Source: a virus
IMG/VR virus record: IMGVR_UViG_3300032046_005540
Span: 64,001-128,000 of that record
Reading direction: 5' to 3' (one strand)
Length of the DNA stretch: 64,000 bases
A model generated the notes under the pieces. It was given only the letters and a program-made list of their open reading frames with translations. It made no database searches and was not told the DNA's origin. Each line of letters opens with the position of its first letter. The stretch's first letter is position 1. A program made the position numbers and the translations under genes. Positions 1-64,000 of this stretch are shown here, one piece after another.

Positions 1-798
1 TATTTCCTGAACTAAAACATCAACAAAATCTTCAATAAATTTTTCTATTCCATCTCTAAAATTCTGTATCATTAAAATGTTGACGTTGGTTACTCCAGGT
101 CCTTGTTCTATCTTGATGTGGTTGAGCAAATCCTTGGTAAGGCCTTTCATAATTTCATCAATTGCAACTGTTAATTTATGTAAATCAAGTTTATCTAATT
201 CGGTTCTTTCTTCTTTTTTCTTATCTTCTATATGTTTTTTAGCAGATAAAAGTTCCCACAAATTTCTTAAACGAGCATCATATAACAAATTAACTGTTTT
301 TACTTTGTTTAAAGTTTCATCATATTTTTGTTGATATAACTTCATAACTGCAGGACTAAAATCTACTAAACTTAATTCCCTTTTATTAGCATCTATTTTA
401 GCAACCATCCTCGGGTCACAATGTTTTCGATGACTATTAATATTTACTGGATTCAAATATATTTTATCTTTCCACTTTGCTATAATTCCATGATAAGTCA
501 TTCCTCCTAAAAGATCCATAGTAATTTCATTACGATATTGAGATTTGCATATCTTACATTTTTTAGAAATACGAAGCAGGCCTGGAGTTTCTTGAATATA
601 ATTACCACTCCCAGGATGCCTTTTCACTTTAGGCTGTTTACTTATTCCTTTTGTAGATCCAGATGAATTACCAAAAACTTTTTCTTCAAAAAGTCGTTTT
701 TCATTTGGATCGTTTGGGTCAAAAAATTCCCAATGAATTGAATCTACTGACCCAGATGGAAGTGTATTTAAATCCTTTGGATTTTGTTCTTCGATCAT
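1..798 (-). CDS. Hypothetical protein, possibly terminase small subunit-like (partial, runs off window start)
   Basis: Not in ORF track. Manual translation from ATG at 798 (MIEEQNPKDL...) is open to position 1 and contains CKICKS...INSHRKH (C2H2-like) followed by a helical region. Confidence 0.5.
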   Translation of the reverse strand, partial: MIEEQNPKDLNTLPSGSVDSIHWEFFDPNDPNEKRLFEEKVFGNSSGSTKGISKQPKVKRHPGSGNYIQETPGLLRISKKCKICKSQYRNEITMDLLGGMTYHGIIAKWKDKIYLNPVNINSHRKHCDPRMVAKIDANKRELSLVDFSPAVMKLYQQKYDETLNKVKTVNLLYDARLRNLWELLSAKKHIEDKKKEERTELDKLDLHKLTVAIDEIMKGLTKDLLNHIKIEQGPGVTNVNILMIQNFRDGIEKFIEDFVDVLVQEI

Positions 799-802
799 AA
801 AT

Positions 803-946
803 TTAGAAAGTTACCTTCTCTTTTTTTCGTTTTAAATATCCACACTTCGGACATTTATAAAGAGATAATTTAACCCCTTTATTTAATGATCCAACTGTTA
901 TACCATTTTTACACTGAACCATTTCAGTACCACATTCGCATTTCAT
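803..946 (-). CDS. Small zinc-ribbon protein (47 aa)
   Basis: Manual translation MKCECGTEM...YKCPKCGY; fills the gap between neighbouring genes. Confidence 0.55.
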   Translation of the reverse strand: MKCECGTEMVQCKNGITVGSLNKGVKLSLYKCPKCGYLKRKKEKVTF

Positions 947-948
947 TT

Positions 949-1776
949 TTACCTCACAATCTTACTACAAATTATACTTTTTACTTTTTCTGTATTATTT
1001 AAAATATCACTTTCCCAAAATCTTAAAAGAATGAAGTTGTTTTCTTTTACTAATTTTTCATTTTTAATATCTTTTTGATATTGTTTTAATTGTTTTTCAC
1101 TTAACTTTATAAACTTTTTTGTATTTCCATGATAATAATCACCATCTACTTCAATTAAAAAATTTGTATTTAAAATATGAAAGTCAAAAAGATGATTTCC
1201 TAATCTAAACTGATGTTCAAAAGGAATGTTTAATTCATTTAGAATTTCTTTCATTTTAAGTTCAGGTTTAGTATCTTTAAAAGGTCCAGGATTATTTTGA
1301 ATCCGAAGTAAAACTCTTTCTCTATCTTTTCTTTTGAATTCTTCAGAATGATGGTGATTATAAAAAGGATTTTTATCCCCTTTTCTAAGGTCACTCAATT
1401 TTTTCCTTTCTTTTGGATCTTTCCAACGTTGTATTACTTTTTCTCGAATTTTTTCTCGAACCTCTGGTCTTTTAGCTGGGTTATTTTCACCCTTAAATTT
1501 TTCTCTTAATTTTGCAAGAATAGTTGGATTTTTAAGGGCTTCTTTTATTTTCTTCCTTACTTCAGGTCTTTTTGCAGGATTATTTTCTCCTATAATTCCT
1601 TTACATGCCTTACTATGAGTTCTTAAAGAAAAACCTCTCCTTATAATAGCATTTCTAATTGCTGTATCACTACAATTCCATTTCCTTGCTAATACTAAAG
1701 TGCTTGGCTCTTCTTTAGAAAAATATTCATCACAAATTTGTTGTTCTTTTTCGTTTGTAAATAATTTATTAATCAT
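949..1776 (-). CDS. Free-standing homing-type endonuclease (N-terminal HTH, NUMOD3-like repeats, Vsr/DUF559-like nuclease)
   Basis: GENNPAKRPEVR duplicated; C-terminal TKPELKM...FDF...IEVDGDYYHG...LLRFWESDI. Confidence 0.8.
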   Translation of the reverse strand: MINKLFTNEKEQQICDEYFSKEEPSTLVLARKWNCSDTAIRNAIIRRGFSLRTHSKACKGIIGENNPAKRPEVRKKIKEALKNPTILAKLREKFKGENNPAKRPEVREKIREKVIQRWKDPKERKKLSDLRKGDKNPFYNHHHSEEFKRKDRERVLLRIQNNPGPFKDTKPELKMKEILNELNIPFEHQFRLGNHLFDFHILNTNFLIEVDGDYYHGNTKKFIKLSEKQLKQYQKDIKNEKLVKENNFILLRFWESDILNNTEKVKSIICSKIVR

Positions 1777-1790
1777 TTTTATCCTAAATT

Positions 1791-4700
1791 TTATAAAGAA
1801 AGTTCTAATTGTTCTCCTTCTGCAAGAAGACTACTTATAGACTTAATGTAACTCCATAAATTTCTCCCTAGCTCTTTTATGGAATCAAACACATCTGCCT
1901 TTTTAATAGTTCCTTCTCTTTTTGGAAATACAGTTAAAAGTCTTTGTTTTACATCTTTATCTAACGACGCAGCTCCACGTTCAGCTTTTTCTAAATAAGC
2001 TCTAGCTTCTTCTCCAAATTTCTCTAAAAGTTTCTCAACTCTCCATTTATCATCAGGTTTAAATTTTTTAGTTTTCATAGATGTATCCAACCATACAAAA
2101 AACTCCCCTACGTCAACTAATTTTTTTTCTGACTCACTTAACAAAGTAGCCAATTTCTCAATCGCTTGGCTCATTTCTTCAGCTTCTTTAACTGATTTAT
2201 GTTCCTCTTGAACCTTTCTAATTTCTTCTTCTACTTTTTGTCGAGCAGAATTTACAATTGCTTTTATTTCACCTAATCTTTGTTCGTGATCCTTAATTTC
2301 GTGGAAAGTCTCTTGCATTTTTGGAGTTGCCACAACAGCCTCTTCTACTTCTAACTCTGGTTTGTGTGGTTTTGTTTTTAAGGTCTTATACTCTACTTTC
2401 GGTTTTTCTTCAGTTTCTTCTTCTTGAGCAAATCTCAACGATTTCTTTTTAGAATCATACTTTTCTAAATAATTTTCTGTATTTTCAACCGCAGGCAAAA
2501 CAACTTCTTCTAATTCTTCTGCATGTTCTGCTTCATCATCAGCCATATCTTTTAAAGCTTTTTCTGCTTTAGGAGAATCAACTTCTTTTGCCATTTGATC
2601 ATACTTCTCTTCGCCTTCTGTTTCGTCCTTAATATCTTCTTTAACATCTTTTTCAGTAAGAGCTGCTTTTCGAATTTTTTGAATTATTTCATTAACTGAT
2701 TTACCTTGAGATATTTTTCTTTTAGCAGTTTTTTCTAAATCAGCTAAAGAAAATACATTTAATCTTCCATCATCTAAAATAACATTATATCCAGTGCCTA
2801 CAGTTCCTGATCTAAATTCATAATTAGGAGTAATTTCAGAAACTATTCCAGATAACCCACCAAGAGTTCTTACTTGATCTCCTTCACTTATAATTTTTTC
2901 TGCTGTTTTCTTTGAAGACCTTTTTTCATATAATCTAACATTTTCATCGTAAAAAGCTCCCTCATGTCCATCATCAAATCTTACCATATATTTATTCTGA
3001 ATTCCAGTCCAATCTACATCAAAAATTTCTCCTATCTTACCATAATCAACATGATCTTCTTCTACTACTTTTACTATATCTCCTATACTATAAGCAGCTG
3101 CTGTTTTCTTTTTTGAAGCATGAACTACAGGATAATGTTGATTTTTAAGTTTCTTGTCAAGAATTTCTTCTAACTCTTTTCTAGTCATTCTTGAAACTTC
3201 TGACATTACTTTTGTTAAATCAAAATCTGGAGGAAACTGACCTGCTCTTGCATAATCATTTATTAAAGTTCTTAATCTTGAAATAGGAATTTGTTTTCCG
3301 GTTTCATCTGTTTCATGATATCCAGTAGGTTCTGCTGTTTTCTTTATTGAAGATTTCTTACCTTTCATATGTTTAAACATTTCTACTTGTTGTAATCTTT
3401 CTTCTGCTTTCTTTCTTGAAGGGTAACAACCCATACTTCTACCAGATTCTGCTATTACACAAAATTCATTTCCTCTTTCAACTATTTTTGCTTCTTTAAT
3501 TGAAGCTTCTTTTGTTTCTTCCTCTTCAAACTCTTCATCCTCATCTTCTTCAATTAATTCTATTTGATTACCATTTACATACCAACCTCTTCCTTGCTCA
3601 TCTCCAACCCAACCTCTTCTTCCATCCCACTGAGATAAAGTAAAAACTTCTCCTGGTTTATCTTCATAAGCAGGTTTTAATCGAACTTGATCTCCATTTT
3701 GAAACTCATAATCTATTCCATCAGCAGTCTTTACAGGCTTTACAGAAGTTCCACCTCTAAACATTTTTTGAATTGCTCTTTCTTCTTCTGGAAGAATTCC
3801 TTGATTTGATTTTTCATAAGGAACACTAAAATCAGCATCAACTTCAGTTTGTTTTGCAACACTATAATCAGGATCTGATTCAGTAAAAGGAAATAAAGTT
3901 TTTTCATCTCTTAAACTTCTTTTAATTAAATTTTTAACTTTTTCTGCAAGCGTTGTAGTAGGAATTGCAGGAACAGCACCTGGAGTAGTTACAACTCCTG
4001 GAGTAGCTTGAATATTTAGATCCATATTAGGAATTGGAGCAGTTTTAACTCCTGTTTCATCTGTTAATACAGAAGCATCTCCTATAGTAGAATCAATTGT
4101 ATATATTTTTCCTTGATATTCAATTTGCTGACCAGGAGTAGGAATACCAGCTGCTGTTTTCTTAGAAGCTAATGCTAATAAATCTAACCTTTCTAATTTA
4201 TCAATAGAATTTTGATAAGCATCAAAAGCTTCTTGACGATTCATTCCAAATTCTTGTTCTAAATTTTTTACCATTTCTTCTAAAGTATAACCTCTTCTTA
4301 CTCCTATTCTAACTACATTATCTACACTATTTAATTCTTCTGCTGTTTTTTTAGAAGCAACCACTTCTCTAAATCTTGTAAAATCTCTTTCCTTAAAATG
4401 AATTTCAGGAGCACTAATTTTAGGTTCTGTAGCAGTAAATAATTTACCTGATAAGAAATCTGCAACTGCTTCTTTTGTAAAAGGAATTTCCCTTCCGTCT
4501 AAAGTAGAAAAAGTTTCAGGCAATACAACTTTACCAGCAGGAGTAATTCCAGCAGTAGCTAAAACTCTAAATCTTAAATCAAGATTATCGACTGCTTCTA
4601 TAGAAAATTCTGCTTCCCGAATGTTTTGTGGTCCTCCTTCTTTTACGCTACTTCTTGTGATTCCTCGTTGAAATCGAAGCTGAGGATTAAAGAAACCAAA

Positions 4701-5165
4701 TTTTTGGCAATATTTACCTAACTCGTGACAAATTTTTTCTAAGAGGGCTCTGTCAACCCAACTTTGGGGCGTGTAATTTGGCGTCACCCCTTGGTTCGGA
4801 TACACAGCAATTAAATTGGCTGCCCTATTAATTTTTGAATTTTGTTTTGTAGAAATTTTAATCAGCCGATCCACAATAAGAACTTTTCCACACTTAGGGC
4901 AAGAAATATAAGAATCTCCCCCCCGAGCTGATTCTACAATTTGTTTTTGCAAAAGATCCGCACTAAAAGAACTATGGCACCCAGAACATACATAAGAATA
5001 TGGTACTTGTTTTACAGATGATTTTGCATATTTACTAATTAAATTTTTTGTCTTTTCTGACAAAGGGTCCTTCTTTGTAGCTTCCTTTTTTATTTTTCTC
5101 TTATCAATCCAATCAGGAAGCTTGTTTTTATTTCCACCTTGTTTTTTTGGGACTAACATTGGCAA
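1791..5165 (-). CDS. Large modular protein with repeated SKKTA linkers (putative virion head/internal polyprotein)
   Basis: 1124 aa; Zn ribbon (CSGC...CPKC), several KOW/SH3-like modules (GDQVR, GDIVKV), a ferritin-like helix pair and a coiled coil, separated by ASKKTA-type motifs. Confidence 0.6.
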   Translation of the reverse strand: MPMLVPKKQGGNKNKLPDWIDKRKIKKEATKKDPLSEKTKNLISKYAKSSVKQVPYSYVCSGCHSSFSADLLQKQIVESARGGDSYISCPKCGKVLIVDRLIKISTKQNSKINRAANLIAVYPNQGVTPNYTPQSWVDRALLEKICHELGKYCQKFGFFNPQLRFQRGITRSSVKEGGPQNIREAEFSIEAVDNLDLRFRVLATAGITPAGKVVLPETFSTLDGREIPFTKEAVADFLSGKLFTATEPKISAPEIHFKERDFTRFREVVASKKTAEELNSVDNVVRIGVRRGYTLEEMVKNLEQEFGMNRQEAFDAYQNSIDKLERLDLLALASKKTAAGIPTPGQQIEYQGKIYTIDSTIGDASVLTDETGVKTAPIPNMDLNIQATPGVVTTPGAVPAIPTTTLAEKVKNLIKRSLRDEKTLFPFTESDPDYSVAKQTEVDADFSVPYEKSNQGILPEEERAIQKMFRGGTSVKPVKTADGIDYEFQNGDQVRLKPAYEDKPGEVFTLSQWDGRRGWVGDEQGRGWYVNGNQIELIEEDEDEEFEEEETKEASIKEAKIVERGNEFCVIAESGRSMGCYPSRKKAEERLQQVEMFKHMKGKKSSIKKTAEPTGYHETDETGKQIPISRLRTLINDYARAGQFPPDFDLTKVMSEVSRMTRKELEEILDKKLKNQHYPVVHASKKKTAAAYSIGDIVKVVEEDHVDYGKIGEIFDVDWTGIQNKYMVRFDDGHEGAFYDENVRLYEKRSSKKTAEKIISEGDQVRTLGGLSGIVSEITPNYEFRSGTVGTGYNVILDDGRLNVFSLADLEKTAKRKISQGKSVNEIIQKIRKAALTEKDVKEDIKDETEGEEKYDQMAKEVDSPKAEKALKDMADDEAEHAEELEEVVLPAVENTENYLEKYDSKKKSLRFAQEEETEEKPKVEYKTLKTKPHKPELEVEEAVVATPKMQETFHEIKDHEQRLGEIKAIVNSARQKVEEEIRKVQEEHKSVKEAEEMSQAIEKLATLLSESEKKLVDVGEFFVWLDTSMKTKKFKPDDKWRVEKLLEKFGEEARAYLEKAERGAASLDKDVKQRLLTVFPKREGTIKKADVFDSIKELGRNLWSYIKSISSLLAEGEQLELSL

Positions 5166-5169
5166 CCTC

Positions 5170-6207
5170 CTATATATTATTTAAATTATTTTCAATTTCT
5201 TTCAAATCTTTTATAACAATTAACTTTAAATCTTTATATCCATATTCATCTAACAACTTTCTTCTCTGTAAATAATATTGTTCATCAGTTAATTTAAAAT
5301 CAAAAGAATGAAATTCTACAACAATTTTATCATTTACTAAAAAATCAAATCGCCCTCTAAAATTATGATCAATTTTAAAACCTAATTTCTTTAATTCTAT
5401 ATAACAATCTCTTTCTTGTATTGAAGGAAAAAATTCGTTATCATAATAACAATGATTCCCATGACCATTTTTTAAAGATTGTTGAATAGCTTTTGGAGTA
5501 CTGTTTGCTTTACTAATTTTTTCTCTTATTTTAGGATCTTTCATTATTTTCTGTAATTGAATACTTTTCCTTTTTCTTGCTTCTTTAGTTTGTGCCACTT
5601 CAAACTTTGTTCTCAAGGAAAACCCACAACGTTTAATAGCATCTCGAATAACACAAGGACTACAATTCCATTTTTTACTCAAAGTAAAAGCACTTGGTTT
5701 ATCTTCAGAAAAATATTCATTACAAATTTGCTGTTCTTTTTCTTTTGTAAAAGTCTTCTTTGTATCACTCATTTTCTTTTTTGTTTCTTCAGAACGAGGA
5801 ATACCTATTTTTTTATCTCTTATTTTTTTCTTAGATGCATCAGAAAGATGAGTACCATACATAGGGCTATTCTCCCCTTGCAAAGAGACACTAATTTTTC
5901 TTTTATGTTCTTCAGATTTTGGTTTACCTTTTAATTTTTCACTTATTTTCTTATTTCTTTCCGGTGAAAAAATTTTAGCAACTCTTTCGTCGGTCTCTTT
6001 AGTAAGATTTTTATTCCAAGCTTTTTTACCTTTACAAGATTCACTATGAGTTCTTAAAGAAAAACCATTTCTTTTAATAACATTGCTAATTGTTAAATGA
6101 TTACAACTCCATTTCTTTGCTAAAATAATAGTAGTTGGTTTTTCTTTTGAAAAATACTCATCACAAATTACTTTTTCTTGAATATCTGTGAATCTTCTTT
6201 TCGTCAT
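5170..6207 (-). CDS. Free-standing NUMOD3 endonuclease-like protein (two HTH modules, PD-(D/E)xK-like C-terminus)
   Basis: KSEEHKRKIS and RSEETKKKMS NUMOD3 motifs; duplicated ICxEYFS...KKWxC module; C-terminal GRFDFLVNDKIVVEFH. Confidence 0.75.
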   Translation of the reverse strand: MTKRRFTDIQEKVICDEYFSKEKPTTIILAKKWSCNHLTISNVIKRNGFSLRTHSESCKGKKAWNKNLTKETDERVAKIFSPERNKKISEKLKGKPKSEEHKRKISVSLQGENSPMYGTHLSDASKKKIRDKKIGIPRSEETKKKMSDTKKTFTKEKEQQICNEYFSEDKPSAFTLSKKWNCSPCVIRDAIKRCGFSLRTKFEVAQTKEARKRKSIQLQKIMKDPKIREKISKANSTPKAIQQSLKNGHGNHCYYDNEFFPSIQERDCYIELKKLGFKIDHNFRGRFDFLVNDKIVVEFHSFDFKLTDEQYYLQRRKLLDEYGYKDLKLIVIKDLKEIENNLNNI

Positions 6208-6218
6208 ATATTTTCCTT

Positions 6219-9056
6219 TTAGAACACCACGGGCGTTGCGGGCTCTGATTTTTTCTCTGCACTACCTTCTCCAACTTCTTCTTCTTCTACTTCCTCTGTT
6301 TCAAGTTCCCCTTCAGTTCCTTCAGTTGTTGGAGCTTCTGCACCAATTGGTTCTTCTTCTTTTTCTATTTTTTCTCCTTCTTCACCCTCAAAACTTACGT
6401 GCACGTCCTTAGTTTTAGGATTTACAATTACATGAATTTCTTCTACTTCTTCTTCAGTTTCTGATTCTTCTTGCTCTTCAGGCTTCTCAGGAAGACGTGG
6501 GAACTTTGTTTCTTTAACGCTCCAGTTCATAGGAGTCAATTTATCCGATCCAGCACCGCCACCACCCCTCAATGCTTCCATTCCATCTGCTTTCTTCTTT
6601 ATACTTGTTTCCTTTCTTAATTCTTCAGGAAACAAAGAATTAAAAATTTGATGAAATTCTTCTTCGGTTACAATATAATTTTCACTATCAAGCCAATCTC
6701 TTAAACTTCGATCTATATCTTTAGAAGGAGTTGTTTCATCAATTCTATATGTTTCAAGGAAATCTTCTTTTATATGCCCAACTACTTTCTCTATAGGAAT
6801 TTCAACTGCTTCTTTTTTTATTGAAGCAATTGAAGATAATTTTCCTAAATGTTTTTCAACATAATTAATAAGATCCAATAATTTTCCAGAACGATATGTT
6901 TTTTCTCTTTCTGGAGACTTTTCTATTTTATCTGACTCTTCTTTATAATCAGATTGAAGACCATCTAATACTTCAAGAAGGTCGTCAAAATCATCCCAAT
7001 TTTCATGAATAAGTTTTAACCATTCTCTTGCAGGTTTAGAAGCTGTTTTCTTTTTCGAAGCTCTCCTTACTTGTTCTATATAACCACATCCATGACATTC
7101 CCACTGTAGTTCTCCTTCTGCTATATGACTTGCTCCTAAAGTCATTTCGGAACCACATTTCGGACACGTTTCAGTTTCAACTTTATAAGATTGTTTTGAA
7201 GCTTCTTTTTCAATTTGAATACCTTCATGCTGCAAAAAATTCAACACTAAAGCTTTATATTCAGGAGAATCATAAAGCCAATAACCACGAATACCTTTAA
7301 ATGCTTTTGCATAAGCATCTTTTGGTGAAAGACCAGACTGTACCAAAGATTTCACAGTATCTATAAATCTTTGGATTTCACTACTAAGAGGTAATTGTTT
7401 TGTTTGTTCTATTGCTTGGTTACACTGGTTTTCACCTTCACTTTGCAATTCTTGTTTTTTCACTATATCACTTGCCTGAAACTCAAAGGACTGCCAAATA
7501 TCAGAAGTCTCTTCTTCACCAGGTTCTTGAACATAAACTGCAAAATAACACATACCTCCATGCGTTATACTTACTTGAGTTAAAACCACTTTGTAACCAT
7601 TATCCAAAACCTTTTCTTTATGAACAAATTGACCTCTCTTTATCGATGCTTCTTTTTCAGTTTCTTCTTCAGGCTCTAAATCTACTTCTTCTAACTCTTC
7701 AGGCTCTTCTTTTGAAGGTTCTTTAGCAGGAGATGTTGGAGGACTTTGTAAAGATTTAAAATAATGCCTTAAATCTTTTGGATCATCCACCCACAAAGTT
7801 TGAACAACATTTTGTGCTTTTTTAATAGAAGCTGTTTCAGTCATCTGAAGTTTTTGGATCCTTCTTTCTACTAAATTAATCAAATCTTTAACTTCTTCCA
7901 TTTTATCTTGATAAAAACTTGGGTTAGCGTTATATTCAGATATATCAGTCTCCATTGATCTTAATCTACTCTGGAGTCTTTCCAAAAGATGATTAAGATC
8001 CTCTAATGAACCGGAACTATAGAAGTATTCATCTCTTTCACTTTCTAGAAAGGCAATCTTCGTTCTTTTCTCAGCAGCAACCTTATTTATTCTATTTTCA
8101 TTTGCAATCTTTTCTAATTGCCTTTTAGAATAAGAAGCACCACACTTACATTTAAACGTTCCTAATTTTTTCAACATTTGTAAAGACATTTTTGCATTAC
8201 ATATAGGACATAAAGAAACAGGCCTAATTATATTATCTTCAAACCAAGTTGAAGGTAGATCTTTAAAACTAACTTTAGAACGGTCTGGAACTGCAGCAAC
8301 TACTTCTCCTATTTTACCATTATATTTTTCATAAAGATTTCCATGAGGAACATCTATTTGAACAATAGTTCCAGGCGAATGGGAGGTTTTGGAGGAGGTT
8401 TTAGAAATTTTTAATCCATATTGATGCCCTGGAGGCGAAGATTTTCTTTCATATTCCTTAACTACTTCATTAAAAACTTTTTTCAACTTATCAAGATTAA
8501 GAGTTGAATACAAATCATTAACACTTTCAACATAAATATTTTTTTCTTCAACTTCTCGGTCATCAATAGAATTTTCCAAATCTTCTGCTTCATAAACTAC
8601 CACCCAAGAAGAAGGTTTCTCTTCAAAACCTTGTAAAGAAGATATAACAACATATCCATTTGGTAATTCTTTTCGATCAATAAAAACACCAAAAACCTCA
8701 GGGTCTTCAAATTCTTCTCCTGGAAGTTCTGCTGTTTTCTTAGAAGCCTTCACCTGCCTCACGATTCTATCATTATCTCCATCAGTATATACTACTATCC
8801 AAGCCTCATCCTCTCCGTTTGCATTTTTAATTGTTTCCTTCTTCCAAATCGATCCAGCGTCAGGCTCAATTGTTCTCCGAAAAATATCCCACGAAATTTT
8901 TTCAAAACCTTTTTCAGTAAAAGGCACTGCTCCACGTTTTCGTAAATCAGAAACTCTTTTCTGATATTTAATATCAGCAACAGCTTTCCTCATAAAATCA
9001 GGAATTTCATTCCCAAATAATCGACGAACTTTGTTTAAATAACTTTTGTTTACCAT
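6219..9056 (-). CDS. Large modular protein with repeated ASIKK/SKKTA linkers (putative virion head/internal polyprotein)
   Basis: 945 aa; two Zn ribbons, a KOW-like module, an acidic C-terminus; same linkers as 1791-5165. Confidence 0.6.
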   Translation of the reverse strand: MVNKSYLNKVRRLFGNEIPDFMRKAVADIKYQKRVSDLRKRGAVPFTEKGFEKISWDIFRRTIEPDAGSIWKKETIKNANGEDEAWIVVYTDGDNDRIVRQVKASKKTAELPGEEFEDPEVFGVFIDRKELPNGYVVISSLQGFEEKPSSWVVVYEAEDLENSIDDREVEEKNIYVESVNDLYSTLNLDKLKKVFNEVVKEYERKSSPPGHQYGLKISKTSSKTSHSPGTIVQIDVPHGNLYEKYNGKIGEVVAAVPDRSKVSFKDLPSTWFEDNIIRPVSLCPICNAKMSLQMLKKLGTFKCKCGASYSKRQLEKIANENRINKVAAEKRTKIAFLESERDEYFYSSGSLEDLNHLLERLQSRLRSMETDISEYNANPSFYQDKMEEVKDLINLVERRIQKLQMTETASIKKAQNVVQTLWVDDPKDLRHYFKSLQSPPTSPAKEPSKEEPEELEEVDLEPEEETEKEASIKRGQFVHKEKVLDNGYKVVLTQVSITHGGMCYFAVYVQEPGEEETSDIWQSFEFQASDIVKKQELQSEGENQCNQAIEQTKQLPLSSEIQRFIDTVKSLVQSGLSPKDAYAKAFKGIRGYWLYDSPEYKALVLNFLQHEGIQIEKEASKQSYKVETETCPKCGSEMTLGASHIAEGELQWECHGCGYIEQVRRASKKKTASKPAREWLKLIHENWDDFDDLLEVLDGLQSDYKEESDKIEKSPEREKTYRSGKLLDLINYVEKHLGKLSSIASIKKEAVEIPIEKVVGHIKEDFLETYRIDETTPSKDIDRSLRDWLDSENYIVTEEEFHQIFNSLFPEELRKETSIKKKADGMEALRGGGGAGSDKLTPMNWSVKETKFPRLPEKPEEQEESETEEEVEEIHVIVNPKTKDVHVSFEGEEGEKIEKEEEPIGAEAPTTEGTEGELETEEVEEEEVGEGSAEKKSEPATPVVF

Positions 9057-9068
9057 ATTAATCTCTCC

Positions 9069-9977
9069 TTATAAAAAATTTATTAAAAACTTACTAAAAA
9101 TTATCCTTTTCACTTTTTCTGTATTATTCATAATATCGTTTTGCCAAAATCTTAATAAAACAAAATTATTAGTTTTTGCAAGTCTTGTATTTTGAGCATC
9201 TTTTAGTTTTTGTATTAATTGGTTTTCAGTTAAATCGTCAAATATTTCAGGATTACCATGATAGTAGTCTCCGTCAACTTCTATAAGAATATTGGTGTTA
9301 GAAATATGAAAATCGTAAAGATGATTTCCTAATCTAAATTGATGTTCAAAAGAAATAGTTAATTCATTAAGAATCTCTTTCATTTTAATCTCAGGTTTAG
9401 TATTTTTCCAAGGCCCAAGATTATATTGGTATCGTTGTAAAGCTTTTTCACTTATTTTTCTTTTTGTTTCTTCCGAATATGTGTTTCCATAATTAGGAGC
9501 TTCTTCACCAAACCTATGAACTCCGAACATTGGGTTATTTTCACCTTCATGGTTTTTTCTATATTCAGGATTTTTCCAACGTTCTTCAGCAGCTTTACTC
9601 ATTTTTTCTTTTGTTTCCTCAGAACGTTTTTGCCCGGTTAAAGAATCACTAATTTTTTGTTTTGTTTCTTCAGATTTTAGTTTACCTAAATTTGGACCTG
9701 TTTTTCCTAGCCAATAATAATGTTTACCTTTAGCAGAAATACTCATTTTTTCTTTAGTAGTATCTGAACGAACCTTTCCTGACCAATATCCAAGTTTCCC
9801 ATCAAGAGATTCTGCATGAGTTCTTAAAGAAAACCCATTTCTTTTTATAATATTACAAATAGTCATACTATCACAATTCCATTTTTTGCCTAAAAATACA
9901 ACACCTGGTTTCTTTTCTGAAAAATAATCGTTACAAATTTCAATTTCTTGTTCTTTTGTAAACTTTCTTTTACTCAT
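9069..9977 (-). CDS. Free-standing NUMOD3/Vsr-DUF559-like endonuclease
   Basis: Likely start MSKRKFTKEQE at 9977; several SEETK NUMOD3 motifs; IEVDGDYYHG...LRFWQNDI. Confidence 0.8.
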   Translation of the reverse strand: MSKRKFTKEQEIEICNDYFSEKKPGVVFLGKKWNCDSMTICNIIKRNGFSLRTHAESLDGKLGYWSGKVRSDTTKEKMSISAKGKHYYWLGKTGPNLGKLKSEETKQKISDSLTGQKRSEETKEKMSKAAEERWKNPEYRKNHEGENNPMFGVHRFGEEAPNYGNTYSEETKRKISEKALQRYQYNLGPWKNTKPEIKMKEILNELTISFEHQFRLGNHLYDFHISNTNILIEVDGDYYHGNPEIFDDLTENQLIQKLKDAQNTRLAKTNNFVLLRFWQNDIMNNTEKVKRIIFSKFLINFL

Positions 9978-10107
9978 TATTTTCACTCTCTGAGCATTTT
10001 TTACAAATTTTTTTCCCATTTTTACCACTGTAAAGAACATTTGTTTTCTTTTTACAAATTTCACAAATTAAAGGAACAGATATTCCTTTTGCTTTCTTTT
10101 TTAGCAT
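9970..10107 (-). CDS. Small zinc-finger protein (45 aa)
   Basis: Manual translation MLKKKAKGISVPLICEICKKK...ICKKCSE; strong AGGAGGT RBS upstream. Confidence 0.6.
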   Translation of the reverse strand: MLKKKAKGISVPLICEICKKKTNVLYSGKNGKKICKKCSESENNE

Positions 10108-10196
10108 ATTACCTCCTAAAAATAGACTTCTATCTAATCTTATTATGAGACTTTTTTAATTTTTTTGAAACAAAAACAGACTTTGGCCCGTGTTCA

Positions 10197-10460
10197 CTAT
10201 TCTTCTTTATCGGCAACAACCTCAAGGCCTAGGAGAACATCAGAAGAAATTTGCAAGTACAAACATAGTTTCTTAAAAGTAGATAATGAAGGAATCTTTT
10301 GAAGACTTTCATATTCTCTTAAAAGATTTGGATCTTTATTCAGTATTTTCGCCATTTGAGCTTTAGTATGGTAAGGTGATCTCATTTGCATTCGGCGTTC
10401 TTTTAATAGTTCATTATCAAAAATTTTCCAACCGTCAAATTTATCTACAATTTTTTCCAT
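10197..10460 (-). CDS. XRE-family helix-turn-helix regulator
   Basis: LLKERR...TKAQMAKIL...LREYE...PSLSTFKKLCLYLQISSDVLLG. Confidence 0.8.
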   Translation of the reverse strand: MEKIVDKFDGWKIFDNELLKERRMQMRSPYHTKAQMAKILNKDPNLLREYESLQKIPSLSTFKKLCLYLQISSDVLLGLEVVADKEE

Positions 10461-11860
10461 TATTCAATCACTCCAGAATCTTCTTTGTAAGTATGTTTAT
10501 CAGCAGTAGAAATCTCAGGTTCTAAACACTCGTCTCTATTTTCTTCTCTTTGTCTAAATCCAGGAGTACCTTTCTTTTCTAACTTACTGAATTGTTTCAA
10601 AGTTTCAAAGGCTAAATTAAAATGACTTTGTTTCAAAATTACTTTATCATTTTCACCTAAAGAATTATCCTCAATAGCAAAACTCGAAGCAGTTATAATC
10701 AATTCTCTTAACAAAGCTCCAGTAAAACCTTTAGTCAAAACACTTAATTCTTTCCAATCAATATCTTCAGTTTTTAAATCTTTGCAAAAAACTTTAAGCA
10801 TTTTGAAACGTTCCTTATCTTCGGGCAAAGGTATTTTTATTACTCTATCAAATCTTCCAGGACGCTCTTTAATTGCTTTATCAAGCATTTCAGGGTAGTT
10901 AGTAGTCATTATAATCAACACTCCATTGTTTTCAACAAGACCATCTGCTTTATTAAGAAACTCTCCTAAAACTATTGAATTGTTGCCATATTCCCTAGAA
11001 GTTCCATAAAAATCAACATCTTCTAAAAACAAAATAGTAGGGGCAAGTTCATCTGCTAATTCAAATAACATATCAATGTGTGAAGTACGATCACTTTGAA
11101 AAAATTTAGGAGTAACCCAAACAAAAGTCACTCCTTCTGTTGTTGAAACTAAAACTTTTCCTAAAAGAGTTTTTCCAACTCCAGGATCGCCACATAACAA
11201 AATTCCTCTTTTTGCAGGAAGACCATTTTTTCGATATATTTCAAAATTTGCTAAATATCTTTCAATATTTCTTTTAATTTCTTCTTCTATATTCTTTGAT
11301 AAAATTATATCATCCCAAGTATAAACTCTTTTTAATTTTAAAAACCTTCCAAAAGGAGTGATCTTAGCCCCTTTTAAAAAATTCAAATATTTAACTTTAT
11401 CTTCTAAATCAGAAATAATTTGAGAGGCTTCTTCCTTATTTTCATTAGAAGAATAAACATAAACATAACCTGCATTACAACTTCTTTCAAAATCAATATT
11501 AACTACAAATTTTTTATTATTTTTAGTCAAAAAATAATTACCAACAGTAACTACATTAGCAGTTTCATCTTCACTTATTTCAACTTGTATTCTTTCAACT
11601 TCCATATCATAACCATCATAATCATAATTAAGTAATTGACTAACTACAAAATTCTTTTCTTTTAACAACTCTGGAAGGGAATAACAAACAATAGGCATTT
11701 TAAATTGAGAATATGTTTGTTTTGTAGAAAAAAGATTATCTAATTTAATTTCCAAAAAATCAATTACAAATTTGTTATGAGATTTGTAACGATGAAACGC
11801 CTCTTTCATAACTTTCTCAAACTCTTCTAAAGAAGCGTCTGTAAACTTTTTATTTTCCAT
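10460..11860 (-). CDS. AAA+ ATPase (FtsH/CDC48-like AAA domain)
   Basis: Walker A GDPGVGKT, Walker B LFLED, SRH TTNYPEMLDKAIKERPGRFD. Confidence 0.9.
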   Translation of the reverse strand: MENKKFTDASLEEFEKVMKEAFHRYKSHNKFVIDFLEIKLDNLFSTKQTYSQFKMPIVCYSLPELLKEKNFVVSQLLNYDYDGYDMEVERIQVEISEDETANVVTVGNYFLTKNNKKFVVNIDFERSCNAGYVYVYSSNENKEEASQIISDLEDKVKYLNFLKGAKITPFGRFLKLKRVYTWDDIILSKNIEEEIKRNIERYLANFEIYRKNGLPAKRGILLCGDPGVGKTLLGKVLVSTTEGVTFVWVTPKFFQSDRTSHIDMLFELADELAPTILFLEDVDFYGTSREYGNNSIVLGEFLNKADGLVENNGVLIIMTTNYPEMLDKAIKERPGRFDRVIKIPLPEDKERFKMLKVFCKDLKTEDIDWKELSVLTKGFTGALLRELIITASSFAIEDNSLGENDKVILKQSHFNLAFETLKQFSKLEKKGTPGFRQREENRDECLEPEISTADKHTYKEDSGVIE

Positions 11861-12248
11861 TATTCACCTCACTTCTCCAAACTATTGAACCTACTACCAA
11901 AAGAGATGCTTCTGTTAACAAAGGATTTACATAAACAAAAATTTTTGCAACATCAGTTATTGGAGCCTTTCCATCAAGGATTCTCTTTTGCCACACAAGA
12001 GGAATTTGGGTTTTTACTTTTGAAAAAACCTCTTTCAAAACTTCTTCATTAACAAAAATAGCAATAGGTTTCCTCTTTTGTTTTAACAAAAGAATCCTTT
12101 GTTTTGCCATAGCATTAAATAATTCTTCATTACTTAAAATAACATCTCTTGCTTCTTCGAAAAACATTTTTAAACAAACATCTTGTTGTTTCAGTTTTTC
12201 AAGTGTTTGTTTCTCAATCCAATTATTTAGTATTGGTATTTTTATCAT
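11850..12248 (-). CDS. Hypothetical protein
   Basis: ORF fits operon spacing; no motif recognised. Confidence 0.6.
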   Translation of the reverse strand: MIKIPILNNWIEKQTLEKLKQQDVCLKMFFEEARDVILSNEELFNAMAKQRILLLKQKRKPIAIFVNEEVLKEVFSKVKTQIPLVWQKRILDGKAPITDVAKIFVYVNPLLTEASLLVVGSIVWRSEVNNGK

Positions 12249-12355
12249 TATCTCTCTCCGCAGATTATAATAGTTTTCAACTTTTCTTTTACAATCTTTG
12301 CATTATTTAAAATATCATCCTCTCATTTTTAGAACAATAATTCCGAATAATATTT

Positions 12356-12766
12356 TTATTCATCTTTTTTTCTTAACTCTTCTAAACGTTGATCAATTAA
12401 TTCAATTATTTCATTTGCAAATTTTTCATCCTGAAATAGAAGATTTAACAGCGTCACAAATTTTTTAACTAAATCTTCATCACAAACAGTCACAATCGTG
12501 CTTTTATCTCCGACTATTCTTTCAAAATGTATCCAAGGTTTATTATGTTCTTTTGCTAATTTTTTAGTTTCATATGCTCTTGTTATTATAGAATTTTTTC
12601 TTCTTGTCTTTCCTTCTACAACAGCATATTTATATAAAATATCTCCTAAACGTTTTCTTCCACTATCGTCCCTGTTGTTTTGCCCCGAAAGCGGATTTCG
12701 ATGGACGTTAAACCACTGACCGATTTGTTCTTCAAAAGACTTAAATATTGTATTTCGTTTTGCCAT
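12356..12766 (-). CDS. Holliday junction resolvase-like PD-(D/E)xK nuclease
   Basis: SFEEQI...RNPLSG...GDI...VVEGK pattern. Confidence 0.65.
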   Translation of the reverse strand: MAKRNTIFKSFEEQIGQWFNVHRNPLSGQNNRDDSGRKRLGDILYKYAVVEGKTRRKNSIITRAYETKKLAKEHNKPWIHFERIVGDKSTIVTVCDEDLVKKFVTLLNLLFQDEKFANEIIELIDQRLEELRKKDE

Positions 12767-13475
12767 TATTCAACTCCAAAGTAATTCTTTGATTTGTTAT
12801 TTCAATAGCTTTCTCACTAATATCAACTCCAATATAATTTCTTTTACTTCTTATTGCGGCAATAATAGAACTTCCAGAACCTACAAAAGGATCTAATACT
12901 AAATCTCCTTCATTTGAAGAAGATATAATCATTCTATAAAATAATTCAACAGGTTTTTGAGTATCATAAACAGTTTTAATATCTAAATTTTTATAATTTG
13001 TTTGACACGCAGTAATCTTCCAAACATCAATTTGTTCAATATTATTATCTTTAGCTTTCTCTTTAACATTAATATCAAAATTTTCTTTTGCAAAAAAGAA
13101 AACAGGCTGATAACTATATTCCCATCTTTTTGAACTCCAAGACCTTCTTGCAATATTAGGTTGGTGCCAAATAATCAAATTTTTAAAATGCCAATATTTT
13201 TTATCAAGTCCAGATAATATTTCATAAGCTTTCCACATTCGTAAATGATTAAAACACATATACAAAGCTCCAGTATCTTTTAAAACTCTATACATTTCAA
13301 AAAACCACTTACTAAAGTTTTCCCAATAAACATTTTCCTCAACTTCTTCTCCAGGAAAACTTTTACCACAATGTTGTGGAGGGTCAGTAACTATTAAGTC
13401 AATGCTTTTAGAAGGTATTTGATTTGCAACATCAAACCAATCACCTAAAATTATAGTGTTTGTAATATTATTCAT
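12741..13475 (-). CDS. DNA amino-methyltransferase (beta class, N6/N4) with atypical DPPQ motif
   Basis: DLIVTDPPQ near N-terminus; TQKPVEL; VLDPFVGSGS. Confidence 0.85.
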   Translation of the reverse strand: MNNITNTIILGDWFDVANQIPSKSIDLIVTDPPQHCGKSFPGEEVEENVYWENFSKWFFEMYRVLKDTGALYMCFNHLRMWKAYEILSGLDKKYWHFKNLIIWHQPNIARRSWSSKRWEYSYQPVFFFAKENFDINVKEKAKDNNIEQIDVWKITACQTNYKNLDIKTVYDTQKPVELFYRMIISSSNEGDLVLDPFVGSGSSIIAAIRSKRNYIGVDISEKAIEITNQRITLELNNGKTKYNI

Positions 13476-13481
13476 TTTATT

Positions 13482-13688
13482 TTACTCTTTCAACCATTTA
13501 ACAGAGTTTCTAATATGAACGATAAGATAAGCAGCCACACAAGGTGCCAATCCCCACTGTTTATCAATAACAACATAAATAATCCAAGCTATTTGAGTTA
13601 TAATTCCTACAATTGGAGCCCAACGCCACTTATTACCCATTAAAATTAAAACAAAAACACTTAATGTTCCTGCTATCCAACTCCACAT
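13482..13688 (-). CDS. Small membrane protein (PnuC-like)
   Basis: Three hydrophobic segments, Trp-rich. Confidence 0.5.
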   Translation of the reverse strand: MWSWIAGTLSVFVLILMGNKWRWAPIVGIITQIAWIIYVVIDKQWGLAPCVAAYLIVHIRNSVKWLKE

Positions 13689-13690
13689 TA

Positions 13691-14335
13691 TTAACTCCTT
13701 ACTTTACTTTCTCCATTTTCATTTAAACTAACTTCGAATATCTTTGACGCATATTCTGAAAGGATATTATCGTGTGTAATTAAAATGATTTGCCTTCCAA
13801 ATGTTTTTGATAATTCTACCAAAAACTTTCCAAAATTGGGGATATACTGAGAGGAAATCATCTTCCCTGGCTCGTCAAGGAATAGAGGGCCTGAAATCTT
13901 TGAAAGCTCTAAAACTATTAATCTTAAAATTACAGACACTATATCCACTATACCTCCTCCATAAGTATTAAGAATATTTCCCATAATTTTCTTTCCACTA
14001 TCTTCCCATTCTAAATAAAAGTCAGCTTCAATTTGATTTCTACGAGAAACAAAATCAACTACAAATGTTATAGTTGGATCTTCGAATACAGAGCGCAATC
14101 CATGAGTGACCAATGTTTCAATTTCATCTTTAATCTTTTTTCGAGCAATAACACTTGCTTTTTCAAACAAAAGATTTACTTGCTTATAAACTTCTACTTT
14201 CTCTTCACTTTCTTTAAGAAAGTTTGTAATGTTTTCGAGAGATTTTTTCTTCTCTTCAAAACGTCCTTTTATACGTTCTAAAGCTAAAAATTCATCATTA
14301 AGAGAATTCTTTACTCGATTAAACTTATTTTCCAT
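13691..14335 (-). CDS. Rad50/SbcC-like ABC ATPase, C-terminal half
   Basis: Signature-like YGGG, Walker B LFLDEP, H-loop ILITH; no Walker A. Confidence 0.8.
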   Translation of the reverse strand: MENKFNRVKNSLNDEFLALERIKGRFEEKKKSLENITNFLKESEEKVEVYKQVNLLFEKASVIARKKIKDEIETLVTHGLRSVFEDPTITFVVDFVSRRNQIEADFYLEWEDSGKKIMGNILNTYGGGIVDIVSVILRLIVLELSKISGPLFLDEPGKMISSQYIPNFGKFLVELSKTFGRQIILITHDNILSEYASKIFEVSLNENGESKVRS

Positions 14336-14570
14336 TTTTAATTTCCGAAAGTTTAGTTTCGATTTCAGATAGTTGAGAACTTATAGAATCTTCAAGTTTC
14401 TTTATTTCTGTTGCTAAATCCTCAGGAGTATAACCTAATTCTTTAATACGAGCAACTAATTCATCTCGTTGTTGCCTTAAAACTTTTAATTGTTCTTCTT
14501 TTCGAATTTTTTCAGATTTCAATTCTTCTACATTTGTTTTAAGTTTTTTTAACTTTTCGTGACTATCCAT
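14325..14570 (-). CDS. Coiled-coil protein (possible SbcC middle fragment)
   Basis: Heptad-rich 81 aa, overlapping the start of the SbcC C-terminal gene. Confidence 0.55.
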   Translation of the reverse strand: MDSHEKLKKLKTNVEELKSEKIRKEEQLKVLRQQRDELVARIKELGYTPEDLATEIKKLEDSISSQLSEIETKLSEIKNGK

Positions 14571-14585
14571 TTTTATTCTCCTTTT

Positions 14586-14768
14586 TTAAGCACAAATCAT
14601 TCCCGTTTTTCCCCAATTAGCAACTACAATCTTCAGATCTTCCTTCGCCCTTTCTATATTTTTATTAGCTTTATCTTGACAAATATGCATTTCTTTTAAA
14701 GAGTGAGTAGAGAATAATTTATTACAAATAGGGCAATTATCAATCGTACTCGGATCTCTTCTCCACAT
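14586..14768 (-). CDS. Small Zn-finger hypothetical protein
   Basis: CPIC...H...C. Confidence 0.45.
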   Translation of the reverse strand: MWRRDPSTIDNCPICNKLFSTHSLKEMHICQDKANKNIERAKEDLKIVVANWGKTGMICA

Positions 14769-14773
14769 AAATC

Positions 14774-15445
14774 TTATTCCTCCTTTATTAAACTTAAAAA
14801 AGCTTCTTTACCATTTTTCAAAACAAAACTATCAGGATCTTCACCTTCTGATAATTCAATATTTATTGCTTTTATTCCTATTCCTTGCAAATTAGTAATT
14901 GTTTTTTTTGCTGCTTTCTTTCCAGCAGCATCTGAATCAAATACAACAATAACTTTATCAATATATCGACACAACAATCTTGCTTGATCCACAGTAAAAG
15001 AAGAACCACTTAATCCTACAACATTAGTAATTCCTTCCTGAAACAACCTTAAAACATCAAACTGACCTTCAACCAAAATACCAAACTCTAATTCTTTTAT
15101 TTTATCCCGAGATTGAAATAAACCATACAATATCCTACCTTTTTGAAAAATGGGAGACTCTTTTGAATTTCTATATTTTGGAGATTCATCAGAAATAGTT
15201 CTACCTGTAAAACCTACAACATTACCATAAACATCAAAAAAAGGAAAAATTAAACGATTACTCAAATGCCATTCATATAAAGAATTTTCAGGAGCATATC
15301 CTATTTTAAAAGTTTTAATTGTTTCTTCACTAATCTTTCTACTTTCAAGATAATCCAAAACTTTTTTTGATTTAAATAATTCTTGTTGAAAGTATTCTAA
15401 AGCTTTTTCGTTTGTAGCTATTAAATGTTCTATTTCTTTATTCAT
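14774..15445 (-). CDS. dnaG: DnaG primase catalytic core (TOPRIM) without Zn-binding domain
   Basis: RLIFP, GFTGR, PKYRNS, LVEGQFD, FDSDAAG, GEDPD. Confidence 0.9.
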   Translation of the reverse strand: MNKEIEHLIATNEKALEYFQQELFKSKKVLDYLESRKISEETIKTFKIGYAPENSLYEWHLSNRLIFPFFDVYGNVVGFTGRTISDESPKYRNSKESPIFQKGRILYGLFQSRDKIKELEFGILVEGQFDVLRLFQEGITNVVGLSGSSFTVDQARLLCRYIDKVIVVFDSDAAGKKAAKKTITNLQGIGIKAINIELSEGEDPDSFVLKNGKEAFLSLIKEE

Positions 15446-15569
15446 CTTTTACTTTTTCTCAATATTAAAATTATTTTTTAAAAATTTACCTTGAGATATA
15501 CTTAAAATAATCCCTATAACTACAGCACATCCCATTCCTATAAAATAAACCCAAGAAAGAGTATTCATT

Positions 15570-16517
15570 TTAATTTTCCTCCAGTTTGTTTTTTATTTCA
15601 TCCACTAAAGTTAAAGCTTCTTTAATAACTTCATCACTTACATTATCTTCTTTTGCTAACTTTAAGATCAATCCTTTTAAATCTTGTTCTTCTAAATCTT
15701 CAGTTCTCTTTGAAAGAACTTTCATAAAGTCTAAAATTCTCTCAGATGTTTCATTACCCAATTTAACAACATTTCTAAAAACATCCTTAGAAGGTTTTGC
15801 ACACGTTAAAGGAACTATTTGATAATCTATATCTTTTCCTTCTATATTTAAAATAACAACTGAAGGAGAGAAAATCCTCTCAATATTTTCAACTCTTCCT
15901 AAAGAACCAGGGTTAATAAACAAAGTTCCATTCACTCTTTGAGGTTCCCATCCAGGGTGAAAATGCCCAGATAAAAATAAATCAGCCTCAGTCTTTATAT
16001 CCTTTATCAAAGTATATTCATCAAAAAAAGGTTTATCAACAACCATTCCATGAACCACCTCTATCAAAACAGAATCCTTATCATTTTTTTCTAAAGAATA
16101 GTTTTTAGGATTTTCATCTAATCTATAAGAATGGTTTATACCAACTGCAAAAATATTTGGTGAAAGCTCAGTTGGAATAGATTCTAAAGGATCAATTACA
16201 TCAGCTGCAATCAATACTCCTAAAGCAGTCCTTGAAATAGTATGTTCATTATAGGCTATAGTATCATGAGAACCGGCGACACAAAATATAGGAACTTCCC
16301 AAGATTTAAAAATCTTTATATATTCCGATATAAGAGATTTCGAAGTATCAGGACTATGAAATATATCTCCTCCATGAATTACAACATTAATATTTTGATC
16401 CTTAATAATTTGTCCTATTTCAAAATGTTTTTCTTTCAACGCTTCTGGATAATCATCTTTACGACTACAAGGATTATTACCTCTTATATGAGAATCAGTA
16501 AGAAATAAAATTTTCAC
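15570..16517 (-). CDS. sbcD: Mre11/SbcD-like metallophosphoesterase nuclease
   Basis: DSH, GGDIFH, GSHD, SGHFH, NPGSL motifs; lies among the SbcC parts. Confidence 0.85.
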   Translation of the reverse strand: MKILFLTDSHIRGNNPCSRKDDYPEALKEKHFEIGQIIKDQNINVVIHGGDIFHSPDTSKSLISEYIKIFKSWEVPIFCVAGSHDTIAYNEHTISRTALGVLIAADVIDPLESIPTELSPNIFAVGINHSYRLDENPKNYSLEKNDKDSVLIEVVHGMVVDKPFFDEYTLIKDIKTEADLFLSGHFHPGWEPQRVNGTLFINPGSLGRVENIERIFSPSVVILNIEGKDIDYQIVPLTCAKPSKDVFRNVVKLGNETSERILDFMKVLSKRTEDLEEQDLKGLILKLAKEDNVSDEVIKEALTLVDEIKNKLEEN

Positions 16518-16521
16518 TTAT

Positions 16522-16683
16522 TTATCCTTTTCTCTCATTTTGTTCCATTTGATAATCATCTTCAGAATCAATAGCCCGAACAATTTTCGCAATATAATTA
16601 GCTAAAATTTTTATTTTTTTGTTTTTATCATCACAAAGTTTTAATAAATTTTCTAACTCTTCTGTGGATTCTTCTATATACAT
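16522..16683 (-). CDS. Small hypothetical protein (53 aa)
   Basis: Manual translation MYIEESTEELENLLKL...; fills the intergenic gap. Confidence 0.4.
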   Translation of the reverse strand: MYIEESTEELENLLKLCDDKNKKIKILANYIAKIVRAIDSEDDYQMEQNERKG

Positions 16684-16687
16684 ACAT

Positions 16688-17314
16688 TTATTCCTCATAT
16701 TTTAATTCCATTCCAAAAGTATCAACCTTTGTTACTAACTCTTTTCTTGACGCAAAATAATCAGCCATATACACTATCAATTCTGGAATAGTATATTTTT
16801 CTATAGGTTTCTTAGCTATATCTGGTCCCCAAAAAGCCATATGGTATTTTATTAAATTAAAAATTTCTTGTTGCCAAAAGGTTACCTCTTCATTAGGAAA
16901 AGTTTCTTTATAATGTTGTTCAACTAATATTGGGTGATCTTCATAAGTCTTATAATCACTTTGCCCTTTACCTCCTTTGAAACCATCATGTAAAATACAA
17001 GAAGCAATTATATTATCAGACATTTCAATATTATTAGCTCCTAAACCTTCCTCTCTATATTTAAAAGCTTGCATAAATCTAATTGCAAACCATACAACAC
17101 GTTTTGTATGTATTAATAATCCACTTCTTACATTAGAACAAACTGGATGATATTTACCAGTAGTAGATGTAGGTCGAGTCCAAAAATGTTCTGGAAATAT
17201 TCCTAATACTTTCTTAACCCACTCTCTTTTTTCTTCGTTTTTAATTAATGCTAAAGTTTTTTCAAAAACTTTTTCTTTACTTTGTTTTGCTAGTTTCATT
17301 TTACTCCTATACAA
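16688..17314 (-). CDS. HD-domain phosphohydrolase
   Basis: KYH...GLLIHTKRV...ILHD...H...YH...ADY. Confidence 0.8.
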   Translation of the reverse strand: MYRSKMKLAKQSKEKVFEKTLALIKNEEKREWVKKVLGIFPEHFWTRPTSTTGKYHPVCSNVRSGLLIHTKRVVWFAIRFMQAFKYREEGLGANNIEMSDNIIASCILHDGFKGGKGQSDYKTYEDHPILVEQHYKETFPNEEVTFWQQEIFNLIKYHMAFWGPDIAKKPIEKYTIPELIVYMADYFASRKELVTKVDTFGMELKYEE

Positions 17315-18449
17315 AACTTTTTATAATATTTTCAGATAATTCCTGTCCGCAGGTTGGACAAACTTTCAACTCAATCAGGAAAGATTGTAACTCATTTATT
17401 TTTGTATCAATACTTCCATCTAACGTTTTTATATTTTTTTCATATTCTTTAACTTTTTCAAAAACTACTAATTGTTTTTCTAAACTTTGTAAATTTTCTA
17501 ACTGACCTAAGCCTGTTTTAACAGAATCAAAAGTTATTTCAAAATCATCTAAAGATTTTAATTTATTTAGTTCATTTTGTAATGTTTTTTCTTTACTATC
17601 AAGAACATTTATATTTGTATACAAAGTCTTAATTTCTTGCAAAGAACTACAAACTTCTTCTACTTTATCAAAAGATATACTATCAACCTTTTTAAGACTT
17701 TCTAATTCTTTTTTAACAACTTTACCTTCATTTACTACTTTTTTTAAATTACTTTCTAATCTTTGTAATTCTTCAACCAAACTAAGATTTTTTTCAACCT
17801 CATCTAAACCTTGTTTTAATCCTTTTAAATCTTGTTCTCTCTTTTCAATATCAATAAATTCTGATAACTCCTTTTCTAATATTTCAACTTTTTCATTACC
17901 ATCTTTAATATCATTAGATAACTTTCTTAAATTTTTATTTACCTGAACAATAGCACTATCTAAAATATCAACTCCAGATAACTTTCCTAATACTCTTGCT
18001 TTTAAAGAAGGAGGAGAAGATAATAGAAAAGGACCTTCAAGTTGATCTGCGAAATTTAAATCAATTTTTGAGTTGTCAAATTCAACTTCAGGCATTTTCA
18101 ATGTTCTAATAACTTCAAGAGGAATTTCTTTTCCAAACTTAGCAAACAGTTCTCCATTTAAAGTATATTCATTTGTTTTAGTTTCTCCGGTAGAAGATGC
18201 AACAATTCGCCTTTCTATAGCATCCTTTTCAGTTTCAATACTAATAATACATTCATTTGCATCAACATTTACAAAATTATTTCCACTTGGAGAATCCCTT
18301 ATTACTTTTTTCAATGCTCTTAAAATAGATGACTTTCCAGAATTAGTTGGCCCTACAATAATATTCAAACCTTCATCAAATTCTAAAGTAGTATCTTTGT
18401 GAGATTGAAAATTTTTAATTTGTAATTTTTTTATTTTCATATTATACAA
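17307..18449 (-). CDS. Rad50/SbcC-like ATPase, N-terminal half ending in Zn hook
   Basis: IKNFQSH, Walker A GPTNSGKSS, Q-loop ADQ, coiled coil, terminal CPTCG. Confidence 0.85.
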   Translation of the reverse strand: MYNMKIKKLQIKNFQSHKDTTLEFDEGLNIIVGPTNSGKSSILRALKKVIRDSPSGNNFVNVDANECIISIETEKDAIERRIVASSTGETKTNEYTLNGELFAKFGKEIPLEVIRTLKMPEVEFDNSKIDLNFADQLEGPFLLSSPPSLKARVLGKLSGVDILDSAIVQVNKNLRKLSNDIKDGNEKVEILEKELSEFIDIEKREQDLKGLKQGLDEVEKNLSLVEELQRLESNLKKVVNEGKVVKKELESLKKVDSISFDKVEEVCSSLQEIKTLYTNINVLDSKEKTLQNELNKLKSLDDFEITFDSVKTGLGQLENLQSLEKQLVVFEKVKEYEKNIKTLDGSIDTKINELQSFLIELKVCPTCGQELSENIIKSFV

Positions 18450-19231
18450 TTAAATAATTTTTTTATTCTTTCTTTTTCTTCCCTGTTTAAATCTAACATC
18501 ACTATCAACTTTAAATATTTATAACCCATATTATCTAACAATTTTCTCCTATCTTTATAATATTCCTCATGACTACGCTTTTCAAAAAGCCAATTACAAG
18601 GATGGTACTCTAAAACTATCTCATCGTTTATAATAAAATCAAACCTTCCAAACTTTTTAACATTTACTTTTAAAACATCTCTTAACCAATAATAACAATC
18701 TCGTTCCTGAAGGGAAGCAAAAAATAAATTATTATCTGAATAACAAGCAATTCCAAAACCAGTTCCAATAGTAGAAAGTAATTTATCTGATGGATTTTCC
18801 CAAACTTTTTTTAGTTTATAAGACATTTCTTCTCTATTCTTCGGATCTTTAAAATACTCTTTCATTTTACAAGAATGTTTTTCCCTATTTTTTGGATCTT
18901 TAAGATATTCCTTCATTCCATAAGATTGTTTTTCTCTTTCTTTTGGATTTTCATATCTTTTCTTTTGAGCAATAGATTGAGCAACAGATATCTTTTCTCT
19001 CATTTTAGGATCTTTCCATCTTTCTTTTATTGCTTTTCTTATTTTTTCTTTAGTTGCTTCAGATTTTGGACCTTTATTTAATCTTTTATTAGCATCACTT
19101 ACTCTTTTTAATCTTTCGTCAGTTTCTTTCGTTAATCCTGTATTCCAAGAAATACGCCCTTTATTACCACAACTTCTACATTTATTAGCATATTTACTAA
19201 TTTCTTTCCCACAACTTATACAAAAATTCAT
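18437..19231 (-). CDS. Free-standing endonuclease-like protein (Zn ribbon, NUMOD3, nuclease)
   Basis: CISC...CRSC; WNTGLTKETDER; C-terminus homologous to 5170-6207 (SLQERDCY...GRFDF...LEYH). Confidence 0.7.
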   Translation of the reverse strand: MNFCISCGKEISKYANKCRSCGNKGRISWNTGLTKETDERLKRVSDANKRLNKGPKSEATKEKIRKAIKERWKDPKMREKISVAQSIAQKKRYENPKEREKQSYGMKEYLKDPKNREKHSCKMKEYFKDPKNREEMSYKLKKVWENPSDKLLSTIGTGFGIACYSDNNLFFASLQERDCYYWLRDVLKVNVKKFGRFDFIINDEIVLEYHPCNWLFEKRSHEEYYKDRRKLLDNMGYKYLKLIVMLDLNREEKERIKKLFNCII

Positions 19232-19253
19232 ACTTATATTTACTCCTAAAAAA

Positions 19254-19337
19254 TGCTGGAGACCGGAATCGAACCGATACGGTTAAATAACCAAAGGATT
19301 TTAAGTCCTTCGTGTTTACCAATTTCACCACTCCAGC
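19254..19337 (-). tRNA. tRNA-Leu(UAA), CCA not encoded
   Basis: Reverse complement GCTGGAG...TGGTAAACAC GAAGGA CTTAAAA TCCTT, long variable arm, GGTTCGATTCC, CTCCAGC A. Confidence 0.92.
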
Positions 19338-19348
19338 AATATTCATTC

Positions 19349-19828
19349 TTAAAAATCAATATCATCATCCTTAATCGCAGACTTCTTCTTTTCTTCCTTC
19401 TTAGGCTCTTCTGCTTTCTTTTCAGACTTCTTTTCTTCAGTCTTCGGTTCTTCTTTAATCCGAGCAAGCTCGGCAGGTTTCAAAGGTCTTAACTTTACTA
19501 CATTATGATATTCTCCACTTTCTTCAACAAGAATACGACAGACCCGCCCAACCAAAATCTCAAAATCAAATACCTTCCCAATTTCAAGATCAAAATCCGG
19601 GTCAAGTACTAAAACCCATGTTGAAGTTTTATTATCAGGAGTCAATTTTTTACTTACCTGTCCAGTAACTTGCATTCCTTCATTCTCAGGATCATCGAGA
19701 ACTTCAAATGTAAAACGAACCAAAGGACCAAACTTACCCTCTTTTTCCTCTACCTTAACCAAACGAGCAGTAAAAGAACCTTCAGCAGCAAGCCAATCAT
19801 TCTTTTCGACTTCACTTTTAATTCCCAA
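19349..19828 (-). CDS. Putative single-stranded DNA-binding protein
   Basis: Likely TTG start after GGAGGTG RBS; beta-rich OB-like core; acidic tail DDDIDF; close to recA. Confidence 0.6.
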   Translation of the reverse strand: MGIKSEVEKNDWLAAEGSFTARLVKVEEKEGKFGPLVRFTFEVLDDPENEGMQVTGQVSKKLTPDNKTSTWVLVLDPDFDLEIGKVFDFEILVGRVCRILVEESGEYHNVVKLRPLKPAELARIKEEPKTEEKKSEKKAEEPKKEEKKKSAIKDDDIDF

Positions 19829-19841
19829 TTGTTTCACCTCC

Positions 19842-20192
19842 TTAATTTTTTTTAAATTTTTTTGCCTCTTCTCTAAGCAATTCAGCAATTTTTTTACTTT
19901 CAGAATATGCTTGCTCACCAACAGGACCTTCTATACAAAATGTAACAGGAGACATTCCACAATCAGTTGTTACAAGCACTTTCCAACCATAAAAACCACA
20001 GTGACATCCATCAAAATAATAAAGTAATTTAGGCAATGCTTTTAAATTTTTTGCCCGAAACCAAATTTGGTATGGAGTTTTGTTATGACCACAACAAGAT
20101 TCTATAGTACGAATATCAGAGAGAAAATTCATAGCATCACATAACTCAATGCATTCTTTATCCATATCATTTATCATTTCTACTTTATTCAT
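19842..20192 (-). CDS. Hypothetical protein with TIESCCGH motif
   Basis: TxxSCxGH motif, as seen in phage proteins with a weak TYW3-like pattern. Confidence 0.55.
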   Translation of the reverse strand: MNKVEMINDMDKECIELCDAMNFLSDIRTIESCCGHNKTPYQIWFRAKNLKALPKLLYYFDGCHCGFYGWKVLVTTDCGMSPVTFCIEGPVGEQAYSESKKIAELLREEAKKFKKN

Positions 20193-20223
20193 TTTCTTTC
20201 TAGTCTAAATATATTCTCTAAAA

Positions 20224-20796
20224 TTAAAAGTTAGTATTACTTCTACTTACTTTCCTTTGAATTTCTCCAATTTCTATCTGTGTTTGAATTACTGTTATTT
20301 GACGAGAAATGTTTTTATTAGTAACATCTAAATTATCTAATTTCTCTCTACATATTTTTGTATGAGTTTTTGCTTCATTTAATGCTTTTTCAACAACAGA
20401 TTTAAAATTTCCTACTTCAGTTATTTTTTCTTCGGCTGCCGCTTGTCTTAAATTTTGATTTCCGAGATCTGTTATTTCTTTTTGTCTTAACTGAACTCTT
20501 AAATGTTTATCAAATAAAGATTGAACATCTTTAAATAATGAATCAAAGACATTTTCATTCTTTATAGCATTTAACAAAATGGTAGTGGTTCGACTCATAT
20601 AACTATCAACTTTTGCTATCTTTTCATTTAATCTTCCTACACCTACAGAACTAGGATCTGAATCTAATCCAACTTTAAAATTATCTAACTCTTCCTTTAC
20701 TTTGGAATAATCTAATAATTGCATATTTTCAAATTCTTCTTGAAGTTCTTCTAATTTTTTTTGCCAAGGAATATTTTCAACAGTAATCTCAAGCAT
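20224..20796 (-). CDS. Coiled-coil protein, possible UvsY-like recombination mediator
   Basis: All-helical; located between recA and the SSB candidate. Confidence 0.45.
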   Translation of the reverse strand: MLEITVENIPWQKKLEELQEEFENMQLLDYSKVKEELDNFKVGLDSDPSSVGVGRLNEKIAKVDSYMSRTTTILLNAIKNENVFDSLFKDVQSLFDKHLRVQLRQKEITDLGNQNLRQAAAEEKITEVGNFKSVVEKALNEAKTHTKICREKLDNLDVTNKNISRQITVIQTQIEIGEIQRKVSRSNTNF

Positions 20797-21064
20797 TTAC
20801 TTTCTCCTGTATTTTTTCTAAAGATTTTCTAAGCTCAACATCTTTCTCGGCAGTCACTTTAATATCCTGATTTGTCAAAGCCTTTGCGGCACGGAATAAA
20901 GCTGCACTTACACTTTTAAGCTTTTCTTTGTCTTCTTCCTTATCTAAATCCAATTCAATTTCAGCTTCTAAAATTGTCGGGGGAAAATCCCAAAAACTAT
21001 AACTATAAGAACTTGAAATTTTACGTCCAAATCCTTTTGTAATTTTGATAATCTTTAGAGCCAT
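20789..21064 (-). CDS. Hypothetical protein
   Basis: ORF fits operon spacing. Confidence 0.55.
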   Translation of the reverse strand: MALKIIKITKGFGRKISSSYSYSFWDFPPTILEAEIELDLDKEEDKEKLKSVSAALFRAAKALTNQDIKVTAEKDVELRKSLEKIQEKVNA

Positions 21065-21193
21065 CGTTTCTCCTTTAATTCCACACTAAAAGTAGTAAAA
21101 GAAGCCATAAATACTTTGGATTTTGAAACATTATCGAAAGAAATATAACACCTGCAATAAGAACAATATTTGAAAAAGCCCTTGGCCAATTCA

Positions 21194-22249
21194 TTAAAAA
21201 TCCTCACTTTCTTTTTGTAACAAAACATTTCTTTTTTCCCAAACCTGATTATAAACCAAGTCATACATAACAGGATCTTTCAAAAGTTTTATAAAAGCTT
21301 CTTTACCATTTACAGAAACCTTCTCATCAGAAACAAGAGAATATTTATTTCCAATCCTCTTTATTACTCCCTTACCTAAACCTTCATCAAAAAGTAATTG
21401 TTCAAAATCAACTCCTTTTTCATAAAGAACTGGAAATTTACCACTTCTTCTTGGAGGAGCTAATTTATTTTTAACTACACATACATCAATACTATGACCT
21501 AGAAGGATTTCTCCTTTTTTAACATCTGATCCTGAAACTTTTTTAACTTTATATCTTTGTGCAGCATAAAACTTCAATATTTTACCCCCAGGAGTTCTTT
21601 CAGGATCTCCCCACATAACTCCTACAGCGTCTCTAACTTGATTTATAAAAATTAAACAAGTTTCAGTTTTACTTAATTCTGGAGCAATTTTCCTTAACCC
21701 TTTACCCATTATTCTTGCAAGTAATGCCATTTGTTGATCTTCCATAGCTCCTTCAATTTCTGCTTTCGGAACTAATCCTACAACGGAATCAATAACACAA
21801 TAAGCGTATAGACCACTACTAATAAAATCTAAAAGCATATCAAAAGCAGTTTCCGCACATAAATCCGCACCTGGTGCTTCAATCATATCAGTATCTATAT
21901 CATAAATTTCCATCCACTCTTTAGGTGTTCCAAATTCCAAATCAAAATAAGCCGAAGGTTTGTTATACTTTTTTTGAGCGTGGCCCATTGCTTGAAGAAC
22001 TAAAAGACTCTTACCACTACTTTCAGGACCAAAGATTTCAATCATATTTCCTTGAGGAAAACCTCCGATACCAGATGCAACATCTACAGTAATAATTCCT
22101 GTTGAATAAACACCTTTAGATTTTTCTTCACTTAAATCTCTCAAAGAACTTTTGTATTTACCCTCAATGTATTTTTTAAGTTCCTCCCTATCTGTAGGAA
22201 CTTCTTTATCTTTTTTCATTAAAATACTCTCCTTTTTTATGCTTCCCAC
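21194..22249 (-). CDS. recA: RecA recombinase
   Basis: IEIFGPESSGKS, IDSV, IFINQVR, TPGGKILKFYA, VVKNKLAPP. Confidence 0.95.
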   Translation of the reverse strand: MGSIKKESILMKKDKEVPTDREELKKYIEGKYKSSLRDLSEEKSKGVYSTGIITVDVASGIGGFPQGNMIEIFGPESSGKSLLVLQAMGHAQKKYNKPSAYFDLEFGTPKEWMEIYDIDTDMIEAPGADLCAETAFDMLLDFISSGLYAYCVIDSVVGLVPKAEIEGAMEDQQMALLARIMGKGLRKIAPELSKTETCLIFINQVRDAVGVMWGDPERTPGGKILKFYAAQRYKVKKVSGSDVKKGEILLGHSIDVCVVKNKLAPPRRSGKFPVLYEKGVDFEQLLFDEGLGKGVIKRIGNKYSLVSDEKVSVNGKEAFIKLLKDPVMYDLVYNQVWEKRNVLLQKESEDF

Positions 22250-22430
22250 CTCTTACATCGCTCAGCAACTACTTCTCCTACTTTCAATCGATAGATCAAC
22301 TATATTTTTATCATTACCAAAAAATTCAGACATTTGAATAGTAGGATCATAAGCAGTCAACCACCCAATTCTATATCTTACAATACAACCTGCAGACTTT
22401 TTACAATTTTCACAATTCTTATTCATTTCT

Positions 22431-23225
22431 TCACTCCTTATTATATTCCTCCATAGTTTTTATATTTTTCAAAGCAAGTTGTAAGATTTCATCTGAAACT
22501 TGGACATTAAAATAATCTTCTGGTCTTTCTGGAACAACAAACTTTGCAGGTAATGTCTCTTTAATATCAATACCTTTAATAGCACATTTAAATGCTGTTG
22601 AAGAATCCACACTTCTAATAAATCCAAAAAGTTTTAAAAATTCAATCTCATGTGGATGACCTCCAATACCTAAACAATGAAAACTTTTACCAGAAGCAAG
22701 TAAATTGAAATGTTGATTAACATAACTTATAACCGTAGGTCTTAAAAGACTTTGAGGTAATTGCCAAAATTCAAAAGTTTTACCTATGGCTCCATACGAA
22801 AAACCTATAGTATCAATCTCTTTAACTTCTAACAATTTCGAAAAACATTCCATATATTCTCTTTCAGTCTTTCCTTGAGGAACTGCCATTAAACTTTTTG
22901 GACGATAACTCTTATTTTCCAAATCATTCAAAGCATCAACAACTCGTTTAATAGTAATTTCTCCATCCAAATAACAATCAGGTAAAACCATTTCAGAAGC
23001 ATGAACTAACTCAACTGCTTTAATAACTTCATCAAGAGGAGCAGCATTTCCATATTCAAATACACCATTATCCATAATGATAAAATCTCCTTTTAAACTT
23101 CTTTCAAGGTATGTTTCCTGATATTTTTTATTTTTTAAAACCTCTTGAGAAATTAACAAATGCATAGAAGAATTTTGATTACAAACTTCTATATAATCAG
23201 CTGGAACAATATGACAAATTTTCAT
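22431..23225 (-). CDS. TGT/DpdA-like guanine transglycosylase (TIM barrel)
   Basis: MDNGVFE, VLPD, AVPQG, FHCLG, RSVDSS occur in the order of the TGT substrate-binding and catalytic Asp motifs. Confidence 0.7.
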   Translation of the reverse strand: MKICHIVPADYIEVCNQNSSMHLLISQEVLKNKKYQETYLERSLKGDFIIMDNGVFEYGNAAPLDEVIKAVELVHASEMVLPDCYLDGEITIKRVVDALNDLENKSYRPKSLMAVPQGKTEREYMECFSKLLEVKEIDTIGFSYGAIGKTFEFWQLPQSLLRPTVISYVNQHFNLLASGKSFHCLGIGGHPHEIEFLKLFGFIRSVDSSTAFKCAIKGIDIKETLPAKFVVPERPEDYFNVQVSDEILQLALKNIKTMEEYNKE

Positions 23226-23239
23226 TTTATTTCTTTCTT

Positions 23240-23773
23240 TTATATCATTTTAGATAATTCACAAACTTTTTCAACTCTTCGTTGAATTTCTCCTGTTATT
23301 ATATAATACATATGATGATTATTAAAAGAATAAATTTCATTCAATAATTTTTTAATTTCTCTATCAACATCTTTTTGAAATTGAAAATCTTCATCTCTAA
23401 CACTATCTTTTTCCAAAGAAAACTCTATTGGAATATAAAACACGGCACCTGCAAATTGGTCTCTTTCTATTTGACATAATCTTTTCATAAGATTTATAAC
23501 GGGTTCAGGTAATTTATTACTTATAGCATAAGCAGTTTGTCTTATAATACTATCTACAGAAATAAAACTAGGTTTTCCACATACTTTTTGTAAATATCTT
23601 TGAACTGTTTCTATTTGACTAACAATATCACTTGTTTTATTTATTTGAAACCCTTCTTGCTTTGCTTCACGATGAATTCCATCTATAATTTCACAATAAG
23701 GAAATAACTTTTGAATTTCCTTTGCTAAAGTAGTTTTTCCTGTTCCGTGAGCACCTACTAATAAGATTTTCAT
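23240..23773 (-). CDS. P-loop nucleotide monophosphate kinase (AAA_28/NadR-like)
   Basis: GAHGTGKTT; FYIPIEF...DSVRD..FQ. Confidence 0.8.
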   Translation of the reverse strand: MKILLVGAHGTGKTTLAKEIQKLFPYCEIIDGIHREAKQEGFQINKTSDIVSQIETVQRYLQKVCGKPSFISVDSIIRQTAYAISNKLPEPVINLMKRLCQIERDQFAGAVFYIPIEFSLEKDSVRDEDFQFQKDVDREIKKLLNEIYSFNNHHMYYIITGEIQRRVEKVCELSKMI

Positions 23774-23791
23774 AATCTCTTCTCCTCCAAA

Positions 23792-24052
23792 TTAAGTATA
23801 ATAATGATCAAGGAAAGTATCCTCCTGAGGTTTTACATGTGAGACTTTCAAACAATATAAATGATACAGAGCATAACCAATCACATCGGGTATACGAAAT
23901 AAAAAACATAAAGCAAGTACAACAAAAGCAAAACCAAAAACTGGGTCACCCCATTGAAGATGAAACAAATACACAGGAATCACAAAAATTCCAATACAAA
24001 TAAATCCTCCAACAAATCCAAAAAACATTGTTAAAAAAGAATGGTCTTTCAT
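23792..24052 (-). CDS. Small membrane protein
   Basis: Likely start MKDHSF; two hydrophobic helices. Confidence 0.55.
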   Translation of the reverse strand: MKDHSFLTMFFGFVGGFICIGIFVIPVYLFHLQWGDPVFGFAFVVLALCFLFRIPDVIGYALYHLYCLKVSHVKPQEDTFLDHYYT

Positions 24053-24053
24053 A

Positions 24054-24473
24054 TTATTTATCTCCAAACAATATTTTGAACTCTCTTTGAAAAGATTGTA
24101 ATGAATCTGAAACATGAACTGCATTTTTAGGTAGTTCCGTTCCAAACATTTGTCTAATAGTTCCAAATTTAGCTTTTTTAGGATCTGTATTTCCAACAAG
24201 TTCTCTTAAATGTAAAATAGTTTCTTCAAAATTCTTTTCTGGATGAGATACTATTAAAGTAACTACAGGATCTGAAGTTACAAACTTAAGGTTTCTTACA
24301 AAAAAATCTTTGCCTCTATGTTCATAATAAAGGTCCCTAGCCTGAGTTAATGTCAAAGTCCTAAATTTCATGTGATCAATCTTATAACCATTGTCCTCAA
24401 GAATGGTAATTATTTTTCCTACATTACCTGCTTGCACAGCATCAGGTTTTATTATTACCAAACAAAGGCCCAT
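24054..24473 (-). CDS. ndk: Nucleoside diphosphate kinase
   Basis: IIKPDAV, GTIR, NAVHVSDS. Confidence 0.93.
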   Translation of the reverse strand: MGLCLVIIKPDAVQAGNVGKIITILEDNGYKIDHMKFRTLTLTQARDLYYEHRGKDFFVRNLKFVTSDPVVTLIVSHPEKNFEETILHLRELVGNTDPKKAKFGTIRQMFGTELPKNAVHVSDSLQSFQREFKILFGDK

Positions 24474-24633
24474 TACAACTCCTTTTTTAAGTTACAAGTT
24501 CTTTATTTAATGTGTAAAGTCTTTTAAACGCTTCTTCTCGCAACTTTTCACAATGTAATCTTTGAGAATCCAATTCATCAATTTCATTGTATATTTTTTC
24601 TTTTCCAAGTTCAATTTCTTCTTTTCTATTCAT

Positions 24634-24966
24634 TTAATCCATCACCTTTTTTGCTTCCTCTGCAAAATGATCATATTCTATAACATTATCAATTGCATAA
24701 TCTCCAGTAGGAATTGTTATAGGATTGTGAGTGTTATGTTTTAAAGTAACTGGTTTTTCTACATGCAAAAACAAATTATCTTTTTCATCACAATACAAAT
24801 CAGACAACTCTTTCTCTACAATTTGATGGCAATGACCAGTTACTTCTCCTTCTGCCAAAATCCTATGATTTAAAGGTTTTAGGTTTGCAGGAAAAGTTTC
24901 AATTTTCCTAACAATTACATCTCCTTGTTGGAAAAATTCTCCAACATTAACTTTACTTCTCTTCAT
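24634..24966 (-). CDS. Conserved small protein (QGDV/EGEVTGH family, usual partner of DUF6745-like proteins)
   Basis: QQGDV...LAEGEVTGHCH...LKH..H..I.IPTG.Y...EYD. Confidence 0.7.
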   Translation of the reverse strand: MKRSKVNVGEFFQQGDVIVRKIETFPANLKPLNHRILAEGEVTGHCHQIVEKELSDLYCDEKDNLFLHVEKPVTLKHNTHNPITIPTGDYAIDNVIEYDHFAEEAKKVMD

Positions 24967-24982
24967 CTTACTTACCTCCTCT

Positions 24983-26137
24983 TTAAGTTAAAATTAAAGG
25001 TTTATTTTTTGTTTTATTTCTAAATTCTAATGCTTGTTCTACAGTAGTAATTTCTGGAGAAACTCCTTCCAAATGCCAAACCTTCTCAGAAGGATTAAAC
25101 ATTCTAAGATAGGGTCTAACTCTTTCATCTCCTAAATCAAGATTGTATAAACAATATCCTTCTGAACCTTTATCATCTAAAACTTTAGCTTTAAGTTCAA
25201 AAAGAATTTTTTCAATTCCTATCTTTCTAACTATTTCTCTTCTAACTTCTGTATTTTGTTCTTTAAGAAGAATATGGGAGTCTAATTTATCAGAGGGAGT
25301 TAAAACTATTTCTTTAGAAACTCTAACACCATTCAAAACATAAACTTCAAATTTAGGTTCTCCGGCATAAAGAATTGCTGGTCTATCTTCTGCATGAAGA
25401 ATTCCGTTCTTCATATAAATTTCTCTTGGGTGATCACAAATAATAGTAATATTTTCTAAAGGATAGAAAAATCCCCATTGAGTAGTTTTCATATATAAAC
25501 CAAACAATGGAGAAAATTCAATTCCAAGTTCTTTATTCATAAAATCATAAAATGCAAAATAACCTACAAAAAAATGACCATCAATATATGGGTAAACAAA
25601 ATCTTTAACCTGACTCCTAACCTGATTCCCAACCTGACTCCTAACCTGACTCCAAACCTGATTCTCAACCTGATTCCTAACCTGATTCTCAACCTGATTC
25701 CTAACCTGACTCCAAACCTGACTCCCAACCTGATTCTCAACCTGACTCCTAACCTGACTCCAAACCTGATTCCTAACCTGATTCTCAACCTGATTCTCAA
25801 CCTGATTCCTAACCTGATTCTCAACCTGACTCCAAACCTGATTCTCAACCTGATTCTCAACCTGATTCTCAACCTGATTCCCAACCTGACTCCTAACCTG
25901 ACTCCAAACCTGACTCCAAACCTGATAAAATAAAAGAACAGCTAACCAAGTAGATAAAGGATTATCCATATAAACTATAGGAGCAGGTTTATAACCAAGT
26001 ATCTTTTCTCTTATAAAATTTGGAGTTATTAAATCCTTTTCTACGGGGTCAGTAGAAAGTCCTATTTTTACCCATTTTTCTACATATTCAGGAAATTTAG
26101 ATATTTGTTCTTTAGTTAAAGAATTTATTTGTTTCAT
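24983..26137 (-). CDS. DUF6745-like protein with QVxx tetrapeptide repeat
   Basis: 26 QV[WREG][SN] repeats; C-terminal LHAEDRPAILY...NTEVRR. Confidence 0.7.
   Translation of the reverse strand: MKQINSLTKEQISKFPEYVEKWVKIGLSTDPVEKDLITPNFIREKILGYKPAPIVYMDNPLSTWLAVLLFYQVWSQVWSQVRSQVGNQVENQVENQVENQVWSQVENQVRNQVENQVENQVRNQVWSQVRSQVENQVGSQVWSQVRNQVENQVRNQVENQVWSQVRSQVGNQVRSQVKDFVYPYIDGHFFVGYFAFYDFMNKELGIEFSPLFGLYMKTTQWGFFYPLENITIICDHPREIYMKNGILHAEDRPAILYAGEPKFEVYVLNGVRVSKEIVLTPSDKLDSHILLKEQNTEVRREIVRKIGIEKILFELKAKVLDDKGSEGYCLYNLDLGDERVRPYLRMFNPSEKVWHLEGVSPEITTVEQALEFRNKTKNKPLILT
25607..25924. repeat. 12-bp tandem repeat, about 26.5 units
   Basis: Minus-strand unit CAGGTT-(TGG/AGG/GAG/GGG)-(AGT/AAT). 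Confidence 0.95.
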
Positions 26138-26161
26138 TATTGTTTCTCATATTTTATGTTC

Positions 26162-26179
26162 AATATATTATACACAAAA
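26162..26179 (-). promoter_or_regulatory. Conserved extended -10 promoter motif TTTTGTGTATAATATATT
   Basis: One of four near-identical intergenic copies; upstream of the ATG at 26137. Confidence 0.7.
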
Positions 26180-26207
26180 AGTAGAATGTAGGTGTAAACT
26201 AAAACTA

Positions 26208-26930
26208 TTACTTAACTATTTGAAATGTTCCCTTTCCAACCTTTTGGATTTTATATCCTTTCTTTTGCAATTGTTTAACCTTTTGGTAAACATTTTGATA
26301 ACTCTTTCCGGTCATTTTTGCAATTTTCGTTATAGGTGTTCCTTTTTCAAGTTCTTTAAGAATAACATAATTCTTTTGAACGTTTTCCGGAGCTTGTTCT
26401 TCCTCCTTAATATTTTTCAGTTCTTCAATATATTCAGGAGGTGCTTCTTCATTTGTTATAGCTATAGAAATTTTTGTAGATTTAATCAATCTGTTAATAA
26501 AATGATCTTCTGAAGGTAATGTTTGAAGGTCTGTTACTTCCAAAGGATAATCTGGAAGTAAATCTAACTCAGTTTGCCATGGTGTAAAAACAATAACCCG
26601 CAATACTTCCTCTTGACTCTTCATTTCCTTGATCTTTTTCTCAACAGCCTCTTTTTGAGAAGTATTCAAAGTAACTCCATCATAAACCATCTTAATACCA
26701 AATTGAACTGGACCTTGCCAATCATCAGGCACTTCAACACCATAACCTTTAACCATTTCAATCACAGTAGTTTTAATCTCCTCGGTATTATCCTTTATCA
26801 CCTTCCTTATTGCACGAACCGGATAAAACCCCCGTAAAGATCCAGCTTCTTTAGTATCTGCTTGTTTTCCACCTCTTGTCAAATAGATACTATTTATCTT
26901 TGCGTCTTTTGCTAAAATTTTTTCTGCCAT
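26208..26930 (-). CDS. Hypothetical protein with C-terminal winged HTH
   Basis: ITKIAKMTGKSYQNVYQKVKQLQKKGY. Confidence 0.65.
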   Translation of the reverse strand: MAEKILAKDAKINSIYLTRGGKQADTKEAGSLRGFYPVRAIRKVIKDNTEEIKTTVIEMVKGYGVEVPDDWQGPVQFGIKMVYDGVTLNTSQKEAVEKKIKEMKSQEEVLRVIVFTPWQTELDLLPDYPLEVTDLQTLPSEDHFINRLIKSTKISIAITNEEAPPEYIEELKNIKEEEQAPENVQKNYVILKELEKGTPITKIAKMTGKSYQNVYQKVKQLQKKGYKIQKVGKGTFQIVK

Positions 26931-26954
26931 TTTAACACCTCCTAGTTTTACATT

Positions 26955-26980
26955 AATATATTATACACAAAATCTAGGAG
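26955..26980 (-). promoter_or_regulatory. Conserved extended -10 promoter motif
   Basis: Minus strand CTCCTAGATTTTGTGTATAATATATT. Confidence 0.7.
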
Positions 26981-26990
26981 AAAAGAGCCT

Positions 26991-28082
26991 TTAATTTTCA
27001 CTAACCTTACTTTGTTCCACCAACATTGATATCATTCTACCACCAATTGCTTGTAATTGAAGAGCCGTATCCCAAGGATATCTTTTACTTGAATCAGTTA
27101 TCCTATTATGTGAAGCATAAGCATTAACATCCGTAGGTTCTGCTTCTTTCAATGCTTCAACAAACAATTGCCTGTTATGAGCTCTCTTAAAAGAAACTAA
27201 ATGAAGAACTGCTTTTCTTCCATCTTCATTTTTATCAATAACAGAATCCGCCTGTTCTGGGCCTGCAACTCTACTTACCGCTTTCCAAACACTTTCAACT
27301 TGAAAATCTGTCAAATAAGTTTCGGGCATCTTATTATAAACTTCAGATACCTTATCAAAATTAACTTTCAAATTTTGAAGTTTATTCAAAAAATGGTCAA
27401 GGTCTTTTTCTATAGAAATCTTTCTGTTTGCATCTCTCCTAACTGATCCCCAATCATCAGTCAATGTGGCTCCGTTAACACAAGAAAGTCTATAAAGATA
27501 TAACTTACCTACAGCGTCTCTAAATCCTGTATCAGAATTAACCACTCTAAATCCTATCTTTGTAATATCTCCAACTTTTGGTTCTAAAGGTTTTATAGAA
27601 GGGTCTACAATATTAAGATCAAATCCCTTATAACATAATCTTATAGATTCTAAATCAACTGGTTTATCTTTAAACATTTTATCTAATCCATATAAAAGAG
27701 TTTCGTTAGAAAAAGGTTTGTAATTGCTCTTTACAATATTGATAATCTCATTTTCTGTTCCTACAAGAAGAGAAATCATATCTCCTCTTTTCTCTTCAAG
27801 TAATCGAGAAATATTCTTTAGAAGTAAATCGATAGGAATTTTGCGGGCAAATGGATCTGGAATACCTAAAAGTCTACACAAAGATTGTAAACTCCATTGA
27901 GTCATTTTTCTAGACTCACTTTCTACTGTTAAATTTGCACTTCCATTAAAAGAAACAACAACATTTCCTAAAGAAGTAGGATGAGCTTTTGTTCTAAATT
28001 CTTTAACCGTGCTAAAAGCTTCGTCCATAGTTTTTATACTAACATATTCCTTTTCTGGAGCAAAAGCTAATTCTTCATACAT
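26991..28082 (-). CDS. DUF932-like protein
   Basis: VVNSDTG...LYRLSCVNGA. Confidence 0.65.
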   Translation of the reverse strand: MYEELAFAPEKEYVSIKTMDEAFSTVKEFRTKAHPTSLGNVVVSFNGSANLTVESESRKMTQWSLQSLCRLLGIPDPFARKIPIDLLLKNISRLLEEKRGDMISLLVGTENEIINIVKSNYKPFSNETLLYGLDKMFKDKPVDLESIRLCYKGFDLNIVDPSIKPLEPKVGDITKIGFRVVNSDTGFRDAVGKLYLYRLSCVNGATLTDDWGSVRRDANRKISIEKDLDHFLNKLQNLKVNFDKVSEVYNKMPETYLTDFQVESVWKAVSRVAGPEQADSVIDKNEDGRKAVLHLVSFKRAHNRQLFVEALKEAEPTDVNAYASHNRITDSSKRYPWDTALQLQAIGGRMISMLVEQSKVSEN

Positions 28083-28111
28083 TTTTTATCTCCTTTCAAC
28101 TATAATAATGT

Positions 28112-28540
28112 TTAATTTTCTTTTTCAAGATTTGAAAATTCTTGTTCTGCTTTTTCCCAATCTACTCCTACTTTTTTCAAAATACTTCGAAAATCTTCAA
28201 TATCATGACGTTTTAAACAATAAGTTCCATTATCTCGTTTTTTGATATGCATTAATTCATGAAACAAAAGAAGATTTCTTTTCCCAAGACCAGATTTATC
28301 ATATCCTTCTTTCCACACAATTATTACTAAAGGGAAAAACCCTAACACCTGAACATATTCTGGCACCAAACAAATTTTTGCCTGATAATGGGGAGGCGTT
28401 TCACTTATATTCCACACCAATCCTATATCTTTTATAGCTATTTCATCGAGTTCTTCTTTAAATTTGCTATTTAACAATTGCACCACTACCTCTTTTAATT
28501 CAGGTGCAGGAATATATTTTGCTAAAAATGTTTTTGTCAT
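28112..28540 (-). CDS. Putative phage metallopeptidase
   Basis: HELMH...HDIEDF. Confidence 0.75.
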   Translation of the reverse strand: MTKTFLAKYIPAPELKEVVVQLLNSKFKEELDEIAIKDIGLVWNISETPPHYQAKICLVPEYVQVLGFFPLVIIVWKEGYDKSGLGKRNLLLFHELMHIKKRDNGTYCLKRHDIEDFRSILKKVGVDWEKAEQEFSNLEKEN

Positions 28541-28614
28541 ATCTTTACCTCCTTAATTTTAATGTTCTCTTAAATATACAACTTCACTTTAAAACATCAA
28601 CTAAATATTTTCCA

Positions 28615-31134
28615 CTATTCTTTAATTTCTTCCAATTTCCTCCACTTTTCTCCTACTTTAATATCAACTTTCATAGGAACTCTAATAGATCCTTCTATTG
28701 TATTATAACCTCTAACAACTTCTTCTTTTGCTATTTGAACAATAATATTCCTTTCTTCTTTAGGAAATTCATAAATTAAAGAGTCATGCACAGTAAGAAC
28801 TAACCTTATTTTACTATTTAATTGTTGTAATCTTTTATCAACTCGAATAGCAGTTATAGCAGTAATATCTGCAGCCATTGATTGTATTGGACTGTTGACT
28901 GCTTGTCTCATTGCTTCACTTTTATCTTTTTCATCATGCCTCTCCATATTTTTACTCCAAGGAATTTGAGCCGCAGGAAGTCTCCTTATACGTCCAAAAG
29001 CATTTACTACTTCTCCGTACTCCTGAGCTACTTTCTTAATATTAACTATCCATTCTTTTGCTTTTGGATAACGATCAAAAAATATTGTCCTAATGCGTTC
29101 CGCATCTTCCTCAGACATTCCATGTTCTGCAGCCAAACTTTTTGCACCTCTTCCATACATAATCCCAAATGTTGAATTTTTTGCTTGTTGTCTTTCGTCT
29201 TTTGTTATTTCTTCAATTTTTTTATTAAAACAAACAGAAGCCGTTTGTTTATGAACATCTATTCCAGAATTGATTGCTTCTATCATTTTCTTATCGTTCG
29301 AATAATGACCCCAACATTTAAATTCTGCTTGGGCGAAGTCAATTTCACATAATTCATATCCTAGTTCTGCAATAAAACATTCTTTAATAACACTATCTCG
29401 AGGAATGTTTTGTAGGTTAGGATTACTACTACTAAGACGACCAGTTACGGTTCCATCTACATGGTAATCAGTATGAATTCTTCCGTTCTCATCAACTCTT
29501 TCAAGCATTCCAATAACATAAGTGCTCAAAAGTTTACTCAAGTCTCTATGTTCTTTTAATTTAACTAATTCAGGAGATTTATCTATTAAACTATCTAAAA
29601 CTTCTGCGTCTGTAGAAAAACTCTTCTTACCACTTTTTCCTCCCTTAGTCATTTTTATAGGTTCAAATCCAAGAACATTAAATAACAATATTCTCAAATG
29701 ATCAGAAGACCTTAAATTAAAAGAAGTAGGTTTTGTATATTTTTGTATATATTCTTCTTTAGGTAATCTCTTAGATTTTAAACTATCAAATCTTTCTTCA
29801 ATCTTTTTTGCAGACCTATTATATAATGCTTTCTCAACTTTTTTAACCGCATCAGTTCCTCGAAATTCTTCTTCAATTTTTTTCAATCGTTTTTCATATT
29901 CAACTCTTAATTCTTTAAGACGGTCTATATCTAATTTAACTCCATAATATTCTGTTTCTAATAAAACTTTTTGAAAAGGTATAGTAATTTTATTAAATAA
30001 TCTCATTAAACCTTGTTTTTTAAGTTCAAGTTTAAATTTTTGGTAACATCTAAAAGTAGCATCTGCGTCGGCCGCAGAATACTTCCAAAGAACTTCATTT
30101 GATATAACTGCATAGGAAGTATTTTTATTAAGTAGATATTTTGACAACTCTTCATCATATTTCCCCATATCAGGAAAATAACGTAAAACCATTGTATCTA
30201 ATCCATGACCCTCTCTTCCAACATTTTCATCTAACAAATGATGAGCCAACATTGTATCAAATGTAAAATTATTTAATTTAATTTCGTTAGATTTTAAAAA
30301 TTGAATATCAAATGATAAGTTCTGACCTATTTTACCAATATTACTTTCTAAAACTTTTTTCAATTGATCTATTATCCATTTTTTTTCTTCAGGTTTCCAA
30401 AATTCTTGACAATGTTGTTGCAATATAGGAAGAACAACTCCAGTTCTTTCTTTCCAAGAAAAACTACAACATAAAATTTTATCTTTCCAAAAATCTAATC
30501 CAGAAGTTTCAGTATCAAAAGCAAAAATATCAACACTATTTAATTTATCAAAAAACTTTTGAGCTTTTTCTATTGTATCTATAATAACATATTTTGGAGG
30601 ATCAGGCTCTACAGGATTCTTTAACCATTCTACAACATTCTTTAAATGATCAACCATTACTCCTTGTAATCCTAAACGTCTACAAATATATGCTGGATGA
30701 AAAGTAGGCATTATCCAACAATTATATTTTTCACTCCAATGTTTTGTTCCTGCCCAAGAAGTACTACCTTCAAGACCTTGAATAGCTTGTAAAGCAATAC
30801 CTCCCAAAGGAACTATAATTTTAGGTTTTACTTTTTGAATTTCTTCTTCAAGGTATGGAAAACAAGCTTTTATTTCTTCAGGCTCTGGATCTCTATTTTC
30901 AGGAGGACGACATCTAACCGTATTGCTGATGTATAAATATTTTCTATCTAATTTTGCTTCCTTTAAAATAATATCAAGGCGTTTACCAGCAACTCCTACA
31001 AAAGGTTCTTTTTGTAAGTCCTCTTCTTTCCCTGGTGCCTCACCCACTAACATAATATCCACAGGGATAGGACCCACACCTTGAATACAAGGATTTTTAC
31101 AAGTCTTAAACAATTTACATTTATTACAACTCAA
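28615..31134 (-). CDS. polA: Family A DNA polymerase with N-terminal family-4 uracil-DNA glycosylase domain and 3'-5' exonuclease
   Basis: UDG: GEAPG, PFVG.AG, CRPPENRDP, TFHPA. Exonuclease: FDTETSG. Polymerase: TGRLSS.NPNLQNIP, DFAQAE, AK..TFG..YG, NSPIQ, TVHDS. Confidence 0.95.
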   Translation of the reverse strand: MSCNKCKLFKTCKNPCIQGVGPIPVDIMLVGEAPGKEEDLQKEPFVGVAGKRLDIILKEAKLDRKYLYISNTVRCRPPENRDPEPEEIKACFPYLEEEIQKVKPKIIVPLGGIALQAIQGLEGSTSWAGTKHWSEKYNCWIMPTFHPAYICRRLGLQGVMVDHLKNVVEWLKNPVEPDPPKYVIIDTIEKAQKFFDKLNSVDIFAFDTETSGLDFWKDKILCCSFSWKERTGVVLPILQQHCQEFWKPEEKKWIIDQLKKVLESNIGKIGQNLSFDIQFLKSNEIKLNNFTFDTMLAHHLLDENVGREGHGLDTMVLRYFPDMGKYDEELSKYLLNKNTSYAVISNEVLWKYSAADADATFRCYQKFKLELKKQGLMRLFNKITIPFQKVLLETEYYGVKLDIDRLKELRVEYEKRLKKIEEEFRGTDAVKKVEKALYNRSAKKIEERFDSLKSKRLPKEEYIQKYTKPTSFNLRSSDHLRILLFNVLGFEPIKMTKGGKSGKKSFSTDAEVLDSLIDKSPELVKLKEHRDLSKLLSTYVIGMLERVDENGRIHTDYHVDGTVTGRLSSSNPNLQNIPRDSVIKECFIAELGYELCEIDFAQAEFKCWGHYSNDKKMIEAINSGIDVHKQTASVCFNKKIEEITKDERQQAKNSTFGIMYGRGAKSLAAEHGMSEEDAERIRTIFFDRYPKAKEWIVNIKKVAQEYGEVVNAFGRIRRLPAAQIPWSKNMERHDEKDKSEAMRQAVNSPIQSMAADITAITAIRVDKRLQQLNSKIRLVLTVHDSLIYEFPKEERNIIVQIAKEEVVRGYNTIEGSIRVPMKVDIKVGEKWRKLEEIKE

Positions 31135-31280
31135 TATTTATCTCCAAAATATTTGTTTTAATGTTTTCAAATTAAAATACTTTTTATGTTTTAAAATCGA
31201 AATAAATTTCTTATTTAGATGAAACCATTTTATCCACAAATATAGAATAAATCCTACCCAAAGAAATATCAATAAATAAT

Positions 31281-31532
31281 TTAGCATCCTGTTCCTTTCT
31301 TTCCTGGTAAAACTTCATCTGCTTCTTTATAATATTGTTTAGCGTCTTTTTCTCTTTTCAAATCATTGCTTGGAAAATCATGCCCTTTAAAAATAGGAGG
31401 ACCAGCTCCTCCAGTAATAAGACTATGAACTTCTTCGCCACATTTAGAACATTTATCAATATGTTCTTCTTCCATTAACATTTGTTTTTCCCACCGTTCC
31501 CCACACTTACATAAAAATTCGTATGTAGCCAT
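31281..31532 (-). CDS. FmdB-like zinc-ribbon protein
   Basis: MATYEFLCKCG...CSKCG...FKG..F. Confidence 0.75.
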   Translation of the reverse strand: MATYEFLCKCGERWEKQMLMEEEHIDKCSKCGEEVHSLITGGAGPPIFKGHDFPSNDLKREKDAKQYYKEADEVLPGKKGTGC

Positions 31533-31534
31533 AT

Positions 31535-31744
31535 TTACCTCTTTAAATATTCTTTATATGCTTTTTGAAGTTTATCAATAAAAGATTTTAATTCACGAGA
31601 AGTTATAAAAAACATATCAGCTACACCTTTTTCTTTCAAAAACTTAATAAAATCTTTATGCATTAACTCTACTTGAAGAGTTCCATCCTTTGTAGGAATA
31701 ATAGATAATTCCATCTCAGGAATAAGGTCGTCTTTTATTTCCAT
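31535..31744 (-). CDS. Hypothetical protein
   Basis: Likely start MEIKDD after GGAGG. Confidence 0.5.
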   Translation of the reverse strand: MEIKDDLIPEMELSIIPTKDGTLQVELMHKDFIKFLKEKGVADMFFITSRELKSFIDKLQKAYKEYLKR

Positions 31745-31757
31745 TTTATACCTCCTT

Positions 31758-32180
31758 TTATTTACCACTACTTCCAAAACCTTTTTCTCCTCTATCACTT
31801 TCAGAAAGTTCTTCAACTTGTTTAAATACTACTTGTGGAATAGGTTCAACAAAAGCTTGCCCAACTTTATCTCCAATTTTAACACAATAAGGTTCATTAC
31901 TATGATTATACACAATAGTGCCTAATACTCCTCTGTATCCGCAATCTATAGTTCCATTATGCATTTGTATACCTTTTATTCCTTGACTACTTCTTGCTCT
32001 CAAAAATAAACCATAACCAAGAGGAGGCTCTACAACAATTCCAATACTAACTTCTCTCCAACTATGGGCAGGAATAATTACTTCCTCCACAGAATATAAA
32101 TCAAAGCAGCTATCAGATTCATAAGTCTTTGTAGGTAATTTTGCATTTGGATGAATTAATTTACATTTAACAACTATCAT
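31758..32180 (-). CDS. dut: Trimeric dUTPase
   Basis: FDL, RSS, GTIDCGYRG, RGEKGFGSSG. Confidence 0.95.
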   Translation of the reverse strand: MIVVKCKLIHPNAKLPTKTYESDSCFDLYSVEEVIIPAHSWREVSIGIVVEPPLGYGLFLRARSSQGIKGIQMHNGTIDCGYRGVLGTIVYNHSNEPYCVKIGDKVGQAFVEPIPQVVFKQVEELSESDRGEKGFGSSGK

Positions 32181-32542
32181 CTTCCCTCCATCAATAAATT
32201 TACTATTCTAACTATTTCTTCCCAATTGTTTTCAAATCTAACTGCTCGATCATCAATATAAACATCGGCAAATACTTTGCCTTGAGAACCATCATCAACT
32301 TCATCAAAAGGTATATTATTTCTTTCTAAAAAATCTTTTATTATTCTTACTTGAGTAAGTCTTTCTGCTAAATTTGGATGTAATTTCGTATTGGCTCTGC
32401 AAGAAGTTATAATAATATAACATCCTATTTCTTTCAATAGTCTAATACAACGAATAGCATTTTCTTTCAAAGGACCTATATCTGGATATTCATTTTCAAC
32501 TATTGTTCCATCAAAATCTATAGCAACTACAAAAGGTCTCAT
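32177..32542 (-). CDS. HAD-superfamily phosphatase
   Basis: AIDFDGTI, TSCR, K..ADVYIDD. Confidence 0.85.
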   Translation of the reverse strand: MRPFVVAIDFDGTIVENEYPDIGPLKENAIRCIRLLKEIGCYIIITSCRANTKLHPNLAERLTQVRIIKDFLERNNIPFDEVDDGSQGKVFADVYIDDRAVRFENNWEEIVRIVNLLMEGR

Positions 32543-33108
32543 TGGACTCCTTTCACCTTATAGCAAGCTTCTTGAATATCTCGAAATTCTTTTGTAAATC
32601 TATCCATTAAAATAATAGCAAAAGATTTTACATCATATCCTAAATCAGGAAGATCTTCTAAACCAATAGCTAATACAGGACAATTTTTTCCAACTTTAAT
32701 ATTTAAACCTACATGGATAAGACCTGAAACTGGAGACGAAGTAGCAATAGAAACAGAAAGTTTTTTACAATCAACAAAAATATCATCTCCTTCACGACGA
32801 AGTTTATAAGATTCTGGTATTGTTAAACTTCTTAAAAAATCAATAGTTTGTGTAATAAAAAGTCTTTGCCAAACAACCATTTCTCTTAAAGAAATATCAA
32901 AAATCTCAATTATGAAATGAAGCATACTCTCACTACTAATAAAATCATTCTTTAATCTATCCTCACAATCTACCAAATGTTCTTTAACTTCCGCAGGGCC
33001 TATAAAACTTACAATACTATTTCCTTTTACTCCATGTGCGTAGGCAAAGTGAGAGTGTAATTGAGAACCATCATATTTTATTTCTCCATTTAAAGATCTA
33101 AACTTCAT
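32539..33108 (-). CDS. DUF366-like protein (lipoate-ligase/class II synthetase-like fold)
   Basis: YDGSQL...F.GP...LVD.ED...MLHFIIE...QRL...R.GDDI...KLSVSIAT...IH.G.N, recognised from memory of the family. Confidence 0.75.
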   Translation of the reverse strand: MKFRSLNGEIKYDGSQLHSHFAYAHGVKGNSIVSFIGPAEVKEHLVDCEDRLKNDFISSESMLHFIIEIFDISLREMVVWQRLFITQTIDFLRSLTIPESYKLRREGDDIFVDCKKLSVSIATSSPVSGLIHVGLNIKVGKNCPVLAIGLEDLPDLGYDVKSFAIILMDRFTKEFRDIQEACYKVKGVQ

Positions 33109-33119
33109 AATTTTATCTC

Positions 33120-33434
33120 CTATTTTAATGTAGAAATATATTCAATAGCAAGTTTAAGTTCATCAACAATCTTCTTAGCAAACTCTACCTCAATTCCACC
33201 AACAACAGAACTATCTTCATCTTCATAAAAATTTCCTTTACCAGTTTTTACTATACTTACAAAGTTAATATAAGGCTTACCCGATCGAATATTAATTTTA
33301 GCAACATAAGTTAATCCATCTTCACCTTTAATTTGCTTTTTTTCTTCAGTAAGATTCCAACATACACCAACGGAATCACCAACCATATGCACTTCTTTTT
33401 CATTAACGAAATAAATTCTAGGTTCTATTTCCAT
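33120..33434 (-). CDS. Hypothetical protein
   Basis: ORF with RBS between queC and the DUF366-like gene. Confidence 0.6.
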   Translation of the reverse strand: MEIEPRIYFVNEKEVHMVGDSVGVCWNLTEEKKQIKGEDGLTYVAKINIRSGKPYINFVSIVKTGKGNFYEDEDSSVVGGIEVEFAKKIVDELKLAIEYISTLK

Positions 33435-33446
33435 AACATCTCCTTT

Positions 33447-34133
33447 TTAAGATATTAAATATTCCAAAGGATCTATTAAACCATTTGCCCTAAATGCTTC
33501 TAATCTCTCAACACAAGCAGAACATTTACCACAAGCTGGTCTTAAACCTTTATAACAAGAATGAGTTAGTTTATAAGGAACACAAAGTTTTATTCCTAAA
33601 GCAACTATTTCTTTTTTAGTCATATCAATAAATGGAGTTTTTATTTCAACTTGAACTCCATGGGTAGAACCTAAACTCAAAGTCTTTTCCAAGGCATCAT
33701 AAAAATCTCTTCTGCAATCTCTATAAACCTCAAAATCTTCTTTCACTGGGGTCATAAAAATTGTTATAGGATTCAAATCTAAAGATTCTCCATATGCTGC
33801 TGCAAGAGTAGCTAACATAGTATTTCTAAAAGGAACTACTGTTTGAATTTGATCTTTCATTTCTTCTGGAACTTTCCAATCCTTATCAGTTAATGCGCTA
33901 TGGCCTATTTGAGCTAAATCAAAATTTAAAATCTTTAAGTCTCCCACTCTTTTTTCTCCATATTTATTTTGATACCTTGCCCAAATAAGCGTTGCTGAAG
34001 TTATTTCAGCAACAGAATGTTTTTGTCCATAGTTAATACTTAAAGGATAAAGCGTCCATCCTTCTTTTAACATATGAGCAAATAATGTAGTAGAATCTAA
34101 ACCACCACTTAAAAGAAATATTCCTTCCTTCAT
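33447..34133 (-). CDS. queC: 7-cyano-7-deazaguanine synthase
   Basis: SGGLDS, YGQKH, VPFRN, YRDCR, SCY...CGKCSAC.ER. Confidence 0.95.
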   Translation of the reverse strand: MKEGIFLLSGGLDSTTLFAHMLKEGWTLYPLSINYGQKHSVAEITSATLIWARYQNKYGEKRVGDLKILNFDLAQIGHSALTDKDWKVPEEMKDQIQTVVPFRNTMLATLAAAYGESLDLNPITIFMTPVKEDFEVYRDCRRDFYDALEKTLSLGSTHGVQVEIKTPFIDMTKKEIVALGIKLCVPYKLTHSCYKGLRPACGKCSACVERLEAFRANGLIDPLEYLIS

Positions 34134-34135
34134 TT

Positions 34136-34603
34136 TTAGTTCTCCTTCTCATATGGAAATTTAATCCAAACATCTTTATCTTCACTTGCAGCAAAATAAT
34201 CAGGATCAAATTTTGAATTCTTTTTATAAAATAATACAGAAGTCCGAATGTTTTTGAACCCTTTTTTTCTATATAAATCCACAACGGCTTTCATCGTTTC
34301 TCCTGAATCTACTAATTCATCTACAATCAAAATTCTGCTTTCTTTTATAACATCAGGGAAACACAAATAAGACGGAGATCCTATTTTTAATTTAGATTGT
34401 TTATTTTCTTTAGTATAAGAACTTGTAACAACAATATCTAAAGGAATATTCCAACTATGAGACATAAAAAGTGCTGGAATAATACCCCCGCGAGAAATTC
34501 CCACAACAAGATCAAACTTTTCCTGAGCTTTGTTAGATATAATATCTATAAGGCGGTCAACTAACTGAAAGTAATATTCCCAAGAAATTTCTTCTTTTTT
34601 CAC
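34136..34603 (-). CDS. Purine-type phosphoribosyltransferase
   Basis: ISRGG, PRPP loop ILIVDELVDSGET, WIKFPYE. Confidence 0.9.
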   Translation of the reverse strand: MKKEEISWEYYFQLVDRLIDIISNKAQEKFDLVVGISRGGIIPALFMSHSWNIPLDIVVTSSYTKENKQSKLKIGSPSYLCFPDVIKESRILIVDELVDSGETMKAVVDLYRKKGFKNIRTSVLFYKKNSKFDPDYFAASEDKDVWIKFPYEKEN

Positions 34604-35274
34604 TAAACACCTCTTTTATCTTTATCCCAAATTATTTTATGCATTTGAAGACTATACCGAACGTCTAATTGATCCTTCAAAATCCATTCTGCTAATGTTT
34701 TTGGATCCATCTTTCCCCAAACAGGAGAAAATACATATTGTTCTTGTTTTATTGTTTGAGAATTATATTTTAATATAACCATTTTCGCATAGTCATAATC
34801 TTCCCTGTCCCCAATAATAAACTTTATTTCATCACACGGACGAAGATAATAAAAATTTGTCCAACACATTCCTTTTTCCATTCCAGAAAAAGGACATTTT
34901 ACATCCATACAAACAACACTAATATAAGGAATATATTTATAAATAGAAAGACTACCATTAGTTTCAAGAATAATATCTTTATCTAATTCTTTATTTATAA
35001 ACTTAACAAGATCAAAACAATTTGGAGACTGGAGAGGCTCCCCACCGGATAATAAAACTCTTTTACAATAACGATATTTACTTATTTCTGATGCTATTTT
35101 ATTGAACGTCATTATCTTTCCTTCTTTATAAGCCCATTTGCTGTCACAAAAAGAACAACGTAGATTACAGCCTGTTAACCTAACAATAACAACAGGCAAT
35201 CCTTTAGTTTTACCTTCTCCAGAAAATGTATAATATATTTCATTAACTTTTATCCTTTTTGTTCCTTCTTTCAT
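34603..35274 (-). CDS. queE: 7-carboxy-7-deazaguanine synthase (radical SAM)
   Basis: GEG...VRLTGCNLRCSFCDS, SGGEP, LETNG, SLQMHK.IW. Confidence 0.93.
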   Translation of the reverse strand: MKEGTKRIKVNEIYYTFSGEGKTKGLPVVIVRLTGCNLRCSFCDSKWAYKEGKIMTFNKIASEISKYRYCKRVLLSGGEPLQSPNCFDLVKFINKELDKDIILETNGSLSIYKYIPYISVVCMDVKCPFSGMEKGMCWTNFYYLRPCDEIKFIIGDREDYDYAKMVILKYNSQTIKQEQYVFSPVWGKMDPKTLAEWILKDQLDVRYSLQMHKIIWDKDKRGV

Positions 35275-35906
35275 TTAATTATTCCCTCCTCCAACCAAGT
35301 TTTAATAGGATCAAACGTTTTTCTATGAAATGGAGTAATACCATATTTTCTAATTGCTTCAATATGTTTCTTAGTTCCATATCCAACATTTGTTTTCCAA
35401 CCATACTTTTCATATTCAGGAAACTGATCAACTAAACTTTTTATATACCTATCTCTTAATACCTTAGCAATAACAGAAGCAGCCATAATAGAAGGTTCTT
35501 TTTCATCTCCTTTTATTATCCATATTTGATGTTCAAAAGGAATATTTAAAAGTTGTTTTTGATTATATAATTTACCGTCTATCAAAACAGTATCAGAAAT
35601 TGTTTTACCTGCTGTTTGTAGTTTTGGAAGAACTTCAAAAATTGCTCTTTGCATAGCTAACCTTGTTACATTAAGAATATTTTTTTCATCTATTTCTTGT
35701 ATGTTTGCAGAACCAGTTGCAAAAACAAGACCAAAATCTTTAAACTTTTGAAAAAGGTCTTCTCGTTGTTTCAAAGTTAATTTTTTAGAATCATTTAATC
35801 CATCAAAAGAAGGGTAAGATTCCCACAAAACAGCACCAGCAACTACGGGCCCTGCCAAGCACCCTCTTCCAACTTCATCACACCCAATTACAGAATTTAA
35901 TTTCAC
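35271..35906 (-). CDS. rnhB: Ribonuclease HII
   Basis: GCDEVGRGCLAGPVV, DSKKL, IDG, KGD, AASVIAKV.RD, GYGT..H; likely GTG start at 35906. Confidence 0.93.
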   Translation of the reverse strand: MKLNSVIGCDEVGRGCLAGPVVAGAVLWESYPSFDGLNDSKKLTLKQREDLFQKFKDFGLVFATGSANIQEIDEKNILNVTRLAMQRAIFEVLPKLQTAGKTISDTVLIDGKLYNQKQLLNIPFEHQIWIIKGDEKEPSIMAASVIAKVLRDRYIKSLVDQFPEYEKYGWKTNVGYGTKKHIEAIRKYGITPFHRKTFDPIKTWLEEGIIK

Positions 35907-35907
35907 T

Positions 35908-36231
35908 TTACTTCCTCCTAAATTTTTTAAATTCTGAAGCTCGATATCTTCCAATCTCTTTATCAAGAGCAATTTCTAATGTTTTTTCTTTCGAAATAAC
36001 TTCAACCGGAGAAGTATCTATACTATATCCATCCCACGTTGTAAGAATTTCTTTTTCTTTACACCTATCACAACACATCGCAAATTCTAATTGCAATGGT
36101 TTTTTTCCTTCCTTTCTAAACTTTTCCTCTTCTTCTTCAGTTAAAGGGCTTAAACATACTTGATCCATTTCACAAAACTTTTTACGTTTCCTACAAAACT
36201 CACAAGTTATTAAAACATCATTATAACTCAT
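35908..36231 (-). CDS. Hypothetical Zn-binding protein
   Basis: CEFC...CDRC. Confidence 0.55.
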   Translation of the reverse strand: MSYNDVLITCEFCRKRKKFCEMDQVCLSPLTEEEEEKFRKEGKKPLQLEFAMCCDRCKEKEILTTWDGYSIDTSPVEVISKEKTLEIALDKEIGRYRASEFKKFRRK

Positions 36232-36232
36232 T

Positions 36233-37033
36233 TTAGAAATCCCAATTCTTTTTAAAATATGCTACTGCATTATGTTCATGGATGCTTTCATATGACATTA
36301 CTTTAATACTATATCCCTCAATGCCAGATATTTTATTTAAAGCAATAGCAACATCTCTTGCTACATCCTCTACAAATTTTGGATTTTTAAATGCCTTTTC
36401 CGTAACCCATTTTTCATCTGGGCGTTTTAAAACAGGATAAATATCGCAACTTCCCATTGACTCAATCAAAGAAACAACATCTTCAATCCATAAAGGTTTA
36501 CCTAAAAACTTCAATCTTGCAGTTACTATTGCTCTCTGATTATGAGCACCATATTTACTTATTGCTTTACTACAAGGGCATAAAGTAGTTATTGGAACTG
36601 AAACTTCAAGGTAAAAATCATATTTATTAGATGTTAATCGACCTACAAAAGCACAAGAATACCCTTGGATCCCATTTACTCTTTTTACTGGAGATTCTTT
36701 AGGAATAAAATATTTAAACCTAAAAACAGCATAAGCGTCCTTTGTTTTAAGTTTTCTTTTTAACTCTTCTAAAAATACTCTTAACTTTCTTGAATTTATT
36801 GTTTTATAACGATATTGCATTAAAACCTCAGAAAACCTTGACATATTAATCCCTCTAATCTCTTTCTCAAGGTCTCCATACATTGAAACAATCGCTTGAG
36901 TTGTTTGATATTGTCTCTTTTGTTTTTTAGCAACTAATATAGGAAAACTAACATCTTCAATACCTACTCTATAAAGAGGCACTCCTCGTTTATCTTTTAA
37001 CGCTTGAATATCCGGTAATTGTTCTTCAACCAT
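36233..37033 (-). CDS. folE2: GTP cyclohydrolase IB
   Basis: LPDIQ, VGI, GINMSRF, TLCPCSK, GAHNQR, LKRPDE, NPKFVED, ESIH.H.A. Confidence 0.95.
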   Translation of the reverse strand: MVEEQLPDIQALKDKRGVPLYRVGIEDVSFPILVAKKQKRQYQTTQAIVSMYGDLEKEIRGINMSRFSEVLMQYRYKTINSRKLRVFLEELKRKLKTKDAYAVFRFKYFIPKESPVKRVNGIQGYSCAFVGRLTSNKYDFYLEVSVPITTLCPCSKAISKYGAHNQRAIVTARLKFLGKPLWIEDVVSLIESMGSCDIYPVLKRPDEKWVTEKAFKNPKFVEDVARDVAIALNKISGIEGYSIKVMSYESIHEHNAVAYFKKNWDF

Positions 37034-37052
37034 AGCTTCTCCTTCCAATTTT

Positions 37053-37481
37053 TTATTCTCCATATATAGCACTCGATTTAGGACCTTCAAACACTTCAAC
37101 ACTTATAAGTTTAACAGGATAAAACTCAGATTGAAAATTGTAAAACAAAAATTGTGCCATATGTTCTGCCGTAGGATTTCCTTGCATAGGATAAATTTGT
37201 TGCCCTTGATCTTTTGAAATAACATTCTGACAATGTAAAATTTCTATAAGAGGATCAGCAAAATTCAATATAAGTCCATGATCCCAATGTTGATCAATCC
37301 ATCCTTGAATTACTTTTTTTACAACAGAAAAATCAACTACCATTCCATCTTTATTAAGATCTTCACTCTCAAATGTAAAAATAGCACGCCAAGAATGGCC
37401 ATGGATACGCCCGCAAGGTCCTTCATAATTTAATAACCTGTGAGCCGCATCCCATTTAACTTCCTTAGCAATCTTAAACAT
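37053..37481 (-). CDS. queD: 6-carboxytetrahydropterin synthase
   Basis: DAAHRL, CGRIHGHSW, GMVVDF, WDH, NPTAE. Confidence 0.93.
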   Translation of the reverse strand: MFKIAKEVKWDAAHRLLNYEGPCGRIHGHSWRAIFTFESEDLNKDGMVVDFSVVKKVIQGWIDQHWDHGLILNFADPLIEILHCQNVISKDQGQQIYPMQGNPTAEHMAQFLFYNFQSEFYPVKLISVEVFEGPKSSAIYGE

Positions 37482-38082
37482 ATTTTTCCTCCATCAATTT
37501 TTTTAATACAGGTCTACATTTTTTTATTCTATTACGAACTGCCATTCCAGTAATACTTAACTCTCTTCCTATTTGTTCATAATTTGTAATACCTTTCAAC
37601 ATTACCTCAATAACTGCTTTTGTTTTGTTGTCTACATTCTTTGTTAATTTTTCAACTAAATCTTTTGTTTCAAGTTTTTTAACAAAACCACAATCATTTA
37701 TAAGTAAATGTTCTTGAACTTGATCAATATCAACCAAAGGTGCTTTTAAACTTTTAATAAAATTACAAGAAAAATTATAAAGTTGTTTTTTCATTAAATA
37801 ATTAAAACACATTCCTTTTTTTGGCTTCCATCCTCGAAGCAATCTCAACAAATCAATTTTAAGTTCTTGACTTAACTCCTTTGCATTTTCTGTATTTTTG
37901 CAAAAAGAATTTGCAACTTTTTGTATATACTTAGAAACAATTTGAATTAAAGTATTTATATACTTTTCATCTCTTGTCTCATAAAACCTTTCAGCAAGCC
38001 AATCAGCTTTCGTCATAGAAGAATCTTGAGAAGAATTTTCTGGAATTGTAAAAATATTATTATCAACCTTTATATGTATCAT
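37474..38082 (-). CDS. RNA polymerase sigma factor-like protein
   Basis: Region 2-like segment; C-terminal HTH NYEQIGRELSITGMAVRNRI. Confidence 0.7.
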   Translation of the reverse strand: MIHIKVDNNIFTIPENSSQDSSMTKADWLAERFYETRDEKYINTLIQIVSKYIQKVANSFCKNTENAKELSQELKIDLLRLLRGWKPKKGMCFNYLMKKQLYNFSCNFIKSLKAPLVDIDQVQEHLLINDCGFVKKLETKDLVEKLTKNVDNKTKAVIEVMLKGITNYEQIGRELSITGMAVRNRIKKCRPVLKKLMEEKYV

Positions 38083-38557
38083 TATGTTCCTTTGATAAAA
38101 GGGTTAAATACTTTGCTAACTTTTTGTCAACTTTCAAAGAGTCAATACTAAAAAATGCTAGACTTTCCTTTTCAGAAGCTTCTAAAAAATTAATTGGTGT
38201 TCTCATATCTTGTTTTATTTTTGTAATATAAGCATTTGAAGCATTTCTAAAAGCTTCAACTTTTTTTGGAAGTTTATTATCACTATTCACATATTGTAAA
38301 ATCTTTTTAGGTCCACAAACAGTAAAAAAATTAATTTCTTTAAAAAAAGAAGGATTCTGCGTCATAAATTCAAATAACAAAAGAAGAGACATAAAATCTA
38401 ATAATACTAAATCTTTATCAAAAACTATTGAACGATGTAACAACCCCCACTCAGGTATTACAAAACTACATATTCCTAAACCTTCTTTATCACCTTTTAT
38501 TTTTTTATGAGAACCTTTGAAATAAAATTTCATAAATACCTCTACTTTATAATACAC
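38063..38557 (-). CDS. Hypothetical protein, weak RNase H-like fold
   Basis: N-terminal beta strands FYFKGS...GICSFVI; acidic catalytic residues not evident. Confidence 0.4.
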   Translation of the reverse strand: MYYKVEVFMKFYFKGSHKKIKGDKEGLGICSFVIPEWGLLHRSIVFDKDLVLLDFMSLLLLFEFMTQNPSFFKEINFFTVCGPKKILQYVNSDNKLPKKVEAFRNASNAYITKIKQDMRTPINFLEASEKESLAFFSIDSLKVDKKLAKYLTLLSKEHNDTYKG

Positions 38558-39216
38558 TAAACGGAAAGAAGATTATCAAACTTTTCTAAAAATTTCAAAT
38601 AAAAAGAGTGTAATTTCTTAATCAAAGACTCAAGATCAATATTCTTTTCTGCTTTATAGTAACAAAGATATAGATCAAACCAATATTGACTTTCGTCATA
38701 CCATTGCCATAAATCTTTCAATCTTTTATAACACACCTCATATTCTTTAGAAGACAATTTATACAAAAGAACATTTTCTAATATATAATGCTTTTCTTTA
38801 ACTTTATTAAATATTTGACTTTCAATACTCTCACGAACTTCTCGAAATTTCATAATAGTTGTATCATCAGTTTTTGATTCAAGATTTTCCAACTTTCTTT
38901 TTAAAGTATCTAACGAAAAATTATTTTCATATCCAACCTTTTCAGCTAAAAAATGAACTGTTTCTTGAAACGATTTATGTTCTATTTCCATTACAAAATC
39001 AAAAACACTTGAACCTTTCTTACAACCAAAGCAATACCAAGTATTAGTTAAAGGAAATACAAAAAAACTCTTTGTTCTATTATCTGGGTGAAAAGGACAT
39101 AAAGATACATAATTATCTCCTGATTCTTCCAAAGGAATATTATATTCCTCAACTAAAGAAACAATATCAACTTTTTCTATGAGTTCACTTAAATCTATTT
39201 TTTTAAAATTAATCAT
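38557..39216 (-). CDS. Primase CHC2 zinc-finger domain protein (stand-alone)
   Basis: LCPFH.D...SF...WYCFGC...SVFDFVM. Confidence 0.9.
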   Translation of the reverse strand: MINFKKIDLSELIEKVDIVSLVEEYNIPLEESGDNYVSLCPFHPDNRTKSFFVFPLTNTWYCFGCKKGSSVFDFVMEIEHKSFQETVHFLAEKVGYENNFSLDTLKRKLENLESKTDDTTIMKFREVRESIESQIFNKVKEKHYILENVLLYKLSSKEYEVCYKRLKDLWQWYDESQYWFDLYLCYYKAEKNIDLESLIKKLHSFYLKFLEKFDNLLSV

Positions 39217-39220
39217 TCAA

Positions 39221-39481
39221 CTATTTCTCGTTTTTTAATTTAGATTCCATCAATAAGTCATCAATTACTTTTCGACTTCTCTCAAAAGTTAATCCAACTT
39301 TCAATCCAGTAGAATATGTATTTTGACAAACATCTTTTTCAAAAAAGTCAAGAATTTCCTTACTTGGTAAAGAAACATTTCTATCAGTTTGAACAAATCT
39401 AATCTCTACCGATGGGATAAGACTATTAATTTCTAAAGTAAATAAATATAGTTTCCCATCCTCTGATTCAAAATATAACAT
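39221..39481 (-). CDS. Hypothetical protein
   Basis: ORF with RBS. Confidence 0.5.
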   Translation of the reverse strand: MLYFESEDGKLYLFTLEINSLIPSVEIRFVQTDRNVSLPSKEILDFFEKDVCQNTYSTGLKVGLTFERSRKVIDDLLMESKLKNEK

Positions 39482-39496
39482 TTTTATTTCCTCCTT

Positions 39497-40888
39497 TTAG
39501 AAGTCTTGTTCATCTCTTTTTGCTTTCTTCCAAATTTCTTGTAATTTATCTAAATCACCTATAAAATTTACACCAAAATCAGCAAATAATTCAATAGCTT
39601 TTGATTCACTATATCTACTCGCTACAATCTTTAAATAAACTTTTTTAGCGTGTTGAGTTGCCATTTCTTGTGCATTATTAATTCCATGCCAAATATTAAG
39701 GATTAAATCACAATGGGCTGCAGCCATATCTGAAAGAGCTACGTGTTCAGTATCCACTTCTTCCCTTTGAACATCTAAAGACCTTCTATTTTGTTGTGCC
39801 GCGGTCAATATAGATACCTTATAAGCTCTCGCAATCTCTTTTAATTCTCGAAATACATTATCATATTTTTCTGACCTATCTCTAAACTTTTCATCAGGTC
39901 TCATTAAATTAGCATAATCAATTAAAATATTATCAGGCTTAACTCCAAACACTTTTTTATGTAATTCTATTTCATAACCAACCCTCGAAGGTGTTATTCC
40001 TCGAGAAATATCAACTACATAAAAAGGACATTTTCTTTCTTTAAGATGCTCTAAAGTGTTCCTATAAATCTTTTCCTCTTCCTCAGTTAATTTAGCATCT
40101 CTTAAATCATTAAAAGAAATGCCGGTATATCTACTTTCCCACATTAATTGAAGCATTGCTAATTCCATTTCAATAGTAATATACATAACTTTATAACCTA
40201 AATCCGCGTCATTACATCCTACATTAAATAGAAAACGGCTTTTGCCTCTTTTCATTCTTCCAAAGACCATTGCAAGTTTTGAAGGAAATTGACCTCCAGT
40301 TGTTTGATCTAATTCAGTCATTCCATAAGGAATTCCTTTGTATTTTTCTGGATGTTCTTTTTTATCTAAATATTCTTTCCATCTTATCTCAGGATCTTCA
40401 TCAAGAAGAAGTCTACGAGTAACTTCATTTGAAGAATCGAATGTTTTAATATTTAAAATCTTTCCAGTAATATCTGACAAAGAATTAGAAATATTTCGGT
40501 CATTTGCTAAATCTTCTACCATATCAAAAGCAGTATTGTATAGTTCTCTTTTAATTTCTAATTCTTTCAACTCATCCAAATAAAACCTGAACCCAGAATC
40601 ATCTACAAATGTTTTTGATAACTCTCCATGTAAAGTTAATAAAGTAAATTGAAGATCAGTAGAAAACTCTTTTTCATTTCTTTTCAAAAACTTCTCTAAA
40701 ATATCGTAAGATAAAGTTTTATGATATTTTTCAAAATATCTACTTATTAAGTCAAATAACTTTTTATGATTTTCATCACAAAATGTTGAAACTTTAATTT
40801 TAGAAAGAGTTTCCTCTATATAACTAACATCTTTAAGTAGATATGAAAGAATAGTTTTTTCAACTACATTATCATTAAATTTTACCAT
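39497..40888 (-). CDS. dnaB: DnaB-like replicative helicase
   Basis: GRMKRGKS, ITIEM, IDYANLM, LKEIAR, TAAQQNR. Confidence 0.88.
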   Translation of the reverse strand: MVKFNDNVVEKTILSYLLKDVSYIEETLSKIKVSTFCDENHKKLFDLISRYFEKYHKTLSYDILEKFLKRNEKEFSTDLQFTLLTLHGELSKTFVDDSGFRFYLDELKELEIKRELYNTAFDMVEDLANDRNISNSLSDITGKILNIKTFDSSNEVTRRLLLDEDPEIRWKEYLDKKEHPEKYKGIPYGMTELDQTTGGQFPSKLAMVFGRMKRGKSRFLFNVGCNDADLGYKVMYITIEMELAMLQLMWESRYTGISFNDLRDAKLTEEEEKIYRNTLEHLKERKCPFYVVDISRGITPSRVGYEIELHKKVFGVKPDNILIDYANLMRPDEKFRDRSEKYDNVFRELKEIARAYKVSILTAAQQNRRSLDVQREEVDTEHVALSDMAAAHCDLILNIWHGINNAQEMATQHAKKVYLKIVASRYSESKAIELFADFGVNFIGDLDKLQEIWKKAKRDEQDF

Positions 40889-40890
40889 AT

Positions 40891-41628
40891 TTATTCACTT
40901 TTTTTAGACTTTGGAAAGTTTACAAAAAATGGCATCGCAACATCAAAAGTAAGTCTTGGATCTTTAAAACTTTTAACTACTTCATAATAAGATTTCAAAG
41001 GCATTCCATTCCACTTTTTTTCATTCCACAACTTATTTAACTTTGTACCCTTTGCAGGCCTACAATACATTGCGTGAACTTGAATAATATTAGGAAGAGA
41101 CAAAGATTGTTCTAATGATTCTCTAAACTCCTTTATAGCAGTTTCATTATCTGTTACATAAGGTTTTGCTAATATATAAATAATATACTCAAAATTTCTA
41201 TTTTCACTAACTAACTTTTTTACATCTTCAAAATCAAAACCCTTTCCAATCTCTTTACTTCTATTAGGAAATACCGTCTCTAAACCAATACAAACTTCCA
41301 TTTCAATTTCAGGTTTTTCATTTGGAATAAATTCAGGTCTTGATTCTACTCTTAATTTTTTAACGCCATTTTCTTTTAAATACTTGATAACATCTCTCCA
41401 AGAAACTTGCATTTGTTCTAAATCAAAAAAGGATCCAGAATTAAAAATTCTAAAGTATTCAGGATACCCTCCATATGTTTCTTTACATGTTTTGAATTGG
41501 TCCCAAATATCTTCAGGAGTTGTTTCTGGATCCGTATCTTTTTTGAATCCACAGAAAATGCATCTACCCCATCTACAAGGCTTTACTCTTAAGCAAATTG
41601 TATTTTTATCCATCCAAACACATTTCAT
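40891..41628 (-). CDS. RaSEA-like archaeosine biosynthesis radical SAM enzyme
   Basis: CRWGRCIFCG cluster motif, IFNSGSFFD, VESRPEFI, IGLET, KG.DF, Y.LAKP. Confidence 0.8.
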   Translation of the reverse strand: MKCVWMDKNTICLRVKPCRWGRCIFCGFKKDTDPETTPEDIWDQFKTCKETYGGYPEYFRIFNSGSFFDLEQMQVSWRDVIKYLKENGVKKLRVESRPEFIPNEKPEIEMEVCIGLETVFPNRSKEIGKGFDFEDVKKLVSENRNFEYIIYILAKPYVTDNETAIKEFRESLEQSLSLPNIIQVHAMYCRPAKGTKLNKLWNEKKWNGMPLKSYYEVVKSFKDPRLTFDVAMPFFVNFPKSKKSE

Positions 41629-41769
41629 TCATATCCTCCCTCTCTTCTAATCTCCTCAACTCAATATCTATCTCTTTAAGTTTTTTACTTTTTTTATCAA
41701 GTTCTTTTTCCAAATGAACAATTTGAAGTTCTAATTGACCTTTCTTTCTTTTCAAACAATTGTAGTCTT

Positions 41770-42561
41770 TCATATTATCCCCTTTATTTTTTCAGCTTCG
41801 GTAGGAGTATCAATCCCACACAATTTAATAATTTCTAAAAATGGTTCATACCTATGAAAATTCCTATATTCGTCAAATTTATTAATTGAAAAATACTTTT
41901 TACATCTTAAATAAACTTGCCACAAATCCGGATACGAATTATTATATTTAAGAACAAACGGATGTTCCCAAAATTCTTCAGGAACTACTCCAATAGTAGT
42001 AATTACTACTTTATAATATTCGTCTAAATTTTCTATTTTCGCATATATCTCCTTATGAGTTTTTGAAGTGTTATAAGGTCTTTCAGCAGAACAAGACAAA
42101 AGTAAACATTTCTTTTTATCAGTTTTAAAACTACTCATTTGATCTAACAATTCACGAATATACAACCTATTATAAGAATGGAAACTTGATACCATTATCT
42201 TTTTATCTTCAGGTAAAATATCTTTAGTAACCCCTTTCAAATCAACTTGCATTAGAATATCAGAACAAATAGGAGTAAAAGAAGCAAACATTTCTATTAA
42301 ATCACGAAGACAACCTTTTTCTTTTGCCCTCTCTATCCAATTCAAAATTTCTTCAATAGAATAAATAGACCATAATCCATAATTAATATCTTTGTGAACA
42401 CTTTCTTTTTCAACCTCATGACCAAAATAAATCAAAAACGGAACTTGACTTAATGGTGCGTTCTTTACAAACCACTTCTCTTTCAACCCACGAGAAGCAA
42501 AAGATTTGAGTGCGGTTCCATTATAAACAAAAGGATATTTTTTAAAATCAACGGTTTTCAT
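41770..42561 (-). CDS. ArcS-like (DUF5591) archaeosine synthase catalytic domain, no PUA domain
   Basis: LLLSCSAERPYNTSKTH matches the ArcS PCxxxKPYxxSxxH motif; VITTIGVVPEE...Y. Confidence 0.75.
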   Translation of the reverse strand: MKTVDFKKYPFVYNGTALKSFASRGLKEKWFVKNAPLSQVPFLIYFGHEVEKESVHKDINYGLWSIYSIEEILNWIERAKEKGCLRDLIEMFASFTPICSDILMQVDLKGVTKDILPEDKKIMVSSFHSYNRLYIRELLDQMSSFKTDKKKCLLLSCSAERPYNTSKTHKEIYAKIENLDEYYKVVITTIGVVPEEFWEHPFVLKYNNSYPDLWQVYLRCKKYFSINKFDEYRNFHRYEPFLEIIKLCGIDTPTEAEKIKGII

Positions 42562-42729
42562 ATTGCCTTAATAAAAGTTTTTATTGCTTTACAAATTTCA
42601 CAATGAGTAACAAAAGACTTTGCAGGTTTATTCTTTCTTTTAAATCCTAAAAATTTTCCTCTCCATTCCGCCACTATATCGATTTTTACATTACCACATT
42701 GCTCACATTTGTATGAAATAGCTTTCATT

Positions 42730-43044
42730 TTATTTACCTCCTAAATTTTCAAATTCCTCGCAAGCTTTTTTAAAAACTTCTTTTTTTGTTTTTCTATTAT
42801 AAATAAAACTTTTACTGCCTAAACATTCTTCTACTTCATTCTCTTCGATTTTTTTAAATATTATAAATTCAGGTTCATAATATTTTGAATCTCCTCTACC
42901 ACACCAAGCAGTTTTTCCACCTACCTTACATAACATACCAATTTCTGTTTCTTTTATAATTTCTACATTCGCTCCGAAATCTACCCCAGGCACTTCTATA
43001 CAATTTTTTCCTTTTTCGTTAGTATATCTTTTTATAGTAGCCAT
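42730..43044 (-). CDS. Hypothetical protein
   Basis: ORF fits operon spacing. Confidence 0.55.
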   Translation of the reverse strand: MATIKRYTNEKGKNCIEVPGVDFGANVEIIKETEIGMLCKVGGKTAWCGRGDSKYYEPEFIIFKKIEENEVEECLGSKSFIYNRKTKKEVFKKACEEFENLGGK

Positions 43045-43787
43045 TATTTTTCTCCTAACAATTCTTTTTTAATATCTTTTAAAATCTCAGGACGAAAACT
43101 TTCACCAACTAAAGGAACATTGATCAATCTCTCTGAAAAAATTTCATAAATAGTTTTACCAAAGCCTTCTAAAACTTTTGAAGGTTCCTTATTAGAAGTT
43201 ACAATAAATGGTTTTCCCGAATAATACCTTTTCTTAAACAACTCATCTAACAAAGTATCAATCAATTCTGTTTTATATTTTTTGTCTATTTCATCTACGA
43301 GTAAAAAATCCACATCTTCTATAATATAGAAAAGAAATTCTTTTGTTCTCATATCTCTTAATGCGGTATGAGCTAAATTTATCAATTCCGAAAGAAGAAT
43401 AAAATGAGCTTTATATTTTTGAGTCAAAGCCTTTTTCAAAATTGAACATCCAATAAAACTTTTACCAACACCATAAGAACCATGAATAAACAAACCAGAA
43501 CCTGTTTCGACAACTTTAGATAAATTTTCCGAATACTTACCAATAATTTCTAATGAACCGCTATTTTTATCTAAAAATGGTGAAGTAAAGTATTTAAAAT
43601 CAAGTTCCAAATCCCAATAACTTCTAGGAATATTTGCATTAAGCATATCTACATAACGCCGAAACTCATCAATACAACTACACAATTTAAAACCTTCAGG
43701 AGTTAAATAACGACCTTTACCTTCACATTTAGAACAATTGTCTAAAATCTTTATTTTTAATTTTTCTACATCTTGAACGGAATACAT
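43044..43787 (-). CDS. DnaC/IstB-like helicase loader ATPase
   Basis: N-terminal Zn site CSKC...CSC; GSYGVGKS; LLVDEI; VTSN; GESFR. Confidence 0.85.
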   Translation of the reverse strand: MYSVQDVEKLKIKILDNCSKCEGKGRYLTPEGFKLCSCIDEFRRYVDMLNANIPRSYWDLELDFKYFTSPFLDKNSGSLEIIGKYSENLSKVVETGSGLFIHGSYGVGKSFIGCSILKKALTQKYKAHFILLSELINLAHTALRDMRTKEFLFYIIEDVDFLLVDEIDKKYKTELIDTLLDELFKKRYYSGKPFIVTSNKEPSKVLEGFGKTIYEIFSERLINVPLVGESFRPEILKDIKKELLGEK

Positions 43788-43816
43788 TTATTCCTCTTTA
43801 CTTTTATCAAAACAGA

Positions 43817-43972
43817 TTAATTACCTTCTTTAATTCCCAGTTCCTTCCATTCTCTTTTTTTCAATATATCACAAGCTTCACCTAAACATAAGTTAAATTT
43901 TTCACATATTTGACATATATCCAACCCTTCTTTGAATGCTTTATAAACTTGATCTTCTAATGTCTGTTCCAT
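43817..43972 (-). CDS. Small HTH-like protein
   Basis: Likely start MEQTLED; GLDICQICEKFNL. Confidence 0.4.
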   Translation of the reverse strand: MEQTLEDQVYKAFKEGLDICQICEKFNLCLGEACDILKKREWKELGIKEGN

Positions 43973-43983
43973 TTTTATCTCCT

Positions 43984-44526
43984 TTATCTTATAATAACCT
44001 TTGTTCCAACCATTACATTTCTCCATACTATTTCTAAATCTATATCCTCTAATCTAATACAACCATGCGAAACTCTTCCCTGAACTCTTGCTCCTCTAAT
44101 ACCATGAATTCCCACTTCACCTCCTAAATCTAACTTATACTTTCCTAAATGATTCCTTATAATTCTACTTGGATCATTAGGTGGAGGAATTGGTTTTCCT
44201 TCTTCTATAAATGCCCAATCTGGTTTTCTCCAAATTGGATTTCGAATTTTAGCTACAACCTTTCTTTCTCCCGAAGGAGTTCCAAATTTCCAAACTTTGT
44301 TTCCATATTTAAGAATTTTCCCTGTTCCTATTCCACATTTAGCTTTCCAAATTGTATCAGCATCTATTATCAAATATAAAGTCTGAGAGGTCTTATCAAT
44401 TAATATATAAGTTTTAGTTGAGTCTATTGTTCGGTCATGGTAATCTACTATTCCAACTCCATAACTTTTTTGGAAGCTAAAAAGTAAACTAAAAATAATA
44501 AGACTTAAAAAAATAGTTTTAGACAT
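43984..44526 (-). CDS. L,D-transpeptidase (YkuD family) with signal peptide
   Basis: TPSG, NPIW, GIHG...SHGCIRL. Confidence 0.9.
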   Translation of the reverse strand: MSKTIFLSLIIFSLLFSFQKSYGVGIVDYHDRTIDSTKTYILIDKTSQTLYLIIDADTIWKAKCGIGTGKILKYGNKVWKFGTPSGERKVVAKIRNPIWRKPDWAFIEEGKPIPPPNDPSRIIRNHLGKYKLDLGGEVGIHGIRGARVQGRVSHGCIRLEDIDLEIVWRNVMVGTKVIIR

Positions 44527-44795
44527 AATTCATCTATTCAAGAAAATAACCAATCTATAAATTTACTAACAAACCACCAAATACCAAAAACCATTAATAT
44601 ACCTATAATAGGAATAAACAAAAGTAATACACCTTTAAATATCATATACTTTTCCTTTTCGTTGTTTTCTTCTTATCAAAAAATACACTAACAAAAATAC
44701 AATAACAACAGGATTTTGAATACATAACCAAAGAGTAGCTACACAAAGTATAATTGTTAAAAAGATATGTAAAAATTTTAAAAATATATTAATCA

Positions 44796-44996
44796 TTACT
44801 TTTCTTCTTTTTTCTTAAGACGAACAAATTTCATTCCTTGGTTTTCATAAACTTCAGCAGAACCTTCCAACAACAATATTGGTAATTCATTAAGATCCAC
44901 AAATCCGTTTGAATATCTTCCATCAATCCAACGGATATCTTCTTTTTCTAAAATCTTCAAAATGTTCTTTTTTGTCATTAGTTCTCCTTTTACCAA
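44796..44996 (-). CDS. Hypothetical protein
   Basis: ORF fits operon spacing. Confidence 0.45.
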   Translation of the reverse strand: MVKGELMTKKNILKILEKEDIRWIDGRYSNGFVDLNELPILLLEGSAEVYENQGMKFVRLKKKEEK

Positions 44997-45220
44997 TTAA
45001 TGAAGTCATCTTTCTCTTTTGCAACCTCTTCGTTAAGAGAGTCTAAAGATATCTTTATACAATCTTTAAAACCATAAGCATACATTTTATCGTCTACAAC
45101 TTCTCCCTTTTCGTCAAAAGCGAAGAATGAACCTACAAAACAAACTTCTCCTTTGTATTTCTCTATAAAATCTTCAATTGCTTTTTCTATTGCTTGAAAG
45201 TTATTTTTTGCTTTTTTCAT
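44990..45220 (-). CDS. Hypothetical protein
   Basis: ORF with GGAGGTG RBS. Confidence 0.55.
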   Translation of the reverse strand: MKKAKNNFQAIEKAIEDFIEKYKGEVCFVGSFFAFDEKGEVVDDKMYAYGFKDCIKISLDSLNEEVAKEKDDFINW

Positions 45221-45773
45221 TTTTATTCACCTCCTCTTTTCCTAAAGATTTTTTCAACTTCTCTTTTAACTCTTCTCCAGATAATTGACTCTTCGGTAAA
45301 TTTTCAATTTTAGTATCCTCTATCCTATTATACACCCTTTCACTTCGCTTGGAGACAAAATTTTTATAATTTTTTAGTTGATCGTCACTTGTTATCAATC
45401 CCATCTTAATTTTGTAATTCTCGTTTGCAGTTTCAAATAAAAAATCAATAAAGTCCTTAAATTGTTCTTTGGATAAATTTTTGTTCCTTTTCCAAAAGTT
45501 AGTAATTTTGAACGCCTCCAACCTAAAGGAAGCTGAAGATTCCATAACATATGTTTCTCCATAAGCTTCTTTATACTTCTTTAGAAAATAACGGATAAAG
45601 TGTTGACAATTCCATTCTTCCACATGAATATTCAAATCCATATCTTTGTGGTTCTTTGTGGAAAACACTTTAGGTTCTTCAAAGTCAAGCTGGTTCTTTA
45701 GGCGTTTAAGCTCCTTTTGCTGCTTTTCTAAAGTATGTAGTAGTAGGTTATATTCGATAGGGTCAATTTGCAT
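45201..45773 (-). CDS. Hypothetical protein (possibly replication-associated)
   Basis: Helical; WN..HF..YF..KY pattern. Confidence 0.5.
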   Translation of the reverse strand: MQIDPIEYNLLLHTLEKQQKELKRLKNQLDFEEPKVFSTKNHKDMDLNIHVEEWNCQHFIRYFLKKYKEAYGETYVMESSASFRLEAFKITNFWKRNKNLSKEQFKDFIDFLFETANENYKIKMGLITSDDQLKNYKNFVSKRSERVYNRIEDTKIENLPKSQLSGEELKEKLKKSLGKEEVNKNEKSKK

Positions 45774-45793
45774 TTAAGTTTCTTATTCCACTT

Positions 45794-46114
45794 TTAATTT
45801 TGAAGATATTTATCTATTACCTTTTTAAACTCTTCGTTCATTAAAACATTATTTTTTTCAAGTAACTTTTCCGCTAACTCTTTAAAAATATCTAAAGGTA
45901 ATCCCGTCCCTAAAAGCCCTTTTTTAAAAGGAACACTTTGTCCTTTTGCGTCTTTTACATTTTTCCAATCTAATACACTATATTTTAAAAAAGTCAAAAT
46001 TCGATTTATAGGGGAACCTTTTAATTTAAGCCAATTTATACCAGCTACAGGAGTAAGTTTTTGACAAATAAAAGTTGCACCCTCAATTTCAATAGTAAAT
46101 TTTTCATTAATCAT
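45794..46114 (-). CDS. Hypothetical protein, weak tail-assembly-chaperone resemblance
   Basis: VLDWKNVKDAKGQSVPF. Confidence 0.4.
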   Translation of the reverse strand: MINEKFTIEIEGATFICQKLTPVAGINWLKLKGSPINRILTFLKYSVLDWKNVKDAKGQSVPFKKGLLGTGLPLDIFKELAEKLLEKNNVLMNEEFKKVIDKYLQN

Positions 46115-46170
46115 AAAATTATATTCTCCTTTCTATTCTATAAATAGTTATGAATAATCCCCTTTATTTA

Positions 46171-46614
46171 TTATTTAATGATCTCTCGGTCTTCGGCAAC
46201 CCAATCTAACCAACTAACTCCTGTATGGGGGTTATTTCCAGCATCAACCAAAAAATGTTTGAAATATTTCTTCTCTGGATAGTTAAGGTTTGTTTGATTT
46301 AAGAATGCTTCTTTTGAATCAAATATCTCTATAAAAACCCATCCGTTACTCTCTGCCATATAGTTAGTTTTAAGATAAGAGGCAAGCGTTAGAACTTCTT
46401 CTTTAGTAGCTTTTTCAGATACTAAAATTACTTTTCGTGATCCAAGTCCATAGTCCCTAAATACTTCATATTTAATGAGAAGTTGTTCTACTTTTTCTTG
46501 CAATTGATATTGCCCAGATGGCAAGTTGTTATTTTTAGGATCATTTCCACAAGAAAGACTGAAAAGAAATATTCCTAACAAAAAAATACCCAAAACTTCT
46601 TCTATCCATTTCAT
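46171..46614 (-). CDS. Putative lipoprotein
   Basis: Likely start MKWIEE; hydrophobic stretch followed by SLSC lipobox. Confidence 0.6.
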   Translation of the reverse strand: MKWIEEVLGIFLLGIFLFSLSCGNDPKNNNLPSGQYQLQEKVEQLLIKYEVFRDYGLGSRKVILVSEKATKEEVLTLASYLKTNYMAESNGWVFIEIFDSKEAFLNQTNLNYPEKKYFKHFLVDAGNNPHTGVSWLDWVAEDREIIK

Positions 46615-46640
46615 AACTTTTCCTCCTTTTTTTAATGCTT

Positions 46641-47348
46641 TTACATCCTTCCAATAGGTAGAACACAACCAATACCTATACCTACATCCCAATTACCATG
46701 ATTTTTAGAATACATATCATAACCAAAATTCAAATTTAAAGGGCCCATTCCAACAATACATCCAAAAGATATTCCTAATTTATTATTAGACTTCATTGAT
46801 TCTTCATCTGGATTATCTTTAAGAAGATAGTCATTTTGCCAAACCCTAAATGTATCATCATGATATTTTCGATAATTTGTCCAACCATACCATCTTAAAG
46901 CCACATACGGGATTACTATATTACCCCCATATTTTTTAAAAATTTCTGGAGTATAGTTATCTCCCAATAAAATAGAATGAGATACACCTATACCTACAGA
47001 ACGAGATTCTTTTTGAATTCCCATGAATTTACTTTTATAAAAATGTTCCACTCTATCTATAGAAAAATTATAAACTTTATTCTGATCAACAAATTTACTA
47101 ACTTTCCCATCAAAATATAAACCCCACTCATGAGGTCCTGTAACTACAAAATAAAATCCTAAAGGTTGCTCTGGAAATCCTCCCACATAACCTACACCTA
47201 TATAACTTGGGGTACTTTCCAACTCTGCTCCATGAGATTTTGAAACTCCTAACAAACATACACATCCTGCACATACACAGAATAACAAGAAAATCAATGC
47301 TAATACTACTCCTATTGTTGCTCCAAATCCTTTTCTTACACTACCCAT
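46641..47348 (-). CDS. Secreted protein, outer-membrane beta-barrel-like
   Basis: N-terminal signal/TM segment; alternating G/aromatic strands (IGVGY, LNLNFGY, WDVGIGIG). Confidence 0.5.
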   Translation of the reverse strand: MGSVRKGFGATIGVVLALIFLLFCVCAGCVCLLGVSKSHGAELESTPSYIGVGYVGGFPEQPLGFYFVVTGPHEWGLYFDGKVSKFVDQNKVYNFSIDRVEHFYKSKFMGIQKESRSVGIGVSHSILLGDNYTPEIFKKYGGNIVIPYVALRWYGWTNYRKYHDDTFRVWQNDYLLKDNPDEESMKSNNKLGISFGCIVGMGPLNLNFGYDMYSKNHGNWDVGIGIGCVLPIGRM

Positions 47349-47371
47349 GACTTACCTCCTTATTTAATGTT

Positions 47372-47398
47372 AATATATTATACACAAAATCATAGGAG
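47372..47398 (-). promoter_or_regulatory. Conserved extended -10 promoter motif
   Basis: Minus strand CTCCTATGATTTTGTGTATAATATATT. Confidence 0.7.
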
Positions 47399-47429
47399 GG
47401 AGTGCTATTTATTTACTTTTTTAAAGTCT

Positions 47430-47954
47430 CTATAATACAATTTTTAATACTTTCTTCTCCTTTAAATCTAATTCATTCTCCAATCTACTATTCAAATGTC
47501 TTTTCATATCAAAACATCCTTTTGCCCCTTTAAACCAAAACTCAAATCTGTCTTCATGCAATTCTGCTTTTTTCAAAATTCTTTTTGTATTATGATAAGG
47601 AGCCAAAACAACAACCCGATTATATTTTGAAAAATCAGGGTGACTTTGTTTTATTTTTTCACTCATTTCATTCATAGTTTTCTTATTAAATTCATCAATT
47701 CGTTGCCTTTCTTCTTTAGATATATCTCTCATATATCGGGGGTATTCTTGCCAAGTATCATTGTATGGTTCAATTAAAGTATCAGGATTTAAAAACCCAT
47801 ATTTAGAAGATAAAATTACAATATCTGCTTTCAATTGTTCTGCGATACTTTTACATAATCTAAATTGAGGAGATATAGAATAACATTCTATCGCTTTTGT
47901 GGGTGCTTTTGTTTTACTTTTAGAACAACCAATAATACATAAAATTTTATTCAT
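47430..47954 (-). CDS. DUF6884-like protein
   Basis: IIGCSKSK...A..CY..SPQF...ILSSKYG...I.PYN. Confidence 0.7.
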   Translation of the reverse strand: MNKILCIIGCSKSKTKAPTKAIECYSISPQFRLCKSIAEQLKADIVILSSKYGFLNPDTLIEPYNDTWQEYPRYMRDISKEERQRIDEFNKKTMNEMSEKIKQSHPDFSKYNRVVVLAPYHNTKRILKKAELHEDRFEFWFKGAKGCFDMKRHLNSRLENELDLKEKKVLKIVL

Positions 47955-47961
47955 TTCTAAC

Positions 47962-48342
47962 CTAACCTCTATTAAGTGGGGGGTGTGTAAAATGATCTCC
48001 TTCGAATTTTTTCAACAACATATTTTCTAAATCTCTCGCTTCTTTTTTAGTATCAACAGAAATAATTAAAACATACTTTTTCCCTTTTACTCGTAAAAAT
48101 CTATTTATTCTTTTATTTGTTTCTTGAGATGGTCCAGGATTATAATATCCACTCCACCTTATTCTTACATCATCGTCTGCTTTTCCAAGATATAAAATAT
48201 CCGATCCTCCCACTGGATGATTAAGAACTTTATCCCAAAAAATAACATAAACCGCAGGGCATTTAGGAAATGTTCCAATGTTTTCCCTAGTAAGAAGAAA
48301 ACATTTACACTCATACATTTCCTGTAACTCTTTGCTGTTCAT
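47962..48342 (-). CDS. GIY-YIG nuclease
   Basis: PAVYVI...LYLGKA..VRIR...LE..LL...PPLN. Confidence 0.75.
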   Translation of the reverse strand: MNSKELQEMYECKCFLLTRENIGTFPKCPAVYVIFWDKVLNHPVGGSDILYLGKADDDVRIRWSGYYNPGPSQETNKRINRFLRVKGKKYVLIISVDTKKEARDLENMLLKKFEGDHFTHPPLNRG

Positions 48343-48368
48343 AATCTCCTCCTTTGTTTTTGTTCTTT

Positions 48369-48394
48369 AATCTATTATACACAAAATACAGGAG
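48369..48394 (-). promoter_or_regulatory. Conserved extended -10 promoter motif
   Basis: Minus strand CTCCTGTATTTTGTGTATAATAGATT. Confidence 0.65.
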
Positions 48395-48454
48395 ATAGAT
48401 GCCCCCTATTATAATAAAATACAATAAAATCCACTAAATTTAACACTTTTATTA

Positions 48455-49936
48455 TCAACGTTTTACCTCTTTTATTACCACCCTAAACAATGCCTCTGAT
48501 TTATAAAGTCTTTTCCGCTTATTACTATGAGTCTTTAAATACTTATAAGGATCAAGAAAGTCAACCACTATCGCTGAAGTCTTTTCTTCAGTTTCTGTTT
48601 TGTAAGGTGTTAAACACCTAAGACGCTGAAATACTTTGATAGCAGACTTCCCTCCAGCAGCAATTACTACAACATCTAAATTTTGAACGTCAATCCCCTC
48701 ATCGCCTAAAGTTGTAATCAAACATAACAACCTTTTATCTTTTAAATCCTGAAATGTTTTTATTCTAAAATCAGTTTCGTCATTACCTTGTAAAAATATA
48801 GAGCTAGGAATTAACTCTTGAAGAATTTCTCCATGCTTTATTTTACTAACTAATACCATTGAAGACTTTCCTCTTTCCATCAAATTCTTTACCACTCTAC
48901 TTATAATGTTATTACGAAGGGTATTCTCCACAATACATTCTTTATAAATCGTCGTATAAGCCTTACTTGAAGGTCCAATGTTTTTAGGAAGTTTAATTAA
49001 ATGTATAGTAGGAGCAACTAAAAACCCACCTTTGATCAAGTCAGAATAACTAATTTCATATATCAAAGGACCAACTAAACCTTCAATATATAAATCAGTA
49101 TTATCCTCTCTAAATAAAGTTCCACTTCCACCGATTATATATTCTGCTTCTTTAATTTGGGTTAAAACAAATCTGTAACTTGCTGCCGAACAATGATGTG
49201 ACTCGTCCACCCAAACAAATTTCATCTCCTTAATTAACTTTTTTACATTTTCTTTTTCAGCAACTTTTGTAAGAGAAACCTCTTTCTTTTCTTTAGGTTC
49301 TAATGTATACTTTTTATCATAAGCAGAAATTGCAGATTGAATTGTTATAATCGTAACTCCGTCAAATTTAATATCACATTGACCATCTCCAACTATTCCT
49401 ACAGGAACTTGAGGCAGAAACTTTTGAAACTTTTCTTTCGTTTGATATGCAATATCAATACTTTGACAAAAAATAACAAAAGGAAAGATATTCAATCGGG
49501 CACAAACCATAGTCATTAATACCGTCTTTCCACTTCTAATCCTTGCCCAAATTCTTCCTCTTTTATGTTTTAGGATAGCTTCAACTGCATCCTTTTGATA
49601 AGGCCTTTCTTCAACACCTACTAACTCAAGAAGCTCTCCTTTTGTATAAATAGGTCTAAAATCTTCTATTTCATATGGAATAGAACTAGATTTTAAAACT
49701 TCTAAAACAATTGGTAGATGACCAGTTAAAAACTTACCAGAAGCTTTTGAAAACAAATGTTGTTGCCCATCCCATTGTTCTCGAACATATTTATTTTTTG
49801 AGGTAGCTTTTATAAAGAAACTATGTTGCACTTCATAAGCAAGTAAATTGTAGAGATCTTCAAAAATTTCTTTGGAAGGACTGAGAGGAATAAGTTGGGA
49901 ATACACTACACCTATCTTTACTTTGTAATTTTCCAT
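48455..49936 (-). CDS. SF2 DExH helicase (UvsW-like)
   Basis: RPYQ, RSGKT, VDESHH, SGT..RED, EGID, Q..R. Confidence 0.9.
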   Translation of the reverse strand: MENYKVKIGVVYSQLIPLSPSKEIFEDLYNLLAYEVQHSFFIKATSKNKYVREQWDGQQHLFSKASGKFLTGHLPIVLEVLKSSSIPYEIEDFRPIYTKGELLELVGVEERPYQKDAVEAILKHKRGRIWARIRSGKTVLMTMVCARLNIFPFVIFCQSIDIAYQTKEKFQKFLPQVPVGIVGDGQCDIKFDGVTIITIQSAISAYDKKYTLEPKEKKEVSLTKVAEKENVKKLIKEMKFVWVDESHHCSAASYRFVLTQIKEAEYIIGGSGTLFREDNTDLYIEGLVGPLIYEISYSDLIKGGFLVAPTIHLIKLPKNIGPSSKAYTTIYKECIVENTLRNNIISRVVKNLMERGKSSMVLVSKIKHGEILQELIPSSIFLQGNDETDFRIKTFQDLKDKRLLCLITTLGDEGIDVQNLDVVVIAAGGKSAIKVFQRLRCLTPYKTETEEKTSAIVVDFLDPYKYLKTHSNKRKRLYKSEALFRVVIKEVKR

Positions 49937-49941
49937 TTTAC

Positions 49942-50163
49942 TTAGACTTTTTCTACACCTTCTATACTTTTAATAGAGTCTTTATAATACAAAACAGTTC
50001 TTTCTTTAATATAAGAATCCTTACTTGGTATAAACTTCATACCAATAGAATCTAAGTCATTCCAAACAAGAATTCCAAAAAATAACTCTCCATTTTCATT
50101 TTTAAAAGTAACTTTTACTTTACTATTTATAAGAGAATCCAAAAATTCTTTACTATTCATCAT
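49942..50163 (-). CDS. Sm/Hfq-like small protein
   Basis: FLDSL..KVKV..NG....G.L...D.....LYYKDSIKSI parallels Hfq Sm1/Sm2 spacing. Confidence 0.45.
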   Translation of the reverse strand: MMNSKEFLDSLINSKVKVTFKNENGELFFGILVWNDLDSIGMKFIPSKDSYIKERTVLYYKDSIKSIEGVEKV

Positions 50164-50437
50164 ACACCGCCTTTCTCATAGTATCTATATCATTTTGTGG
50201 AAATTCTTCACTTGTAAGATAAATAACACCAATAGGTGTTTCTACTAATACTTTCAAAAGAAGCCCTCGATAACTTGTACAATTTGTAAAATCAACCAAA
50301 GAACATTTCTCTTTTAAAATTTTTTGTAATTCCTCTAATGTATCCGGATGTAAATAAAGGTATTTAGGCCTTTCTCCAGTCGCTTCAATAAACTTTTCTA
50401 TTGCTTCCTCTAATTTATCTAACATATAAGTATCCAT
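50153..50437 (-). CDS. Hypothetical protein
   Basis: ORF with RBS. Confidence 0.55.
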   Translation of the reverse strand: MDTYMLDKLEEAIEKFIEATGERPKYLYLHPDTLEELQKILKEKCSLVDFTNCTSYRGLLLKVLVETPIGVIYLTSEEFPQNDIDTMRKAVYDE

Positions 50438-50615
50438 TTTTCTCCTTTACTTAAAATACAATCGCTAAACAAAACATTAACTTTATTTCTTTTCTTCTTT
50501 TGGATATAATCCTTTTTCTCGAAGGCGCTGTAATAAGTTTTCAAATGGTCTATAAGTATGGCCTTGTAGTCTTTTTTCTTTCTTTTCAAACCTTTTATCT
50601 TTATTCATTTCTTAC

Positions 50616-51386
50616 TCACTTTATTTCTTTAAGATGATTAAACATAGATTGAGGAATCGATAAGTAAACACCATCTACAATATTTTTAACAACATCAATA
50701 ACCTTATTTGCTTGCAGTAAAGTATAAGTTGTAAAATCTTTATCCGAAATCTCTTTAAATGTATTTAAATAATCTTCAGGAATAACAACACCAGGAATTT
50801 TTGATAAATTATCTAAATGATTTTTAGATTTTGGAATCATTATACCTAATAACACAGGTAAATTATATGGTTCTATTTCTTTTAAAAATTTTAATGCTTG
50901 ACTTATAGTAAATACAGGTTGCGTTTGAAGGTAATCAGCACCAGCATCTATTTTACTTTGTAAATATTTGTGATCTATATTATTCGGATCTACGGCAACA
51001 CCAACCAAAATATTATAAGACTTTACTAACTTAATTACATCAACTATACACGCCCCACTCCAAAATCCTTTACTATGAGGATCCCCAGATAAAACAAGTA
51101 TTATATTTACACCAATTGATGCTGCCTGAAGCATATCAGATCTTATTATAACTTCAGATCTCCCAGAAAGAGGATAATGAACAATTACTTTAAAGCCTTC
51201 GGATATCAAATATTGTGCAGTATAAAGAGCTGGTAATTTAGGTTTTCCCATTGGATTAGAAACAACACTAATAGTATCAATACCTACTTCTTTAAGTATT
51301 TTAATATGTTGAGATAGTTCTTTTAAATTTCCACTACCCGGAGGAATAATTTCAACAACTTTTGTAAAATTTGAAAACAATTTCAT
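50616..51386 (-). CDS. metF: Methylenetetrahydrofolate reductase-like protein
   Basis: VEIIPP, IVH, LVLSGDP, KIDAGADYLQTQPVF, PVLLGI. Confidence 0.85.
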   Translation of the reverse strand: MKLFSNFTKVVEIIPPGSGNLKELSQHIKILKEVGIDTISVVSNPMGKPKLPALYTAQYLISEGFKVIVHYPLSGRSEVIIRSDMLQAASIGVNIILVLSGDPHSKGFWSGACIVDVIKLVKSYNILVGVAVDPNNIDHKYLQSKIDAGADYLQTQPVFTISQALKFLKEIEPYNLPVLLGIMIPKSKNHLDNLSKIPGVVIPEDYLNTFKEISDKDFTTYTLLQANKVIDVVKNIVDGVYLSIPQSMFNHLKEIK

Positions 51387-52372
51387 ATTTGCCTCATTAC
51401 TTCTAAATATTGGTTAACTCTAGTGGTAATTGTATGATTTTTCATTACTTCTTCCTGACCACATTTTGCTATTTGTTCTCTTTCATCGTCATGTTCTAAA
51501 TAATATATAACTTTAAATTTTAAATCTTCAATTGTTCCATCATAAGTTACTAAATGTTTCCCAGGAATAAAAAACTTTTCAAGATTATCCATAGGAGGAC
51601 AAATGAAAAAACATCCACAACCCATTGCTTTAAAAATTCTATCCGAAATTTTCCAACCCATATTATCTTTTATTACATGAAGAGTATCAAATGTTATTTT
51701 AGATTGCCTATAAACATTAGTCATTTCAGAACCATAAAGACATTGGTCGGAAGAATTTTCAGATATATTTCCAATAACCTTAACTTTACAAAAATCTTTT
51801 AAAGTATTAATACATTCCTCTCTCCTAAAAATGTTACGGCCTCTTTGCGAATTGCCTATAAAACAAATGTCATAAATTTCATAATTAGTATCTAACCTTT
51901 CAATTAAAGGTTTATAATATGTTTGATCATAATATTGGGGCAAAAACACTGCATTTTTTGCATAATCTTTTAATATTTCTGCCATTCCTTCAACTGATGT
52001 TATAATTAAATCAAATACTCCTTTATATCTACCCCAATATCCTAAATCATTTTTTGGTTTATAAGCATCAGCATTCCATAAAACTAACTTAAATCCCAAT
52101 TGTGATATTTTTTCAAAAAACTCTCTTGGTTCAACTCCTGCTCCAGTTACAAATACATAATCTGGATTAAATAATTTTACTGATTCAACCATATGAGTTT
52201 CATAGTTATATTTGGCAGTACCAGGAGGCAAAGGATGTTCATAGGGTAAACATCTTTCTGGCTCAATTAAACATTTAACTAAAACTTCATAGCCCAAATC
52301 TTTCATTTCCCGAGCAATCAAAAGACCATTTTGATAAGGCAAATTACAATAAACAAATGTTACTATTTTCAA
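51383..52372 (-). CDS. CgeB-like glycosyltransferase
   Basis: ICFIG...YRQSKI...SDRIFKAMGCG...EREQIA..GQ. Confidence 0.85.
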   Translation of the reverse strand: MKIVTFVYCNLPYQNGLLIAREMKDLGYEVLVKCLIEPERCLPYEHPLPPGTAKYNYETHMVESVKLFNPDYVFVTGAGVEPREFFEKISQLGFKLVLWNADAYKPKNDLGYWGRYKGVFDLIITSVEGMAEILKDYAKNAVFLPQYYDQTYYKPLIERLDTNYEIYDICFIGNSQRGRNIFRREECINTLKDFCKVKVIGNISENSSDQCLYGSEMTNVYRQSKITFDTLHVIKDNMGWKISDRIFKAMGCGCFFICPPMDNLEKFFIPGKHLVTYDGTIEDLKFKVIYYLEHDDEREQIAKCGQEEVMKNHTITTRVNQYLEVMRQI

Positions 52373-53394
52373 AAATCACCCCCATCAATCACTTTTTGAA
52401 AAACATCTAAATACTGGGATTTTAAAACATTCCAAGAAAATTTATTCTCAATAATTTCTCTATTCCTTTTAGATACTTCTTTTAAATCAATGTTCATTAC
52501 AAAATTTATCTTAAAAACGAAATCATCTAAATCTGGTTCATAAACAACCTTTTCTTCACCAAAATGTGAATTATTTTTAACTTTTATAAGAAATTTTTTA
52601 TCTTCAACAACTTCATTCATTGGAGGAGCATCAGTTGTTATAACAGGAAAACCACAAGCCATTGCTTCATATATAGGAAGGCCATTTCCTTCAAAATGTG
52701 ATGGTGCTAAATAAATATCTCCTTCTTTATAAAGATCCATTATTTCAGGTTTTTCACCTACTCTTAAATCAACACCCTCAAGGCAGCCATATTTTTCAAG
52801 AGGAACTTGAGAATTTATAATTAACTTCACCTTCTCTTTATCTAACTTTTGAAAAGCTCTTAAAACTAAATCAGTACCTTTTCTTTTAAAATCTACATAA
52901 CCAGCATTATGTAATAATACTTTGTTTTCCCCTCTTTGAATAAATTTAAAATAATCTGTATCAATAGGATAAGGTAAATAATAACATTTCCATCCTTTAG
53001 ATTTTATTATATTATAACTCCACTTATTAACACAAAGCCACAAATCTACAAAATCTTTATACTTTTCAAGAATAGGTGTTCTTACACTATCTAACATAGG
53101 AATATAAACAATTTTAATTCCTTTTTCTTTTAAAATTTTTAAATAATCCCAACAAAAAGGATATTCTATTATCAAAACAACATCTAAACCAAAATTTATA
53201 AATTTTTCTAAAGCTTCTTTACTCAGATTTTCTTTTGAAGTTATTACAAAACTACATCTTAAATCATTTAAATTAGTGCCTTTTGCTTCCCATCTTATAA
53301 CAAGTTGACTATTAATTTCAAGATGTTTCCTAAAAAATTTTAACATTACTCCTAAACCAGAGTTATTAGCATATCCTATTGTGCCTATTCTCAT
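52369..53394 (-). CDS. GT4 glycosyltransferase
   Basis: RKG.D, PSHFEGNGLPIYEAMACGFPVITTD. Confidence 0.9.
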   Translation of the reverse strand: MRIGTIGYANNSGLGVMLKFFRKHLEINSQLVIRWEAKGTNLNDLRCSFVITSKENLSKEALEKFINFGLDVVLIIEYPFCWDYLKILKEKGIKIVYIPMLDSVRTPILEKYKDFVDLWLCVNKWSYNIIKSKGWKCYYLPYPIDTDYFKFIQRGENKVLLHNAGYVDFKRKGTDLVLRAFQKLDKEKVKLIINSQVPLEKYGCLEGVDLRVGEKPEIMDLYKEGDIYLAPSHFEGNGLPIYEAMACGFPVITTDAPPMNEVVEDKKFLIKVKNNSHFGEEKVVYEPDLDDFVFKINFVMNIDLKEVSKRNREIIENKFSWNVLKSQYLDVFQKVIDGGDF

Positions 53395-54347
53395 AATTTT
53401 AGTTTTTTCTTAATAATTGAAAGGTATCTACCAACACTTTTATCAATAGTATATTTATCAAAAATTTCTTTTTGCCCTTTTAATGCTATCTTTTCTCTCG
53501 CATCTTCGTGTTTTAAATAATAATCAATTTTCTCTAACATTTCTTCTTTAGTATGAAAAACATCAAGATGTTTTTTAAGAATAAAAAGCTCTTCAATTCC
53601 TGGAATATATTCAGTTAAAAGAAAACATCCACATCCCATAACCTGATACATTCTAACAGAAAATTGTAGGTTGTAATTTAATTCTCCTCCAGAAATCATA
53701 TTCAAACCTATTTTAGATTTCTTATAACAATCTGCTATAAATTTTCCATCATAATTAATAACACTTCCTAAAGAACTAAATCCCCATCCAACAATTATTG
53801 TTCTATATCCCTTTTTAACTATTTCTTTAAGGTATTCTTCTCTTTGTAGAGAACAAGGCGTTTTATTACCTACAAAAATAACATCATCTGCTTTTGCTAA
53901 AATATTATCTGATTTATAATAAGTATGATCAAAAAAATGAGGACTCCAAACAACTTTATCTGTATAAGGTTTTGCAATCTCAATATGCCCTTTCATTGTA
54001 GTTATAAATAAATCAATAATATCAAACGCTTCTAAAAATAAATGTTTTGAATTTTTTTGATTAAGCCAATAAGCATCTGGATGCCATATTACAATTTTTG
54101 CTCCCAAACTTTTTAAACATTTAATAATATCAAAGCCTCGATTTATTCCTCCAGTCTGAAATACAAAATCAGGTTTAAATTCTAAATAAAGAATTCTAAT
54201 TTGTTCTGCTGATTGATCAAAAAATCCAATAACAATTTCATGCCCTTGTCTTTTTAACTCTTCTACAATTCTAATACCATCCTGATATTCATTCAAACCA
54301 TTGCAAGTTTTAAAAGGAAACCTTTTTACAATCACTAATATCTTCAT
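53391..54347 (-). CDS. CgeB-like glycosyltransferase
   Basis: SKIGLN...SVRMYQVMGCGCFLLTE. Confidence 0.85.
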   Translation of the reverse strand: MKILVIVKRFPFKTCNGLNEYQDGIRIVEELKRQGHEIVIGFFDQSAEQIRILYLEFKPDFVFQTGGINRGFDIIKCLKSLGAKIVIWHPDAYWLNQKNSKHLFLEAFDIIDLFITTMKGHIEIAKPYTDKVVWSPHFFDHTYYKSDNILAKADDVIFVGNKTPCSLQREEYLKEIVKKGYRTIIVGWGFSSLGSVINYDGKFIADCYKKSKIGLNMISGGELNYNLQFSVRMYQVMGCGCFLLTEYIPGIEELFILKKHLDVFHTKEEMLEKIDYYLKHEDAREKIALKGQKEIFDKYTIDKSVGRYLSIIKKKLKL

Positions 54348-55285
54348 AAATATACTCTCTTTTTAATTACATCTAAATATTGATTTACACGGGCATCAAT
54401 GTCATGTTTTTCCATTACCTCTTGATATCCTTGTATAGCTATTTTTTCTCTAATCTTTGGATGTTCCAAATAATAATCAATTTTTTCTATCATTTCTTCT
54501 TTAGTATGGAAAACATCGAGGTGAACTCCAGGAATAAACATTGTTTCAATATTAGGAATGTATTCAGTTAAAAGGAAACATCCACTTCCCATAACTTGAT
54601 ACACTCTAACTGAAAATTGTAAATCACAATTAAATATACCTCCAGAAACTATATTTAATCCTATTTTAGAACTTTTATATGCTTTCGCAATATGCTCTCC
54701 ATTCCAATCTGCTTTAGTTTCTTCATCATTAATAGTAAAACCATGCCCGACAACTTTTAACTTATACTTTTTCTCAAGCTCTTTTAAATATTCTTCTCTT
54801 TGAGGAGATGCTTCAGTTTTTCCTCCAATAAAACAAATGCCATTTTCTTGCTTAATATTCTTATTTGTTTTAAAAAAAGTTGAATCAAAATAGTGAGGAG
54901 CCCAAACTACCTTATCAGTATAAGATTTTGAAACTTCAACATGACCTCTCATTGTAACTAAAAACAAATCAAACACGTTAAAAGCATCTAAAAAATAAGA
55001 TCTGGAAGGTTCTCTAAATAACCAATAAGCATCAGGATACCACATTACTAATTTTGCACCTAAATCTTTTAAACTATTTTGAACTCCAAGGTTACCTTTT
55101 GAATGTCCCATTCCTGTTTGAAATACAAAATCAGGCTGAAATTTTCTATATCTTGATATATAATCTTCTATTGATTTTCCAAAAGAAGCAGTATGAGTTT
55201 CATGACCCAATCGAGATAACGACTCTTGTATTCGTATTCCATCAGAAAAAGAATTTTTAGTTTCTATGATTAACATTATTTTCAT
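54344..55285 (-). CDS. CgeB-like glycosyltransferase (paralog of 53391-54347)
   Basis: Likely start MKIMLII; SKIGLN...SVRVYQVMGSGCFLLTE. Confidence 0.85.
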   Translation of the reverse strand: MKIMLIIETKNSFSDGIRIQESLSRLGHETHTASFGKSIEDYISRYRKFQPDFVFQTGMGHSKGNLGVQNSLKDLGAKLVMWYPDAYWLFREPSRSYFLDAFNVFDLFLVTMRGHVEVSKSYTDKVVWAPHYFDSTFFKTNKNIKQENGICFIGGKTEASPQREEYLKELEKKYKLKVVGHGFTINDEETKADWNGEHIAKAYKSSKIGLNIVSGGIFNCDLQFSVRVYQVMGSGCFLLTEYIPNIETMFIPGVHLDVFHTKEEMIEKIDYYLEHPKIREKIAIQGYQEVMEKHDIDARVNQYLDVIKKRVYL

Positions 55286-55287
55286 AT

Positions 55288-56034
55288 TTACATACCTTCT
55301 ACAAAAGGATCTACATCTCTCCATAAGAGTAAAATACATGGCCAATCTTTAGTTTTATTCATTAATTGTTTACTAGATCTTAAATCAATTATACCATCCT
55401 TACATATTCTACCATATGAAAAACCTAATTTTTCAACTAAATTAAAAAATTGTAATTCAGTAAAACCAGCTAATTCGTAATGACGATTACTGAGTTCACA
55501 CACCATTACTAATTTAGAACTGCGATTAATAAGATTTTGAAGTCCTTCAATTACCCCAACCTCAGCACCATCTACAACAATTTTAATAAAATCTGCTTTC
55601 TCAACATTTTGTAAAATATCATCTCCAACAGCTACTTCTAAATCTAATTCTTTTTTATTTTTATAATAAGAAACTCCAGTCTTATTATGTAATCCAAAAT
55701 TAAAAGGTTTAATATTTTTATATAATTCTGAATTCTTTACAAGAACCTCATAAGTACCGAAAAATGGTTCAAAAGCATAAATAATTCCTGTTTCTCCTAT
55801 TTTTTGAGAAGCCATTACAGAATATATTCCTACATTTGCACCAACATCAATACAAGTCATTCCTGGTTTTAAATATTTACCTACAACATCAAGTTTTTCA
55901 TTTTCATAAGTACCTAACTTAATACATTTGCTAACAAAATAATCACTACCCACTCTAACTTTTTCATCTTTTTTGGCTTCATCATCTTTATCAAGAAGCC
56001 ACATTTTTCCTACAAAAGTATCAACTAATTCCAT
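55288..56034 (-). CDS. FkbM-family methyltransferase
   Basis: IDVGANVG.YS, YAFEP, FIKIVVDGAE. Confidence 0.85.
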   Translation of the reverse strand: MELVDTFVGKMWLLDKDDEAKKDEKVRVGSDYFVSKCIKLGTYENEKLDVVGKYLKPGMTCIDVGANVGIYSVMASQKIGETGIIYAFEPFFGTYEVLVKNSELYKNIKPFNFGLHNKTGVSYYKNKKELDLEVAVGDDILQNVEKADFIKIVVDGAEVGVIEGLQNLINRSSKLVMVCELSNRHYELAGFTELQFFNLVEKLGFSYGRICKDGIIDLRSSKQLMNKTKDWPCILLLWRDVDPFVEGM

Positions 56035-56045
56035 TATTATTCTCC

Positions 56046-56786
56046 TTACGGTTTTTGTAAAACTACTCCTACAGGCATGCATCTCGACACATACATTGGA
56101 TATGTTTTACAAAATTTTGAAAAAAGAGTATCAAAATTATCAAAATTATCTTTATCATTTAATAATTTTAAACCAGTATCTTCAATTAATTCTTTAATTT
56201 TGTCTGGAGTATAACATGTAATAATTGGATCCGCAGGACTTCCATACCATGTCTTAAACTCTTTGTAAGCTTCTAAAGTAAAAACAATTCTACCCCCAGG
56301 TTTTAAAATTCTATCTAATTCTTTAAATATAATTTTTGCATCTTCTATTGGATTATGCTCTAAAGAACTACAAGAAACAATATGATCAAAAAAATTACTT
56401 TCAAAATTTGTACATTTTAAATTTTGACAAGAAAATCTCAGGTCTACATCAAATTGTTTTTCTTTTTCTTTTGACCACTCTTCAATATGACTACCTCTTC
56501 TATCTACAGTATATAATTCATAACGTTTTGCTAAAAAAATTTGAAAAACTCCTCTACCACATCCAGCATCCAAAATTTTATCTTTTGGAAGAAATGCAGC
56601 CTCTGGTATTGCTTTTACTGGAAGATGCCAGTATATCCAAGGATAGTCTAACATATATTGGCTTATAGCAAGGCTTTCTTCAGCTTCTTTAATGCTATGG
56701 CTTGTTCTACATATTTCAATCAATTCCTCATTTACTCTTTGATATTCAAATGTATTTTTCAAATCAATATCTAATAATTCTATCAT
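56046..56786 (-). CDS. Class I SAM methyltransferase
   Basis: ILDAGCGRG, SSLEH, RILKPGG. Confidence 0.88.
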   Translation of the reverse strand: MIELLDIDLKNTFEYQRVNEELIEICRTSHSIKEAEESLAISQYMLDYPWIYWHLPVKAIPEAAFLPKDKILDAGCGRGVFQIFLAKRYELYTVDRRGSHIEEWSKEKEKQFDVDLRFSCQNLKCTNFESNFFDHIVSCSSLEHNPIEDAKIIFKELDRILKPGGRIVFTLEAYKEFKTWYGSPADPIITCYTPDKIKELIEDTGLKLLNDKDNFDNFDTLFSKFCKTYPMYVSRCMPVGVVLQKP

Positions 56787-56803
56787 TATTTTACTCCTCT
56801 TAT

Positions 56804-57526
56804 TTATTTTGTTTTTGAAAAAATTACTCCTAAAGGAATAAATTCCCTACTTTTACATACCGAATATTCATTAAATATATCTACAATAATTTCTTCAATT
56901 TGATTAAAATTATTACCAGAATTAAACAAATATAAATTTGTATTTTCAATTAATTCTTTTATTTCTTTTTCAGTATAACAAGTTATAATAGGATCTCTAA
57001 CAGATGGATAAATAACTTTAAATTTTTTCCAAGCAACCAAAGTAAAAATAATTAATCCCCCAGGCTTCAAAATTCTATCCATTTCTTTAAATATTAATTT
57101 AACATCCTCAAAAGAATTATGTTCTAATGAACTACATGAAACTATATAATCAAAAAAATTATCTTCATAATTAGTATTTTTTAAATTTTCTTCTTTAAAA
57201 TTAATTTTTATATTAAATTGTTTTTCTCTTTTTACTATCCAAGAATTATAGATTTCTTTTCTCTTATCACAATTATAAACTTCTGCTCCTTCCAAAGCTA
57301 AATATAATTGAAGCGTTCCTATTCCTCCTCCAGCATCCAAAATTCTCTTTCCTGAAATTTCTGGTAAATGAATTATAATCCAAGGATAATCAAGCATATA
57401 TGATGATATTGCTAATCCTTTTTTACCTTGCAATTTAGTTACTTGTGTATAAATATTAAGTAATTTTTTACTTATTTCTTGATATTCTTTTCTATTTTTA
57501 ATGTTAGAGTTTAATAACTCAATCAT
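56804..57526 (-). CDS. Class I SAM methyltransferase (paralog of 56046-56786)
   Basis: ILDAGGGIG, SSLEH, RILKPGG. Confidence 0.88.
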   Translation of the reverse strand: MIELLNSNIKNRKEYQEISKKLLNIYTQVTKLQGKKGLAISSYMLDYPWIIIHLPEISGKRILDAGGGIGTLQLYLALEGAEVYNCDKRKEIYNSWIVKREKQFNIKINFKEENLKNTNYEDNFFDYIVSCSSLEHNSFEDVKLIFKEMDRILKPGGLIIFTLVAWKKFKVIYPSVRDPIITCYTEKEIKELIENTNLYLFNSGNNFNQIEEIIVDIFNEYSVCKSREFIPLGVIFSKTK

Positions 57527-58770
57527 TATTCTCCTCCATATACTTTATTTACAATTTCAATCAAATTTTCCGAAACATAATCAATTTCAGACATTGTTAT
57601 TTCTGTTGCAGTAGGGATATAAAATCCTGTTTCCATATATTCTTCAGCTTTTGGATATCTTTGTCCTTTAAATTTTTCATAATAAACTGGCTGAAGATGC
57701 ATTGGAACAAAAAAAGGTCTTGTTTGAATTCCTTTATCCGCTAACATCTTTCTTACTAAATTTTTCTTTCTACCATCTCTAGGAGATAAAATCACCTCAA
57801 ACATCCAACAAACTGGACATACATCTGACTCTGGAGGATAGTTTGGTATTACTATGTGCTTTTCTCCTTGAAAATTTCTAATATATGAATTCCTTGTTAT
57901 CTTCCTTCTCTCTATTATTTCATCTAATCTTACTAATTGAGCCCTTCCCAAAGCTGCCTGAAGAGCAGTTAATCTATAATTAAATCCAACAAGTCTATGA
58001 TAATAATGTCTTTCAGAACCAAAAGCATGATTTATTAAAGTTCTAACACGATTAGCAACATCAGCATCATTTGTTGTAATCATTCCTCCTTCCCCGCATG
58101 AGACTAATTTCGATGCGTGTAAAGAATATGCAGCAATATCTCCTATTCCTCCAACTATCTTACCTTTATAAGATGCGCAATGACCTTCAGCAGCATCTTC
58201 AACTACAAGGAGATTATAGTTATTTGCAATTTCTAAGATTTTTTCCATCTTACAAGGATACCCAGAAATATGAACTGGAATAATTGCTTTTGTTTTTTTA
58301 GTAACTTTATTTTCAATTTTATTCACATCAATATTTAAATGTTCATCAGCATCTACTAAAACTGGAGTAGCTCCACAATAAATTACTGTTGCAATAGTAG
58401 CTATAAAAGTATAAGCTGGAATAATAACTTCATCTCCAAGTCCTATACCAAAAGTTGTTAATGCTAAATGTAAAGCGCTAGTTCCATTAGAACAAGCTAC
58501 TGCATAATTAACGTCCATCTTATCAGCAAATTCTTTTTCAAACTTTTTCACTTCTGGCCCTATGGAAGAAATCCATCCAGACTCTACTACATCATAAATG
58601 TATTTCTTTTCCAAACTACCAATAAAAGGTTCACAAACATAAATTTTAGCTTTCCCCATTGGTCTTTTATCTTTCAAAATTTCTTTAACTTCAGGTTCAA
58701 TATCTGGAAAAACTAATCCAAGTTCTTTTTCAAATTCCATAGAAGCTTTTTCAGGCAATTTTAAAAGCAT
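57526..58770 (-). CDS. DegT/DnrJ/StrS (perosamine synthetase-like) aminotransferase
   Basis: SGWISS.G, NGTSALHLAL, EDAAE, SKLVSCGEGG, GFNYRL. Confidence 0.92.
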   Translation of the reverse strand: MLLKLPEKASMEFEKELGLVFPDIEPEVKEILKDKRPMGKAKIYVCEPFIGSLEKKYIYDVVESGWISSIGPEVKKFEKEFADKMDVNYAVACSNGTSALHLALTTFGIGLGDEVIIPAYTFIATIATVIYCGATPVLVDADEHLNIDVNKIENKVTKKTKAIIPVHISGYPCKMEKILEIANNYNLLVVEDAAEGHCASYKGKIVGGIGDIAAYSLHASKLVSCGEGGMITTNDADVANRVRTLINHAFGSERHYYHRLVGFNYRLTALQAALGRAQLVRLDEIIERRKITRNSYIRNFQGEKHIVIPNYPPESDVCPVCWMFEVILSPRDGRKKNLVRKMLADKGIQTRPFFVPMHLQPVYYEKFKGQRYPKAEEYMETGFYIPTATEITMSEIDYVSENLIEIVNKVYGGE

Positions 58771-58783
58771 TTTTTCTTTCCTT

Positions 58784-59287
58784 TTATTTAATAGCCACAA
58801 CACAAATATTAGTTTGAGAACAATGCCGACTATAAGGGGGTTTATTAATTTGTTTTATATTTTTAAATCCCGCTTCTGTCATAAACATAGAAAGATATTC
58901 AAAATCAAATGCTATGTATTTACGCATTCCTTCTTCATCCTTTCCAAAGAACCCCTGAACTAATCTTCCCATTGGAAGTATTCCATCAATAACTGGAATT
59001 TTTCCAGCAAGATATTGTTGCATAATAGGAACCATATTATCTACTTCTATAATAATTTGACTTCCAGGTTTTAAAACACGATACCAATTTTTTAAAGCAA
59101 TTGACACATTACTTCTTGAAAAAGTATGTAAACAATGAGATGCATAAATAAAATCCACAGAATTATTTTCAAAAGATTTCAAATAAATAATATCTTCAAT
59201 CTGAACACCTTCAAAAGGGACAAGGTCAATGTTTATAAACCCAGGAAGAATTGTTTTATGACAACCAAGATTTAGTTTTATTTCCAT
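58784..59287 (-). CDS. SAM methyltransferase-domain protein
   Basis: KLNLGC...GFINID, YASHCL, WYRVLKPG. Confidence 0.8.
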   Translation of the reverse strand: MEIKLNLGCHKTILPGFINIDLVPFEGVQIEDIIYLKSFENNSVDFIYASHCLHTFSRSNVSIALKNWYRVLKPGSQIIIEVDNMVPIMQQYLAGKIPVIDGILPMGRLVQGFFGKDEEGMRKYIAFDFEYLSMFMTEAGFKNIKQINKPPYSRHCSQTNICVVAIK

Positions 59288-59299
59288 TCTTTTTTTTCT

Positions 59300-59884
59300 T
59301 TAAATATTAATTTCAATCAAAAAAGCACGTTTTCCAGTTGGAATATCTATTTTCTTTGCTATTATACGTTTAATTTTATAAGGCTTATTAATAAATTCAA
59401 AATCTTTTTCTAAGAAAAAGTGTTTATGATCTGGGCTCCAAAAACTGCCCAAAACTAGAGTAGTTAAAACAACTTTATGTTTAGCTAATTTTATCATATT
59501 AAAAATAGCCTTTTTATAATCCACAATATGTTCAACAACCTCAAGGGCAACCACAACATCATACGATTTTGATAAATTAACATTAAGTATATCTTGAAGA
59601 TAAAAAGTATAATCATAATTTTTCTCTTTACAAACTTCCTTCATTGTTACTAAATCATCTTCTTTAATATCCAACATTTCAACTTTTTTCCCTCGACTTA
59701 ATAAATATAAAGAAAAATCTCAAAGTCCTGGGCCAACCTCTAAAAAAGTATCAAATGGATTTATAATTTCAAGAACTCTTTGATGTAATTCACTTAAAGG
59801 GGCTTGTCCATATTCATCCCACCCTTCTTCAAAAGGTTTTTCTAACATTGCATATAAACAATCTTTAGTAGAATATTTTATCAT
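59300..59884 (-). pseudogene. SAM methyltransferase interrupted by a single in-frame TGA (59720-59722)
   Basis: Frame from ATG 59884 reads ...FLEVGPGL*DFSLYLLSRGKKVEMLD... and continues into the 59300-59677 ORF (YDVVVALEVVEH). Confidence 0.75.
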
Positions 59885-60939
59885 TTTATAATCTTTTCTA
59901 AAATAGTAAGAATTTGTTGAGCTACTACATTAGGGGCAGCATTATTTTTTATCCATTCGTGTCCTTCTGTAGCAAAGGCTACCGCCTCTTCGTAGTTACT
60001 ATAAATCCACTTTATCTTATCCCCCATTGCTTGCCAATATCCTGGTTCTATATAATATGAATATGATCCTTCAGTAACTCTTTGAACAGGATAATCAAAT
60101 ATAATTGAAGGTTTCTTACAATATAATGCTTCTGTCGAAGGAGTACCAGCAGCAGTGTCCCACATTTGAGTAAAAATATGAAGTTTACATTTCTTCATCA
60201 ATTCTGCTTTTTTCTTATCCTGAATATATCCTAAAAACTCCACATCTGCTCCTAAATCTTTTGTAAGTTTTTCTAATTCTCCTCTTAAACCCCCATCAGA
60301 AGCAATTACTAACTTCTTACCCGCGTAATGGCAAGCTCTAATTGCAAGATCAACTCTTTTCATAGGAGCTAATCTACTAACCATAAAAATAAAATTTTCT
60401 GTTTCTTGCCCAGGAATTAAATCAAAAAGTTCTATATCCGTTGGATAAAAATTACAAAAACAATCCTTTCTTCCAATTAATTTTTTAACCTGTTCTGGAA
60501 TAACTGGATTTATTCCAGTTAAATAATTAATTTTTTTATAAGCTTCTAAAAAAGGTCTTTGAATTATACAAAGGCGTTGATATTCTTGAGGAGAAATATA
60601 TTCTAAATTTGAGCCTTCAGCAATATCAAGAATTTGTTGTAAAGCAGGAATTTTATATCTTTCTTGGTATTTAAAAGTTTCTATAGAACTTCCTTGCTGA
60701 GTTCCAAAAATTACATTAAACTTTTCGCTTTGCCAAATATTTTCAAATTCACTCCAAGTATAAAAACGAATATTATTTTTAGTAAATTCATCATCATTAG
60801 TTCTATCCGAAACAGCATTGCTATACTGCGGATTAATGAAAACAACATTATGCCCTTGTTTTGAAAAATAAATTGAATACTTGTTTAACTGTACAATATT
60901 CCCTGATGAAATTACTAATATTTTCATTTTATTTTCCAT
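59881..60939 (-). CDS. GT4 glycosyltransferase
   Basis: VSRLAPMKRVD, FLGYI, GTPSTEALY. Confidence 0.85.
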   Translation of the reverse strand: MENKMKILVISSGNIVQLNKYSIYFSKQGHNVVFINPQYSNAVSDRTNDDEFTKNNIRFYTWSEFENIWQSEKFNVIFGTQQGSSIETFKYQERYKIPALQQILDIAEGSNLEYISPQEYQRLCIIQRPFLEAYKKINYLTGINPVIPEQVKKLIGRKDCFCNFYPTDIELFDLIPGQETENFIFMVSRLAPMKRVDLAIRACHYAGKKLVIASDGGLRGELEKLTKDLGADVEFLGYIQDKKKAELMKKCKLHIFTQMWDTAAGTPSTEALYCKKPSIIFDYPVQRVTEGSYSYYIEPGYWQAMGDKIKWIYSNYEEAVAFATEGHEWIKNNAAPNVVAQQILTILEKIIK

Positions 60940-61915
60940 TCAACACCTCTTCATAAACTTTAGAATATTGTCTACCAATTGTTTCATATGAAAAATATTT
61001 TTCAATCCATTTTCTAGCTCTATTTTCAAGATCATATGAAAAATCATAATCTTTAATAATTTTTATAAGATCATTTCCAAGAGTTTCCTCAGATGAACTT
61101 AATACAGGAATATGTTCCCCAATTTTTCCATCAGAAAGTTCCATACACCTTTTTTCACTAACATAAGTAACTACAGGAATTCTCATAGCCATTGCCTCAA
61201 GACTAGACCTGCCAATATAACCAACAATCTTACTAATCTTAATTCCATGATAATAACAACTTGAAGTGCTAAGACGCTCCAAAAATTCCTTATGAGAAAT
61301 TGCTTTAGATGCATTATCCCAACATATTTCTTTTTTTCCTAAAATATGTTTTTCAAATAACTCTCTATCTTCTTGGGAAGTTCTAAATGCAAATCCAAAA
61401 TAAGTCGTAATTTTACCAGTCATTTTTATATAGCTTGGAATCAAAGATTTTGTATCTACAGCATGAGGAATAAATGTAGAATCTATTCCATCTTTAAATC
61501 TTAACATAGGATTTTGAACAACCAATTTCCATCCTTTAGATTTCATAATTGGATTTAATACTTTATGATCGTTTCTATATTCTGTTCCAGTCATTGTAAC
61601 TACAATTGGTTTGTCTAAAGGAATTTCAATTCCTGACCAATCAGAATTTGTAGGAATATTATTCCACACATTAATAATATCAGCACTTCTTATTAAATCC
61701 ATAACCAAATCATAATTTTCAAGTTTATTAGCAACTGCTCCAGGATGAGAATAACAATGGCATGGAATTATAATATCATGAGGAAAATCCCAAGGATGCT
61801 TACTAAGAGAGATATGCCTTGTATAGAACTCCTCAGAAACTGAATTTACTGCTTTTGAAACTTGACAACCAGATCCCGCATAATCACTTTGACATAAAAT
61901 TACAACATTTTTCAT
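60929..61915 (-). CDS. GT-B glycosyltransferase
   Basis: IPHAVD, GRSSLEAMAMRIPVV. Confidence 0.8.
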   Translation of the reverse strand: MKNVVILCQSDYAGSGCQVSKAVNSVSEEFYTRHISLSKHPWDFPHDIIIPCHCYSHPGAVANKLENYDLVMDLIRSADIINVWNNIPTNSDWSGIEIPLDKPIVVTMTGTEYRNDHKVLNPIMKSKGWKLVVQNPMLRFKDGIDSTFIPHAVDTKSLIPSYIKMTGKITTYFGFAFRTSQEDRELFEKHILGKKEICWDNASKAISHKEFLERLSTSSCYYHGIKISKIVGYIGRSSLEAMAMRIPVVTYVSEKRCMELSDGKIGEHIPVLSSSEETLGNDLIKIIKDYDFSYDLENRARKWIEKYFSYETIGRQYSKVYEEVLNGK

Positions 61916-62844
61916 TTCACCAATTCCTCTAAAATACCTTTAGCTATATTAAAATTTATTTTTAATACTTTTTGAGAAACATTATAACTTGCCTCACAAA
62001 GATCAGTATAAAGATCTGGAGAACTCAAAATTAAATCTATTCTCTTTTTTATTTCAACAGAATTATTTGGATTTTTAACTTTACATATTTCACTTAACAT
62101 ATACTCATAAGAATACCAATATACAGAAGGACTAACAATTACTGGTATTTTAAGTAACCCCAATTCTAATACAAAATAGCAAAAGCTTTCTGATAAAGAT
62201 ACTTGAAGACCTAATTTCATTCCTCGAAGTATATTATAATATTTTTCATTAGATACCCAATCAGACCAAATCCAATCTTGTTTAAAAAGAGATTTACTTA
62301 ATTCAAACAATTCTGGTTTAGAACCAAAAGTATATAACCCTTCATCTTTATATTTTGAAGTTGCTACCGCTAAAGCCTGATTATAAAAATTTTTGTTTCC
62401 TCTATTTATTCCTCCACAGCATATTCCTCTTCTACTTTCAAATTGAGGTTCAGGTAATTTTTTATTAAACAATGGGGGAAGCCATTTAATTTTATCTCCC
62501 CAAATAGAACTTAAAGCATCTGCATCTGGTTTATGAAGTAAAAACAAATAATCTAAAATACCTTTGTTTACTTCTTGGATTTTTCCATTCAACAAATTCA
62601 ATTCATTTGAAAATTCACACTGAAGAATTGGCGAGCAAAAAAGGAAACTTGTTTTATAATTAAAATCTTCTTTTCTTAAAGGGCTATAACCGAAACCGAT
62701 AACTAATTTTGTATCAGGAGTTGGATTAAAGGTTTCAAATGTTTGAAGTTCAACTTCTGGAATTAAACTCAACCCCTCAAAACACGAAAAAGCTCCCCCA
62801 AAACCAAGACATTGTTTTGGTATAACTGCAATAATTTTAGGCAT
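61912..62844 (-). CDS. GT-B glycosyltransferase-like protein
   Basis: NKN..Q, QVSLSESF...E.....IPVIVS. Confidence 0.7.
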   Translation of the reverse strand: MPKIIAVIPKQCLGFGGAFSCFEGLSLIPEVELQTFETFNPTPDTKLVIGFGYSPLRKEDFNYKTSFLFCSPILQCEFSNELNLLNGKIQEVNKGILDYLFLLHKPDADALSSIWGDKIKWLPPLFNKKLPEPQFESRRGICCGGINRGNKNFYNQALAVATSKYKDEGLYTFGSKPELFELSKSLFKQDWIWSDWVSNEKYYNILRGMKLGLQVSLSESFCYFVLELGLLKIPVIVSPSVYWYSYEYMLSEICKVKNPNNSVEIKKRIDLILSSPDLYTDLCEASYNVSQKVLKINFNIAKGILEELVK

Positions 62845-63618
62845 CTATTTTCCTATATAAGGTTTTAAATATTGAACAATTCTTTCTGTATTATTTAAAA
62901 TATCGTTTTCCCAAAATCTTAATAAAATAAAATTACTTTCTTTTGCTATTTGCTTATGTTTCTCTTCTCTTTGTTTATTTTTTATTTGAACAAAATTTAA
63001 TTTTTCAAATTTTTTAGGATTCCCATGCCAATAGTCTCCATCAACTTCAATGAGAATGTTAGTATTTGAAAGATGAAAGTCAAAAAGATGATTTCCTAAT
63101 CGAAATTGATGTTCAAAAGGAATACCTAAAGAATTTAATATTTCTTTCATTTTTAATTCAGGTTTAGTATCTTTATAAGGGCCTTTATAATTTTTCATTT
63201 TAAATAAAACTGATTCTCGCATTTTTTGTTTTGCCTCTTCAGAATTAATAAAACCCAAAGTTTCTTTTCTTTTTAAACGAGCTTTACTTAACTTTTGTTT
63301 TGTTTCATCAGAACGAAGTTTACTATATTTAGCTACTCTTTCATCTGTTTCTTTTGTTAGATCTTTATTCCAAGCCTGCTTACCATACATAGGATTATTT
63401 TTACCAGATTGATTTCTTCCATACATAGGATTCTTATCACCTTTATTAGCACAACTATAACATCTAATAGATTTTCTATCAATTTCTTTCCCGCAATCAA
63501 TACAATATAAAGGATATTTTCCAGACCAAAGAGGATTTAATTCTCCTTTTTTTGCACAAGAAGAACAACGTTTTCCAAATCCTTTAATTTCTTTTTCACA
63601 ATCTATACACTTATTCAT
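62845..63618 (-). CDS. Free-standing endonuclease (Zn ribbons, NUMOD3, Vsr/DUF559-like)
   Basis: Two CIDC...C.SC modules; WNKDLTKETDERVAK; KDTKPELKM...IEVDGDYWHG...LRFWENDI. Confidence 0.8.
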   Translation of the reverse strand: MNKCIDCEKEIKGFGKRCSSCAKKGELNPLWSGKYPLYCIDCGKEIDRKSIRCYSCANKGDKNPMYGRNQSGKNNPMYGKQAWNKDLTKETDERVAKYSKLRSDETKQKLSKARLKRKETLGFINSEEAKQKMRESVLFKMKNYKGPYKDTKPELKMKEILNSLGIPFEHQFRLGNHLFDFHLSNTNILIEVDGDYWHGNPKKFEKLNFVQIKNKQREEKHKQIAKESNFILLRFWENDILNNTERIVQYLKPYIGK

Positions 63619-64000
63619 TATAATACCTTCTCAATTTCCTTTAAATATTCCCGAACTCTAATATTAATTGTATGGTCTTCTAAAACTCTCTGTTGACCAC
63701 TTCTTGCTATTTGTTCTCTTTCATCTTCATGCTCCAAGTAGTAATCAATCTTATCATATAAATCTTTTTCACCATCAAATACTACTAAATGTTTTCCATT
63801 ATCAAATAATTGATTTAAATCTATAATATTTTGAGTTAAACAAAACGATCCACAGCCTAAAATCTTATATATACGATCAGACATTTGAAGAGAACAAGGA
63901 TTTAGCACTGTAATAAAATTCAAAGCAATTTTTGAATTCCTATATATATTTGCAATTTCTTTAGTTTCCACAGCAATACTTGGAACATTAAATCCTCTTC
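63618..64000 (-). CDS. CgeB-like glycosyltransferase (partial, starts beyond window)
   Basis: Frame open to window end; SKIALN...SDRIYKILGCG...EREQIA..GQ. Confidence 0.8.
   Translation of the reverse strand, partial: RGFNVPSIAVETKEIANIYRNSKIALNFITVLNPCSLQMSDRIYKILGCGSFCLTQNIIDLNQLFDNGKHLVVFDGEKDLYDKIDYYLEHEDEREQIARSGQQRVLEDHTINIRVREYLKEIEKVL

Follow-up and report, generated by a model that had tools for sequence, protein, structure and literature searches.

Organization of the gene array

The array occupies positions 22431-24473 on the minus strand of the window (the whole stretch of 64,000 nucleotides analysed here), which belongs to the 168-kb, 90%-complete genome of an uncultivated phage. 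It consists of an NDK gene, an ORF of 86 aa with two TM segments, a P-loop kinase gene and a gene for a 264-aa TGT-fold protein, all co-stranded and separated by intergenic gaps of 4–18 bp. The block is best explained as the part of a 7-deazaguanine DNA-hypermodification system which installs the base. An earlier reading of the DNA letters (hereafter the sequence-only reading) had proposed TGT-fold, kinase and ndk genes in this region, and all three ORFs were recovered exactly where they had been placed.

The first gene of the array (24054..24473) is preceded by an AAGGAG-type ribosome-binding site and codes for an NDK of 139 aa. Its product matched PF00334 with an E-value of 1.5e-39 over 134 of 135 positions and carries the active-site His in the context NAVHVSDS. 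The 86-aa ORF (23792..24051) starts with an ATG located 2 bases past the NDK stop codon, and its translation displays two hydrophobic helices; a longer version starting with TTG gave no family matches. It is followed by the P-loop nucleoside/nucleotide kinase P0002 (177 aa, 23240..23773) and by P0001 (264 aa, 22431..23225), predicted to be a DpdA3-type minimal TGT-fold guanine/7-deazaguanine transglycosylase. One more ORF on the same strand (54 aa, 22262..22426), taken from the ORF list and without family match, separates the latter from RecA. A promoter and terminator scan of positions 21000-25200 revealed nothing above chance, and megablast of the array region against phage records gave no match.

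P0001 is a DpdA3-type transglycosylase

Direct searches with P0001 in Pfam, NCBIfam and, as a single sequence, in the PDB did not return any match; profiles and fold alone were informative. The AlphaFold model (AF2) of P0001 reached a pLDDT of 96.8, and its top Foldseek matches were all TGT or ArcTGT enzymes (best E-value 4.6e-8). Alignment of the model with TGT using VIA-align gave a Z-score of 17.5 over 232 of 264 residues with an rmsd of 3.3 Å, so that the predicted structure is a TGT-type (beta/alpha)8 barrel. With a profile built on 70 sequences of the P0001 family, the best PDB match was the bacterial DpdA (bDpdA) structure 7ui4 (E-value 5e-4), where Q117 of P0001 aligned with His181 and D207 with the nucleophile Asp256. 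Residues D52, D83, G186 and D207 are invariant in the 70-sequence alignment, and Q117 and G118 nearly so. A further invariant residue, R162, is specific to DpdA3 and finds no equivalent in the alignment with bDpdA. From these alignments, D52 is predicted to act as general acid/base, D83 and Q117 in base recognition, and D207 as nucleophile.

The sequence-only reading had described P0001 as a DpdA-like enzyme, which can now be assigned to a subfamily. In tblastn, P0001 retrieved the locus of Cellulophaga phage phiST (E-value 3e-9) and the 'DNA guanine transglycosylase' of Flavobacterium phage vB_FspM_immuto (hereafter immuto; 2e-7), and gp056 of Campylobacter phage CP220 matched the family profile with an E-value of 2e-32. 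The relation to DpdA1 is more distant: hhalign of the two profiles gave 86% and an E-value of only 5e-6 over 161 columns. An exhaustive search extended the family to 2529 cluster representatives at E<1e-3. These results show that P0001 is a TGT-fold transglycosylase of the DpdA3 subfamily with the Asp/Asp/Asp and Gln active site of guanine-exchanging enzymes.

DpdA3 proteins are short, with a median length of 261 aa versus 436 aa for bDpdA. The features which define the latter, namely the CxCx2Cx22H Zn site with Ins8 and the DpdB partner, are lacking in P0001: no CxCxxC Zn motif was found in P0001, in 151 DpdA3 representatives or in 81 locus ORFs, and no ParB-like (DpdB) gene among the annotated neighbours of P0001. 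An argument for a non-DNA substrate based on the absent Zn/Ins8 module and on the acidic pI (DpdA3 median 5.9) was considered and discarded: in phage 9g, DpdA1 acts on DNA although it, too, is devoid of CxCxxC and its pI is about 5.6.

Family and fold of the kinase P0002

P0002 matched PF13521 (AAA_28) with an E-value of 9.6e-9, above the cut-off, and phrog_2107, annotated as 'thymidylate kinase', with 3.6e-17. Neither Thymidylate_kin nor dNK of Pfam was matched by P0002 itself; one member of its family matched dNK at 7.6e-10. The protein displays a Walker A motif (GAHGTGKTT), a DR-type motif and a lid of the DDGVR type, and the residues G12, K13, T14, T15, R35, Q53, Y113, D123, R126 and R166 are invariant in the family alignment. 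The AF2 model (pLDDT 90.6) was matched in Foldseek by the RNK domain of NadR (TMq 0.74), TMPK, dAK/dNK and YorR, so that both nucleoside kinases and NMP kinases are among its structural neighbours. Walker A, DR-type motif, arginine lid and fold together place P0002 in this kinase class. The more precise label of NMP kinase, used in the sequence-only reading, is plausible given the matches of the model to NadR RNK, thymidylate kinase and deoxynucleoside kinase; the acceptor may be a nucleotide or a nucleoside.

Kinases of the P0002 family were also found in 89 Streptomyces phages with no adjoining DpdA3; in Streptomyces phages they occur beside a methyltransferase. The 'methyltransferase' next to the kinase of Streptomyces phage Mildred21 was considered as a possible relative of DpdA3 and rejected, as it is not DpdA3-like.

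The pairing of kinase and DpdA3 across phages

Using a 10-sequence alignment, 80 related DpdA3 loci from 37 lineages were retrieved, and +/-10 kb of each were screened for a kinase of the P0002 family. It was found 13 times, always on the same strand as DpdA3 and in 12 cases at most 1.5 kb away, an adjacency which is above chance. Altogether, P-loop kinases of at least three subfamilies (AAA_28/dNK-like, TMPK/YorR-like and PNK-like) adjoin DpdA3 in 17 of the 80 viral loci and 12 of the 37 lineages, and the kinase-bearing loci are scattered over the DpdA3 tree. The TMPK/YorR-like kinase (GxDKxGKS) is located immediately 5' of DpdA3 in loci L007, L009, L017 and L021. In a relative with 78% identity the overlap of kinase and DpdA3 is retained, and in the phage studied here the order of the two genes is reversed with the adjacency retained. 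A homologue search for longer forms yielded no fusions; the exhaustive search delivered a single case, P0085, a kinase-DpdA3 fusion of 477 aa encoded at locus L169 in the order FolE, MazG, fusion, PolA. A modelled complex of DpdA3 and kinase obtained a score of 0.09, which weighs neither for nor against such an assembly.

The same neighbourhood was found in phages with named DpdA3 proteins. In CP220, gp057 and the HD-P-loop protein gp055 flank DpdA3 (gp056); in phiST the P-loop kinase-like gene CGPG_00066 lies beside DpdA3; in immuto such a gene adjoins it as well. All three phages reported to be 100% replaced (3/3) thus carry a P-loop kinase-like gene beside DpdA3. The Bacillus BSTP phages (BSTP12) also display an adjoining P-loop kinase. 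As a control, no kinase was detected near DpdA1 in 83 DpdA1 loci, a set representing one narrow clade of at least 60% identity. The adjacency of TGT-fold and kinase genes noticed in the first reading was thereby confirmed far beyond this window, and the pairing of kinase and DpdA3 is evolutionarily conserved. It seems to be undescribed so far: within the deazaguanine literature, no paper was found on a nucleotide-level route or on a kinase partner. The proposed clustering with NDK held only in part. In this phage, NDK is one 86-aa ORF away from the kinase, but NDK was found beside DpdA3 in 0 of the 80 related loci, making this phage unique among the loci examined.

Replication and nucleotide-metabolism genes

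RecA, PolA, dUTPase, primase and DnaB are all encoded near the array. PolA (28615..31134, minus strand) is a family A polymerase (PF00476) with N-terminal UDG-superfamily (PF03167) and 3'-5' exonuclease (PF01612) domains; a PolA with UDG-like domain occurs in 16 related loci. DpdA3 lies directly 5' of PolA in 20 of 24 PolA-bearing loci, the PolA start being located at a median of 5 bp past DpdA3. The phage polymerase had already been pointed out in the sequence-only reading, together with HD and HAD hydrolases as possible dGTP-depleting enzymes, and the corresponding genes do exist, also on the minus strand. The HD-domain protein (16688..17314; PF01966, 1.4e-5) is encoded between SbcD-like and SbcC-like genes; it gave no informative PDB match and has no relatives in the 80 DpdA3 loci. 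The HAD-like phosphatase candidate (121 aa, 32177..32542) was recognised in the translation with a regular expression by its DFDGT motif I (DxDGT); it has no Pfam match and is not conserved near DpdA3 in the 80 loci. The trimeric dUTPase (31758..32180, minus strand; PF00692, 3.8e-20) keeps all five canonical motifs, and thus neither a dGTPase nor another dGTP-depleting enzyme is evident from the genes of this phage. Neither MazG nor RNR was detected in the 168 kb. Across the related loci, NTP pyrophosphatase genes (MazG, DCD/dUTPase-like) are, with PolA, frequent immediate neighbours of DpdA3: in 36 of 80 loci, a gene of the MazG, DCD or NTP-PPase type, whose product would be a candidate for dGTP removal, is at most 3 kb away. 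For DUF3310, no described function was found in the literature.

Such a gene content raises the question whether kinase and NDK are linked to DpdA3 at all, or are ordinary nucleotide-metabolism genes which share an early replication module with it. Nucleotide-metabolism and replication genes of phages cluster generally, as seen here; NDK is not conserved with DpdA3, and the kinase family also occurs beside a methyltransferase in Streptomyces phages. Mere co-residence is nevertheless unlikely. It leaves unaccounted for the tight spacing in 12 of 13 occurrences, the adjacency that survived a reversal of gene order, the independent recruitment of three kinase subfamilies, and the existence of a fusion protein.

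Synthesis of the modified base and the PRTase

The genes for preQ0 synthesis form a block on the minus strand (33447..37481), identified with Pfam and NCBIfam: QueD (37053-37481), FolE2 (36233-37102), QueE (34603-35274) and QueC (33447-34133), interspersed with RNase HII (35271-35972). The phage thus makes its own preQ0 via FolE2, QueD, QueE and QueC. Genes of this pathway are frequent in the 80 related loci (QueD in 58, FolE in 55, QueE in 53 and QueC in 41). Further upstream on the minus strand, an ArcS core domain (DUF5591; 41770-42561; PF17884, 1.3e-8; NF040592 ArcS, 2.3e-14) and a weak radical-SAM protein (40891-41628; PF04055, 0.002) are encoded, which suggests that the final base may be archaeosine-like.

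A PRTase of the Gpt/6-oxopurine type (34136..34603, minus strand; PF00156, 4.5e-22) is inserted between queE and queC, with ends overlapping both genes. It also matched NCBIfam XPRT (2e-16), PDB entry 1vdm (7e-18) and E. coli XGPRT. Of the 80 DpdA3 loci, 25 carry this PRTase, as do 12 of the 26 loci with long flanks. Homologues were found in 14 of 50,697 phage records, and 9 of these 14 are DpdA3 phages. Since FolE bears a fused PRTase-like domain in 29 of 84 DpdA1 loci, the Gpt-like PRTase looks like an enzyme of guanine recycling. The kinase does not simply track the PRTase, because the Campylobacter phages possess the kinase with no PRTase homologue detected, and in locus L169 the PRTase is absent over 10 kb.

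Alternatively, the PRTase could be the enzyme which makes the modified nucleotide, by joining the 7-deazaguanine base to PRPP; the kinase and NDK would phosphorylate this ribonucleotide, a host RNR would reduce it, and DpdA3 would only mop up residual G in DNA. The translational coupling of the gene between queE and queC and the enrichment of its homologues in DpdA3 phages speak for such a role, as does the precedent of ToyH and TubE, the deazapurine PRTases of toyocamycin and tubercidin biosynthesis in Streptomyces nucleoside antibiotic pathways. It is nonetheless very improbable. The universal gene is DpdA3 and not the PRTase, which is missing from most DpdA3 loci and was not seen in the Campylobacter phages; DpdA1 phages, where G is partially modified on DNA, carry this domain joined to FolE; and no RNR was found in this 90%-complete genome.

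Pre- or post-replicative replacement of G

The DpdA3 subfamily was defined by Cui, Hutinet et al. (NAR 2023, PMC10516641), who concluded that insertion is post-replicative. In that study, 100% of G was replaced in the DpdA3 phages CP220, phiST and immuto, DpdA3 failed to modify plasmids in the E. coli assay where DpdA1 and DpdA2 succeed, and ADG nucleoside was found within the cytoplasm of infected cells. CGPG_00066 of phiST was stated to have no homologues in other deazaguanine phages, and kinases and PRTase are mentioned nowhere in the paper (PMC10516641). A modified-dGTP route had been proposed in 2019 for Campylobacter phages by Hutinet et al., who left possible 'undetected 2'-deoxyribosyltransferases' (PMC6884629); it was dropped in 2023 upon the discovery of DpdA3 (PMC10516641).

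The mechanism by which G is totally replaced with 7-deazaguanine in phages is unsettled, and the recurrent pairing of enzyme and kinase, together with the fusion, reopens the question whether full replacement occurs in the nucleotide pool or on finished DNA. To our knowledge, action of DpdA3 on DNA has never been shown. All the characterised members of the TGT superfamily that we are aware of act on tRNA or DNA, none on a free nucleotide. As far as we know, the complete base replacements of known route (T4 hmC, SPO1 hmU, XP12 m5C, S-2L Z) are all made in the nucleotide pool.

We tentatively favour, at a probability slightly short of even, that DpdA3 exchanges the base in the nucleotide pool, followed by the partner kinase, NDK and PolA, and hence that G replacement is pre-replicative, contrary to the published model. 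The substrate of DpdA3 would be a deoxyguanosine nucleotide in free form (probably dGMP, delivered by a MazG/DCD-type pyrophosphatase where present) or else the nucleoside, and its guanine would be exchanged for the 7-deazaguanine base. The partner kinase would phosphorylate the modified product, which the host guanylate kinase may refuse, and NDK (a phage gene here, a host gene elsewhere) would yield the triphosphate. Phage PolA would then incorporate it, and complete G replacement would follow the logic of T4 gp56/gp42/gp1. The Gpt-like PRTase would convert the released guanine back to GMP, from which GTP would be made to feed FolE2. A dNMP-level pathway of T4 type predicts a conserved kinase link of DpdA3. 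The sequence-only reading had arrived at a comparable pre-replicative route; it is strengthened by the DpdA3 identity of P0001 and by the conservation of the kinase link in divergent phages, and weakened by the lack of NDK in the 80 loci. Several other facts count against it. The active-site residues predicted for DpdA3 are those of TGT enzymes acting on tRNA or DNA; the kinase is found beside DpdA3 in about a third of the lineages only; this genome has no MazG, RNR or evident dGTPase; and the P0002 family occurs in Streptomyces phages without adjacent DpdA3.

The published model, in which DpdA3 flips out G in the phage DNA after replication, perhaps at the fork beside PolA, is a serious contender, although we hold it to be distinctly less than an even bet. 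Here, kinase, NDK and PRTase would salvage guanine via GMP and GDP to GTP, feeding FolE2 and drawing the exchange onward; in another version of this model, the P-loop protein would be an ATP-using helper like DpdB, the ATPase partner that bDpdA requires (PMC10164549). All steps of the guanine-to-GTP loop (PRTase, kinase, NDK and FolE2) are encoded in the window, and such recycling fits it equally well as an exchange in the pool. DpdA3 is also remotely homologous to the DNA-acting DpdA1 and bDpdA with shared catalytic residues, the PRTase-like-FolE fusion occurs in DpdA1 loci where exchange is known on DNA, and DpdA3 mostly lies directly 5' of PolA; exchange on DNA is favoured in PMC10516641. 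The kinase, however, adjoins or is fused with DpdA3 and not with PRTase or FolE, and it is found without PRTase in L169 and the Campylobacter phages. The presence of at least three phosphotransferase subfamilies beside DpdA3 speaks for a kinase reaction and against a specific partner in DNA handling, and DpdB is ParB-like with no kinase fold. DpdA3 alone left E. coli plasmids unmodified, as mentioned above. Finally, we know of no post-replicative base exchange that reaches 100%.

If exchange in the pool proves true, DpdA3 would be the first TGT-fold enzyme whose substrate is deoxyguanosine or one of its nucleotides in free form, a new reaction type in the TGT superfamily, and the first case of pre-replicative purine replacement by base exchange. 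CP220-, phiST- and immuto-type phages and the present one would then all be pre-replicative, the failed reconstitutions of DpdA3 in E. coli would be explained, and enzymatic access to 7-substituted 7-deaza-dGTPs would be gained. If it proves false, the kinases still need explaining, e.g. by guanine-to-GTP recycling or as ATP-dependent helpers.

Comparison with known systems

As in the DpdA3 phages phiST (CGPG_00065), CP220 (gp056) and immuto, the transglycosylase is a minimal TGT barrel of about 260 aa with detectable homology, sharing the motifs DNG...E, PD, PQG, HLLG and DS, and FolE, QueD, QueE and QueC are co-encoded next to a phage polymerase. Unlike these phages, the present one adds an ArcS core, a weak radical-SAM protein, FolE2 and its own NDK. 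We count CGPG_00066 of phiST among several P-loop kinase-like partners, which differs from its description in PMC10516641.

With bDpdA (Salmonella Montevideo, 7ui4) and DpdA1 (phage 9g), DpdA3 shares the TIM-barrel TGT fold, the Asp nucleophile and the Asp general acid, and by analogy P0001 is predicted to swap guanine for a 7-deazaguanine base. bDpdA, with its 436 aa, has the insertions Ins1, 2, 3 and 8 and the CxCx2Cx22H Zn site that form a DNA-binding face, and the ParB-like ATPase DpdB. Both bDpdA and DpdA1 modify from <0.1% to about 30% of G within sequence motifs, whereas DpdA3 phages are reported to reach 100%; DpdA1 also differs by having no adjoining kinase.

The gene logic around DpdA3 resembles that of T4, where gp56 (dCTPase), gp42 (dCMP hydroxymethylase), gp1 (dNMP kinase), the host NDK and the gp43 polymerase act in sequence; S-2L likewise replaces its base with a dedicated set, MazZ/PurZ/DatZ. 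An NTP pyrophosphatase (MazG/DCD-like), a base-changing enzyme, a small kinase and a phage polymerase are found around DpdA3, and in T4-type and DpdA3 phages alike one base is completely replaced. Unlike in T4, the change of base would be a transglycosylation and not a ring substitution, the pathway is predicted here from its genes, and no dGTPase was identified in this genome. Nucleoside 2'-deoxyribosyltransferases and ToyH/TubE also attach a free purine or deazapurine to (deoxy)ribose, at the level of nucleosides or nucleotides, with unrelated folds; compared with ToyH and TubE, the phage PRTase is Gpt-like and more simply explained by guanine salvage.

Gene array and identity of the transglycosylase

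The sequence-only reading had placed a TGT-fold gene beside a P-loop kinase and close to ndk, and this same-strand array (-) is indeed present at 22431-24473. It opens with NDK (24054-24473), whose assignment is unambiguous by its match to PF00334 (1.5e-39). There follow on the same strand an 86-aa ORF (23792-24051) that encodes two hydrophobic helices and for which no relatives were found, the 177-aa P-loop kinase P0002 (23240-23773), the 264-aa DpdA3-type protein P0001 (22431-23225), a 54-aa ORF and RecA (21194-22249). From NDK to RecA the genes are 4–18 bp apart, and a consensus scan revealed no promoters or terminators above chance around the array. The window spans bases 64001-128000 of an IMG/VR virus record (168 kb, 90% complete, ~30% GC), in which almost every gene lies on the - strand.

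As a single sequence, P0001 gave no match in Pfam, NCBIfam or PDB. An exhaustive HMMER search recovered 2529 cluster representatives (E<1e-3), mostly of about 260 aa. Across a 70-member family alignment P8, D52, D83, G186 and D207 are invariant, and N53, E57, P82, T91, G118, C127, G141, R162, H183, L185 and N254 nearly so. The AlphaFold model (pLDDT 96.8) matched tRNA-guanine transglycosylases only (versus TGT: Z 17.5, 232 residues, rmsd 3.3 Å). The best solved relative of the family profile was the bacterial DNA-guanine transglycosylase DpdA, bDpdA (7ui4, E 5e-4); the profile alignment pairs D207 with the nucleophile Asp256 and Q117 with His181, residues whose roles have been described (PMC10164549). 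By tblastn, P0001 matches the phiST locus and the protein annotated as DpdA in Flavobacterium phage immuto; CP220 gp056 matches the family profile at E 2e-32, and DpdA1 is remote (E 5e-6). All this places P0001 in DpdA3, the subfamily established by Cui, Hutinet et al. (PMC10516641), to which the gene adds a new member.

The replication module that contains the array also encodes QueD, FolE2, QueE and QueC, with a gene for a Gpt-like PRTase wedged between queE and queC; similarity to NCBIfam and PDB entries marks this enzyme as a 6-oxopurine PRTase. Further members are an HAD-like 121-aa ORF, a canonical dUTPase, RNase HII, primase, DnaB, a PolA (28615-31134) bearing a UDG-like domain at its N-terminus, an HD protein and, next to a weakly matching radical-SAM protein, an ArcS core domain. 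The final base of the phage DNA is likely archaeosine-like. Neither RNR nor MazG was detectable across the whole 168-kb record. A DUF366 protein, of a mainly archaeal family, is encoded between queC and the HAD-like ORF (32539-33108; PF04017, 3.3e-54), and was found in none of the 80 DpdA3 loci used for comparison. The module also carries a NUMOD3/DUF559 homing-endonuclease-like gene (9069-10064) and an N6/N4 DNA methyltransferase (12741-13475; PF01555, 8.9e-39), and the window encodes a DUF6884 protein (47430-47954) and an MTHFR-like protein (50616-51386; PF02219, 3.8e-18).

Neighbours of DpdA3 in viral loci

ORFs within ±10 kb were clustered in 80 viral loci with DpdA3 relatives of 24–40% identity. 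QueD was found in 58, FolE in 55, QueE in 53 and QueC in 41 of them, along with DCD/dUTPase-like genes (34/80), PRTase (25/80), DpdN formyltransferase (18/80), QueF and RNR (16/80 each), and clamp and clamp-loader genes (17–21 of 80). NDK was detected in none (0/80). PolA occurs in 24 loci and starts a median of 5 bp past the end of DpdA3. Sixteen of these downstream PolA proteins have a UDG-superfamily domain at the N-terminus (L007, L009-L011, L013, L014, L016, L018, L021, L030, L031, L033, L035, L061, L066, L081), as has the PolA of the window, a fusion seen in 0/84 DpdA1 loci. About 35/80 loci encode a small DUF3310 protein no further than 1.5 kb from DpdA3 (e.g. L013:62-466, L051:2849-3124). 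Two conserved families without Pfam match recur: one (~139 aa; L017:9034-9417 and 18 other loci) directly precedes DpdA3, and the other (~290 aa; L038:15617-16579 and 17 other loci) lies in its neighbourhood.

Association of kinases with DpdA3

P0002 matches AAA_28 and phrog_2107 'thymidylate kinase'. Walker A, ExxR and DR motifs, together with a Gln and a DDGVR lid, are conserved throughout its family. The model (pLDDT 90.6) resembles the ribosylnicotinamide kinase domain of NadR, thymidylate kinases, deoxyadenosine/deoxynucleoside kinases and SPbeta YorR. The modelled fold is that of a small-molecule phosphotransferase, with a nucleoside or nucleotide as candidate acceptor. The family also occurs in 89 records of large Streptomyces phages, including Mildred21 (L172:6998-7618), where the gene overlaps one for a 256-aa 'methyltransferase' unlike DpdA3, with a MazG gene nearby; this group may be another nucleotide-level modification module.

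Of the 80 DpdA3 loci, 13 hold a P0002-family kinase, which in 12 cases lies at most 1.5 kb from DpdA3, and four more have a TMPK/YorR-like kinase (GxDKxGKS) immediately upstream. After dereplication at 60% identity, a kinase stands beside DpdA3 in 12 of 37 evaluable lineages, scattered over the DpdA3 tree. In one cluster representative, the 477-aa P0085, a YorR/AAA_28-like P-loop domain is fused to DpdA3; the gene order on the 58-kb contig that encodes it is QueC, QueD, x, QueE, FolE, MazG, [kinase-DpdA3], PolA, and in a 78%-identical relative the kinase gene still overlaps that of DpdA3. Cultured phages show the link too: in immuto the kinase lies two genes past DpdA3. CGPG_00066 of phiST, directly upstream of DpdA3, carries a GEICSGKD P-loop, and a homologue occupies this position in Chryseobacterium phage MA9V-3. 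Bacillus phage BSTP12 shows the order P-loop kinase-like, DpdA3-like, PolA. Mere co-location of kinase and DpdA3 is improbable.

In CP220, likewise cultured, the order is gp055, gp056 (DpdA3), gp057 (P0002 family). The gp055 gene (L171:7050-8081), directly upstream of DpdA3, joins an HD phosphohydrolase domain to a kinase-like one with the P-loop GLPCSGKST, and its product is a candidate for a nucleotide hydrolase and kinase in one protein.

In the 83–84 control loci, no small ORF with a Walker A motif was found up to 2 kb from DpdA1, nor any member of the P0002 family; these loci form one clade (at least 60% identity) and amount to few independent observations. DpdA1 of the 9g type acts on DNA experimentally and gives partial modification. 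The literature searched describes neither the conserved DpdA3-kinase pairing and fusion, nor the frequent NTP-pyrophosphatase and UDG-PolA neighbours, nor PRTase-FolE fusions; 'kinase' and 'phosphoribosyl' are both missing from the text of PMC10516641 (2023).

Role of the PRTase

One DpdA1 control locus (L121) has the same small PRTase as a free 154-aa protein, and 29 further ones carry a shortened PRTase-like domain at the N-terminus of FolE (GTP cyclohydrolase I). In these ~300-aa fusions (L107:9097-10008, L160:8980-9909 and 27 others in L109-L166), directly upstream of DpdA1, the PRTase-like domain has the PRPP motif and a shared WIxFPWE end. The joining of PRTase to the GTP-consuming first enzyme in DNA-exchanging phages argues for a role in returning the guanine set free towards GTP, and against one in making a modified nucleotide; a PRTase-first route is very improbable. 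Since no PRTase homologue was found in Campylobacter phages or within 10 kb of the P0085 gene (L169), the presence of the kinase is not explained simply by that of the PRTase.

Nucleotide-pool and DNA routes

The window fits two readings equally well. In the first, held at slightly under an even chance, dGMP or dGuo would be the substrate on which DpdA3 exchanges the base; kinase and NDK would then carry the product up to the triphosphate for incorporation by PolA. In the second, a real possibility clearly short of even, exchange would take place on DNA, and the joint action of PRTase, kinase and NDK would turn guanine back into GTP for use by FolE2. To our knowledge every characterised TGT-superfamily enzyme acts on polynucleotide, which favours exchange on DNA, as do the unchanged active site of DpdA3, the requirement of bDpdA for an ATPase partner, the presence of a kinase in only about one third of DpdA3 lineages and the lack of a visible dGTPase in the window's phage genome. 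The pool route is favoured by the link of the kinase, through adjacency in both gene orders and a fusion, to DpdA3 and not to PRTase or FolE, and by the recruitment of three phosphotransferase subfamilies to this one position. A non-DNA substrate had also been argued from the missing Zn/Ins8 module and acidic pI; this was rejected, both being common to DpdA1 of 9g.

The pool route is itself not a new idea, a modified-dGTP route having been proposed earlier for Campylobacter phages (PMC6884629). Also counted in its favour are the reported 100% replacement in DpdA3 phages, the failure of DpdA3 in an E. coli plasmid assay and the ADG nucleoside seen in infected cells (PMC10516641). The kinase-DpdA3 finding makes the choice between pool and DNA directly testable. 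The order MazG, kinase-DpdA3, PolA mirrors the logic of dCTPase, dCMP hydroxymethylase and dNMP kinase in T4, an analogy likewise counted for the pool route.
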